Below, piece by piece: positions 1 through 34,139 of a DNA stretch of 34,139 nucleotides. The stretch covers positions 1-34,139 of the forward strand of contig CAZENJ010000007.1 of NCBI GenBank assembly GCA_964513485.1. The letters are read 5' to 3'. The translations under genes were made by a program, and so were the position numbers. Within the stretch, counting starts at the first letter, position 1. Each line of letters begins with the position of its first letter. The notes beneath the pieces were generated by a model. It was given only the letters and a program-made list of their open reading frames with translations. It was not told the origin of the DNA and made no database searches. The stretch is from an uncultured Thermotogae bacterium. Its GTDB lineage: Bacteria > Bipolaricaulota > Bipolaricaulia > M55B111.

Positions 1-1173
1 GAAACGAGAAAGGAACAGGGCTGGCTGAGCCAGGTCTATGCGGACCTGGCTCGGATATTTGACCTGGTACCGAAGTACCTGGAGGAGGAAAGGTCCGTCT
101 CGATCGCCTACTACGGTAATATCGTCGACCTGCTCGACTATATAGTCGAAAACGAGATAGACGTCGATCTCCTCTCCGACCAGACCTCCTGCCATGCCGC
201 CTACTCCGGGGGCTACCACCCGGTGGGCTATACCTACGAGGAGAGCCGGCAGCTGCTGAGCCAGGAGCCGGAGCGGTTCAAAGAGGAGGTTGATAGGTCC
301 CTGGAGAAACACTTTCACCTGATCCAGCAACTGGTCGAGCGAGGTGCCTACTTCTTCGACTACGGCAACAGCTTCATGAAGGCTGTTTACGACGCGGGCG
401 TGACTGAAATCGCAAAGAACCCCGCCGACCCCAGTTCCGGCTTTATCTTCCCCTCCTACGTCGAGGACATCATGGGACCGGTCTTCTTCGATTACGGCTA
501 CGGACCCTACCGCTGGGTCTGTCTGTCGGGCAAGAAGGAGGACCTAAGCAGGACCGACCAGGCAGCGGCGGAGATGATCGACCCCGACCGGCGCTCCCAG
601 GATTACGACAACTACGTCTGGATCCGGGACGCGGAGGAAAACGACCTGGTCGTCGGTTCGCAGGCGAGAATCCTCTACACGGACGGACCGGGCAGAGTTG
701 CCATGGCGCTTGAGTTCAACAGGCTGGTCCGGGAGGGCGAGATCGGCCCGGTGATGATCGGCCGGGACCACCACGATCCCGGCGGAACCGACTCCCCCTA
801 CAGGGAGACCTCCAACGTCGAGGACGGCAGCAATATCATGGCCGAGATGTCAGTCCACGACTTCGCCGGCAACGTCGCCCGCGGCATGACCATGGCCGTG
901 GAGAGCAACGGCGGCGGCGTCGGAATCGGCAAGTGCTTCAACGGTGGCTTCGGCCTGGTGCTGGACGGGAGCAAAAGAGTGGACGAGATCATCAAATCGG
1001 CCATCGACTGGGACGTCCACGGCGGAGTCGCCAGGCGGTCCTGGGCGCGGAACGAACACGCCGTCGAGACGATGATCGAGTGGAACGAGCGAAAAGGTGC
1101 AATGGGCCACGCCACGTTGCCCTATCACGCGGATGAGGATCTGATAGCGAATGCGATCGAGGAGAAATCGTAA
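1..1173 (+). CDS. hutU: Urocanate hydratase (urocanase), C-terminal roughly 390 aa; 5' end lies outside the window
   Basis: Frame 1 is open from base 1 (ETRKEQGWL...DQTSCHAAYSGGYHPVGYTYEE), so the listed ORF at 223 is only the first in-frame Met. Urocanase-typical stretches: FFDYGNSFMKA, SYVEDIMGP, FDYGYGPYRWVCLSG, GRDHHDPGGTDSPYRETSN. Neighbouring hutI supports the call. Confidence 0.9.
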   Translation, partial: ETRKEQGWLSQVYADLARIFDLVPKYLEEERSVSIAYYGNIVDLLDYIVENEIDVDLLSDQTSCHAAYSGGYHPVGYTYEESRQLLSQEPERFKEEVDRSLEKHFHLIQQLVERGAYFFDYGNSFMKAVYDAGVTEIAKNPADPSSGFIFPSYVEDIMGPVFFDYGYGPYRWVCLSGKKEDLSRTDQAAAEMIDPDRRSQDYDNYVWIRDAEENDLVVGSQARILYTDGPGRVAMALEFNRLVREGEIGPVMIGRDHHDPGGTDSPYRETSNVEDGSNIMAEMSVHDFAGNVARGMTMAVESNGGGVGIGKCFNGGFGLVLDGSKRVDEIIKSAIDWDVHGGVARRSWARNEHAVETMIEWNERKGAMGHATLPYHADEDLIANAIEEKS

Positions 1174-1203
1174 TCCAGCGCGAAAAGCAGCCGGCACAAT
1201 TAG

Positions 1204-2487
1204 TTAAAAATTCGGTTCCCCTTTTTGCCAGATCGTCTCGCCCAACTTGATCACCCGTTTTGCCGAGTTAGCACCGATATGGTAGGCCAGGTGTCTGTAG
1301 TCGGGGGCATCGATTACCACCAGATCGCCCTGCTTGCCCGGTTCGATCGTTCCGGCCCTATCCGCCATATCGACAGCGGCCGCGGCATTCAGGGTAAGGG
1401 CGGTAATCGTTTCTTCAATGGTCAGGTTCATATACAGGGTAGCGAGGGAGAAGAGTAACGGTATTGATTCGGAATAACAGCTACCGGGATTGAGGTCCGT
1501 GGCCAGGCTCACGGGTAAACCGTGGTCGATCATCCACCTGCCCCGGGCGTATTTCTCCTGCAGGCTGAAGGCGGTTATCGGAAGTAAGACGGCGATAACG
1601 CCATTTTCCTTCATCATCCGTAACCCGTCCTCGGAGGCTTTTAAGAGGTGATCCGCGGAGATGGCACCGACCTCGGCCGCCAGTTCTGCGCCACCGGTTC
1701 CTGCTATTTCGTCGGCGTGAATCTTCGGAACCAGACCTAATCCTTTCCCCCTTTTCAGGACTTTTCGGGATTCTTCAACCGTAAAAGCACCTCTGTCGCA
1801 AAATACGTCGCAGAATTCTGCTCCCCGCTCGGCTGCCAGCGGGGCAATATCTTCGACGACGAAGTCGACGTATTCTTCCCGCCTGTCGGCATATTCTTCC
1901 GGAACTGAATGGGCGCCGAGGAAAGTCGGCCTGACGTCCAGCGGGGTTTCCTCGTTCAGCTCGGTCATTACTCTTAACTGTTTTAACTCGGTATCTTTGT
2001 CCAGCCCGTAGCCGGTCTTTCCTTCAACCGCAGTTACGCCGAGTCCAACCATGGATCTCAGCCGTTCCCTTGCTTCCCGTTTTAGCTCGGCGAAACCGGC
2101 TTTTCTGGTTGACCTGACGGAGCTGGCTATACCGCCGCCCTCTTCCGCGATTTCTTCGTAACTTTTTCCCTCGAGCCTCATCTGAAATTCCTCTGCCCGG
2201 TAGCCGGAAAAGACGAAGTGCGTGTGGGGGTCTATGAGTCCCGGCAGGACCGGTCCACCCTCGGCGTCGACGACGCTTGCTTCGTCTGTATTTGAGCCCG
2301 TAAAGTCTCCCCGGCTTCCTATTTCCCGGATCGTCCCGTCTTCAATCAGGATCTCTCTCTGTTGCGATACGGAAAGCCGGTTCATCTCCGAGCCAAACTG
2401 CGCTTCGCTGCCTTCCGGCGTTACGAGCTGGCCGATATTTTTTACGATCGTCCGGTTCTTCTCGTTCGTGGTATCAGTTTCGTTCAT
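1204..2487 (-). CDS. hutI: Imidazolonepropionase (amidohydrolase superfamily)
   Basis: 427 aa. Metal-binding GLIDPHTHFVFSG motif, KIHADE and SADHL motifs, and length typical of HutI. Convergent with hutU. Confidence 0.9.
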   Translation of the reverse strand: MNETDTTNEKNRTIVKNIGQLVTPEGSEAQFGSEMNRLSVSQQREILIEDGTIREIGSRGDFTGSNTDEASVVDAEGGPVLPGLIDPHTHFVFSGYRAEEFQMRLEGKSYEEIAEEGGGIASSVRSTRKAGFAELKREARERLRSMVGLGVTAVEGKTGYGLDKDTELKQLRVMTELNEETPLDVRPTFLGAHSVPEEYADRREEYVDFVVEDIAPLAAERGAEFCDVFCDRGAFTVEESRKVLKRGKGLGLVPKIHADEIAGTGGAELAAEVGAISADHLLKASEDGLRMMKENGVIAVLLPITAFSLQEKYARGRWMIDHGLPVSLATDLNPGSCYSESIPLLFSLATLYMNLTIEETITALTLNAAAAVDMADRAGTIEPGKQGDLVVIDAPDYRHLAYHIGANSAKRVIKLGETIWQKGEPNF

Positions 2488-2569
2488 GTGTCTTCAACAC
2501 CTCGGAAAATGTCGCCAGTCAAGAACCCCGCCCTCGGGATCGATGAAACGGACGGAAGTCGTTATTTGC

Positions 2570-3472
2570 TTAAAGATCCTCCAGCAACCTGTTCTCGATA
2601 ACCTGGTCTCCGGAAAAGTTGTCGAGCTTCAGGTAATGCTCGGCCACGTTTAGAAGGGCTTCCACGGGGACCAGACCGACGATTTCACTCTCCTTTATGC
2701 CTGTTCCGTGTCGCTCGGCTTCGATCCGGATCAGCTCGAAGGTCTGCTGGAGCGACGTCCTGGTATAATCCGTCATATTCATCGAGACCTGCACCGCCTC
2801 TTCTTCTTCCAGGTCGACGCCCATTGCTTTGCAGTACCGAAGCCCGCCGCTCGAATGTCGGACCGCCCGGGCAATCTCCCTGGCGACGGAGAGATCGTCG
2901 GTATCAAGATTTACGTTAAATGCCACAAGTGGTTTGCGGGCCCCGACCGCGGTAACTCCGGCAGTCGGGTGAACTTTGTCCGGACCGAAGTCCGGTTTCC
3001 AGTTTCCCCTGGTAATTTTTTCCGGAAAACCTTCGAATTCGCCCCGGCGTATTTCGGCCAGGTTCTTTCGTTCCGGCCTCGTGGCAGCCTCCTCGTAGAG
3101 ATAGATCGGTATTTCGTACTTTTCCCCCGCTTCCTCGGCCAGCCTCTTTGCCAGCTCGATCGCCTCGGTCATGGTCACGTTTCTGACCGGCGTAAAGGGA
3201 ACCACGTCCGTGGCGCCCATCCTGGGATGTTCCCCCTGGTGTTCATTCATGTCTATCCGGTCGACGGCAACGCCCATCGATTCCAGGGTCGCCTGAAAAA
3301 GTCCGTCCGGACTGCCCACGTTTGTTACGACCAACCTGTTGTGAGCGGGATCGGCCGAATAATCGAGTAACTTCACGGCCTCGTTTTTCTCGAACGGCTC
3401 CACTATCCTTTCTATCGTTTCTTCGTCCTTCCCGACGCTGTAATTCGGAACCGACTCAAGAATTTTAGTCAT
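2570..3472 (-). CDS. ftcD: Glutamate formimidoyltransferase (FtcD N-terminal type, no cyclodeaminase domain)
   Basis: 300 aa. Starts ...ESVPNYSVGKDEETIERIV and contains HPRMGATDVVPF, both characteristic of formiminotransferase. Strong RBS (GAGGAGG) upstream. Sits directly upstream of hutI on the same strand. Confidence 0.85.
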   Translation of the reverse strand: MTKILESVPNYSVGKDEETIERIVEPFEKNEAVKLLDYSADPAHNRLVVTNVGSPDGLFQATLESMGVAVDRIDMNEHQGEHPRMGATDVVPFTPVRNVTMTEAIELAKRLAEEAGEKYEIPIYLYEEAATRPERKNLAEIRRGEFEGFPEKITRGNWKPDFGPDKVHPTAGVTAVGARKPLVAFNVNLDTDDLSVAREIARAVRHSSGGLRYCKAMGVDLEEEEAVQVSMNMTDYTRTSLQQTFELIRIEAERHGTGIKESEIVGLVPVEALLNVAEHYLKLDNFSGDQVIENRLLEDL

Positions 3473-3483
3473 GAGTTACCTCC

Positions 3484-4527
3484 TCATTTTTCGATCCTTA
3501 ATTTTTCGATTAAATCGGACTCTCTTGCCAGCGGTTCGATCTCAAAGGTCTCAGATCCGCCGTCCTTTTCCAGGATAACCTCCAACTTTTCCTCGTCCCT
3601 GCCCTGACTGTATCGTCCGGTTAACCGCGCGGCGAGGGTTACGTCCTCTTCGGCAGCGCCCTCTGTAATCAGTGTCAGAGGACCGGGAAAATCGGAAACC
3701 CTCAACCTCCAGTAAGCGGAAGCGAATTCCTCCAGCCGGGCGTTCTCCTCTTCATTTCTGCCGATTATCGCTTTCCCCCCCTCCGGCAGGCGAAAGTGCC
3801 GGCCGTTTTTGAGAAGCTTGAGGTCCCTTGCCGTCGTAGCCTCTTTCCCCTTGTGTTCGAACACCTCGTTAATTCGGTGGCCGAACTCTTCTTCGGTGAG
3901 CAGACAGCCCCCGGCCGGCTGGCTGTAGTGGTCTATCCCGTATTGCTCGGCGAGTTCCAGCTGCCGCTTGCGGGACCGGCCTTCTATATCCAGGAGTTTT
4001 TCTCGCTCGACCCATCCCTCTTTTTCCGGCAGGGTTGGAGGAAGCAGCCTGGCGGATAACGGTCGAAGCAACCGCTCGTCGATATCGCTTTCATTTTGGA
4101 TCAAATTTAGAGTATCTTTTCTCTGCGTCATCGGGCGTTGCCCCAGTACTTCTCCCGTGATGATGAAGTCCGCCCCGATCCTCTCCATGTATTTTTTCGC
4201 CTGGTTTAAAATCAATATTCTGCAGTCCAGGCACGGGTTCATCGCGGAACCGTAACCGTGCTCGGGTGACTTTATAATCTCCAGATAGTCCTCTTCCGGG
4301 ACGTCAAGCAGCCTGATTTCTATTCCGAGGTCCCTTTCGATCTCCTCGAAAAGTTCTTCGTCGTCCTCGCTAATAAAGCCGGTGCGAAAGTTGACCCCGA
4401 TAACCTCCACTCCCTGATCGACGATCAGCTTTGCCGCCAGCTGACTGTCCATACCGCCGGAAACCAGAGCCAGCGCACTTATCCTCTTGTTTTCAGCGTG
4501 CACCTTATGATCTACCTCACAGTTCAT
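3484..4527 (-). CDS. PP-loop ATP pyrophosphatase, ThiI/MnmA-like putative tRNA sulfurtransferase lacking a THUMP domain
   Basis: 347 aa. SGGMDS PP-loop motif near the N-terminus. PCLDCRILI...GADFIITGEVLGQRPMTQ resembles the ThiI/MnmA catalytic core. The precise substrate cannot be assigned by eye. Confidence 0.6.
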   Translation of the reverse strand: MNCEVDHKVHAENKRISALALVSGGMDSQLAAKLIVDQGVEVIGVNFRTGFISEDDEELFEEIERDLGIEIRLLDVPEEDYLEIIKSPEHGYGSAMNPCLDCRILILNQAKKYMERIGADFIITGEVLGQRPMTQRKDTLNLIQNESDIDERLLRPLSARLLPPTLPEKEGWVEREKLLDIEGRSRKRQLELAEQYGIDHYSQPAGGCLLTEEEFGHRINEVFEHKGKEATTARDLKLLKNGRHFRLPEGGKAIIGRNEEENARLEEFASAYWRLRVSDFPGPLTLITEGAAEEDVTLAARLTGRYSQGRDEEKLEVILEKDGGSETFEIEPLARESDLIEKLRIEK

Positions 4528-4645
4528 GATAAATTTTCTGTTTCTTCTTAATCATCAATTAAACTAGGTTGCGGGGTCAATTTCTATACCCCGAGAGGGA
4601 TTGCGGGGAAAAACTCCCGTGCCGGTTAATTCCCTCGCGCGGCCA

Positions 4646-5863
4646 TTAGAAACCATCGTTGAAGTAAGTCTCCTGCGGAAGAAAGGCGGCTCGTAAGAGT
4701 GGTAATTTATTTTTGTTCTTGACTTTCATATTATCGGACACACAGAGCTGTTTCGGGCTGAGATAACCTGTATAAAGCTGTGCCAGAGAACCGATATCGA
4801 GAGAGAAGTCCACCTCTGACGAAGTTTCCTCGTGCTGGACCCTGCATTTGCGGGAATCCTGAGAAAAATTCAGGGTGAAGGTACCCTGGTTCGCTGCCAG
4901 GAGAGAATCGGTAATTTCAAAAGTTATTTCTCCTTCTATTCCCGTATCGTAGACCAAACTTTCCAGGGCAGCCTCTACGTCTACTATTCGGAACATTACT
5001 CCCGGATTTAACTCGGTCTCTACACTGCGTGGATCCTCGACTAAGTCCAGCAGGGTTAAGTTTTCAGGTAACGGTCCGGGAACCCCTACCTTTTTCACCT
5101 GGGAGCCATGATTATAGAGAAACCTTAAAAGTTGATAGAAAGTTTCCCCGTCCCGGTAAACCAGTTCTTTTACTTTTAGGTCTTTTTTCCATTCGTCTTC
5201 AGAGCTTTCTTGCAGGGAGTAAAGTACGTACCCTTTGGCCTCGCCATCGTTTTCCCAGAGATAGCAATAACTTCTTTCCTTCCAGGGATTGAACTTTCGG
5301 TTGTTCCACCAATCGGAAGTTCGCCGGAGAGGCAGGTTAAATTGACGGGCGAAATCGTGATATAAGGGCTCGATTTCTTCGTATTCCTCGAAGGTAATCT
5401 TACGAAAACTTCCCAGCTTTTCGGTCCGCTCGAAATCTAGCTCTTCAGGACCTAAGAAATAAATATGTGATTGGTCGCAGACTCTCCAGCCGAGCCTGTT
5501 GTAGAAAGGATAGGAGAAGGGCCAGAGGGCGGACAGGGTTATCCCTCTGTCCCTGAGTTCTGACAGAATTTCCCCCATCATAGTTCTGATGTAACCCTGG
5601 TGTCTGTTCTCCGGTCGAGTCGCAACCATACTTATTCCACCGACTGTCAGCCAGTCTTCCCTTATGTGGGACGACAGCTCATGAATGCTGGAAATTGCCA
5701 GCAATTCTCTATCTTTGTAAATCCCTCTTCTTTCCCCTACGCCATCCCAGAAATCCTCTTCGCTATCGTAACTATCCTCCTCCTCGTGGGGCCTGAAGGC
5801 GTAATGCAGTAAATGGTGAAACTCTTCTCGCTGATCGTCGGGTACTTCTCTGTAAGTGACCAC
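4646..5863 (-). CDS. Eis-type GNAT N-acetyltransferase (GNAT-GNAT-SCP2-like architecture)
   Basis: Motifs RPENRHQGYIRTMMGEIL and LWPFSYPFYNRLGW, about 400 aa, Eis-like. The longest ORF runs to 5941, but a GTG at 5863 is preceded by GGAAAGGAGGG at good spacing and gives an Eis-typical N-terminus, so I prefer 5863. Confidence 0.75.
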   Translation of the reverse strand: MVTYREVPDDQREEFHHLLHYAFRPHEEEDSYDSEEDFWDGVGERRGIYKDRELLAISSIHELSSHIREDWLTVGGISMVATRPENRHQGYIRTMMGEILSELRDRGITLSALWPFSYPFYNRLGWRVCDQSHIYFLGPEELDFERTEKLGSFRKITFEEYEEIEPLYHDFARQFNLPLRRTSDWWNNRKFNPWKERSYCYLWENDGEAKGYVLYSLQESSEDEWKKDLKVKELVYRDGETFYQLLRFLYNHGSQVKKVGVPGPLPENLTLLDLVEDPRSVETELNPGVMFRIVDVEAALESLVYDTGIEGEITFEITDSLLAANQGTFTLNFSQDSRKCRVQHEETSSEVDFSLDIGSLAQLYTGYLSPKQLCVSDNMKVKNKNKLPLLRAAFLPQETYFNDGF

Positions 5864-6124
5864 TTTCCCTCCTTTCCGTAAGTTCTGCTTAATTAATACC
5901 TGATGGTTAAGTATAATAACGTATTTCCGAACTCTTGTCATCAGATCAGAAAGGGGATAGCTCTGCCCCCGACGATAACGAGGTGAAATTCTATTACCAA
6001 GATTAGCTGAGAACCCTCAGGGCTACCTCTGAGGTTGAATTTGCTGGTTTTTCGGTCGAGAAAAAACATTGGATTGGAGAGCACGTCCCGTTAATATTTG
6101 AGGGCAATAGAATTGGGGATAATT

Positions 6125-7219
6125 ATGGATAATCTTTTGATCAAACCGACCGGTCCGAACTGCAACCTTGCCTGCGATTATTGTTTCTATCTCGAGAAAT
6201 CGTCGCTCTACCCCGGGAAAAACCGGATGGAACTATCCACCGCAGAAAACATGATTGCCCAGATGATGGAAAAAGGGGAACCGGTAACCTTCTCCTGGCA
6301 GGGGGGAGAACCGACCCTGATGGGTCTGGACTTCTTTCGGGAAGTAATAGAACTCCAGAAAAAGCACGGCTCCGGGGGTCAGAGCGTCACCAATACCATC
6401 CAGACAAACGGCCTGCTGTTGAACGAAGCCTGGATGAAGTTTCTGGCCAAATACAACTTCCTGGTCGGCCTCAGCCTGGACGGACCGAGAGATCTGCATG
6501 ATGCCAACAGAAAGTATCCGAACGGGGAAGGAAGTTTTGCCGATGTTATGGAAGGGGCCGAGCTCTTACAGGAGTACGAAGTCCCGTTCAACCTCCTGAC
6601 CGTCCTGAACTCTCGCACGGTGCAACAGCCCAAACGGATAGTAAACTTCTTCCTCCAGAATGACTTTACTCATTTTCAGTTTATCCCGGCGATAGAGACG
6701 CGGGAGACCGACGAAGGTGAAAGAGTTGCACGATTTTCCCCCGAACCGGAAGAGGTCGGCAGGTTTCTGGAAGCAGTGTTCGAAAAGTGGGCGGCCGACT
6801 TTCCACCCCCCTTCAGCGTGCGTTACTTCGAATCCCTGGTAAATACCTGTCTCGGTCAGGATCCCGGCATGTGCAGAATAGATGCCTCCTGCGGCTCCTA
6901 CCTGGTGGTCGAGCACAACGGTGACGTCTACCCCTGTGACTTCTTCGTCGAAGAAGACTGGAAGCTGGGAAACCTGAACGAGAGTAGCTTGAAAAGGATC
7001 CAGAACGGGGAGAGGTTCGAAGAGTTCGCCGCGGCCAAGGCCGAGTTCTCCGCAGAGTGCCATGACTGTGACTACCTGCCCTACTGCTACGGCGGCTGTC
7101 AACGCTACCGGGGGCTGCCCGGAGGGCCGGAAAAGCGCAGCTACTTGTGTCAGGCCCACAAATACTTCCTTTCCCGCAACCTGGAGAAAATTAAGGAGAT
7201 AGCCTCCCGGGTACGATGA
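6125..7219 (+). CDS. Radical SAM/SPASM enzyme of the anaerobic sulfatase-maturating enzyme (AnSME) type
   Basis: N-terminal KPTGPNCNLACDYCFY (CX3CX2C). WQGGEPTL, IQTNGLLL and VGLSLDGP blocks line up with AnSMEs as I remember them. C-terminal SPASM cysteines (CGSYLVVEHNGDVYPCDFF ... CHDCDYLPYCYGGCQRYR). ATG at 6125 is preferred over TTG at 6098. Confidence 0.8.
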   Translation: MDNLLIKPTGPNCNLACDYCFYLEKSSLYPGKNRMELSTAENMIAQMMEKGEPVTFSWQGGEPTLMGLDFFREVIELQKKHGSGGQSVTNTIQTNGLLLNEAWMKFLAKYNFLVGLSLDGPRDLHDANRKYPNGEGSFADVMEGAELLQEYEVPFNLLTVLNSRTVQQPKRIVNFFLQNDFTHFQFIPAIETRETDEGERVARFSPEPEEVGRFLEAVFEKWAADFPPPFSVRYFESLVNTCLGQDPGMCRIDASCGSYLVVEHNGDVYPCDFFVEEDWKLGNLNESSLKRIQNGERFEEFAAAKAEFSAECHDCDYLPYCYGGCQRYRGLPGGPEKRSYLCQAHKYFLSRNLEKIKEIASRVR

Positions 7220-7370
7220 ATAGCCCAGATTTTGGGGAGCTAGCAAACAGGAAGATGAACTTTGTCCATTCAACTGGTGGCAATAATTGCCGGCTCGCTT
7301 TATCATAAGTTTCGAGCATCGCGTCGATCGCGGCACACCATAATAAAAGCTAAAAGTCGAGGTAGTTAAG

Positions 7371-8528
7371 ATGTACGTCGATAAGGTGTTTTGTGAAGAA
7401 TGTGGAACCGAGGTATCGGAAAACCGGCCGGTGACCGACTGCCCGCAGTGCGGGGAGCCGCTGAGGATAGACTACGATTTAGAACGGATCGGTAAAGAAA
7501 TAGATAGGGACCAAATTGAAAACAGGAAAGGCGATCTTTTTCGATACCGGGAATTACTTCCGCTAAAGGAAGCCCCGGTCACGCTTGGGGAAGGAGATAC
7601 GCCCGTTATCGAGTCCTCGGCTCTCGGTCCCGAAGCGGACCTTGCAGTCCATTTCAAACTGGAGTATTGCAACCCGACAGGATCCTTCAAGGACCGCGGC
7701 GTGGCAATGACGGTATCGAAGGCCAGGGAATGGGGAGTTGAAAAAGTTGCCGACGATTCGTCCGGCAATGCCGGGGCCGCGCTTGCGGCTTACTCGGCCA
7801 GGGCCGGCCTTGACTGTACGATCTACGTCCCGGAGAAGGCCTCCGGGGAAAAGATCGAGCAGGTAAAGAGCTACGGGGCAGAACTGCGAACGGTTCCCGG
7901 CCCGCGGAAAAATACGGCCGAGAAAATCCGTGAGGAGACGGAGGAAAGTAGTGTACACTACGCTTCCCACAATTTAAGTCCGTACTTTACGGAAGGGATG
8001 AAGACGATCGCTTACGAGGTAAGTGAGTATTTCGACTGGAACCCTCCGGAACACGTTGTTTTTCCCGTCGGCGGCGGGGCACTGCTGGTCGGTGTCTATC
8101 GGGGCTTTCGGGACCTCCTCCGCCTGGGGTGGATAGGCGAACTGCCCGCAATTTATGGAGTCCAGTCGAAAGCATGTGACCCGGTCGTTCGGGCCTTCGA
8201 GGCTTCGCGAGAAGACATCGAGCCGGTGGACGTCGAGCCGACGATCGCGGAAGGTATCCACATAGGCAACCCGGAAAGGGGCCGAGAGATTCTGACGGCA
8301 ATACGCGATACGGGTGGGCGGGCGCTGGCGGTTGCAGAGGCAGAGATCCGGCGAACTCATAAAAGTCTCGCCGAGCGAGAAGGTATATACGCGGAGCCGA
8401 CTTCGGCGACACCGATCGCCGGACTGCCTGAATTGAGCCGGCGAGGGGTTATCGGCTCTGGTGATAGGGTGCTTGTACCGATCACCGGCTTCGGGTTGAA
8501 GGATGTTCGGGTGGGAGAGCGTAATTGA
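7371..8528 (+). CDS. thrC: Threonine synthase (PLP-dependent, short archaeal/thermophile-type with N-terminal CxxC...CxxC zinc ribbon)
   Basis: 385 aa. CEECG...CPQCG zinc ribbon, PLP-lysine motif NPTGSFKDRG, glycine-rich PVGGGALL loop. RBS GAGGT upstream. Related ThrC-like enzymes cannot be excluded by eye. Confidence 0.75.
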   Translation: MYVDKVFCEECGTEVSENRPVTDCPQCGEPLRIDYDLERIGKEIDRDQIENRKGDLFRYRELLPLKEAPVTLGEGDTPVIESSALGPEADLAVHFKLEYCNPTGSFKDRGVAMTVSKAREWGVEKVADDSSGNAGAALAAYSARAGLDCTIYVPEKASGEKIEQVKSYGAELRTVPGPRKNTAEKIREETEESSVHYASHNLSPYFTEGMKTIAYEVSEYFDWNPPEHVVFPVGGGALLVGVYRGFRDLLRLGWIGELPAIYGVQSKACDPVVRAFEASREDIEPVDVEPTIAEGIHIGNPERGREILTAIRDTGGRALAVAEAEIRRTHKSLAEREGIYAEPTSATPIAGLPELSRRGVIGSGDRVLVPITGFGLKDVRVGERN

Positions 8529-8591
8529 CTTTAAATATACGGAAAGATAACTCTCAATGAAGCCAGAAAAAACCTAACAAGGGGGGGAAGC

Positions 8592-10427
8592 ATGGAAGGT
8601 TACTTCGGTCGCTATCTTGACGTTTCCCTGACGGAGGGAGAGATAACCGATTACGAGATTCCGCGCGAGTGGCTGGAAAAGTTTCTCGGCGGCAGGGGAA
8701 TCGGAGCGAGAATACTGTTCGAAGAGCTTGATTCCGGCGTGGATCCGCTTGGCCCCGAGAACATCGTGGTCTTTGCTACCGGACCGCTGCAGGGCCTGAA
8801 TATCGCGGGCGCCGGACGGCACGCGGTAATGGCCAAATCCCCGAAGACGAATTCCGTAAACGGTTCCTACGTCGGTGGTTTTTTCGGTCAGGAACTGGGT
8901 AAATCCGGTTACGACGGGTTGATTGTCAGGGGAGCCGCCGACTCGCCGAAATACCTGGTTCTTAAAGACGGTGAGGCGGAGATCAAGTCGGCCGATGATT
9001 ACTGGGGTCGGGATACCGCGGACTTCGAGGCAGAGATCAAGGAAACCGAAGGGGACGACGTCAGAGTCGCATCTATCGGGAAGGCCGGCGAGAACCTTGT
9101 CAATTTTGCCTGCATAATCCAGGACAGGAATAGAGCGGCCGGTAGGCCCGGTCTGGGCGCCGTGCTCGGAAGCAAAAAGCTAAAAGGTATTGCCGTGGCC
9201 GGCTCCGATAAGAAAGAGCTGGCGGATCCGGAAGAACTCGGGAGCCTCAGGGCCCAGTTTGCCCGGAAACTGGCGGAGACAAAAGGGGACTCGCTGGGAA
9301 AGTACGGCACCGGGAGAGGGGTAAACGGCTTGAACGAATCCGGAATACTGCCGACGAAAAATTTCCAGTCGGGCTATTTTCCCGAAGCGGAAGAGATAAG
9401 CGGCGAAAGGATGACGGAAACTATCCTGCAGGAACGGGACACCTGCAGTGGCTGCCCGATCAGGTGCAAGCGGGTGGTCGAGACGGAATTCGACGGCGAG
9501 AAGGTCAGACCGGAATACGGCGGACCCGAGTACGAGACGATTGCGGCGTTCGGTTCACTCTGTCTGAACTCGGATCTCGATGCCATTGCCCTGGCAAACC
9601 AGAAATGTAACAGGTACGGGCTGGATACCATTTCAACCGGTAATACTATTGCCTTTGCCATGGAAGCCAGTGAAAAAGGTCTCCTGGATGAAGAAGTAAA
9701 CTGGGGCGATCCCGGGGTAATTATCGAACTGGTCGAACGGATCGCCGGCCGGAAAGGACTGGGAAAGAAACTGGCGAAAGGGATAGCAAAGCTGAAGGAG
9801 GAGCTTGGCGCGGACTTCGCCGTTGAGATAAAGGGCCAGGAGGTCCCGATGCACGAGCCCCGGGGCAAAAAGGCTCTGGGTCTCAGCTATGCCACGACTC
9901 CAAGGGGTGCGAACCACATGGAAGGTGCCCATGATACCACCCTGGAGGAGGAACCTCTGGCCCCGGAAATCGGCGTTACCGAAACCATGGACAGGTACAG
10001 TTATCGGGGGAAAGCACGAGTGGCGAAGATATTCGAGGACCTCAGGTCTTTCAATAATTCGCTCGTTATGTGTGCCTTTACCACGGACATGGCGGGGGAA
10101 AATTACGCTTTCGGAACAATGAGGGATATCCTGGAATCCGTGACCGGAAGAAAGTTATCATCGGAGGAGATGCTGGAAATAGGTGAGAGAAACTACGTTT
10201 TGCTGAGGCTTCTGGCGGTAAGAGAAGGTTACTCCGCCGGAGAAGACGACCTGCCCCGGAGGTTAAAGGAGCCGCTTTCCGGGGGCGTCACCGAGGGCGA
10301 GGCCATACCTCAGGAAGAGTTCGACAAAATGCTATCTGATTATTACGAGGCAAGGGGTTATGGCGCGAACGGAGTACCGAAGGGGGAACTTCTGGAGAAG
10401 CTGGATTTGGCAAAACTGAAAGCGTGA
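8592..10427 (+). CDS. aor: Aldehyde:ferredoxin oxidoreductase, tungstopterin family
   Basis: 611 aa. N-terminal ...LDVSLTEGEI..YEIP..W...FLGGRGIGARIL, Fe-S/pterin ligand region ERDTCSGCPIRCKR, and EYETIAAFGSLC are hallmarks of the AOR family. G-rich RBS. Confidence 0.9.
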   Translation: MEGYFGRYLDVSLTEGEITDYEIPREWLEKFLGGRGIGARILFEELDSGVDPLGPENIVVFATGPLQGLNIAGAGRHAVMAKSPKTNSVNGSYVGGFFGQELGKSGYDGLIVRGAADSPKYLVLKDGEAEIKSADDYWGRDTADFEAEIKETEGDDVRVASIGKAGENLVNFACIIQDRNRAAGRPGLGAVLGSKKLKGIAVAGSDKKELADPEELGSLRAQFARKLAETKGDSLGKYGTGRGVNGLNESGILPTKNFQSGYFPEAEEISGERMTETILQERDTCSGCPIRCKRVVETEFDGEKVRPEYGGPEYETIAAFGSLCLNSDLDAIALANQKCNRYGLDTISTGNTIAFAMEASEKGLLDEEVNWGDPGVIIELVERIAGRKGLGKKLAKGIAKLKEELGADFAVEIKGQEVPMHEPRGKKALGLSYATTPRGANHMEGAHDTTLEEEPLAPEIGVTETMDRYSYRGKARVAKIFEDLRSFNNSLVMCAFTTDMAGENYAFGTMRDILESVTGRKLSSEEMLEIGERNYVLLRLLAVREGYSAGEDDLPRRLKEPLSGGVTEGEAIPQEEFDKMLSDYYEARGYGANGVPKGELLEKLDLAKLKA

Positions 10428-10532
10428 ATGTACATCCAAGCAGAAACTGGTCTTATTAAATTGACTATTGGAATGGTTTGATATAGAATCCAATTAGAAG
10501 GAATTTATTATTCTTAAAGGGGGTGAAGTATT

Positions 10533-11459
10533 ATGGATAGTCTAAAAAGAAGCGGTTCGGGTATCGTAATTATTTCTCTCTTATTGCTTCTGAGCTTTTC
10601 CCTGGCGGTTTTCGGGGCAGCGGAAGAAGAGTGCTGTATTTACATGGAGAAGCCCGATTGCCCGCCTCGCTACACGTCTTTCAGGCCATCTACGGATATC
10701 TACGATGAAGGGGAAACCGTCAAACTGACGCTCTACGGTCTGAATGACGAGTACAAGATGGAACGAATAGAGATAGAAGGAGTCGGGCCGCGCGGAGAAG
10801 TCGTTTACAGCGAGGAAATCAATCAGAATATCACTCCGGACGTCTCTAAGTGGAGCTGGAGCTGGAACCAGATAGGTAGCTCCGGGGAACAGGTAGAAAC
10901 CGGACATTATTTTGCTATTCTGGAGACGCAGTGCTGTGGTTATTACAGGACTGACTTCAGGATTCAGAGAAAAGTCCGGATTCCCAGGTGCTCCTGCTGT
11001 TGCGGTAGTTATTACATGGACCTCGACACGACCTGCAATCGTTACAGCCCCGGAGAAGACATCACGGTAAGCTTTTCAAACTGCAATGGTTGCGGACTGG
11101 TCTTTGAGAGGCTCTATGTCGAAAGGGAAGAACGGTGTTGTGGCAGTGAAGTCGTTTTCAGCCGCGAATTTACTGACGGTTTTCAGCCGGGACGTGACTG
11201 GAGCTGGATCTGGAGCCAGCAGAATAATAGCGGAAATCAGGTCGGCCCCGGTCAATACACGGTATATATCGAAACGCGTTGCTGCGGCACTTTGAGCACG
11301 AGCTTCAATATTTACGAGAGAAGCTGCTGTCAGCGCACCTGCTGCCGAAGCAGTTACTGTGGTGAGAGGAGGAGTTGCTATAATAGGGGGAGCCGCTGCT
11401 GTGGCTCCGGCTTCTGGCCTTTCTTTCTAGGATCTTGCTGCAATAACTGTTGTAATTAG
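10533..11459 (+). CDS. Secreted cysteine-rich protein of unknown function: signal peptide, two tandem beta-sandwich-like repeats, then a Cys-rich C-terminal tail
   Basis: Good RBS (AAGGGGG). N-terminal signal peptide (K/R then IVIISLLLLLSFSLAVFGAA). Internal duplication, residues about 34-144 versus 155-260. 28 Cys in 308 aa. I recognise no family. Confidence 0.8.
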   Translation: MDSLKRSGSGIVIISLLLLLSFSLAVFGAAEEECCIYMEKPDCPPRYTSFRPSTDIYDEGETVKLTLYGLNDEYKMERIEIEGVGPRGEVVYSEEINQNITPDVSKWSWSWNQIGSSGEQVETGHYFAILETQCCGYYRTDFRIQRKVRIPRCSCCCGSYYMDLDTTCNRYSPGEDITVSFSNCNGCGLVFERLYVEREERCCGSEVVFSREFTDGFQPGRDWSWIWSQQNNSGNQVGPGQYTVYIETRCCGTLSTSFNIYERSCCQRTCCRSSYCGERRSCYNRGSRCCGSGFWPFFLGSCCNNCCN

Positions 11460-11539
11460 AGGATCAAAATAACTTCCGGTGGAGGAAATCACCCGAGCTC
11501 CTTCACCGGAAGCTCATGTAGAGCCATCCCAATCCGAAC

Positions 11540-11574
11540 TCCCGGTGGACGATCCGGGATTAATCTTTCTTTCT
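11540..11574 (+). terminator. Candidate intrinsic terminator downstream of the Cys-rich gene
   Basis: TCCCGG (11540-11545) / CCGGGA (11554-11559) 6-bp GC-rich stem with an 8-nt loop, followed by T-rich TTAATCTTTCTTTCT. A larger hairpin (CTTCCGGTG 11473-11481 / CACCGGAAG 11504-11512) lies just upstream. Confidence 0.35.
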
Positions 11575-11673
11575 ACCCGGGGCAACTTCCCGTAATCCCC
11601 GGTATTCCTCTTTTCTACCTGCGGTTCCTTTATCGGGATCGAGTTTAAGACTATAATAATTCGAGGTGATTTT

Positions 11674-12579
11674 ATGAGAATTTTCGTCGATACGGCGGAG
11701 CTGGATGAGATAAAAGAAGCCAATTCCTGGGGGATTCTGGACGGAGTAACTACGAATCCTTCTCTGATAAAGAAGGCGGTTGAAAACAGACAGGACGTGG
11801 ACATGAGAGAATACATCGGAGAGATCTGTAAAACCGTCGCCGGCCCGATTAGCCTCGAAGTGATTGGTTTAACTGCGGAAGAGATGGTCGAGCAGGGGCA
11901 ATTCCTGTACGAGGAATTCAACCCGGTTAACGACAACGTCGTCGTAAAAATTCCGGTGAACACGAATTCCCCCGAAAGCTCCGGCGGGGATTACGAAGGG
12001 CTGAAGGCTCTGAACGAACTATCCGAGAGGGGAATACCTACCAATGCGACGCTGATCATGAAACCGGAACAGGCTTTGCTCGCCGCAAAAGCCGGAACGC
12101 AGTACGTCAGTCCTTTTGCCGGCCGGATAGACGATTTCATCAGGTCGAAAGTCGGACTGACCCGGGGGGAAGATTATCCGAAAAGTGCCTACCACGATTC
12201 CGACTGGTTGAGGCATAGTTCCTACCTCCACTTGAAACCGCAATACGAGTACCTCGAGGGAGAAGACCTTGATGAGGTCTTCTCCGACGATGAGGTAGCG
12301 GAGGTAAGGGAAAAAACGAGTGACGCTGGCGTTTCCAGCGGCGCGGAGGCGGTCGCGTCGATCAAGCAAATTTTCAGCAATTACGAGTTCGAAACGGAGG
12401 TTCTAGCGGCCAGCCTGAGGAACTCCCGGCAGGTCAGGGAAGTAGCCGAGGCCGGTGCAGACGTCGCCACTATTCCGTTTCAGGTGTTGCAGGAGATGTT
12501 GGGTCACCACAAGACGGAACAGGGGATAATCGGCTTCAGCGAGGACGTCGTGGCCGAATACGAGGGGCTTTTCGGGTGA
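11674..12579 (+). CDS. tal: Transaldolase / fructose-6-phosphate aldolase family (short Tal/FSA class) carrying a large internal insertion
   Basis: MRIFVDTAELDEIKEA..WGILDGVTTNPSL, Schiff-base lysine context VVVKIP, ATLIM...QALLAAKAGTQYVSPFAGRIDD. 301 aa, against about 215 aa typical of this class. Confidence 0.85.
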   Translation: MRIFVDTAELDEIKEANSWGILDGVTTNPSLIKKAVENRQDVDMREYIGEICKTVAGPISLEVIGLTAEEMVEQGQFLYEEFNPVNDNVVVKIPVNTNSPESSGGDYEGLKALNELSERGIPTNATLIMKPEQALLAAKAGTQYVSPFAGRIDDFIRSKVGLTRGEDYPKSAYHDSDWLRHSSYLHLKPQYEYLEGEDLDEVFSDDEVAEVREKTSDAGVSSGAEAVASIKQIFSNYEFETEVLAASLRNSRQVREVAEAGADVATIPFQVLQEMLGHHKTEQGIIGFSEDVVAEYEGLFG

Positions 12580-12616
12580 AGAGCGGTTAGCGACAGTCTC
12601 GTAACTGACCACCCGG

Positions 12617-13975
12617 TCAAAGGACCAATCCGATGCGGAGGTCGTTTACGTTCGTTCCCGTGGGGCCGGTGATGATTGTCCCGTTCAGCTCTGTTAAGCC
12701 GCGGGACGACTCGTGATCCCGGAGGCGAGAGGCGACCTTCTTCCGATTAAGCTCTTCGGAACCGGCGAGTAAACCACCGGCAATCTCCGTGCTACCGTCC
12801 TCTCCGTCGGAATCTATCGCTCCAACTGCAACATCGGTCAAACCGGAAATTTCCAGACCCGCCGCGAGCGTGAATTCCTGGTTTGGCCCGCCGCCGCCGA
12901 GGCCGGAGTTGAGGCTGACCGTCGTTTCTCCCCCGGAAAGAATTAGACCCGGCTTTTCCAGCGGATGTCCCTCTTCCCGGACGGAACGCGCCAGCTGGCC
13001 GAGCGTCTGGCCGGTATATCTGCTTTCCCCCTCCAGCCTGGAAGAAAGGATGTGGGAGTTCAATCCGTTCTCCTCGCCCCGTTGAGCCATTTGTCTGAGC
13101 GCGGTCTTATTGCTGGCAACTATCTGATTTTCCAATCTGAAGTCCAGAAATTCGTCCTTCCTGACCGGTTCGGAAGATTTATCACCGGCGGTCAGCGACT
13201 TTTTGATCGTGGGCAGGCCCGAGAGTATACCGTAATCTTCGAGAATAGCCAGTGCCTCTTCGGGACGTGATTCTTCCGGAACGGTCGGACCGGAAGCGAT
13301 GGTGCTCAGGTCGTCCCCGACCACGTCGGACATGATCAAGCTCAGAGTCTTTGCGGGATGAATTGCCCGGGCGAGTCTGCCCCCTTTGATTCGGGAGAGG
13401 TTCTTCCGCACGACGTTGATCTCCGAAATCGTGGCCCCGGAAGAAAGCAGACGTTGCGTCAGTTCGGCGAATTCCTCGAAATCCACCCCCTCTCTGGGAA
13501 GAGATAGCAGTGAGGAACCTCCGCCGGATATTAGGGCTATTACCAGGTCACGCTCCCCGGTGCCCCGGGCAAGTTCCAGTAAATTCTCGGCGGCCGCGAG
13601 GCCGTCACGATCCGGAATCGGGTGAGCCCCCCGGGCCAGGCTTATTCGTTCCAGCTCGTTTTCTGCGACCTCGTTTTTGGTAATAACCAGCCCGTCGGTA
13701 ATCCTGTCCCCGAGGGCGGCTTCTGTGGCTTTTGCCATTCCGTAACCGGCTTTTCCCGCTCCGATTACGATAATTCGCTTCAGCTCTTTTAGGTCTATCT
13801 CCGCGTCGCCGGCAACGAGGCGATTACCTTCCAGCTTCAGGTGGGATTCTATTACGCGATCGGGAAGGACGGAGTTTATCCCGGCCTCGAAGAGGTCCAG
13901 AGCCCTTCTTTTTGCCTCTCCGGAGGCCCCGACTATTATTTCCTCTCTGTTTTTGATTTCGATAAGATCTGTCAT
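12617..13975 (-). CDS. Glycerate 2-kinase / hydroxypyruvate reductase-like protein (DUF4147 + MOFRL domains)
   Basis: 452 aa. IIVIGAGKAGYGMA N-terminal Rossmann-like motif, LISGGGSSLL, C-terminal LSGGETTV...GGGGPNQE and GTDGxDG-like DSDGEDGSTE. Typical of the TtuD/GckA family. Confidence 0.8.
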   Translation of the reverse strand: MTDLIEIKNREEIIVGASGEAKRRALDLFEAGINSVLPDRVIESHLKLEGNRLVAGDAEIDLKELKRIIVIGAGKAGYGMAKATEAALGDRITDGLVITKNEVAENELERISLARGAHPIPDRDGLAAAENLLELARGTGERDLVIALISGGGSSLLSLPREGVDFEEFAELTQRLLSSGATISEINVVRKNLSRIKGGRLARAIHPAKTLSLIMSDVVGDDLSTIASGPTVPEESRPEEALAILEDYGILSGLPTIKKSLTAGDKSSEPVRKDEFLDFRLENQIVASNKTALRQMAQRGEENGLNSHILSSRLEGESRYTGQTLGQLARSVREEGHPLEKPGLILSGGETTVSLNSGLGGGGPNQEFTLAAGLEISGLTDVAVGAIDSDGEDGSTEIAGGLLAGSEELNRKKVASRLRDHESSRGLTELNGTIITGPTGTNVNDLRIGLVL

Positions 13976-14226
13976 TGTAGATTACCTTGATTATACGGTG
14001 GGTTTACTCCCTTTCGAAGTCCGATTCGGGTATATTAATTCCAGGTTCTTGGTTTCAAAATATTTATCCCCAATTCATCTTAATATCGTGAAATGTGAAA
14101 GAAAAACAAGTAATCCTCGCCATATAAGTACAACCTGCTCGATCCTTAAATTTCTTTAAATTTCCTTCCGTCCTGGAGATTTTCCCCTGTGATTTGCTAG
14201 CTTTTGCTTTCACGTTCGATAAAACC

Positions 14227-14259
14227 GCAGGTAATTCCCCCTGCGTGGGAATTACCTGC
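14227..14259. other. Perfect 13-bp inverted repeat (stem-loop) inside a 550-bp intergenic region
   Basis: GCAGGTAATTCCC (14227-14239), 7-nt spacer CCTGCGT, GGGAATTACCTGC (14247-14259), verified base by base. No T-run follows on the + strand. On the - strand it is followed by GGTTTTAT. Confidence 0.5.
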
Positions 14260-14429
14260 TTCCGATCTCGGCCTCCGATAGGATTTTCCTGAACGGGAAG
14301 CAAAATCTAGCATTTTATAGATAAGTAGATTGTTCCCATTCCTATTGGGGAGTATTGAGCCGGAATAGTGCACAAGCCTGAGTCCTGTTTGTAATCCGAG
14401 GGAAAGGAAATTACACTTCCAGTGGGTTA

Positions 14430-14444
14430 ATTTGCAAATGCAAA
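14430..14444. promoter_or_regulatory. Candidate operator: palindrome ATTTGCAAAT overlapping a tandem TGCAAA TGCAAA
   Basis: ATTTGCAAAT (14430-14439) is self-complementary. TGCAAA repeats at 14433-14438 and 14439-14444. About 95 nt upstream of the 14535 start codon. No binding protein is known. Confidence 0.25.
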
Positions 14445-14534
14445 TAACGTTGCTTACCCTGTTCGTTCCGCTCCGAAACGAGGCCAGAGGGAATCGGGAT
14501 TGAAACATCGGGTAAGGAACAGGAGGTGAGGCAG

Positions 14535-15362
14535 ATGAAACTGACGGTACTGCTGTTAACGGGAGTAGTTGTCCTATCGTTGTTTCAGGCCGCTGCCGCG
14601 GGGAGCTCGGATGAGAAAAGTCGGGTCGTACCGCCGGAGCAGATGGACCTGACCGTGGTATACGACAACTACGGTTTTCAGCCGGCACTGGGGACTGCCT
14701 GGGGCTTTTCCTGTCTCGTGGAAGGTCTCCCGGAGACGATACTCTTCGATACCGGCGGAAACGGCGAGCTGTTGCTCGCCAACATGAATGAGCTCCGAAC
14801 CAGGCCGGAGGATATTGATATCTTGGTCCTCTCTCATATCCACGGCGATCACACCGGCGGGCTGGAGGAATTGTTGAAAGAGATGGACGACGGCGTCGTC
14901 TACACCCCCTATTCCTTTCCGGCCAGTTTCCGGCGGAAGATAGAAAGAGCCGGCCTGGCGGCGGAGGACGTAAAAAACGGGATTGAATTCTGCCCCGGTG
15001 CCCGTTCCACCGGTGTCATGGGCGCGGGGATAAAGGAACAGGCTTTGGTTCTGGATTCTCCCCGGGGAGCCGTGCTGATTACAGGTTGCGCTCATCCCGG
15101 AATCGTAAACATGTTGGAACGCGCCGCCGAAATTACGGACGATAGAGTATATCTCGTCCTGGGCGGGTTTCACCTCGCCTCGGCGGGCTCGGGCAGGATC
15201 AAGGAGATCGTCGAGAGTTTTCGGGAACTTGGAGTGGAAAAAGTCGCCCCGTGCCATTGTTCCGGGGATCGGACGAGAGAGCTTTTCCGCGAAGCTTACG
15301 GTACGGACTTTATCGCCGCGGGCGCTGGAAAAGTGGTAGAAATAAAGGAGGTCAGTAAATAG
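14535..15362 (+). CDS. Metallo-beta-lactamase-fold protein (COG1237-like) with N-terminal signal peptide
   Basis: HIHGDHTGG metal motif, later GCAHPG and CHCSG. N-terminus MKLTVLLLTGVVVLSLFQAAAAG looks like a cleavable signal peptide. ATG at 14535 has AGGAGG 8 nt upstream, whereas the GTG at 14526 overlaps that RBS. Confidence 0.75.
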   Translation: MKLTVLLLTGVVVLSLFQAAAAGSSDEKSRVVPPEQMDLTVVYDNYGFQPALGTAWGFSCLVEGLPETILFDTGGNGELLLANMNELRTRPEDIDILVLSHIHGDHTGGLEELLKEMDDGVVYTPYSFPASFRRKIERAGLAAEDVKNGIEFCPGARSTGVMGAGIKEQALVLDSPRGAVLITGCAHPGIVNMLERAAEITDDRVYLVLGGFHLASAGSGRIKEIVESFRELGVEKVAPCHCSGDRTRELFREAYGTDFIAAGAGKVVEIKEVSK

Positions 15363-15368
15363 CTGCAA

Positions 15369-16109
15369 ATGATAGTCGAAAGTCTGCTGGATTCGGTGGA
15401 AGCAAAGCTGGAGAAGCGAACTGTAAAGAGGGCGGTGCTGGGTCTGGGTTACACCGGCGTGGAGCTGGACGACGGTTCCTGTGGCCTGGCGGCAACCCTC
15501 CGCTGGGAGGCCCCGGGTTGCTGCAGTCTGGTCGAAGGTGCCGGGGAGCTGGACGGAAGGAGTGCGCTCGAACTGGCCCGGGAGGCCGGTTCGGCCAGGG
15601 TTCTGCGCTCCTCCCTCGGGTTAGCGACGCTTAACGCAGTGATAAATAATTCCGGCGAGAGCAATACGGTTTCGCCGCTGGAGGCGCTCGATCCGGGCCC
15701 CGGAGACAGCGTCGGAATGGTCGGATATTTTGGCCCGCTGATAGAGAAAATCGGGGAGAAGGCCGATGAGTTCTACGTCTTCGAACGAAGGCCTTCCGAC
15801 GAGGAATTCGTCTACCCGGACTGGGCGGCGGATCAGCTACTCCCGGAGTGCGATAAAGTAATAATTTCCGGTACGACCCTGATAAACAAGACGATGGAGG
15901 GGCTGCTCAAACGCTGCCGGGGAGAAGTCGGAATATTGGGACCTTCGACGCCGCTTTCTCCGGTGTTAGCAGATTATGGCGTCGACTACCTCTTTGGTTC
16001 TGTCGTGGTCGACCCGGAGAGAGTCCTGAAAATTATCGCTCAGGGAGGGGGTACCCGGACTTTCGGGGACGGAGTAAGGAAGATAAATCTGGAACTGTCC
16101 CGAGAATAG
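15369..16109 (+). CDS. DUF4213/DUF364 family protein (Rossmann-like, putative metal-chelation domain)
   Basis: 246 aa. AVLGLGYTGVELDDGSCGLA..., GLATLNAV, VGMVGYFGPL, ISGTTLINKT. This pattern matches the DUF364 family as I remember it. Function is uncharacterised. Confidence 0.65.
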   Translation: MIVESLLDSVEAKLEKRTVKRAVLGLGYTGVELDDGSCGLAATLRWEAPGCCSLVEGAGELDGRSALELAREAGSARVLRSSLGLATLNAVINNSGESNTVSPLEALDPGPGDSVGMVGYFGPLIEKIGEKADEFYVFERRPSDEEFVYPDWAADQLLPECDKVIISGTTLINKTMEGLLKRCRGEVGILGPSTPLSPVLADYGVDYLFGSVVVDPERVLKIIAQGGGTRTFGDGVRKINLELSRE

Positions 16110-16363
16110 CGGAGCACCCGAAGTTACCCGGTGTTCCGAGTCGAATAGCAGCCGAGGGGGGCCGGGTTGCTGGCCCGGACCACTTGTGGAAAAAGGGCCT
16201 GAGAGTTAAAATCTCTTAAAATTCTCGAAGCCGACGGTCGAACTTTCTTGTTCTGGAAAGCTCCGGTCGGGCTCGTACGTTTCTCTGTCAAAAATATTTT
16301 TCTCGAGAGTTGTCCTGAAGTCGAGACAACGGAACGAAACTTTTTTAATAAGGTGGGTCGAAG

Positions 16364-17560
16364 ATGTTACGGATCGAAAGAGACGCGAAAATTTTGGTAG
16401 TGTTCTCGCTCTTCTGTACTTTCGGGGTCAGCAATATTGTCCCTTACATCCCGATATTTGGCAGGGAGATCGGTATGCCGGTCGCACTGATCGGGAATCT
16501 CGTCCTGCTTTACTACCTGCTGCAGGCAGTTACCAGAGTCCCTCTCGGCCGGCTGTCTGACCTGATCGGCCACCACCGGCCCGTCCTGCTCGGCTCGTTG
16601 CTTTACCTTTTCGCCTCGCTCGCTTTTCTCCTTTCCTTGAAGGTCTGGCCGCTGATATTCCTCGGCGAGATACTTCTCGGGCTGGCCAATTCGATAACCT
16701 GGGTGACGATTCCCTCCTACATCACCAGCTCTTCAAACGCTTTGCCGGTCTATTCCTTCTCCGTCGGCCTGGGCTGGTTGATCGGTTCCCCGACAGGGGG
16801 TTATGTGAAGGACAATTTTGGAATGAGCTGGGTCTTCTTTACCCTGACGCTCGTCGCCCTGGTCCTGGTCTATCTTTCCTGGCTCTTTTACTACGAGAGC
16901 AACGACCTGAATAAACGTGAATCCGTCCGGAATTTCATCAAGATGTCCTCGGTTTCCCCGTCGACCTTCCCGATCTACCCTTCCCTGAAGTCCTATCTCG
17001 AGGGCTGGCGCCTGTTAAAGAGCAATTCCGAACTGCTTTTCGCTTCCCTCTTCTCGTTTATCGTCTTTATGACTTTTGGCCTCGGAGCGTCGGTCGTGCC
17101 GCTCTACTTCAGCGAGATCGGGATCGCCTCGTTTTTCATCGGAATCCTGATTTCGATCAGGGTCGCCACCTCCACCTTCATCAAATTGGCCTGTAAGAGA
17201 TTTACCTCGGCCTTTGGCAACTACAAAGTGCTTATTTTCAGTACGGTATTTGCCGGACTCTTCATCGTCCTCGTCTCACTGAGCCAGAACCTGATTCTCC
17301 TCGCGGTATTTTCGGCCCTCTGGGGCCTGGGGTCGGGACTTTACCTGCCGATAGTCTTCGACATCATCGGGAATAATACCGAGGAAGAGGACAGGGGGAT
17401 CGCCATGGGGATCAGGGGGACGCTTGGAACTTTTGGCGCGGCTTTCGGCACCTGGTCGTTCTCGACGATAGCCGGGAGCCTCTCGCTCTCGGTAGCTCTG
17501 CTGTTGGCGGGCATCTTCGCGGCTCTGGGTAGCGTAGTTCTGGGTATAGTATTCAGATAA
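16364..17560 (+). CDS. MFS transporter (12 predicted TM helices)
   Basis: 398 aa, highly hydrophobic. MFS signature-like loop PLGRLSDLIGHHRP between TM2 and TM3. RBS AAGGTGG. Confidence 0.8.
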   Translation: MLRIERDAKILVVFSLFCTFGVSNIVPYIPIFGREIGMPVALIGNLVLLYYLLQAVTRVPLGRLSDLIGHHRPVLLGSLLYLFASLAFLLSLKVWPLIFLGEILLGLANSITWVTIPSYITSSSNALPVYSFSVGLGWLIGSPTGGYVKDNFGMSWVFFTLTLVALVLVYLSWLFYYESNDLNKRESVRNFIKMSSVSPSTFPIYPSLKSYLEGWRLLKSNSELLFASLFSFIVFMTFGLGASVVPLYFSEIGIASFFIGILISIRVATSTFIKLACKRFTSAFGNYKVLIFSTVFAGLFIVLVSLSQNLILLAVFSALWGLGSGLYLPIVFDIIGNNTEEEDRGIAMGIRGTLGTFGAAFGTWSFSTIAGSLSLSVALLLAGIFAALGSVVLGIVFR

Positions 17561-17580
17561 ATCCCGGCAAGGAAGGAACG

Positions 17581-18087
17581 TTATACCAGGTCCGCCAGCC
17601 AGGGATCGAGCAGGTGTTTTAACAGGGCCAGGACGGTTACGCTCGCGACGATAAAGAGGAAGGAAACCCAGCCACCACCTGTGGCCAGCCCGAGGGCTGT
17701 TCCCGCGGCCGGCGGGTGCTCCGTGTCGGTTATCACCATGACGAACATGCTTGCTGCCACCGCGAGCGAGCTGGTAATGATCAGCGTAGTTTGAGTTCCC
17801 GGGAGTAGCCCCAGCAGGTGGTAAGCTCCCAGGCCGATGGCTCCCGAGAGAAGATGGCTGCCGATCATGTTGCGGGCCCGGGCCGTGTAACTGTTGGGCG
17901 TTAGAAACCCGATGAAAAGGGAAGAGCCGAGGGCAGCGACCAGAGCCTTTCGTCCCATTATCCCGAGCAACGCCAGGGCCACCGTGAGGGAGACGAATGC
18001 CAGGAGGGTCTGCAAAAAGAAGTACCGCGGCTTTTTATTTAACTTGTCGTCGAGCTTGAGCCGAAACCAGTTCAAGCTTACCTCCAT
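17581..18087 (-). CDS. HPP-family integral membrane protein
   Basis: 168 aa, 4-5 TM segments, with the eponymous motif TDTEHPPAAGTALG. Confidence 0.8.
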   Translation of the reverse strand: MEVSLNWFRLKLDDKLNKKPRYFFLQTLLAFVSLTVALALLGIMGRKALVAALGSSLFIGFLTPNSYTARARNMIGSHLLSGAIGLGAYHLLGLLPGTQTTLIITSSLAVAASMFVMVITDTEHPPAAGTALGLATGGGWVSFLFIVASVTVLALLKHLLDPWLADLV

Positions 18088-18228
18088 CGTTACGTTGTTA
18101 TCCTTTATTATACCAAAAGATTTCCCGGGAGAAAATTGGGTTTCAGTTGCTCGTTTGGCCGGCTATAATTAACGCCGGCGGGTTAACTGCGGACCCTTTC
18201 TTCCCCCCTTTACGGGAGGTGACTTGTC

Positions 18229-18576
18229 GTGATTGAGTCCTACTCTTTTGGCAGCATGGTCGTTGACGGTGAGAAGTACAGTGATGATCTTATGATCCAT
18301 GACGGAGAGGTCAAATCAGGCTGGGTCAGAGGGCGGGGACATCTGCTCCGGCCCGGAGACCTGACCTGGATCGTTGACAGGCAGCCGGATCTTCTGGTTG
18401 TCGGTACCGGGAGCAGCGGCAGGATGAGAATAGGCGATGGCGTCGGAAAATTTCTCGCCGATAAAGGTATTGACATCTGGTCCGGTAAGACAAAGAAGGC
18501 GGCGGACCACTTCAACGATGAACGGAAGGAGAGAGGCGAGGAAGAAGTCGCCGGAGCTTTTCACCTGACCTGTTGA
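18229..18576 (+). CDS. Mth938-like (DUF498) domain protein
   Basis: 115 aa. SYSFGSMVVDGEKYSDDLMI...LLVVGTGSSGRM pattern typical of the Mth938/NDUFAF3-like fold. GTG start preceded by GGGAGGTGA. Confidence 0.6.
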   Translation: MIESYSFGSMVVDGEKYSDDLMIHDGEVKSGWVRGRGHLLRPGDLTWIVDRQPDLLVVGTGSSGRMRIGDGVGKFLADKGIDIWSGKTKKAADHFNDERKERGEEEVAGAFHLTC

Positions 18577-18609
18577 CCGAAGCGGGTCGGCCGAATTCGG
18601 GAGTGAACA

Positions 18610-19866
18610 ATGGAAAATTTTACGGACTCGGGAGAGGAAAGACGCACCCTGGGCGAGCTGAAGGAGATAATCCAGCAGACCATTCGGGTTCGCCGGATGA
18701 CCCTGGGATTGTTCTCTGCTCTCGCTTTTTACTTCCGCTTCGGGGCGGGACTGAATTTCCCTCTCCCCCTCATCTTCTCCCCCATGATGTGGGGCGTAAT
18801 TACGGTGCCGTTCTCCAGGTTGATCAAAGCGCAGAAATCGAAGGAGGGGTTGAACAACGTCCACTTCGGTTACTTCGTCGTCGAAGTCGCGATTCTGACG
18901 TACCTGATTCATATCATCGGCGGAGTAGAGTGGATAGGGGTTGCCTACTACGTTTTTACCGTCCTCTATGCCAACTTCTTTCTTCCCAGGAGAAAGGCGT
19001 GGACGATTACATTTCTGGCTATCGCTTTTTTTGCCGGGATCAGTTACGCGGAGTATTTCGGGTTGATCTCCCACTGGTCGATATTTGAGAAAAACCCGGA
19101 GCTCTACCAGAACTCCTTTTACGTAACCACCACCATCCTGGCCGGCGGGTTCGGATTGTACGTTACCACAGCCTATACCGTCCAGATTTTCGCCCGGCTA
19201 TTCCGGGAAAAGAACGAGTCCCTCCGCGAGAGGGAGGCAAAATTACAGAAGCTCTGGAAGGAGTTGATCTCCGCCCGGGAGGAGGAGAGGAGTCGGATAT
19301 CCAAGCGGTTACACGACCAGCTGGGCCAGACACTGATGGGCGTGAAAATGAAGCTGGACATTCTGGACAAGGAGATCGACGATTCTCGCCTGGACGAGGT
19401 CAAACAGTTACTCGGAGAGGCGATCGACGAAAGCCGCGATCTTTCTCATTTGCTCCGACCTTCTTCGCTCGACGAGCTCGGTCTGGAGGCGGCACTGAGG
19501 GAGCTCGTTGATAATTTCGACTCCTCGACCGATATAGAGTTCAGCGCCTCCCTTAACCTCTCGCGGGAGATTGAAGAGGAAGAAAAGAAGGCGATAATTT
19601 ACCGGGCAATTCAGGAACTGCTGAATAACGCGGTCAAGCACGCGGACCCGGGAAAGGTCGAAGTAACTCTGGCGAACCGGGACTCGTTACTCGAGCTGAC
19701 AGTACTTGACGACGGGAAGGGTTTTGACCCGAACAGGGTGGTCAAGGAGTCCGGGCTGGGACTGAAAGGGATAAGAGAGAACATAAATATTGCCGGCGGC
19801 GATTTCGAAATCTTCTCCGAGGAGGGCGAAGGAACCAGAGCCGTTATCGAGCTTCCCCTGAATTAA
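18610..19866 (+). CDS. Sensor histidine kinase, HisKA_3/HATPase_c (NarL-partner class), with about 6 TM helices and no recognisable extracytoplasmic or PAS/HAMP domain
   Basis: H-box EERSRISKRLHDQLGQTL, N-box ELLNNAVKHA, G-boxes DDGKGF and GLGLKGIRE. The N-terminal 190 aa are almost entirely hydrophobic helices joined by very short loops. Confidence 0.85.
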   Translation: MENFTDSGEERRTLGELKEIIQQTIRVRRMTLGLFSALAFYFRFGAGLNFPLPLIFSPMMWGVITVPFSRLIKAQKSKEGLNNVHFGYFVVEVAILTYLIHIIGGVEWIGVAYYVFTVLYANFFLPRRKAWTITFLAIAFFAGISYAEYFGLISHWSIFEKNPELYQNSFYVTTTILAGGFGLYVTTAYTVQIFARLFREKNESLREREAKLQKLWKELISAREEERSRISKRLHDQLGQTLMGVKMKLDILDKEIDDSRLDEVKQLLGEAIDESRDLSHLLRPSSLDELGLEAALRELVDNFDSSTDIEFSASLNLSREIEEEEKKAIIYRAIQELLNNAVKHADPGKVEVTLANRDSLLELTVLDDGKGFDPNRVVKESGLGLKGIRENINIAGGDFEIFSEEGEGTRAVIELPLN

Positions 19867-19990
19867 TCTCCCCTCTTTACCAATCAATAGCTGAGAATGC
19901 CCCCGTCTTTGGCTCATTATTACAGAAAAATTAGTACAGGTAGCCCGTTTATCCTTTTGTGGAGTACATTAAACTATAGGTGATCTTGTT

Positions 19991-20737
19991 ATGATACTGT
20001 CTTTGAAACCAGAAGATCGCGGGACGAGTGGAACTTCAGGTTCGAAAGAAGAGCCGGAATCGACCGGCCCGGAGAAACGGGAGAAGCTGAAGATCGTCCT
20101 GGCTGACGACCACACCCTGGTCCGCCAGGGAATAGAGACGCTCCTGTCCGGAAAGGAAGCATACGAGATAGTCGGTCAGGCAGGGGATGGTTACGAGGCT
20201 CTGGAGCTGATCGAAGAGCACGAACCGGATATTGCGATTATCGATATTTCAATGCCCCGGCTCAACGGCCTGGAGGCGGCACGAAAGTTAAAGGACAAAG
20301 GAATGGATCTGGACGTTATATTTCTCTCGATGTACGACGACGAGGGCTACATCAGGCGGGCGATCAAGACCGGAGCGTCCGGTTACCTGTTGAAGGAGGA
20401 CGCAATAGACGAGCTGGAAGAAGCGATTGAGTCCGTGAGAAACGGATTTCACTACATGTCTCCGCCAATTCTTACTTCTCTCGTGGAGATGACGGAACGC
20501 GGTTTGAGCGCGATAGAGCCGGACGTACTGGATCGCCTGACCTCACGGGAGAGGGAGATACTTCAGTTAATCGCCGAGGGGAACTCCAATAAGGAGATCG
20601 CGGAACTGCTATCCCGCAGCGTGGAGACGGTTAGAACGCATCGGGCGAACCTGATGGAAAAACTGGACATACATTCGGCGGAGGAGATTCGGGAGTTTGC
20701 CCTGAAAGAAGGAATAATAAAGGATGAGGAGAAATGA
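19991..20737 (+). CDS. Response regulator, NarL/LuxR family (REC + LuxR-type HTH), with a roughly 33-aa low-complexity N-terminal extension
   Basis: KIVLADDHTLVRQG...DIAIIDISMPRLNG (REC). LTSREREILQLIAEGNSNKEIAELLSRSVETVRTHRANLMEKL (LuxR HTH). RBS AGGTGA 7 nt upstream of the ATG. Confidence 0.9.
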   Translation: MILSLKPEDRGTSGTSGSKEEPESTGPEKREKLKIVLADDHTLVRQGIETLLSGKEAYEIVGQAGDGYEALELIEEHEPDIAIIDISMPRLNGLEAARKLKDKGMDLDVIFLSMYDDEGYIRRAIKTGASGYLLKEDAIDELEEAIESVRNGFHYMSPPILTSLVEMTERGLSAIEPDVLDRLTSREREILQLIAEGNSNKEIAELLSRSVETVRTHRANLMEKLDIHSAEEIREFALKEGIIKDEEK

Positions 20738-21765
20738 GCCGAAACGAGAAAATTCCGTCCCGCCTTTCGGGATACAGGGGAGAGATTTCGGAGAAGCTCA
20801 GGGTTTACGTGGACGGACGGCAGGGAAAGCTGTACGAGATGGTGAATTACCATCTCGGTTTCGACGGCGAGGTGGCCGACCGGCGCCTCCAGGGCAAGGC
20901 GATAAGGCCCTGTCTCGTCCTCTTCACGACCGAGGCCCTGGGCGGCAACCCGGCTGAAGCAATGCCGGCCGCGATTTCCCTGGAGCTGATTCATAACTTT
21001 TCCCTGGTTCACGACGACATTCAGGACGACGCGGACACCAGACGCGGCAGGGAGAGCGTGCAGAAGAAGTGGAGCCCGGCCCAGGCGATAAATGCTGGCG
21101 ACGGCCTGAAGGATCTGTCGCTGCTGGCGCTGACCGAGCTCTCCGACGGGAATAGACCGGAGAGGGCACTAGAAGCCGTCTCGGCGCTGAGCGAATACTC
21201 CCTCCGGATGATTCAGGGCCAGGTACTGGACCTGCACTACATGGAGAGGGACGACATAGATATTCCCGGTTACCTGAAAATGATCCGGGACAAGACCTGT
21301 GCCCTACTCGAAGGCGCTTTCCACCTCGGAGGGATATACGGTGGAGCAGACGAGGCCGAGATAGACGGACTGATCGAGTTCGGCCGGCTGCTGGGTTACG
21401 TCTACCAGATCAGGGACGATTACCTGGGAATCTGGGGCCAGCCGGAGATGGCCGGTAAGTCCGTTCAGTCGGATCTCGTGGAAAAGAAGCGGTCGTTCCC
21501 CGTAGTTTACGCCATGCAGGAAGGTCGGGGGGATGAACTGGAAGAATTGAAGGATATATATTATCGGGAAGGCAAGTTAACCGAGGAAGAGGTAAATCGG
21601 GTGAGAAATATTCTCGAAGGAATGGGTGCCAGGGAAAAGACGGAGGAGTGGGCGGAAAAGTACTGGAAAGAAGCGGAAGAACAGTTGGGAAAAACGGATA
21701 TGGATGCTCGAGCCAGGGAAGATCTGAAAAAGTTCGGTTCCTTTTTGTTAAACAGGAAGAAATAG
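20734..21765 (+). CDS. Polyprenyl diphosphate synthase (short-chain trans-prenyltransferase, FPP/GGPP synthase type)
   Basis: First Asp-rich motif LVHDDIQDD...RRG, second YQIRDDYLG. The start ATG overlaps the regulator stop (ATGA). Confidence 0.85.
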   Translation: MSRNEKIPSRLSGYRGEISEKLRVYVDGRQGKLYEMVNYHLGFDGEVADRRLQGKAIRPCLVLFTTEALGGNPAEAMPAAISLELIHNFSLVHDDIQDDADTRRGRESVQKKWSPAQAINAGDGLKDLSLLALTELSDGNRPERALEAVSALSEYSLRMIQGQVLDLHYMERDDIDIPGYLKMIRDKTCALLEGAFHLGGIYGGADEAEIDGLIEFGRLLGYVYQIRDDYLGIWGQPEMAGKSVQSDLVEKKRSFPVVYAMQEGRGDELEELKDIYYREGKLTEEEVNRVRNILEGMGAREKTEEWAEKYWKEAEEQLGKTDMDARAREDLKKFGSFLLNRKK

Positions 21766-21776
21766 GAGGAATATAC

Positions 21777-22820
21777 ATGGGCAGACCGATGAAGATGAAC
21801 GCCAGGATAGCGAGTTACGCCGCCAAACAGGTGGCCAAAGGGAGGAGACGTTTCCCCCTGGTAACGATTATCGAGCCGCTGGAGCAGTGTAACCTGCGGT
21901 GTACCGGATGCGGAAGAATCAGGGAGTACTCGGAGGACATGGACGAGAGGATGTCGCCGGAAGAGGTTCTGGGTGCCGCGGAAGAGTCCGGTGCTCCCGT
22001 CATTTCGATTTCAGGGGGCGAGCCGCTGATACATCCACAGATAGAGACGATAGTAAAGAGTTTGATCGACGAAGGTTACTACATTTACCTCTGTACAAAC
22101 GGCCTGTTGCTCGAGGAGAAATTGAATACTTTCGAACCCTCGGAAAAACTGGCTTTTGCCGTCCACCTGGACGGGACGGAAGAAGTTCATGACAAGTTTA
22201 CCAACAGGGAAGGAGTTTATCAGACAGCCTTTTCGGCACTGGAAAAGGCGATAGATAGGGGGTTCCGGGTCACGACGAATACGACGATATTCAAGGAGAG
22301 CGACCCGGACGACCTGCACGAGCTATTCCACAGGTTGACCGACGCCGGGGTCGAAGGGATCATGCTGGCTCCCGGATACAACTACGCCTCCGTCGACAGG
22401 AGTGCGGAGGAGCATTTCCTGGCACGCAAGGAGTCGATCGAGGTGTTTCAGGAAATTCTGGATCCGGATAAGGTCGAGGACTTTCCCTTTTACAATACCC
22501 CGCTTTACCTGGATTTTCTCCGGGGAAAGAGGGAGCTGAACTGTACTGCCTGGGCTTCGCCGACTTACACCGTCCGGGGGTGGCGGAAACCGTGTTACGT
22601 CCTGGCCGACGAACACGTCGATTCGGTGGAGGAAATACTCGAGGAAGAACTGTGGGAGGAGTACGGAATCGGCAACGACCGGCGCTGTAATAGCTGTATG
22701 ATCCATTCCGGCTTCGATACCGCCGGGACGATAGATCAGCTGCGGAGCAGGGAAGGGATGGTGGACCTGGTAAAGAGCGCGGTGCCGAAGAAGTTCAAGG
22801 ATATGCTATCGACTTCGTAA
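21777..22820 (+). CDS. hpnH: Adenosyl-hopene transferase, radical SAM
   Basis: N-terminus ...ARIASYAAKQVAKGRRRFPLVTIIEPLEQCNLRCTGCGRI matches the HpnH pattern (CX3CX2C directly after a basic helix). AGGAGG RBS 7 nt upstream of ATG 21777. The longer ORF from 21648 overlaps the preceding gene and is rejected. Confidence 0.85.
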   Translation: MGRPMKMNARIASYAAKQVAKGRRRFPLVTIIEPLEQCNLRCTGCGRIREYSEDMDERMSPEEVLGAAEESGAPVISISGGEPLIHPQIETIVKSLIDEGYYIYLCTNGLLLEEKLNTFEPSEKLAFAVHLDGTEEVHDKFTNREGVYQTAFSALEKAIDRGFRVTTNTTIFKESDPDDLHELFHRLTDAGVEGIMLAPGYNYASVDRSAEEHFLARKESIEVFQEILDPDKVEDFPFYNTPLYLDFLRGKRELNCTAWASPTYTVRGWRKPCYVLADEHVDSVEEILEEELWEEYGIGNDRRCNSCMIHSGFDTAGTIDQLRSREGMVDLVKSAVPKKFKDMLSTS

Positions 22821-22826
22821 AGAAAG

Positions 22827-23513
22827 ATGTTGACCGTGCTGGCCGCGATGAAAGTCGAGCTGGAAGGACCGTTCGGGCTGGATAAGAGCTCCACTTACTG
22901 GGCGGAATGCGACCTGGTTTATACGGGGATCGGCAGAAAGAACGCTCTGGAGACGCTGGAAAATTTAAAAGGGGATCCTGAAATGGAAGGAATACTTTCC
23001 GTTGGGTTCGTCGGTTCGATAGACCCTGAAGTCAAGCCTGGTGACCTCTGTCTCGTGGATAGAGTACAGGCAAGCGATCGGAAGGATAGCTTTTTCTCCG
23101 ACCGGGACTGGCAGGATCGTGCCAGTAGTGCACTGGAGGATGATTACCGGACCTGTGGGCTGCTGACGGTAGAGGATACCGTTAGCGGGGTCGAGGAAAA
23201 GCGGTCGCTGATAAAGGTCAAGGGGGCTTCGATAGTCGATCAGGAGACTTACTGGGTTGCCAGAGCGGCTGACGAACGGGATCTCCCCTTTTTGAGTCTT
23301 CGCGTCGTCTCAGACGGGCTGGATCAGGAATTGCCGCCGAAGTCCTGTTACGACGGCGACTCCGGCCGAGTCCGGCCCGGGAAAGTTCTCGCCTGGCTGG
23401 CGAGGGAACCGGGGAGGTTTGTCGATCTGACCCGGCTAGGAGTAAATAGTTTTCGGGCCCGGAGACGGCTGGCCGGCGCGGTCAACAGCGTGGTTCCCGC
23501 CCTTATGAGCTGA
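22827..23513 (+). CDS. hpnG: Hopanoid-associated phosphorylase/nucleosidase (PNP/UDP family)
   Basis: 228 aa. GIGRKNA, SVGFVGSIDPEVKPGDL and SLRVVSD blocks typical of the PNP_UDP_1 fold. Sits between hpnH and hpnA. Sequence alone cannot exclude an MTA/futalosine nucleosidase. Confidence 0.7.
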   Translation: MLTVLAAMKVELEGPFGLDKSSTYWAECDLVYTGIGRKNALETLENLKGDPEMEGILSVGFVGSIDPEVKPGDLCLVDRVQASDRKDSFFSDRDWQDRASSALEDDYRTCGLLTVEDTVSGVEEKRSLIKVKGASIVDQETYWVARAADERDLPFLSLRVVSDGLDQELPPKSCYDGDSGRVRPGKVLAWLAREPGRFVDLTRLGVNSFRARRRLAGAVNSVVPALMS

Positions 23514-23518
23514 TTCGG

Positions 23519-24520
23519 ATGAAATATCTGGTAACTGGAGCAAACGGTTTTGTCGGAAGCAATTTGGTTAAAGTGCTGCTCGAATCCGGCCACGACGTGC
23601 GGGGACTTATCAGGGAAAGCAGCAATACCGTCAACCTGGAGGGACTGGAGGTAGAAACCGTGATCGGGGATATCCGGAAGCCGAAAGAGCTGGAAGAAGC
23701 CGTCAGCGGCGTGGACGGAGTGTTTCACACTGCCGCGCTGTACAGCTTCTGGGCCCCCGACTACGAGATCTTCTACGAGACGAACGTTGACGGGACGGAA
23801 AACGTGTTGAGAGCAGCGGAAGAGGCCGGCGTGGAGCGGCTGGTATTTACCAGTACGGCGTCTTTGCTCGCCCATTCCGATGATAAACGGAGTCTACCGG
23901 ACTCGCCGGACGATCTGCCGAGCGATTATAAAATATCGAAGTACTTTGCCGAACGAACGGCACTCGACTTCGGCTCGGAGAGCGCTATGGACGTCCTGGT
24001 GGCGAGCCCGACCGTTCCTATCGGTCCGGGAGATTACGGTCCGACGCCGACGGGCCGGCTGATTCTGGAGTTTCTCAACGGCAGGATGAAAGGGTTCGTC
24101 GATATGGACTTCAACCTGGTCGACGTCGAAGACGTCGCCGAGGGGCATCTGATCGTCATGGAGGACGGAGAACCGGGAGAACGCTACGTGCTGGGAAACA
24201 GAAACACCAGCCTCTCCGAGGTGATCGATCTGCTGGCGCAGTTCACGGGATTGCCGAAACCGCTGTTCCGGATTCCCTATCCCCTGGCGCTGGGTGCCGC
24301 CTGGGTGGACGAGTTCCTGGAGGGGTTTTTGTTGAACAGCCGTCCGTCTATTCCCATCTCCGCGATCGAGTCGACGCGAGTGGACGAGAGGATAGATCCC
24401 ACTCCCTGGGTTGAGGACCTGGGTTTGCCGAAGACGCCGCTGGCCACAGCCCTGAAGAAATCGATCGACTGGTTCGTCAGGAACGGTTACGTAAAAAATG
24501 AAGGAGCTCTGAGAAGATGA
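23519..24520 (+). CDS. hpnA: Hopanoid-associated NAD-dependent sugar epimerase/reductase (SDR, extended)
   Basis: MKYLVTGANGFVGSNLV Rossmann motif and YxxxK (YKISKYF). About 330 aa. Operon context with hpnG/hpnH. Confidence 0.7.
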   Translation: MKYLVTGANGFVGSNLVKVLLESGHDVRGLIRESSNTVNLEGLEVETVIGDIRKPKELEEAVSGVDGVFHTAALYSFWAPDYEIFYETNVDGTENVLRAAEEAGVERLVFTSTASLLAHSDDKRSLPDSPDDLPSDYKISKYFAERTALDFGSESAMDVLVASPTVPIGPGDYGPTPTGRLILEFLNGRMKGFVDMDFNLVDVEDVAEGHLIVMEDGEPGERYVLGNRNTSLSEVIDLLAQFTGLPKPLFRIPYPLALGAAWVDEFLEGFLLNSRPSIPISAIESTRVDERIDPTPWVEDLGLPKTPLATALKKSIDWFVRNGYVKNEGALRR

Positions 24521-25581
24521 ACGGGACGAGAGTTGTCGACGTCGGCGGGGTAAAGATAGGGGGCGACAACCCCGTCGTAGTCCAGTCCATGACCAATACG
24601 GCGACGGAAGACGTCGAGCGGACGCTGCGCCAGGTTCGTGGATTGGTCGAACGAGGCTGTGAGCTCGTCCGGGTTGCAATTCCGGACAGCGCGGCCGGAG
24701 AGGCTCTACCGGAAATAGTGAAGAATAGCCCGGTGCCGATAATTGCCGATATCCACTATTCTCCCGAACTGGCCTTTATGGCTCTGGAGGCGGGAGTGGA
24801 TAAGCTCAGGCTGAACCCCGGAAACATCACGGAGGAAGAAGCCATCGGGGATATCGCGAAAGAAGCGAGGGCCCGGGCGATACCGATACGGGTTGGAGTC
24901 AATTCCGGCTCTCTTGACCGGGAAATCGTCGAAGAGTTCGGCAGGACCGCAGAAGCGATGGTCGTGAGCGCGGAGAGGGAGATAGCCCTGCTGAAAAGGG
25001 AGGGCTTCGAGGACATAGTCGTCTCGTTAAAGTCGAGCGAGGTCAATACGACGATCGAAGCCAACGAAATATTCTCCGAGCGCTACGACTACCCGCTGCA
25101 CCTCGGGGTGACGGAGGCCGGGGGAGGGCGAAGCGGCCTGGTCAAGTCCTCGATCGGTATCGGGGCGCTGCTCCAGCGGGGGATCGGGGATACTATAAGG
25201 GTCTCGCTGACGGCCGACCCCCGGGAGGAAGTCGCTGCGGCGTACGACATTCTCAGATCCCTTGGTTTGCGGGATAGAGGTATGGACCTTGTCTCCTGCC
25301 CCACCTGTGGACGAACGCAGGTCGAGGTTGAAGAAATAGGCCGACAGCTGGAGGAGAGGCTGGGCGACCTCGAAGATCCCGTCAGAGTAGCCCTAATGGG
25401 CTGTTCGGTTAACGGAATCGGGGAAGCCGGTTCGTCGGATATCGGGGTGGTCGGAACGGCACGGGGCGGAGTCCTTTACGTAAACGGCGAGCAGGAGGAG
25501 TTGATATCCGCTGCCACTACGGAGGCCGTCGTCGACCGGCTGGAGAGCCGGATCAGGAATTATTTGAAAAACGGGGAGTAA
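24517..25581 (+). CDS. ispG: 4-hydroxy-3-methylbut-2-en-1-yl diphosphate synthase (MEP pathway)
   Basis: GGDNPVVVQSMTNT, RVAIPD, LRLNPGN, RVGVNSGSL, Fe-S cysteines SCPTCGRT and MGCSVNGIGE. The start overlaps the hpnA stop (ATGA). Confidence 0.95.
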   Translation: MNGTRVVDVGGVKIGGDNPVVVQSMTNTATEDVERTLRQVRGLVERGCELVRVAIPDSAAGEALPEIVKNSPVPIIADIHYSPELAFMALEAGVDKLRLNPGNITEEEAIGDIAKEARARAIPIRVGVNSGSLDREIVEEFGRTAEAMVVSAEREIALLKREGFEDIVVSLKSSEVNTTIEANEIFSERYDYPLHLGVTEAGGGRSGLVKSSIGIGALLQRGIGDTIRVSLTADPREEVAAAYDILRSLGLRDRGMDLVSCPTCGRTQVEVEEIGRQLEERLGDLEDPVRVALMGCSVNGIGEAGSSDIGVVGTARGGVLYVNGEQEELISAATTEAVVDRLESRIRNYLKNGE

Positions 25582-25585
25582 GCTT

Positions 25586-26437
25586 ATGGAAATCGTAAAA
25601 GCCGATCTATTTGGTTTCTGTTTTGGCGTCAGGCGCGCCGTGGATATCGTCGAGGAAAAGCTGGAAGAGCGGGAAAAGATCGACACGCTCGGCCCGATAG
25701 TTCATAACCCCAACGTGGTTGAGGACCTTTCCGAGAAGGGGGCGGAAGTCGTTAATTCCCTCGACAACGTGGACACGGATTCAGTCATCATTACCGCCCA
25801 CGGTGCCGGCCGAGACATTCACGAGGAGATAGAATCCAAGGGCCTTAACTTGATCGATACTACCTGTCCGATCGTAAAGAAGGCCCAGGAAACCGCCGAG
25901 GACCTCGTACATAAGGGTTATCAGGTAGTGATCTACGGCGAAAACGACCATACGGAGGTCAGAAACATTCTTGGCTGGCTCGACGGGAAGGGAGTGGCGA
26001 TTCTGGATCCGGCCAAGGAGATACCGATAGAGGAAGGTCGAGTCGCGCTGCTGTCGCAGACCACGAAGGGCAAGAAGTATTTCTTTGATTTCGCGGGGGA
26101 GTTCCTCCGGGAGAACAAGGATAAGCTGGAGGACGTCAAGATCGTCGACACGACCTGCGGGGAAACCAGGCGCAGGTACGAAGCGGCCGAGAGGCTGGCG
26201 GAGCAGGTCGACCTGATTCTGGTTGTCGGGGGAAAGAACTCGGCAAACACCCGCAAGCTCGCGGAAGTGGCGGGAAATACGGGAATAGAGACGCACCACA
26301 TAAAGGACGAATCGGAGATAGAACCGACCTGGGTTGAGGGAGTGGAGAGAGTGGGTATAACTGCAGGCGCCTCCACGCCTCAATCCGCGGTATCGTCGGT
26401 GGAGGAAACGTTAATGGAGTTGAACAAATCATCGTAA
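25586..26437 (+). CDS. ispH: 4-hydroxy-3-methylbut-2-enyl diphosphate reductase (MEP pathway)
   Basis: GFCFGVRRAV, GPIVHNP, ITAHG, DTTCPIV, SQTT, DTTCGET, VVGGKNSANT and GITAGASTP blocks are classic IspH/LytB. Confidence 0.95.
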   Translation: MEIVKADLFGFCFGVRRAVDIVEEKLEEREKIDTLGPIVHNPNVVEDLSEKGAEVVNSLDNVDTDSVIITAHGAGRDIHEEIESKGLNLIDTTCPIVKKAQETAEDLVHKGYQVVIYGENDHTEVRNILGWLDGKGVAILDPAKEIPIEEGRVALLSQTTKGKKYFFDFAGEFLRENKDKLEDVKIVDTTCGETRRRYEAAERLAEQVDLILVVGGKNSANTRKLAEVAGNTGIETHHIKDESEIEPTWVEGVERVGITAGASTPQSAVSSVEETLMELNKSS

Positions 26438-26455
26438 CCAAAGGAGGTTAAGAGG

Positions 26456-26905
26456 ATGTTGACCTCAACGTCTACTGAAATATTGAAGGTGCAGACAACA
26501 AAGGCCCCGGAATTCATCGATATCACGGACGAGGTAACTCAGTTTGTCGAAGACAGGGAGGTCGAATCGGGCGCGCTGGTGATTTTCAGTCGTCACACCA
26601 CGGCGGCGATCCGGATAAACGAAAACGAATCCCTGTTGAAAAAGGACATGGCGGACTTTCTCCAGAAGGTCGCGCCGTCGGAGGACTACTATCGCCACAA
26701 CGACTTCTCGATTCGGACCGAAAACATGACCCCGAACGAGGTGCCGAACGGACACGCGCACTGTCAGTCCCTCGGCCTCGGGGCCAGCGAAACGGTACCG
26801 ATCATCGAGAGCGAGCTGAAGCTGGGGAAATGGCAGAGGGTATTTTTGATCGAGCTGGATCATTCGAGAGAAAGGGAGGTTATCCTTCAGGTTCTCGGTG
26901 GCTGA
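26456..26905 (+). CDS. yjbQ: YjbQ/UPF0047 family protein (annotated elsewhere as secondary thiamine-phosphate synthase)
   Basis: 149 aa. SRHTTAAIRINENE and NGHAHCQS motifs with C-terminal GxWQ.V.L.ELD, typical of UPF0047. RBS AAAGGAGG. Confidence 0.85.
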   Translation: MLTSTSTEILKVQTTKAPEFIDITDEVTQFVEDREVESGALVIFSRHTTAAIRINENESLLKKDMADFLQKVAPSEDYYRHNDFSIRTENMTPNEVPNGHAHCQSLGLGASETVPIIESELKLGKWQRVFLIELDHSREREVILQVLGG

Positions 26906-26963
26906 ACTGGCAGGGCAGTTGCAATAGGGCGAACGGCTGGCTTATATTTTTCACCGGCAATTT

Positions 26964-27872
26964 ATGGTTAAGTTAAAAGAAGTGAGTCCGGAATTATATC
27001 GGCAGGAGTTTTCGCTGGATTCGGCCTACGAGCTCTGTCGGGAGATAGGGACCGAACACTACGAGAACTTCACCGTGGTCAGTCGGATGACCCCCGCTGA
27101 CAAGCGGAAGTATATTTACGCCCTCTATGCCTATAGCCGATACACTGACGATCTGGGAGACGAGCTGGAGGACGGTAACCTGGAGGCCCTCGATCTCTGG
27201 CAGGAGGAGCTGGAGGCCGCCTTCCGGGGGAAGGAGCCGGAAAACCCGATACTGCTCGCCCTGAGAGATACGGCGACCCGGCACTCGCTCTCCGAGAAAC
27301 CATTCAAGAAATTGATCGAGGCGAACCGGATGGACCAGCGACAGAAGTCGTACCGGACTTACGAGGATCTGCTGGAATACTGTGACCACTCGGCGAACCC
27401 GGTGGGGAGGATTTTTCTCGCCATTTTCGGCTACGGCGACGAGAAGCGTCGGGAGCTTTCCGATAAAACGTGTACCGGGCTCCAGTTGACCAATTTCTGG
27501 CAGGACGTCGATCGGGACGAAAAGATGGGCCGGGTCTACATCCCGGAAGAGGATATGGAGCGGTTTAATTACTCGAGAGACCTGCTTGAGGACAGGATAT
27601 ACAACGAGGACTTCGTCGAGCTGATGAAGTTCGAGGTGGAGCGGGCCCGGAACTTGCTGCAGGAGGGGCTGGAACTTGTACCTCTGCTGGATAATCGGTT
27701 AAAGATGGACGTGCGCCTGTTCAATCAGGGCGGTTTGCGGATCCTGGATAAGATCGAGGAAGAGGATTACAACGTCCTGCACAAGAGGCCGACCCTGTCC
27801 GGCGGAGAAAAGGTCTGGTTGTTTTTTTCGAATCTGGTAAAGCGTCCCGTCCGGAGGTTCGTCGATGGCTGA
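26964..27872 (+). CDS. hpnC: Hydroxysqualene synthase (squalene/phytoene synthase fold)
   Basis: YENFTVVS..., YAYSRYTDDLGDE (first Asp-rich motif), NFWQDVDRD (second). First of two tandem SQS/PSY paralogues followed by an FAD oxidase, the hpnC-hpnD-hpnE order. Confidence 0.8.
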   Translation: MVKLKEVSPELYRQEFSLDSAYELCREIGTEHYENFTVVSRMTPADKRKYIYALYAYSRYTDDLGDELEDGNLEALDLWQEELEAAFRGKEPENPILLALRDTATRHSLSEKPFKKLIEANRMDQRQKSYRTYEDLLEYCDHSANPVGRIFLAIFGYGDEKRRELSDKTCTGLQLTNFWQDVDRDEKMGRVYIPEEDMERFNYSRDLLEDRIYNEDFVELMKFEVERARNLLQEGLELVPLLDNRLKMDVRLFNQGGLRILDKIEEEDYNVLHKRPTLSGGEKVWLFFSNLVKRPVRRFVDG

Positions 27873-28743
27873 AAGACCTGAGGGGGTTGTAAAAGAGGAT
27901 GAGAGCCCGAGTCAGTACTGTAAAAGAATTACGAAAGAGCGGGCAAAGAACTTTTACTGGGCAATTGTAACTCTGCCCCGGGAGAAGCGTTCGGCGGTAT
28001 ACTCGATCTATACGTTCGCCCGGCGCTGTGACGATATCGCCGATAGTTCCTGGGAACTCGAGAAAAAGCAGGCTCATCTGAGCCGGGAGAGGGAAAAGCT
28101 GGAGGACCTCTACGCGGGAAAGCCCGACGGGAAACTTTACGAAGCCCTGGGGGAAACCGTCGACGAGTACGGGATCCCGCGCACTTACTTCGACCAGCTA
28201 ATTCGGGGTGTCGAGATGGACCTGACCAGGGACCGTTATGCTACCTTCAAGGACCTCAAAGTCTACTGTTTTCGAGTCGCTTCGGTCGTCGGACTGGCGC
28301 TGATCGAAATATTTGGTTACTCCGACGACGAGGCCAAGAAGTACGCGATTGATTTCGGTCTCGGGATGCAGCTGACGAATATCATCCGGGACGTGGCAGA
28401 GGATTACGAACGGGGAAGGATCTACATCCCGGAGGAGGAGCGGGATAAGTTCGGCTGTGATTTTTCCGAGGTGGATTCTAACGGGATAACGGAGGAGTTC
28501 CGGGAACTGATGGACTACGAGGCCTCGCGGGCCCGGGAGTATTTCGAAAGGGGCAAGCAGCTTTTCACGTACCTTTCGCCGAGAACTCGTGCCTGTCCGG
28601 CCGGACTCTACGGTGTTTACAGCAACTTGCTCCGAAAGATGGAAAAGTCCGGCTGGGACGTCTGGGACGAGAGGACAAGTCTGAGTACGGTAAAGAAGGT
28701 TAGTTCAGTACTGGGTCAATGGTTCGTCAGCCTGAATCGATAG
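27865..28743 (+). CDS. hpnD: Presqualene diphosphate synthase (squalene/phytoene synthase fold)
   Basis: NFYWAIVTLPREKRSAVYSIYTFARRCDDIAD and LTNIIRDVAEDYERGRIYIP. Overlaps the hpnC stop (ATGGCTGA). Confidence 0.8.
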   Translation: MAERPEGVVKEDESPSQYCKRITKERAKNFYWAIVTLPREKRSAVYSIYTFARRCDDIADSSWELEKKQAHLSREREKLEDLYAGKPDGKLYEALGETVDEYGIPRTYFDQLIRGVEMDLTRDRYATFKDLKVYCFRVASVVGLALIEIFGYSDDEAKKYAIDFGLGMQLTNIIRDVAEDYERGRIYIPEEERDKFGCDFSEVDSNGITEEFRELMDYEASRAREYFERGKQLFTYLSPRTRACPAGLYGVYSNLLRKMEKSGWDVWDERTSLSTVKKVSSVLGQWFVSLNR

Positions 28744-30053
28744 TAATTATCGGCGGTGGCCTTGCCGGGCTAGCCGCCGGGACACGGATACTTGCCGGAG
28801 GTTACGACGGGAAATTAATCCTGCTGGAAAAATCGCCGACGCTCGGTGGCCGGACGGGCTCGATAGACTACCGCGGCAAGAAGCTCGACCTGGGACAGCA
28901 CATGCACGTCTCCGGCTTCGACTTCTATCGGAAGTTCATCACGCAAATCGGCCTGGACGATAAACTGCGGACGCAGTCCCGCCTGGACGTGGAGTTCAGG
29001 GATAACGACGGGTTGACCGGCAGAGTCGAGAGCAACGGGTTGCCGCCACCCTTTCACCTTCTTTCCGCCCTTTACAGGTTTCCCTTTATTACTCTTCCCG
29101 ACAAGTTAAGGCTGGCGGGACCGATGATTCCGGCCCTGCTCTTTGATTACGAGGATAATTCGAGAGACCTCTCGTTCGGTGAATGGCTAAGAAAAAAGGG
29201 GGCGAGCGAGAGGTCGATCGATAAACTCTGGAACCAGATCATCGTCCCCACGTTGAACGCTCCGGTTGACGAAGTCAGCCTTCGGATGGGCATGATGATC
29301 CTCAAGCGCGTCCTGCTCGACAGGCAGGGCGGTCGGCTGGGCAGGTTGGATGCCCCGATGGGGACGATCGGCGAGGCGGCGGCCAGTTTCATCGCAGACC
29401 GGGGAGGCGAGGTGAGGACCGCCAGCCCGGTCGAGGAAATTCGCCTCGAGGCAGAGGGCGAGCACCTGGTCCGGCTCGCCGACGGCTCGACCGTGAAAGC
29501 CGGGGCAGTACTTTCGGCCGTTCCCGGCCACGGTCTGAAGAACCTGCTGTCCGATTCCGCCCTGGAGCGGTTTTCCCGGCCCTTCTGGCGTCTCGACTGG
29601 AACTCGATCGTAAATATCCACATGATGTTCGCGGAAAGCGTGATGGAGGAGGAGTTTTTCGGTTACCTGGAAGGAACTGCCGGCTGGGTTTTTAACGTGA
29701 GTTATAACGGGGAAGGAGCGGGAAAACACATTTGTCTGACCGTTTCCGATCCCGGCGAACTAGAGGAGATGGAGCCGGAAGAACTGGTGGAGCGGGTCCG
29801 GCGGGATCTCGCTTCGCCGCTGCCGGAGATCGCCTCGGCCTCGCTGAAGGATTCCGTCGTCCTCTACCAGCCCAGGGCGACGTTCAAGGTTTCGCCCGGC
29901 AGTGCTTCCCTGCGGCCGCCGCAGAATCCCGTTCACGAGAGGTTCTTTCTTGCCGGCGACTGGACGGATACCGGCTGGCCTTCGACCATGGAAGGAGCTA
30001 CCCGGAGCGGTTACCGCGCCGCGGCAGAGGTGCTGGACAGCATCTCGGACTGA
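28719..30053 (+). CDS. hpnE: Hydroxysqualene dehydroxylase (FAD-dependent amine-oxidase fold)
   Basis: IVIIGGGLAGLAAG dinucleotide-binding motif and C-terminal FLAGDWTDTGWPSTMEGATRSG. Overlaps the hpnD end by 25 nt. Confidence 0.8.
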   Translation: MVRQPESIVIIGGGLAGLAAGTRILAGGYDGKLILLEKSPTLGGRTGSIDYRGKKLDLGQHMHVSGFDFYRKFITQIGLDDKLRTQSRLDVEFRDNDGLTGRVESNGLPPPFHLLSALYRFPFITLPDKLRLAGPMIPALLFDYEDNSRDLSFGEWLRKKGASERSIDKLWNQIIVPTLNAPVDEVSLRMGMMILKRVLLDRQGGRLGRLDAPMGTIGEAAASFIADRGGEVRTASPVEEIRLEAEGEHLVRLADGSTVKAGAVLSAVPGHGLKNLLSDSALERFSRPFWRLDWNSIVNIHMMFAESVMEEEFFGYLEGTAGWVFNVSYNGEGAGKHICLTVSDPGELEEMEPEELVERVRRDLASPLPEIASASLKDSVVLYQPRATFKVSPGSASLRPPQNPVHERFFLAGDWTDTGWPSTMEGATRSGYRAAAEVLDSISD

Positions 30054-30104
30054 GACCGGGCCGGGATCGTTGAAATAGAAATTTTATGAGCTATAATCCT
30101 CACG

Positions 30105-30593
30105 GTGTTTACCTTGAAACAGTTTCATAACCCAACTAAAGGCAGATTGACTTTTGAAGGAGTCGTCGACGAGATAGTCGGCATGATGGAAAAGGACCAG
30201 CGGTCGGAGTTCGAAGTGGTCGTCGGTACCGATTCCCATGCCTCGTCGGGCGATCACGAGATAGACTTCGTCAGCGCGATAGTGATTCACCGTGTGGGCA
30301 AGGGTGGCCGGTACTTCTGGAAGCGGGAGACGGAGGAAGGGATCTACACGCTGAGGGACAAGATTTACAAGGAAGCCTTCCTTTCGTTCGACCTGGGCAA
30401 GGAACTTATGCAGCGGCTGGAAGAAGTTACGTTGCTCGATTACAACCTGGAAATTCACGTGGACGTCGGTCAGAGAGGAAAGACAAAAGAAATTATCGAC
30501 GAAGTCGTCGGCATGATTATCGGTAGCGGCTTCGACGTCAGGACCAAGCCCGATTCTTACGGGGCGTCGACCGTGGCGGACAAGTACGCCTGA
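30105..30593 (+). CDS. DUF458 / YkuK-like RNase H-fold protein
   Basis: 162 aa. VVVGTDSH...IDFVSAIVIHRVGKGGRYFW...LEIHVDVG pattern matches the YkuK family as I remember it. GTG start. 51 nt after hpnE. Confidence 0.55.
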   Translation: MFTLKQFHNPTKGRLTFEGVVDEIVGMMEKDQRSEFEVVVGTDSHASSGDHEIDFVSAIVIHRVGKGGRYFWKRETEEGIYTLRDKIYKEAFLSFDLGKELMQRLEEVTLLDYNLEIHVDVGQRGKTKEIIDEVVGMIIGSGFDVRTKPDSYGASTVADKYA

Positions 30594-30598
30594 GCCGG

Positions 30599-31471
30599 CT
30601 ATTTGTTAAGTTCGTCGTATACTTCGTTTCTGGAAAGTCCCCGCAGCTCGGCCAGCTCCTTCATCGCTTCTTTTCTCGATAACCCTTTTAGTTTCTTCAA
30701 ACCTTCGTACTGCTGTTCGAGCGGTACATCCTTGAACTCTTCTCGTTTTGCCGCCGCGATCTCCTCGTCGGTGGCGCCGCGGATCGCGAGCGTGAACTCG
30801 CCTCTTATTTCTTCTTCCCGCAGTCCTTTCCTGACCTCCTCCGGTTTTCCCCTCCGGGTGGACTCGAATTTCTTCGTCAGCTCGCGGCAGAGCGTCATCG
30901 ACCTTTCCGGCAGCGTAACCGCCAGGATTTCCAGCGTCTTTTCTATCCGGTGGGGAGAGTCGTAGAGGAGCGTCGTTTCCTTTCTGGTCCGCAATTTCTC
31001 GAAGTATTTCCGCTTTTTCCCGGATTTCTTCGGGACCTGTCCGTCGAAGACGAAGCTATCGCTCGGCTGGCCGGAGATAGACAGGCAGGTGATGGCAGCA
31101 GTCGGCCCCGGAATTCCGACGACCTTCAGCCCCCTCTCCCTGGCTTCCCGGACCAGCTTGAAGCCCGGGTCCGAGACGAGCGGCGTCCCCGCGTCGCTTA
31201 TCAGGGCCAGGTCCGTCCCCTCCCGGAGCTTGGCTATCAGCTCTTCCCGGCGCTCCTCTCCCGCCCCCTGATAGTAACTCAGGGTGAACGGGGTATCTAT
31301 ATCGTAGTGCTCGAGCAGCCGACGGGAGTGGCGGGAATCCTCCGCGACTATCGCGTCGACCCCCCGCAGGGTCTCGACGGCCCGGTAGGTAATGTCCTTC
31401 AGGTTGCCGATCGGCGTGGCGACGACGAACAGCGTGCCAGCCTCGGTCTTTTCTCCCTTCTTTGAGGTCAT
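30599..31471 (-). CDS. rsmI: 16S rRNA (cytidine1402-2'-O)-methyltransferase
   Basis: GTLFVVATPIGNLKDITYRAVETLRGVDAIVAEDSRHSRRLL and ISDAGTPLVSDPG are RsmI hallmarks. ATG at 31471 gives an E. coli-like N-terminal length. An in-frame GTG at 31501 is the alternative start. Confidence 0.9.
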   Translation of the reverse strand: MTSKKGEKTEAGTLFVVATPIGNLKDITYRAVETLRGVDAIVAEDSRHSRRLLEHYDIDTPFTLSYYQGAGEERREELIAKLREGTDLALISDAGTPLVSDPGFKLVREARERGLKVVGIPGPTAAITCLSISGQPSDSFVFDGQVPKKSGKKRKYFEKLRTRKETTLLYDSPHRIEKTLEILAVTLPERSMTLCRELTKKFESTRRGKPEEVRKGLREEEIRGEFTLAIRGATDEEIAAAKREEFKDVPLEQQYEGLKKLKGLSRKEAMKELAELRGLSRNEVYDELNK

Positions 31472-31513
31472 GGAAAGTTCCCGGTGATTAATTGGCGCCA
31501 CTTTGTGGATTTA

Positions 31514-32212
31514 TCAGATAACTCCGCCCGCAGCCAGCAGTTTGAGCCAGTTCGGTCCGATAACGAAGGTCCATATCTTCTGGATAAACCAGAAAAATGC
31601 GTCCCCGCCCAGCCAGAGTACGGCCAGGATTATCAGGAAGCCGTACTGTTCCATCTGGGCCATGATCTGTTTCCCCCGGGGGGAGAGGAAGTAGCTGAGT
31701 ATTCGCGAACCGTCCAGAGGCGGCATCGGGATCAGGTTGAACAGTCCCAGAATTATGTTGATTATTACGAAAACTCCGAGGAAGTAGATCAGCGTCCAGA
31801 AGCCGTTCTTGGCGAACTGAAAGAGAAAGCCGCCGTTGCGCCCCAGAAAATAGCTGATGTACAGCGGCACTACCAGGTGGCCGAGGGCCGCGGCCAGCGA
31901 CATCATCATGATATTGCTCAGCGGTCCCGCCGCTCCGACCTGGAGCATGCCCCTTTCGGAATCCTTAAAATAGCGCGGGTCGATCGGTACCGGCTTGGCC
32001 CAGCCGAAGATGAACAGGCCTCCGCCAAATATCAGGTACATCAGGATCAAGCCCAGCGGGACTAGGACCGTTCCCACCGGATCCACGTGCGGCAGCGGGT
32101 TCAGCGTCAACCTGCCCGCCTTTTTTGCCGTGGGGTCGCCGAGCTTCCAGGCGACGTAACCGTGTGAATACTCGTGGACGATTGCTGCCGTGAACAGAGC
32201 CATCAACATCAA
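31514..32212 (-). CDS. Site-2 protease family (M50) membrane zinc metalloprotease
   Basis: HEYSHG (HExxH) in the first TM helix, later NLIPMPPLDGSRIL (NxxPxxxLDG). About 6 TM. Apparent TTG start. Confidence 0.8.
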   Translation of the reverse strand: MMLMALFTAAIVHEYSHGYVAWKLGDPTAKKAGRLTLNPLPHVDPVGTVLVPLGLILMYLIFGGGLFIFGWAKPVPIDPRYFKDSERGMLQVGAAGPLSNIMMMSLAAALGHLVVPLYISYFLGRNGGFLFQFAKNGFWTLIYFLGVFVIINIILGLFNLIPMPPLDGSRILSYFLSPRGKQIMAQMEQYGFLIILAVLWLGGDAFFWFIQKIWTFVIGPNWLKLLAAGGVI

Positions 32213-32243
32213 AACCAGTTCGACTATCGTGCTGCCTATGGTA

Positions 32244-33947
32244 TCACCTCTGTGGAGTGACGGTTAGTGTCTTCTCGTTGGTAATCTGAACCAAACCGGG
32301 CTTCGCGCCTTTCGGTTTGTCGACGTATTTCACCTGAGTATAACTGACCGTAGCCTTTTCCGCACCACGGGCCCTGGAGTTCGCCGCGGCGAGCCGGGCC
32401 GCCTTTACTATAACTTCCTCCGGTACCTGATCCGGTCTGCCGTCAGTGACGATGACCACGTGGGCCCCGGAATAGTTTCGGATGTGGAACCAGAGATCGT
32501 CCCGCGAGGCCTGCCGCACCAGGTTGTCGTTCTGCCGGGCGTTCCGGCCGACGAGGATCTTGTATCCCTTGACCCAGTACTCCTTCGGGCCGCCGCTCTC
32601 GCCGTCACCGCCGTACTCTTCCTCCGTATCTATGTAGCCTTTCTCCTTTAGCTTGCCCTCGAGCCGGGCGAGTTCTTCCGGAGACTCCGCCGCCTTGAAC
32701 TCCTGTTGCAGCTTTTTCAGGTATTTTTTCTCCTTTTTCAGCCCCTTCTTTCGTCTTTCCAGCTTTTCCTTGCCCCGCTTTAATTTCTTGTACCTCTCGT
32801 AGTACTTTTCGGCATTCTCCTCCGGGCTGAGCGACGGGTCGAGTTTGACCTTCCTCCGTTCGCCCTGATGGTAGGGATCGTCTATCTCCGCCTCTTTCAT
32901 ACCTTTTTCCAGCTCTCCCAGGTTGGCCAGGATGATATCTCCGGTCTCTTTCAGCTTTTCCCTGTTCTCGGACTGCTGGAGCTGTTCCCTTACGTTTTTT
33001 AACGCCCCCTCCACCCGGCCGAGCTCGTCCTCTATCGTCTCTCCTATTTCGGCGCGCAGGTCTTCCGTCTCGAAGCCGGCTTCTTTTGCCTTGTAATAGT
33101 GGTCGAGCGCCAGGCTCAGGCTATCGAAGGATATCTCCTTGCTGTCGGCGTAGCTTTCGAGCCGGATCGGGCTGAACTCGATCGGATTTCCGTCCTCCTG
33201 GTAGACCAGGGCGGAATAGTCCCCGGCGTCGATTCTTTTCAGCCGGGCGAAGAATTCCTCGGCCGCCTCCCAGAGGGCGCTGAGGTCGGCCTCCGACAAC
33301 TCCTTTTGTCCGGTCGGAATTCCGGCCCGGACCGAGATTTCTTTCGCGAGGGTCGGACCTATGCCCTGAATGTTGTGCAGGAGATTCCTCCAGACGGGCT
33401 CCTCCGCTCCGCAGAAATCGTGGAACTCCGCTCTGGTTAGATCGAACGGGTTCAGCTTGTCCTGCGCCGGCGGGAATTCGTACTCGCTTCCCGGAGAGAC
33501 GGAGCGTTTTCTGCTTTTCCTGTTCCTCAGGGTCTCCAGGATCTGTCCGTCCCGGACCAGAAATAGGTTGCTGTTGCGGCCCATTAACTCGACGTACAGC
33601 TCCTTTGTCTCGATCTCGTCCGTGTCCTCGTCCTTTACCCCGACGGAGAGCCTCAGCACCCTGTCCAGACCGCGCTGGGTGATCCGCGTTATCTTGCCGC
33701 CCGAAAGGTGTTTGCGAAGGAGCATCGTGAAGGGCGGCGGCGTCTGGGGGTTCTCGAAGTCGAGCTCCGTTAGCTGGACCCGGAAGTTGTCCCCGCAGGA
33801 GATCAGCAACGTGTAATCCTCGCCGTTCCAGACGTTTATCGTAACCAGTTCCGGGCGAGGCTGATAAATCTTGCGAATCCAGCCTCCGGTCAGAGCTTCC
33901 TGTAATTCTCGTTTTATTCCGTGAAGCGTAATTCCGTCTAACGCCAT
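32244..33947 (-). CDS. rqcH: Ribosome quality-control protein RqcH (NFACT / FbpA N-terminal domain + coiled coil + DUF814)
   Basis: 567 aa. MALDGITLHGIKREL... NFACT-N start, central Lys/Glu coiled coil, C-terminal DLWFHIRNYSGAHVVI (DUF814/NFACT-R). Confidence 0.85.
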   Translation of the reverse strand: MALDGITLHGIKRELQEALTGGWIRKIYQPRPELVTINVWNGEDYTLLISCGDNFRVQLTELDFENPQTPPPFTMLLRKHLSGGKITRITQRGLDRVLRLSVGVKDEDTDEIETKELYVELMGRNSNLFLVRDGQILETLRNRKSRKRSVSPGSEYEFPPAQDKLNPFDLTRAEFHDFCGAEEPVWRNLLHNIQGIGPTLAKEISVRAGIPTGQKELSEADLSALWEAAEEFFARLKRIDAGDYSALVYQEDGNPIEFSPIRLESYADSKEISFDSLSLALDHYYKAKEAGFETEDLRAEIGETIEDELGRVEGALKNVREQLQQSENREKLKETGDIILANLGELEKGMKEAEIDDPYHQGERRKVKLDPSLSPEENAEKYYERYKKLKRGKEKLERRKKGLKKEKKYLKKLQQEFKAAESPEELARLEGKLKEKGYIDTEEEYGGDGESGGPKEYWVKGYKILVGRNARQNDNLVRQASRDDLWFHIRNYSGAHVVIVTDGRPDQVPEEVIVKAARLAAANSRARGAEKATVSYTQVKYVDKPKGAKPGLVQITNEKTLTVTPQR

Positions 33948-34030
33948 ATTGGTTTAAATATTCCTTTGTTCTCCATAAGAGTTGATGGATTTTGCTCCTG
34001 GTTGTACCGGCAGCCCGCCGGTTGTGACCG

Positions 34031-34139
34031 CTAGATGTCCAGGTTGGTTATCTGGCTGCTGTTTTCCTTGATGAAATTCTTCCGTGCCTGGACGTCGCTG
34101 CCCATCAGCGTGCTGAATAGCTCGTCGGCCTCCAGGGCG
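34031..34139 (-). CDS. gyrB: DNA gyrase subunit B, extreme C-terminus (35 aa; the rest lies outside the window)
   Basis: My manual reverse translation gives ...ALEADELFSTLMGSDVQARKNFIKENSSQITNLDI*, matching the conserved GyrB tail (...LMGD.VEPRR.FIEENA..V.NLDI). The ParE tail differs. Confidence 0.8.
   Translation of the reverse strand, partial: ALEADELFSTLMGSDVQARKNFIKENSSQITNLDI

Follow-up and report, generated by a model that had tools for sequence, protein, structure and literature searches.

A predicted exported hyper-cysteine protein with tandem FlgD-Ig-like domains in halophilic anaerobic Bipolaricaulota

In secreted proteins, a conserved cysteine doublet is the classic mark of a disulfide framework, as in the CC chemokines, alpha-conotoxins, granulins, hydrophobins and plant 8-Cys-motif proteins, where each cysteine of a doublet pairs elsewhere and so pins loops or hairpins. 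Hyper-cysteine surface and envelope proteins, such as OmcA and OmcB of the Chlamydia outer-membrane complex, the Giardia VSPs and the keratin-associated proteins (KAPs), build cross-linked or protective outer layers. In addition, CC, CxC and CxxC motifs can bind soft metals, as they do in metallothioneins, the copper storage protein Csp1 and the CC pairs of Mer proteins. With regard to fold, the FlgD Ig-like superfamily (PF13860), known from surface proteins of bacteria and archaea and from T9SS-type C-terminal domains, is a seven/eight-strand β-sandwich with a W-x-W-(D/N)-Q...G-x-x-V-x-x-G-x-Y...F-x-I signature, occurring as a tandem, repeatable domain in an extracytoplasmic context.

The protein described here is encoded in a 34,139-nucleotide stretch of Bipolaricaulota DNA (GenBank contig CAZENJ010000007.1, referred to as the window) and shares these FlgD-Ig traits at the level of sequence and predicted fold. 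It differs from that superfamily in having an N-terminal Cys extension, extra CxxC and CC loops, and a CC doublet where the usual D-A-G/E-G hairpin turn would be, and it has no flagellar or T9SS context. With the CC-doublet frameworks it has in common the conserved vicinal cysteines, the predicted export and, in its first type of domain, the same C...C...CC arithmetic; however, it is not homologous to them and has an unrelated fold, its disulfides are putative, and it comes from a strictly anaerobic host of a sulfidic habitat. Its cysteine content matches that of the hyper-cysteine surface proteins (7–13%), to which it is related by neither sequence nor fold, and the proteins of its family are small, at about 30 kDa, and confined to one clade, with cross-linking likewise putative. 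Finally, it carries motifs capable of binding soft metals, including a CCxxCC tetracysteine at its end, but in contrast to metallothioneins, Csp1 and Mer proteins most of its cysteines lie in a predicted rigid, aromatic-rich β-sandwich, its export is Sec-type, it matches no such family and no metal-homeostasis genes lie nearby.

Bipolaricaulota were only recently cultured, and hardly anything has been established about the proteins of their toga-like envelope. An exported protein that is conserved and contains 7–9% cysteine, in strict anaerobes of sulfidic brines, runs counter to the common expectation that such organisms make scant use of extracytoplasmic cysteine, although the fold is a common one and the family is small. 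Our literature searches retrieved no work on cysteine-rich proteins in Bipolaricaulota and nothing relevant on vicinal cysteines in periplasmic β-sandwich proteins. The envelope itself has been described as toga-like and diderm, with an S-layer (PMC6092417; bioRxiv 10.1101/2025.11.21.689855).

The gene and its neighbourhood

The gene is adjoined in the window by those for an aldehyde oxidoreductase (AOR) and a transaldolase, and comprises the following elements, all on the plus strand:

10461..10489, plus strand: sigma-70-type promoter-like site, TTGACT-17 nt-TAGAAT (10/12 matches)
10516..10526, plus strand: Shine-Dalgarno sequence AAAGGGGGTGA, 6 nt upstream of the ATG, read from the sequence
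10533..11459, plus strand: coding sequence of the 308-aa exported hyper-cysteine protein (28 Cys) with ATG start, backed by homologues and orthologous loci
11473..11512, plus strand: strong hairpin just downstream of the stop codon, with 14-nt arms that are 93% complementary, a likely terminator element
11540..11575, plus strand: second hairpin (6 bp, 5 of them G-C pairs; 11540–11559) followed by a T-rich run, fitting the intrinsic-terminator pattern

Alignment of five orthologous upstream regions revealed that a –35 block (AATTGA) and a –10 block (TAnAAT) are kept in what is, in the window, an intergenic region of 30% GC, and a GG(G/A)GG(T)G block at the Shine-Dalgarno position is kept among orthologues as well. 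Downstream, the CTTCCGGTGG...CCACCGGAAG hairpin is common to the loci L001, L003 and L005, and the region holding both hairpins folds with an MFE of –42.2 kcal/mol (z = –3.9). These signals point to a genuine separate transcription unit with its own conserved promoter, strong RBS and terminator, in agreement with the preliminary description, which had proposed one on the basis of the AT-rich upstream region, the RBS and the two hairpins; the protein is probably well expressed. Because the gene appears to have its own promoter and terminator, co-transcription with the AOR gene is not expected.

Sequence searches yielded 16 homologues of 47–99% identity, with orthologues at 40–63% identity in 14 species-level MAGs, and all MAGs bearing the gene belong to Bipolaricaulota/Acetothermia of hypersaline anoxic sites. 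Orthologous loci were recovered from 13 GTDB species representatives, and in every one of them the gene lies directly downstream of the AOR gene, an adjacency that persists through several local rearrangements. The earlier suggestion that the gene had been inserted between its two neighbours thus has to be given up, since it occupies the same place in each recovered locus. Within this syntenic block it is the fastest-evolving gene, and fast evolution is typical of surface proteins. The distant relatives (P0019, P0022, P0023, P0024, P0026 and P0040) have unrelated neighbours and no adjacent AOR gene. The expected co-occurrence of homologues with AOR therefore takes the form of perfect adjacency in the orthologous clade and breaks down beyond it, so that the AOR link is a lineage synteny that does not extend further.

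The GC content of the gene (50% versus 55% for the window) could be taken as a sign of a recent foreign insertion, or of a spurious or decaying frame. However, full-length homologues keep the length, the motifs, the cysteines, the promoter, the terminator and the fixed position, and the AlphaFold domain models are confident, which makes this explanation extremely improbable; a spurious or decaying frame, in particular, is refuted by the homologues, the conservation of the cysteines and the orthologous loci.

The neighbourhood also bears on whether the protein might be an extracytoplasmic thiolate binder of a metal, metalloid or metal sulfide, the 28 cysteines of which would stay reduced in anoxic sulfidic brine. 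In that case the cysteine clusters at the poles of its domains (four in domain 1 and about eight in domain 2) and its flexible tail would chelate chalcophile ions, for example Zn, Cu, Cd, As(III) or thiotungstate/thiomolybdate, for scavenging, buffering or detoxification and possibly for the supply of tungsten to the neighbouring AOR. The adjacency kept through local rearrangements favours such a role, whereas the separate promoter and terminator, with no co-transcription with AOR, and the distant family members with unrelated neighbours and no AOR weigh against it. Moreover, no W/Mo/Zn/Cu transporter or chaperone was found in the window or the orthologous loci, so that no W/Mo uptake genes of the kind looked for lie nearby.

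A radical SAM/SPASM gene at 6098–7219 of the window encodes an anaerobic sulfatase maturase (anSME) and is absent from all orthologous loci. The cysteine protein was considered as its substrate and rejected: the C43-P-x-R46-Y motif, which is invariant among the homologues, is one residue off the sulfatase C/S-x-P/A-x-R register, and there is no sulfatase domain.

Export and predicted fold

Translation of the reading frame gives exactly the 308 residues and 28 cysteines reported before, with a mature protein of 32 kDa that is divided as follows:

10533..10619, plus strand: predicted Sec-type signal peptide (residues 1–29), with a predicted signal peptidase I cut after G28 or A29
10620..10976, plus strand: domain 1 (residues 30–148), an N-terminal Cys extension (C34, C35 and C43, the last in CPxRY) plus a β-sandwich, with C134-C135 at the F-G hairpin turn
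10977..11015, plus strand: inter-domain linker (residues 149–161) with the Cys cluster C153-x-C155-C156-C157 and pLDDT below 50
11016..11318, plus strand: domain 2 (residues 162–262), a β-sandwich with strands predicted by AF2 and a weak FlgD_ig match
11319..11456, plus strand: C-terminal tail (residues 263–308), basic (pI 8.8), with 12 Cys and ending in CCNNCCN

A clear signal peptide had been noted, and three lines of evidence agree on it: a basic n-region (MDSLKRSGSG, with K5 and R6), a stretch more hydrophobic than any other in the protein (residues 11–25, mean Kyte-Doolittle 2.85) and a helix predicted by AlphaFold at residues 9–24. Inspection of the sequence suggests a signal peptidase I site at two small residues, G28 and A29. 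By the criterion for bacterial lipoproteins, no lipobox ([LVI][ASTVI][GAS]C) is present at the end of the h-region, and the first cysteine, C34, lies 5–6 residues past the predicted cut (VFG/A-AEEECC), with acidic residues before it. Beyond the signal peptide, a hydrophobicity scan detected no TM-grade segment. The signal peptide also lacks the twin-arginine motif (S/T-R-R-x-F-L-K) of Tat-exported Fe-S, Mo/W and Cu proteins, and in the alignment of orthologues single R/K residues take the place of an RR motif; export of Sec rather than Tat type is a further point against a metal binder.

Scans with Pfam and NCBIfam returned nothing above threshold, FlgD_ig was the sole Pfam entry reported at E ≤ 10, and a profile search against PDB sequences gave nothing meaningful. 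The FlgD_ig match itself amounts to 14.4 bits (E = 0.039) over residues 224–247 only, short of the gathering score of 27 bits, and domain 1 alone has none. Nevertheless, a profile of the family matches P0018 (E = 2e-48), P0027, P0042 and P0045, which score 31–95 bits on FlgD_ig and so exceed the Pfam threshold, and FlgD_ig is matched by 13 of 50 domain sequences (best E = 2.3e-9). Modelled alone, domain 1 forms eight strands with a pLDDT of 90.7 and a pTM of 0.82 (AF2), and its top Foldseek match is the MG2 domain of alpha2-macroglobulin (2p9r; TM 0.56/0.64). Searches with single domains yielded MG2/Ig/Fn3-like sandwiches at TM 0.4–0.64, SOR and SoxYZ included and none of them specific, and the full-length model yielded generic tandem Ig-like matches at TM ≤ 0.29, its tandem arrangement matching protein 4.2, transglutaminase and C3.

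Transitive homology and predicted fold thus place both domains in the FlgD-Ig / MG-like β-sandwich superfamily, and the sandwich of FlgD-Ig/BsuPI type suggested at the outset is borne out by profile searches, AF2 and Foldseek alike. The MG domains of alpha2-macroglobulin and complement C3/C5 and the C-terminal β-barrels of transglutaminases are the best structural matches, but at an identity of 10–18% and a modest TM this is a match of fold only, and the protein lacks a thioester, a bait region and any catalytic domain. No curated Pfam or NCBIfam family covers it, in keeping with its earlier assignment to no described family, and its family can be defined as a new domain subfamily for Pfam/NCBIfam, a CC-stapled FlgD-Ig-like domain. 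A relation to the HdrB-type CCG domain (PF02754) was rejected, given that there was no HMM match and that the cysteine spacing differs from Cx31-39CCx35-36CxxC.

The two domains, both acidic, are homologous to each other (residues ~43–144 against 158–260: E = 6e-15 and 31% identity by BLASTP) and share the motifs YxxGE, WSWxW(N/S)Q, SGxQVxxGxY, ETxCCG and FxI, as read from the sequence. This upholds part of the proposal that the mature protein is an internal duplication, namely the homology and the shared motifs. A recent duplication is not supported, because each domain has single-domain relatives of its own.

The Ig-like fold, together with a flexible cysteine-bearing tail and the sulfidic habitat, is also what would be expected of a SoxY-like carrier, in which an Ig-like body holds a C-terminal Cys arm bearing the sulfane sulfur of periplasmic persulfide or polysulfide. 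SoxYZ chains do occur among the Foldseek matches (E about 5e-4, TM 0.44), but dozens of generic Ig-like folds match at least as well. The protein has neither the GGCGG motif nor a Tat signal, its orthologues carry 5–12 tail cysteines versus the single carrier cysteine, and no sox, psr or sud genes lie nearby in the window or the orthologous loci. We therefore regard such a carrier as very unlikely.

In relatives, the domain is found N-terminally on FN3 stalks that end in a TM anchor (P0024, P0032, P0037 and P0039) or fused to GH113 (P0023), to GH25 plus SH3 (P0042) or to FG-GAP (P0041). This might in turn suggest ligand-binding modules (CBM-like for glycan or cell wall, or adhesive) in a secreted or surface lectin or adhesin, with purely structural cysteines and a tail that is a mere tether. 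Specifically, a D2-type domain precedes the GH113 mannanase and FlgD_ig repeats precede the GH25 muramidase, positions typical of binding modules; a D1-type domain caps the far end of the TM-anchored FN3 stalks, as a displayed binding head would; and the Cys-stapled pole would, by topology, be equivalent to the binding loops of Fn3 and Ig domains. No CBM or adhesin family is matched in Pfam or NCBIfam, however, and no glycan-utilisation genes adjoin the gene. Although compatible with, and not exclusive of, the explanation favoured below, this reading seems rather improbable.

The cysteines as possible staples or ligands

The cysteines make up 9% of the protein, with CxC, CC and CxxC motifs, and 21 of them were confirmed at all the positions previously listed: nine CC doublets (residues 34–35, 134–135, 202–203, 250–251, 265–266, 270–271, 289–290, 302–303 and 306–307) and one CCC triplet (residues 155–157). 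In the mature protein one cysteine directly follows another 11 times, whereas 20,000 shuffled sequences average 2.7 such steps (p about 5e-5). When conservation in homologues was checked, the 16 core cysteines proved to be 95% conserved among orthologues, compared with 59% for the other core residues, and the core count is exactly 16 in 12 of 16 orthologues. C34, C43, C134 and C135 are invariant in the alignment of homologues. The four linker cysteines occur in 14 of 16 orthologues, and in P0013 and P0014 one of them is lost along with C250. In domain 2, the cysteines (C168, C184-xx-C187 in the B-C loop, C202-C203 at the C-C′ turn and C250-C251 at the F-G turn) have a conservation of 0.88–1.0.

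On generic Ig-fold topology, each domain would bring its N-terminal Cys extension and the CC doublet of its F-G hairpin turn together at one pole, where domain 2 would also have the CxxC of its B-C loop. As CC chemokines, conotoxins and granulins illustrate, the two cysteines of a doublet may then bond to different partners, and the resulting disulfides would staple the loops into a rigid module resistant to protease and salt. We tentatively favour, at somewhat less than even probability, a protein of the cell envelope or surface that is extracytoplasmic and confined to the halophilic anaerobic Bipolaricaulota clade; its domains would be stapled by disulfides, and its tail would replace the TM anchor of relatives and tether or cross-link the protein. 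A cross-linked envelope protein was among the options of the preliminary description and is preferred here with the same reserve. Should the cysteines prove to be disulfide-bonded, the clade must be able to fold proteins oxidatively in anoxic surroundings; were they free thiols instead, its cells would be densely covered with thiols, which would bear on trace-metal and sulfur chemistry.

It had been argued that vicinal cysteines point to metal sites, an argument that is weak where the doublets of secreted proteins are concerned. A metal binder is favoured by the 9% cysteine in strongly conserved CxC, CC and CxxC motifs, by the anoxic sulfidic habitat and by the number of tail cysteines, which is under no parity constraint. 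D1-type domains on FN3-type relatives contain exactly four cysteines in 7 of 7 cases, and exactly four conserved cysteines could equally make up two disulfides or a Cys4 metal site. D2-type domains have either four N-terminal cysteines with a hairpin CC (six in total) or a single hairpin cysteine (four in total). Parity is suggestive for the core and mixed overall, and by itself does not separate two disulfides from a Cys4 site.

Against a metal binder stands the lack of a match to any metal-binding family in Pfam, NCBIfam or PDB sequences. Moreover, the paired loss of N-terminal and hairpin cysteines in independent lineages suits bonded pairs better than a ligand set, and the cysteines lie within a well-folded, aromatic-rich β-sandwich instead of a metallothionein-like coil. 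Metallothionein-like proteins have few aromatics and no regular secondary structure, and such a protein was indeed rejected as a candidate, the core cysteines being placed in confident W/Y/F-rich sandwiches, with only the tail disordered and no HMM or PDB sequence match. All in all, we consider a thiolate binder possible, though clearly less probable than the stapled envelope protein.

DsbA/DsbB/VKOR-type oxidative folding is absent from many strict anaerobes, which counts against disulfide staples. The anoxic, sulfidic habitat and the odd per-domain cysteine counts in several family members also sit uneasily with stapling. Sulfide in Great Salt Lake sediment amounts to 6–110 µM (PMC11287216).

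The C-terminal tail

The tail occupies the position that the C-terminal TM anchor has in the relatives, which suggests that it probably tethers the favoured envelope protein to the membrane or toga; alternatively, it may cross-link copies of the protein, or other envelope components, via unpaired thiols. It is basic versus the acidic domains, and AlphaFold renders it disordered (pLDDT about 30), with F, W and Y residues and a short hydrophobic core (GFWPFFLG). Among orthologues the number of its cysteines ranges from 5 to 12 with mixed parity, while the layout is conserved: an Arg/Ser/Cys stretch is followed by CCGxG, by 6–9 hydrophobic residues and by SCCxCC, with the terminal motif CCGxG-[LF][FLWM]x[FL]F-SC..C(C)[DN].

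No known C-terminal sorting or anchoring signal (LPXTG, PEP-CTERM, GlyGly-CTERM, PGF-CTERM, MYXO-CTERM or T9SS CTD) was matched in NCBIfam at E ≤ 10. Known signals have a TM helix of about 15–20 residues and a basic cluster behind the signature motif, or else a β-sandwich CTD, whereas here the hydrophobic core is just 6–9 residues long and the C-terminus bears acidic or amide residues. A search with the 47-aa tail alignment returned nothing at E ≤ 10 among 2564 candidates, and reading frames with Cys-rich C-termini in ~300 kb of Bipolaricaulota DNA were family members only. To our knowledge, no such tail has been described as an anchor, and it may be a new means of tethering proteins to the envelope.

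A more specific proposal, which we think unlikely but a little less so than the ligand-binding modules, is that the tail is a thiol-based device of an undescribed kind. It would be either an envelope anchor, with an S-linked lipid or a covalent S-S or thioether bond instead of a TM helix, or, together with the eight-Cys pole of domain 2, an extracellular capture site for thiometallate or metal sulfide in sulfidic brines. A capture site, if real, would give a functional reason why the gene is always paired with that of the tungsten AOR. Within the tail, the segment CCQRTCCRSS resembles the CCQ/CCR repeats of KAP type.

The cysteine-rich protein and its transcription unit

The hyper-cysteine protein (X) contains 28 Cys, 21 of which the preliminary description had assigned to nine CC doublets and one CCC triplet; these counts and every residue position proved exact. 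Mature X has 11 adjacent Cys-Cys steps, where 20,000 shuffles averaged 2.7 (p ~5e-5). The internal duplication was likewise borne out, with BLASTP aligning the two halves as homologues (E=6e-15, 31% identity over 105 residues) and YxxGE, WSWxW(N/S)Q, SGxQVxxGxY, ETxCCG and FxI each found in both copies. At the DNA level, the coding regions of domain 1 (D1, residues 30-148) and domain 2 (D2, residues 162-262) are joined by direct repeats (10792-10871 versus 11143-11219; 21 nt at 90% and 20 nt at 85% identity, 348-351 nt apart), which cover the conserved EVV(Y/F)S and WSWxW motifs and may reflect codon conservation or occasional inter-domain gene conversion.

The N-terminus carries two basic residues followed, at residues 11-25, by the segment of highest hydrophobicity in X (mean KD 2.85), and residues 9-24 form a helix in the AlphaFold model. 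Hydropathy revealed no other TM-grade segment in X. Because neither a lipobox nor a twin-arginine motif is present in the N-terminus, the simplest reading is that X would be Sec-exported and cut by signal peptidase I after G28 or A29.

The gene is preceded by a 105-nt spacer of 30% GC, and the following features were located:

10533-11459, forward strand: X ORF, 308-aa product
Upstream spacer of X: promoter-like site TTGACT-17-TAGAAT, 10/12 matches
6 nt 5′ of the X ATG: Shine-Dalgarno (SD) sequence AAAGGGGGTGA
11473-11512: hairpin 1, 14-nt arms, directly 3′ of the X stop codon
11540-11575: hairpin 2, with a T-rich tail, 3′ of hairpin 1

Alignment of five orthologous upstream regions left the -35 (AATTGA), the -10 (TAnAAT) and the SD as conserved islands. 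The hairpin region has a folding energy of -42.2 kcal/mol (z=-3.9), and hairpin 1 is kept in orthologues. Given this promoter, SD and conserved hairpin, X is a monocistronic unit with strong signals. Of the earlier proposal of a separate transcription unit inserted at this locus, the separate unit therefore stands, but the insertion does not, as X keeps its place after AOR in every orthologous locus recovered.

Distribution and gene neighbourhood

A search of 5.8 billion proteins yielded 16 X homologues, one a 99% variant and the others at 47-62% identity; all are unnamed or 'hypothetical' proteins of Candidatus Bipolaricaulota/Acetothermia MAGs. Scanning GTDB species representatives gave 14 loci, all from Bipolaricaulota/Acetothermia, comprising 13 X orthologues and L022, a more distant single-domain relative. 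Those with a named source are all hypersaline, from isolates labelled 'Tobar' and 'GSL', presumably Laguna del Tobar and Great Salt Lake, respectively; in the north arm of the latter, sediments are anoxic, with ~30% NaCl and 6-110 uM sulfide (PMC11287216). The X gene is thus real, and its uncurated family is confined to one clade of halophilic Bipolaricaulota; other metagenomes contain looser relatives. Eight MAG records (L010, L011, L014, L016-L019 and L021) are titled 'uncultured Thermotogae bacterium' despite a Bipolaricaulota-type syntenic block, probably a taxonomic labelling issue.

Between the window and L001-L021, X is the fastest-evolving gene of the syntenic block (44-63% amino acid identity, versus 66-81% for AOR, 71-86% for the transaldolase TAL, 67-92% for MFS and 71-89% for HisK). 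The Cys positions, whose conservation in homologues the preliminary description had proposed to check, were retained: the 16 core Cys are 95% conserved, versus 59% for the remaining core residues. Such fast divergence around conserved cysteines is what an exposed protein with strongly constrained cysteines shows.

The order AOR, X and (usually) TAL was found in every orthologous locus recovered, and the AOR-X adjacency outlasts several local rearrangements, e.g. the variable presence of OYE, MOFRL, TAL, anSME and DUF364 genes. Because the neighbours of distant X relatives are mutually unrelated and never include AOR, this adjacency seems to reflect synteny of the lineage, not a functional link across the whole family. 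Two of the loci show irregular frames, namely an AOR match broken into two pieces (L014 4178-5833) and a 555-aa stop-to-stop frame extending into X (L013 5173-6828), possible signs of frameshifts, pseudogenes or misassembly. Acetothermia MAG C5M10_22 holds two relatives on separate contigs, a two-domain Cys-tail protein away from AOR (P0019, L008 8001-8888) and a single-domain one (L022 6001-6342), so that some genomes contain small sets of paralogues of the family.

Domain fold, cysteine pairing and the C-terminal tail

X itself matched Pfam FlgD_ig below threshold (14.4 bits, residues 224-247 only), and searches against NCBIfam and PDB sequences gave nothing useful. A profile of the X family retrieved 119 proteins at E<1e-3 from 1.84 billion representatives, and distant relatives exceed the FlgD_ig threshold (P0018, 77 bits; P0042, 95 bits; also P0027 and P0045). 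Among 50 extracted domain sequences, 13 matched FlgD_ig, the best at E=2.3e-9; MG2 and BsuPI matches were isolated. AlphaFold modelled full-length X as two beta-sandwiches (pLDDT ~90 for D1, ~80 for D2, <50 for linker and tail), and a single domain from the 50-sequence alignment reached pLDDT 90.7 and pTM 0.82. The best Foldseek match of the single domain was an alpha2-macroglobulin MG2 domain (TM 0.56/0.64), next to complement MG domains and Fn3-like domains of glycosidases and C5a peptidase; the tandem matched transglutaminase/protein 4.2 barrels, C3 and RbmA. Superoxide reductase and SoxYZ were likewise among the single-domain matches, all of these relatives being only generic, and we regard a SoxY-like sulfur carrier as very improbable. 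Since profile search, FlgD_ig matches of relatives, AlphaFold and Foldseek agree, the earlier guess of a FlgD-Ig/BsuPI-like sandwich was right, and X belongs to the FlgD-Ig/MG-like superfamily by transitive homology. D1 and D2 are ancient paralogues, not the product of a recent duplication: each type is also found by itself in other proteins. As a variant within a very common class of folds, X stands out by its Cys density and conservation and by its C-terminal tail.

By the predicted strand order, the final strands F and G are connected by a turn that the CC of ETxCCG forms; the B-C loop holds C184-xx-C187, and the C-C′ turn holds C202-C203. One pole of Ig/Fn3-type sandwiches gathers the N-terminus together with the B-C and F-G loops. 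Together these would place the clusters at domain poles, with C34/C35/C43 beside C134/C135 in D1, the linker cluster C153/C155-157 beside C184/C187 and C250/C251 in D2, and, at the other pole, C168, C202/C203 and the tail's first Cys.

An even-Cys bias is an accepted disulfide indicator for exported proteins (PMC2823432). D1-type domains of FN3-type relatives have exactly four Cys in 7/7 cases (GC...YCPxRY...CC), D2-type domains have six (four N-terminal plus the hairpin CC; P0023, P0035) or four (a single hairpin Cys; P0030, P0034), and P0013 and P0014 have lost one linker Cys and C250 together. Of 16 orthologues, 12 have a core count of 16 Cys, two have 14 and two have 15. These patterns fit disulfide pairing, with the sulfidic habitat and the odd counts per domain of several Cys-tail-bearing members as caveats. 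Four Cys per D1-type domain would equally suit a Cys4 metal site, and binding of a metal, thiometallate or metal-sulfide, the AOR/tungsten idea included, is an appreciable but less likely alternative. The earlier point on strain in vicinal disulfides gives no support to metal sites, because conserved CC doublets in secreted proteins are two-partner disulfide frameworks (CC chemokines, alpha-conotoxins, granulins, hydrophobins), and the absence of AOR beside distant relatives speaks against the tungsten version.

The tail (residues 263-308) is disordered (pLDDT ~30) and basic (pI 8.8, versus 4.5-4.7 for the domains). Its Cys content is evolutionarily fluid: orthologues have 5-12 tail Cys without parity constraint, the window protein has an extra Cys-rich insertion (roughly residues 263-288) relative to most of them, and the 99% identical P0001 from another assembly differs by G277C and S292Y, giving 29 Cys. 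The end is conserved as CCGxG, [LF][FLWM]x[FL]F, 0-3 residues, SC(C), 1-4 residues and C(C)[DN] at the C-terminus, and more distant one-domain relatives end similarly, e.g. CCGFFPFLFCCPCN and CSGFFFPFLCGGCCCN. Its hydrophobic core is shorter than a TM helix needs, and an NCBIfam scan matched no known sorting-signal model. Because it occupies the position of the TM anchor in related proteins and has a polybasic-hydrophobic-Cys make-up, we read this unprecedented tail as a putative tether or cross-linking device.

Relatives carry an N-terminal D1-type domain followed by 2-7 FN3 domains and a C-terminal TM helix (P0024, P0032, P0037, P0039), or a D2-type domain ahead of a GH113 catalytic domain (P0023), FG-GAP repeats (P0041) or a linker and TM anchor (P0033, P0035). 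Relatives poor in Cys comprise multi-repeat proteins with a TM anchor (P0018, P0027) and GH25+SH3 muramidases (P0042). All these architectures are extracytoplasmic and surface-type. Deductions from the Ca. Bipolaricaulis genome (PMC6092417) and cryo-EM of the first isolate (bioRxiv 10.1101/2025.11.21.689855) point to a diderm, toga-like envelope bearing an S-layer on its outside; as a predicted Sec-exported protein that is neither lipoprotein nor beta-barrel, X would reside in the periplasm/toga space or be attached to an envelope layer. The most likely, still tentative reading is an envelope or surface protein in which CC doublets would staple each of two FlgD-Ig-like domains and the thiol-rich tail would tether it within the envelope. 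A ligand-binding protein or adhesin, which overlaps this reading, seems rather unlikely. Dense, conserved extracytoplasmic cysteines are unusual in a strict anaerobe.

Other genes of the window

The following further features were annotated:

223-3472: histidine utilisation (urocanase C-terminal part, imidazolonepropionase-like amidohydrolase, glutamate formiminotransferase)
6098-7219, forward strand: radical SAM/SPASM anaerobic sulfatase maturase (TIGR03942, 402 bits vs cutoff 349)
14197-16109: 163-aa minus-strand ORF without Pfam or NCBIfam match and, adjoining it at 15369-16109, a DUF4213/DUF364 'putative heavy-metal chelation' protein
20734-30053: hopanoid/squalene and isoprenoid cluster (polyprenyl synthase, HpnH-like radical SAM+DUF3463, PNP_UDP (HpnG-like), epimerase, IspG, IspH, UPF0047, two SQS_PSY (HpnC/D-like), amine-oxidase (HpnE-like))

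The maturase gene is missing from all orthologous loci, and the window ORFs scanned included no sulfatase gene. The invariant C-P-x-R-Y of X is offset by one residue from the C-x-P-x-R motif of sulfatases, and the resemblance was judged a coincidence. As the DUF364 gene has no counterpart in the other fetched loci, its region looks like a strain-specific insertion between a glycerate-kinase-like gene and an MFS transporter. The histidine-utilisation genes are syntenic with L005, and the start of the hopanoid cluster is conserved downstream in L001, L003 and L007, as far as the rSAM or PNP_UDP gene where these fetched loci end.

Follow-up and report, generated by a model that had tools for sequence, protein, structure and literature searches.

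Gene organisation of the locus

The window, which is the whole 34,139-nt stretch of DNA that was analysed, originates from a bacterium under Bipolaricaulota (Acetothermia). The region at 18229-20737 and the operon that follows it contain the features listed below.

18139..18169, + strand: P1, candidate promoter of the DUF498 and kinase genes, placed by conservation
18229..18576, + strand: DUF498 / Mth938-like gene, 115 aa (Pfam PF04430, E = 6.6e-17)
18610..19866, + strand: sensor histidine kinase gene, 418 aa (Pfam, hydropathy, and AlphaFold)
19900..19990, + strand: non-coding conserved block in the kinase-regulator spacer, candidate promoter P2 and operator, placed by conservation
19991..20737, + strand: NarL/LuxR-family response regulator gene, an orthologue of RR2 (Response_reg and GerE domains)
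20734..21765, + strand: polyprenyl diphosphate synthase (PPS) gene (PF00348, E = 7.7e-61)
21777..30053, + strand: hpnH, hpnG, hpnA, ispG, ispH, yjbQ (UPF0047), hpnC, hpnD, and hpnE, packed tightly and co-directional
30105..30593, + strand: PF04308 RNaseH-like gene, 51 nt 3' of hpnE

The Mth938-like gene is located 5' of the kinase gene as the preliminary description had reported, but the gap measures 33 nt instead of 34 nt. The overlap between the regulator stop codon and the PPS start codon was re-verified as ATGA at 20734-20737. The short overlaps and gaps that had been noticed downstream through hpnE were also recovered, and the junctions span -25 to +58 nt (from PPS through hpnE to the PF04308 gene: +11, +6, +5, -4, +4, +18, +58, -8, -25, and +51 nt). 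The start of hpnH is probably ATG 21777 rather than GTG 21648 of the longest ORF. The hpn gene order of the window is kept in relatives. The PF04308 gene is the final + strand gene ahead of convergent genes; its counterpart in locus L085 is 90% identical and unchanged in position, and it may mark the end of the operon. No desaturase gene was found within the window.

Conservation of the arrangement across Bipolaricaulota

The kinase, regulator(s), PPS, and hpnH are located on one strand in this order in 53 of the 58 informative species-level genomes, which upholds phylum-wide the conserved arrangement of kinase, regulator, prenyl synthase, and hpn genes that had been proposed. The kinase identity across the syntenic genomes ranges from 87% down to 33%. 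The distance from the regulator stop codon to the PPS start codon is -14 to +23 nt in 51 of the 53 relatives, with the identical 4-nt overlap in 27. The genes 5' of the kinase vary between clades: DUF498 occupies this position only in the window clade (L001-L017 and L085), and DUF3467 is found in its place in distant clades.

Among the metagenome loci that were identified with HpnH as the seed, the pair of kinase and regulator was found only in Bipolaricaulota-type operons (L085-87, L089, and L091), and no such pair was found in about 70 hpn clusters from other phyla. The link between the pair and the operon is specific to Bipolaricaulota. The operon of the cultured strain J31 is inverted and divergent from the kinase. 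One Bipolaricaulia operon lacks the pair, and an ECF sigma gene lies upstream of it in divergent orientation. A regulatory link of the pair to the hopanoid genes is well supported.

Hopanoid identity of the operon

HpnH of the window scored 403 bits against the TIGR03470 equivalog (cut-off 225). The components that characterise an hpn cluster were identified, namely HpnH, the squalene route HpnC/D/E, and HpnG/HpnA. By Pfam, SQS_PSY is represented by two genes, and amine-oxidase, PNP_UDP_1, and epimerase by one each. The gene for squalene-hopene cyclase (shc) was found neither within the 34-kb window nor within the 10-kb flanks of 17 close relatives, which leaves the end product of this organism a putative hopanoid. 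All more distant Bipolaricaulota carry shc between ispG and ispH of their operons, and the window clade has lost it from the operon. Among the homologues listed for shc, cyclases of many phyla crowd together at similar identity.

Topology and catalytic core of the kinase

The kinase exhibits a HisKA_3 domain at residues 226-287 (44.5 bits, cut-off 24) and a HATPase_c domain at residues 329-417 (60.5 bits, cut-off 26.4), which places it in the HisKA_3 class (Pfam PF07730 and PF02518), and no Pfam match was found for residues 1-205. The H-box and the N, G1, and G2 boxes are recognised, and all 16 orthologues share the residues H235-D236-x-x-G239-Q240, N340, D367xGxG371, and G382LG384. Six TM helices (residues 30-45, 53-74, 78-103, 106-124, 127-149, and 169-198) were predicted by hydropathy and two AlphaFold models (pLDDT 76 and 80). 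A cytoplasmic helix is predicted at the N-terminus (about residues 14-29), and both ends of the TM domain are predicted to be cytoplasmic. The loops between the TM helices consist of 2-7 residues, with one exception of about 18 residues (150-168). In the model, TM6, the coiled coil, and the H-box (H235) form one unbroken helix at residues 169-255. Pfam, hydropathy, and AlphaFold thus agree with the earlier view of about six packed TM helices without a periplasmic, PAS, or HAMP domain, apart from the loop of about 18 residues, and the direct run into the coiled coil and the HisKA_3 H-box was likewise borne out by the continuous helix.

The mean pairwise identity is 53% for the TM domain, 56% for the DHp domain, and 44% for the CA domain, and the TM domain is conserved to the same degree as the DHp domain. 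The invariant residues of the membrane part are H85, E92, H101, W108, N122, E148, H155, Y171, and T175. The solved structures nearest to the catalytic core are those of VraS and DesK. DesKC matches the core at residues 202-416 (phmmer E = 3e-8), Foldseek returned many DesKC entries at E of about 1e-9, and the best match of the ATP-binding domain is VraS (E = 2.3e-11).

Family affinities of the sensor domain

The kinase had been described as DesK-like. This holds for the core, where DesK is among the best PDB matches, and for the continuity of TM6 with DHp, but not for the sensor, which has six TM helices versus five. DesK has five TM helices, an N-terminus located outside, and DesK-specific motifs in TM1 and TM5. 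A DesK-type sensor domain was rejected for the window kinase on helix count and topology, since it has six TM helices with both ends cytoplasmic.

The TM domain belongs to a large, widespread, and modular 6-TM family with a distant tie to Pfam 6TM_PilS (PF25323). In other proteins, the outputs joined to this module include HisKA, GGDEF, adenylate cyclase, PAS, and GAF. The TM domain of the window exhibits no match to 6TM_PilS at E <= 10. Six of the 14 orthologues match it below threshold (best E = 2.4e-4), and 12 of the 58 remote homologues that were recovered with the TM profile match it with a best E of 2.5e-11. The tie of the window TM domain to PilS is a transitive link only. The kinase shares with PilS-like sensors an N-terminal domain of six TM helices joined by short loops.

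The ActS/PrrB/RegB redox kinase family (NCBIfam NF033792) was rejected at 45.5 bits versus a cut-off of 350, and the TM part alone matches it weakly in three of 14 (best E = 0.003). The RegB family has the quinone-site heptapeptide GGxxNPF in the TM3-TM4 loop; the corresponding loop of the kinase is GGVEWIG, not GGxxNPF. The fold search of the TM domain against PDB returned nothing at E <= 0.001. The top matches were weak and are a lead only: ImcA, which is a membrane diguanylate cyclase (probability 0.75, TM-score 0.44), and 6-TM domains from membrane adenylyl cyclases.

Response regulator and the ancestral layout

The regulator consists of a low-complexity N-terminal extension of 33 aa, a REC domain (D39, D40, and D85), and a GerE HTH with the recognition helix RSVETVRTHRANLMEKL. 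The Response_reg (99.4 bits) and GerE (64.5 bits) domains and the phospho-site residues that were identified bear out the NarL/LuxR partner regulator that had been recognised earlier, and the protein is classified as a NarL/FixJ (LuxR-type) regulator. Its nearest solved structures are VraR (E = 4.6e-36), DesR, and NarL.

The ancestral layout has two paralogous regulators, where RR1 is coupled to the kinase and RR2 abuts the synthase. RR2 is the copy that always abuts PPS. D39, D40, and the phospho-site residue D85 are kept in all copies of RR1 and RR2. The regulator of the window groups with RR2 and shares its distinctive recognition helix, and the window clade retained RR2 alone, which is the operon-attached copy. 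The kinase and RR1 are found alone, with hpn genes not nearby, in L057, L044, L063, and L026, so RR1, not RR2, may be the primary partner of the kinase.

Conserved spacer element and candidate promoters

The candidate promoter P1 consists of a -35-like sequence within GGTTTCAGTT (18139-18148), a 17-nt spacer, and the -10 sequence TATAAT (18164-18169). The pattern GGTTTYAGTT-N15-TATAATT 5' of DUF498 is kept in 15 close-clade loci with flanks that are not alignable. The block in the kinase-regulator spacer, which is kept in 17 close-clade genomes, consists of an upstream repeat TTGGCTCAT (19909-19917), Box A TTAGTACA (19931-19938), Box B CCCGTT(TATCC) (19944-19954), AGTACAT (19963-19969), a -10-like TAAACT (19970-19975), and the SD sequence AGGTGA (19978-19983). 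The 18-bp element of Box A and Box B together with the -10 sequence spans 19931-19975 of the window, directly 5' of RR2.

The pattern Box A-N4-6-Box B plus -10 was found 5' of RR2 or PPS in 50 of the 57 regions phylum-wide, and the remainder show visible variants. Strict matches to the element number 59 in 989 kb, with 44 of the 59 located between the kinase end and the PPS start, versus about 23 matches over the whole 989-kb set in the shuffled control. The -10 sequence of distant clades lies 6-10 nt 5' of the RR2 start codon, as for leaderless mRNA, and this spacing supports a real promoter. The distance from the -10 sequence to ATG in the window is 15 nt, and a transcript start 7 nt past the -10 sequence would cut the SD-like AGGTGA. 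The element accompanies the operon: it is located 5' of PPS in strain J31, where the operon is inverted, and within the RR-PPS gap in L018. It is absent from the operons without the upstream system (L083/L084 and L032), which have a different upstream block in common, and these negative controls for the co-occurrence of element and system are two independent operons only. The short motif AGTWCAW was discarded as uninformative by length (16 found versus 8 expected in the window).

No + strand terminator-like site was found in the kinase-regulator spacer, and the sigma-70 scan gave nothing convincing in either intergenic region; the proposed promoters are drawn from conservation and not from a simple sigma-70 scan. 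The spacer block has no Rfam match and no consensus RNA structure, and it is treated as a DNA signal for that reason. The region was matched in DNA metagenome runs and in no RNA run, so the promoter positions and operon limits are taken from conservation alone. The kinase-to-hpnE stretch is probably not one transcript, judging from the conserved block between the kinase and regulator genes, which resembles a promoter and includes an operator-like element. Synteny and the reverse test seeded with HpnH support the earlier proposal of a pair hard-wired to the isoprenoid, squalene, and hopanoid genes, but the single unit from kinase to hpnE probably does not stand.

Proposed mechanism and alternative explanations

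We consider it somewhat probable that the pair is a Bipolaricaulota-specific two-component system whose dedicated target is the operon for isoprenoid, squalene, and hopanoid synthesis. The loop-less six-helix domain of the kinase would read a cue in or at the membrane, and the signal would travel via the continuous TM6/coiled-coil helix to the HisKA_3 core (H235), and the kinase would control how far the NarL-type regulator is phosphorylated (D85). The operon would begin with the regulator gene, whose translation would be coupled to that of the prenyl synthase. Once phosphorylated, the regulator most likely binds the conserved 18-bp Box A/Box B element, which is centred about 43 bp 5' of the predicted transcription start, and this binding would activate its own promoter P2 (positive autoregulation). 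P2 would then turn on the regulator, prenyl synthase, hpnHGA, ispGH, yjbQ, and hpnCDE jointly, and the kinase and DUF498 would come from the separate, constitutive-looking promoter P1. Gene content, topology, linkage throughout the phylum, and the conserved cis-element with its co-occurrence with the system are shown directly, whereas the binder of the element, the direction of regulation, and the nature of the signal are inferred. The candidate element could instead serve an alternative sigma factor or another protein.

The last point belongs to a wider explanation in which the genes are neighbours only: the pair would be a general envelope-stress system (LiaSR/VraSR-like) or have other targets, the regulator would ride on the hpn transcript, and the element would serve another factor such as an alternative sigma. 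The kinase and RR1 without nearby hpn genes in L057, L044, and L063, the pair-less Bipolaricaulia operon with its divergent upstream ECF sigma gene, and the broad regulons of VraSR and LiaSR are consistent with this explanation. However, the order is kept in 53 of 58 genomes at 33-45% protein identity despite decayed flanks, the pair is still adjacent after the inversion in J31, and the element co-occurs with the pair while another upstream block is found where the pair is absent, which makes mere neighbourhood improbable. For a dedicated pair, the nature of the signal can be read in several ways. By analogy with DesK, the kinase would be a sensor of thickness, order, or fluidity (a thermosensor), with hopanoids as the homeostatic output that replaces desaturation. 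The loop-less multi-TM sensor without HAMP, the continuity of TM6 with the DHp helix, and the HisKA_3 core and NarL-type regulator with DesK and DesR among their top solved structures point in this direction, as does the ordering of membranes by hopanoid-type lipids. We regard it as unlikely, given six TM helices versus five in DesK, a TM part that belongs to a PilS-related modular family, and the invariant buried or interfacial charged residues H85, E92, H101, E148, and H155, which are unexpected in a pure hydrophobic-mismatch ruler.

The invariant intramembrane His, Glu, Asn, and Trp are more in keeping with recognition of a specific ligand or ion than with a pure thickness ruler. The ligand could be a product or intermediate, where the 6-TM domain would bind hopanoid, squalene, or polyprenyl phosphate and tune the operon in a PilS-like manner. 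The TM domain of the RegB family binds isoprenoid quinone, and the weak ActS/PrrB/RegB match (three of 14, E = 0.003) is in line with such feedback, as are the transitive homology to 6TM_PilS (12 of the 58 remote homologues, and six of the 14 orthologues below threshold) and a sensor that has been locked beside a lipid operon throughout the history of the phylum. A precedent is PilS, whose six TM segments permit direct interaction with PilA for autoregulation, so that its own product is sensed in the membrane, according to PMC6058289 (citing Kilmury and Burrows 2016). The PilS and RegB matches of the window protein itself are nevertheless under the family cut-offs, and the same TM module is found with many outputs in many lineages that do not necessarily make hopanoids, so feedback of this kind seems rather unlikely. 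It is quite unlikely that the 6-TM domain acts as a lipid receptor and directly gauges the hopanoid (or squalene) content of the membrane, with the pair as a closed feedback loop on the operon. If true, this would be a bacterial counterpart of the sterol-sensing control of sterol synthesis, and it would provide the first ligand for a widespread 6-TM module that many phyla join to kinases, diguanylate cyclases, and adenylate cyclases. An external cue such as pH, a metal ion, or osmotic stress could also be sensed via an outer-face His/Glu cluster, with hopanoids as stress defence. In the predicted topology, H101, W108, E148, H155, Y171, and T175 are located at the outer ends of TM3-TM6 and at the sole sizeable outer loop, and the motifs HxxGGxxWIG and LEYxGxIPH are retained even in remote homologues. 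Work cited in PMC9426598 connects hopanoids of other bacteria with tolerance of pH and stress, and genes for osmotic and cation homeostasis are enriched in hopanoid producers (PMC12324291). This placement of the residues comes from predicted topology alone, however, and no known metal or pH sensor family was matched, so that an external cue appears distinctly doubtful.

With a phylum-wide dedicated pair and a defined candidate operator, the signal that controls hopanoid synthesis would be open to direct experiment. A cultured isolate under Bipolaricaulota, strain J31 (bioRxiv 10.1101/2025.11.21.689855), carries the same system in the divergent arrangement. Through the pair, the large and uncharacterised family of 6-TM sensor modules would also gain its first functional context.

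Comparison with known systems

The closest solved relatives (VraS/DesK and VraR/DesR/NarL) belong to envelope or membrane-state systems. The system of the window resembles DesK-DesR of Bacillus subtilis in the HisKA_3 class, in the multi-TM sensor without an extracytoplasmic, HAMP, or PAS domain, in the final TM helix that is continuous with the coiled coil and DHp, and in an output that is a membrane-lipid biosynthetic function. However, the window kinase has six TM helices with the N-terminus inside, whereas DesK has five, and its TM domain appears to be PilS-related with invariant polar residues. The putative target is a 12-gene isoprenoid/hopanoid operon with the regulator as the first cistron, whereas DesK controls a desaturase (des), and the ancestral form of the window system has two regulators.

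LiaS-LiaR and VraS-VraR of Firmicutes provide the best matches for the ATP-binding domain and the regulator, and they share intramembrane-type sensing and autoregulated operons. LiaS and VraS have two TM helices and HAMP and require LiaF/VraT, whereas the window system is without a LiaF/VraT-type partner and its sensor has six TM helices. PilS-PilR of Pseudomonas aeruginosa shares the six-TM short-loop sensor, with a distant relation via PF25323, and provides the precedent of a kinase that monitors the membrane-resident product of the genes it controls, as described in PMC6058289. Unlike PilS, which has PAS and HisKA with a sigma-54 activator, the window kinase has HisKA_3 with a NarL-type regulator; the window protein scores nothing against PF25323, and pilin genes are not nearby.

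Previously reported controls of hopanoid synthesis are general stress sigma factors or broad regulons, and no described sensor built into a hopanoid operon was found in the literature that was searched. The two-component system BesRS of Burkholderia thailandensis, which responds to envelope disturbance, has a regulon that includes a putative hopanoid operon, and a repeat element has been proposed at the 5' end of that operon (PMC9426598). The common ground is that BesRS, too, is a two-component system, with a reported influence on genes of hopanoid biosynthesis. However, BesRS is encoded elsewhere and has a broad regulon (beta-lactamase, efflux, and catabolism), whereas the window system is located physically within the hopanoid operon and is conserved with it phylum-wide. 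As a fixed part of this gene cluster that sits beside a conserved DNA element, the pair is so far the strongest candidate for a regulator dedicated to hopanoid synthesis.

Gene organisation of the window

Pfam and NCBIfam scans of the open reading frames gave the following gene map, in which all mapped genes lie on the forward strand.

Genes mapped in the window (coordinates, strand, product)
18229-18576, +, DUF498/Mth938-like
18610-19866, +, histidine kinase
19991-20737, +, NarL/LuxR response regulator
20734-21765, +, polyprenyl diphosphate synthase (PPS)
21777-22820, +, HpnH (TIGR03470 equivalog, 403 bits)
22827-23513, +, HpnG-like phosphorylase
23519-24520, +, HpnA-like epimerase
24517-25581, +, IspG
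25586-26437, +, IspH
26456-26905, +, YjbQ/UPF0047
26964-27872, +, HpnC
27865-28743, +, HpnD
28719-30053, +, HpnE
30105-30593, +, PF04308 RNaseH-like

The junctions downstream of the regulator range from -25 to +58 nt, which bears out the tight packing (overlaps or gaps of 60 nt or less) noted in the preliminary description. The regulator stop codon and the PPS start codon share the ATGA at 20734-20737, as had also been described. The upstream part of the window (223-4527 and 6098-10427), which is unrelated to this finding, carries histidine-utilisation genes (urocanase fragment, amidohydrolase, and formiminotransferase) and a tungsten-type aldehyde:ferredoxin oxidoreductase gene beside a radical SAM/SPASM gene.

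Conservation of the gene arrangement

Full-length kinase homologues were found only in Bipolaricaulota/Acetothermia, with identities from 99% down to 39%. Below 39% identity, the scores fall sharply and the matches cover the C-terminal half only. With each species represented by one genome, a scan gave 73 loci with a full-length kinase homologue, onto which the window proteins were mapped by tblastn. Gene order was scored in the 58 loci whose downstream DNA was long enough. The arrangement seen in the window is kept in most of its relatives: in 53 of the 58 loci, the regulator(s), PPS, and hpnH come after the kinase on its strand. Where the downstream DNA suffices, the order runs on through (hpnG), ispG, ispH, yjbQ, hpnC, and hpnD. 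In 51/53 loci, a PPS start codon is found -14 to +23 nt from the regulator stop, with the identical 4-nt overlap type in 27. The genes upstream of the kinase vary by clade (DUF498/HPP/MFS in the window clade versus DUF3467/DUF401 elsewhere), so general synteny has decayed but the kinase-hpn block has been kept.

The reverse search used HpnH as the seed against JGI metagenome contigs. The kinase-regulator pair is present in the Bipolaricaulota-type operons recovered (loci L085, L086, L087, L089, and L091) and absent from about 70 hpn clusters of other phyla. Several loci depart from the common order. In L083/L084 the operon lacks the pair, and an ECF sigma gene lies divergently upstream of it; in L032 the pair is located downstream of the operon. 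L057, L044, L063, L026, L058, and L072 have the kinase and regulator without downstream hpn genes. Strain J31 (L165 9862-13834, CM133397.1) has its hpn operon in inverted orientation, divergent from the kinase and its two paralogous regulators, RR1 and RR2. J31 is described as the only cultured Bipolaricaulota. Its RR2 is directly followed by an IS110 transposase, and only 8 nt separate RR1 from RR2, where the usual promoter block is missing.

Many metagenome-assembled genomes that carry this Bipolaricaulota-specific locus (L001, L004, L007-L009, L021, L026, L064, and others) are recorded as 'uncultured Thermotogae', Neomarinimicrobiota, or Fraserbacteria; wrong taxonomic labels or faulty binning are the probable cause.

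Regulators RR1 and RR2

Most of the phylum has the order kinase-RR1-RR2-PPS, where RR1 overlaps the kinase stop and RR2 begins about 50 nt after RR1 and abuts PPS. In a neighbour-joining tree, the regulators of the window and its clade (L001-L017) fall inside the RR2 group. The window regulator matches VraR, DesR, and NarL. RR1 and RR2 both retain the DD pocket and the phospho-Asp. The two differ in the recognition helix, which is RSVETVRTHRANLMEKL in RR2 (RSlhTVRnHrA..MRKLG in distant clades) and ISxKTVExH in RR1.

Ahead of its receiver domain, the window regulator has a 33-residue low-complexity N-terminal extension (19991-20089; Ser/Gly/Glu-rich), and its linker carries an insertion of about 20 residues. 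These two features are confined to the window clade, and the sequence of the extension varies among close relatives. The sole RR2-type regulator of L018 (10051-10689) has YN in place of the DD acidic pocket (MAIRVFVYNPFT...) with the phospho-Asp kept, and its receiver could be degenerate.

Candidate promoters and the spacer element

Upstream of DUF498, members of the close clade share GGTTTYAGTT-N15-TATAATT within otherwise unalignable sequence. We read this motif as a candidate promoter (P1) of DUF498 and the kinase. The kinase-regulator spacer is 124 nt long, and a block of about 90 nt within it is conserved in 17 genomes, with no consensus RNA fold and no Rfam match. This promoter-like block between the two genes (candidate promoter P2) speaks against a single operon starting at the kinase.

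Candidate control elements in the window (coordinates, element)
18139-18148 and 18164-18169, parts of the P1 motif
19931-19938, Box A
19944-19954, Box B
19970-19975, -10 box
19978-19983, Shine-Dalgarno (SD)

The same layout recurs immediately upstream of RR2 in distant clades. Box A has the consensus (T/A)T(A/G)(G/A)T(A/G)C(A/G) and Box B is CCC(C/T/G)AT (CCGTTT in the window clade), with N4 between them (N5-6 in the window clade). A -10-like TAnnnT follows Box B after 22-23 nt (19-20 in the window clade). The RR2 start codon lies 6-10 nt from the -10-like box in distant clades, as in leaderless mRNA, and 15 nt from it in the window clade, where this stretch contains AGGTGA. The spacing would place the 18-bp element at about -52 to -35, where activator sites overlapping the -35 region are typically found. 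In the close relatives L002 (4473-4544) and L017 (11258-11379), insertions of 70-120 nt lie in the spacer, upstream of the intact conserved block.

The Box A/Box B pattern was found in 50/57 regions, with visible variants in the remaining seven. A stricter pattern, run over both strands of 989 kb, gave 59 matches, 44 of them in the short interval from the kinase end to the PPS start; shuffled sequences gave about 23 matches over the whole set. The element tracks the operon rather than the regulator gene: it lies upstream of PPS within the common 139-nt divergent region in J31 and within the 130-nt gap between the regulator and PPS in L018. It is absent from the operons without an upstream pair, L083/L084 and L032. 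A different conserved upstream block (ATTCAACG...GAATTCACCC...CCCGATCCAnTAGCC...TGCAAGACT) is common to L083 (3063-3158) and L032 (~150-265), and this block, with the divergent ECF sigma gene of L083, may be an alternative control of the same operon.

Sensor domain of the kinase

Hydropathy and two AlphaFold models agree on six transmembrane (TM) helices with both ends cytoplasmic, and no Pfam domain was found in residues 1-205. The loops between the helices are very short except at residues 150-168. TM6 forms a single unbroken helix (169-255) that continues into the HisKA_3 H-box (H235). About six close-packed TM helices without a periplasmic, PAS or HAMP domain had been described from the sequence, and this holds; the observation as a whole is confirmed, since the gene map, the ATGA overlap, and the domain and topology data of the kinase agree with it, with the one qualification that the window lacks a squalene-hopene cyclase gene.

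Mean pairwise identity is 53% in the TM region, 56% in the DHp, and 44% in the ATP-binding domain, and the TM region is thus as conserved as the DHp. Residues invariant among 16 family-spanning orthologues include H85, E92, H101, G105, W108, Y120, N122-F-F-L125, T134, E148, H155, Y171, and T175. H101, W108, E148, H155, Y171, and T175 are predicted to lie toward the outer face, and H85, N122, and T134 toward the inner face.

At E <= 0.001, a TM-only profile retrieved 601 of 1.84 billion representative proteins. Among 58 of the longer matches, the module is fused to HisKA (23/58), GGDEF (14/58), and HisKA_3 (only 4); PAS, GAF, a class III cyclase, and HD-GYP-type (HD_5) domains also occur. Many matches are proteins of about 285 aa composed of the 6-TM module and a coiled coil ending in GRELKMVELKKEI. 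This large family (P0127-P0265), whose long coiled coil has repeated ARTxELE motifs, lacks any known output domain and is not named in Pfam or NCBIfam.

Pfam 6TM_PilS was matched by 12/58 remote homologues (best E = 2.5e-11) and below threshold by 6/14 orthologues; the window kinase itself gave no match to it. Similarity to the ActS/PrrB/RegB model is weak (45 bits for the whole protein; with the TM part alone, 3/14 at E = 0.003). No PDB structure matches the TM model significantly; below significance, it comes closest to the membrane diguanylate cyclase ImcA and to the 6-TM domains of membrane adenylyl cyclases. For the cytoplasmic half, the matches are VraS and DesK.

Operon content in the window clade

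Compared with other members of the phylum, the window clade has lost RR1 and gained DUF498, hpnA, and hpnE. It has also lost the squalene-hopene cyclase gene (shc) from its usual ispG-ispH site. In every more distant Bipolaricaulota operon, shc lies between these genes (e.g., L022 10292-12238 and L080 6001-7932). It is cleanly missing there in the window and 17 close relatives, with a junction of only 4 nt in the window (25581/25586, within 24517-26437), and is absent throughout the 34-kb window. HpnH and HpnG, which act downstream of the cyclase, are kept. L080 represents an intermediate lineage that carries hpnA as well as shc.

The yjbQ/UPF0047 gene (window 26456-26905) is a constant member of the operon across the phylum, between ispH and hpnC, and the database protein P0383 (886 aa) is a squalene-hopene cyclase fused to a UPF0047 domain. 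Both observations hint at a role in the pathway for this family of 'unknown function'.

Proposed mechanism

The preliminary interpretation is supported in part. The evidence supports the dedicated regulatory link from the pair to the hopanoid/isoprenoid operon that the preliminary description had proposed, and the tie to the hopanoid genes is strong. The comparative grounds are that adjacency and coupling are deeply conserved, that adjacency survives rearrangement, that the operator-like element co-occurs with the pair, and that the RR2 paralogue, which has a conserved recognition helix of its own, always goes with the operon. The kinase would phosphorylate RR2, and phosphorylated RR2 would activate P2 through Box A/Box B and thereby drive the biosynthetic genes along with the RR2 gene. 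Expression of the kinase would start from P1, possibly with read-through, since the kinase-regulator spacer has no terminator-like site. The candidate signals are ranked with feedback by a product or intermediate first, a physico-chemical cue at the outer face second, and bilayer order third.

Comparison with known systems

The searchable literature yielded no account of a two-component system located within a hopanoid operon. The broad regulon of BesRS in B. thailandensis includes a putative hopanoid operon (PMC9426598). Neither Bipolaricaulota nor such a system is mentioned in a 2025 comparison of hopanoid genes (PMC12324291). In the preprint on the isolation of J31 (bioRxiv 10.1101/2025.11.21.689855), a figure legend labels the cluster, a response regulator among its genes, only as a 'terpenoid' gene cluster.

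The analogy to DesK that had been drawn holds for transmission, where the TM helix is continuous with the DHp, the core is HisKA_3, and the partner is NarL-type. It does not extend to the sensor module, for which a DesK-type assignment is not supported. This module appears distantly related to PilS, is fused elsewhere to a wide range of outputs, and contains charged residues that are conserved. The system is best described as a HisKA_3/NarL pair with a probably PilS-like 6-TM sensor that appears dedicated to the hopanoid operon.
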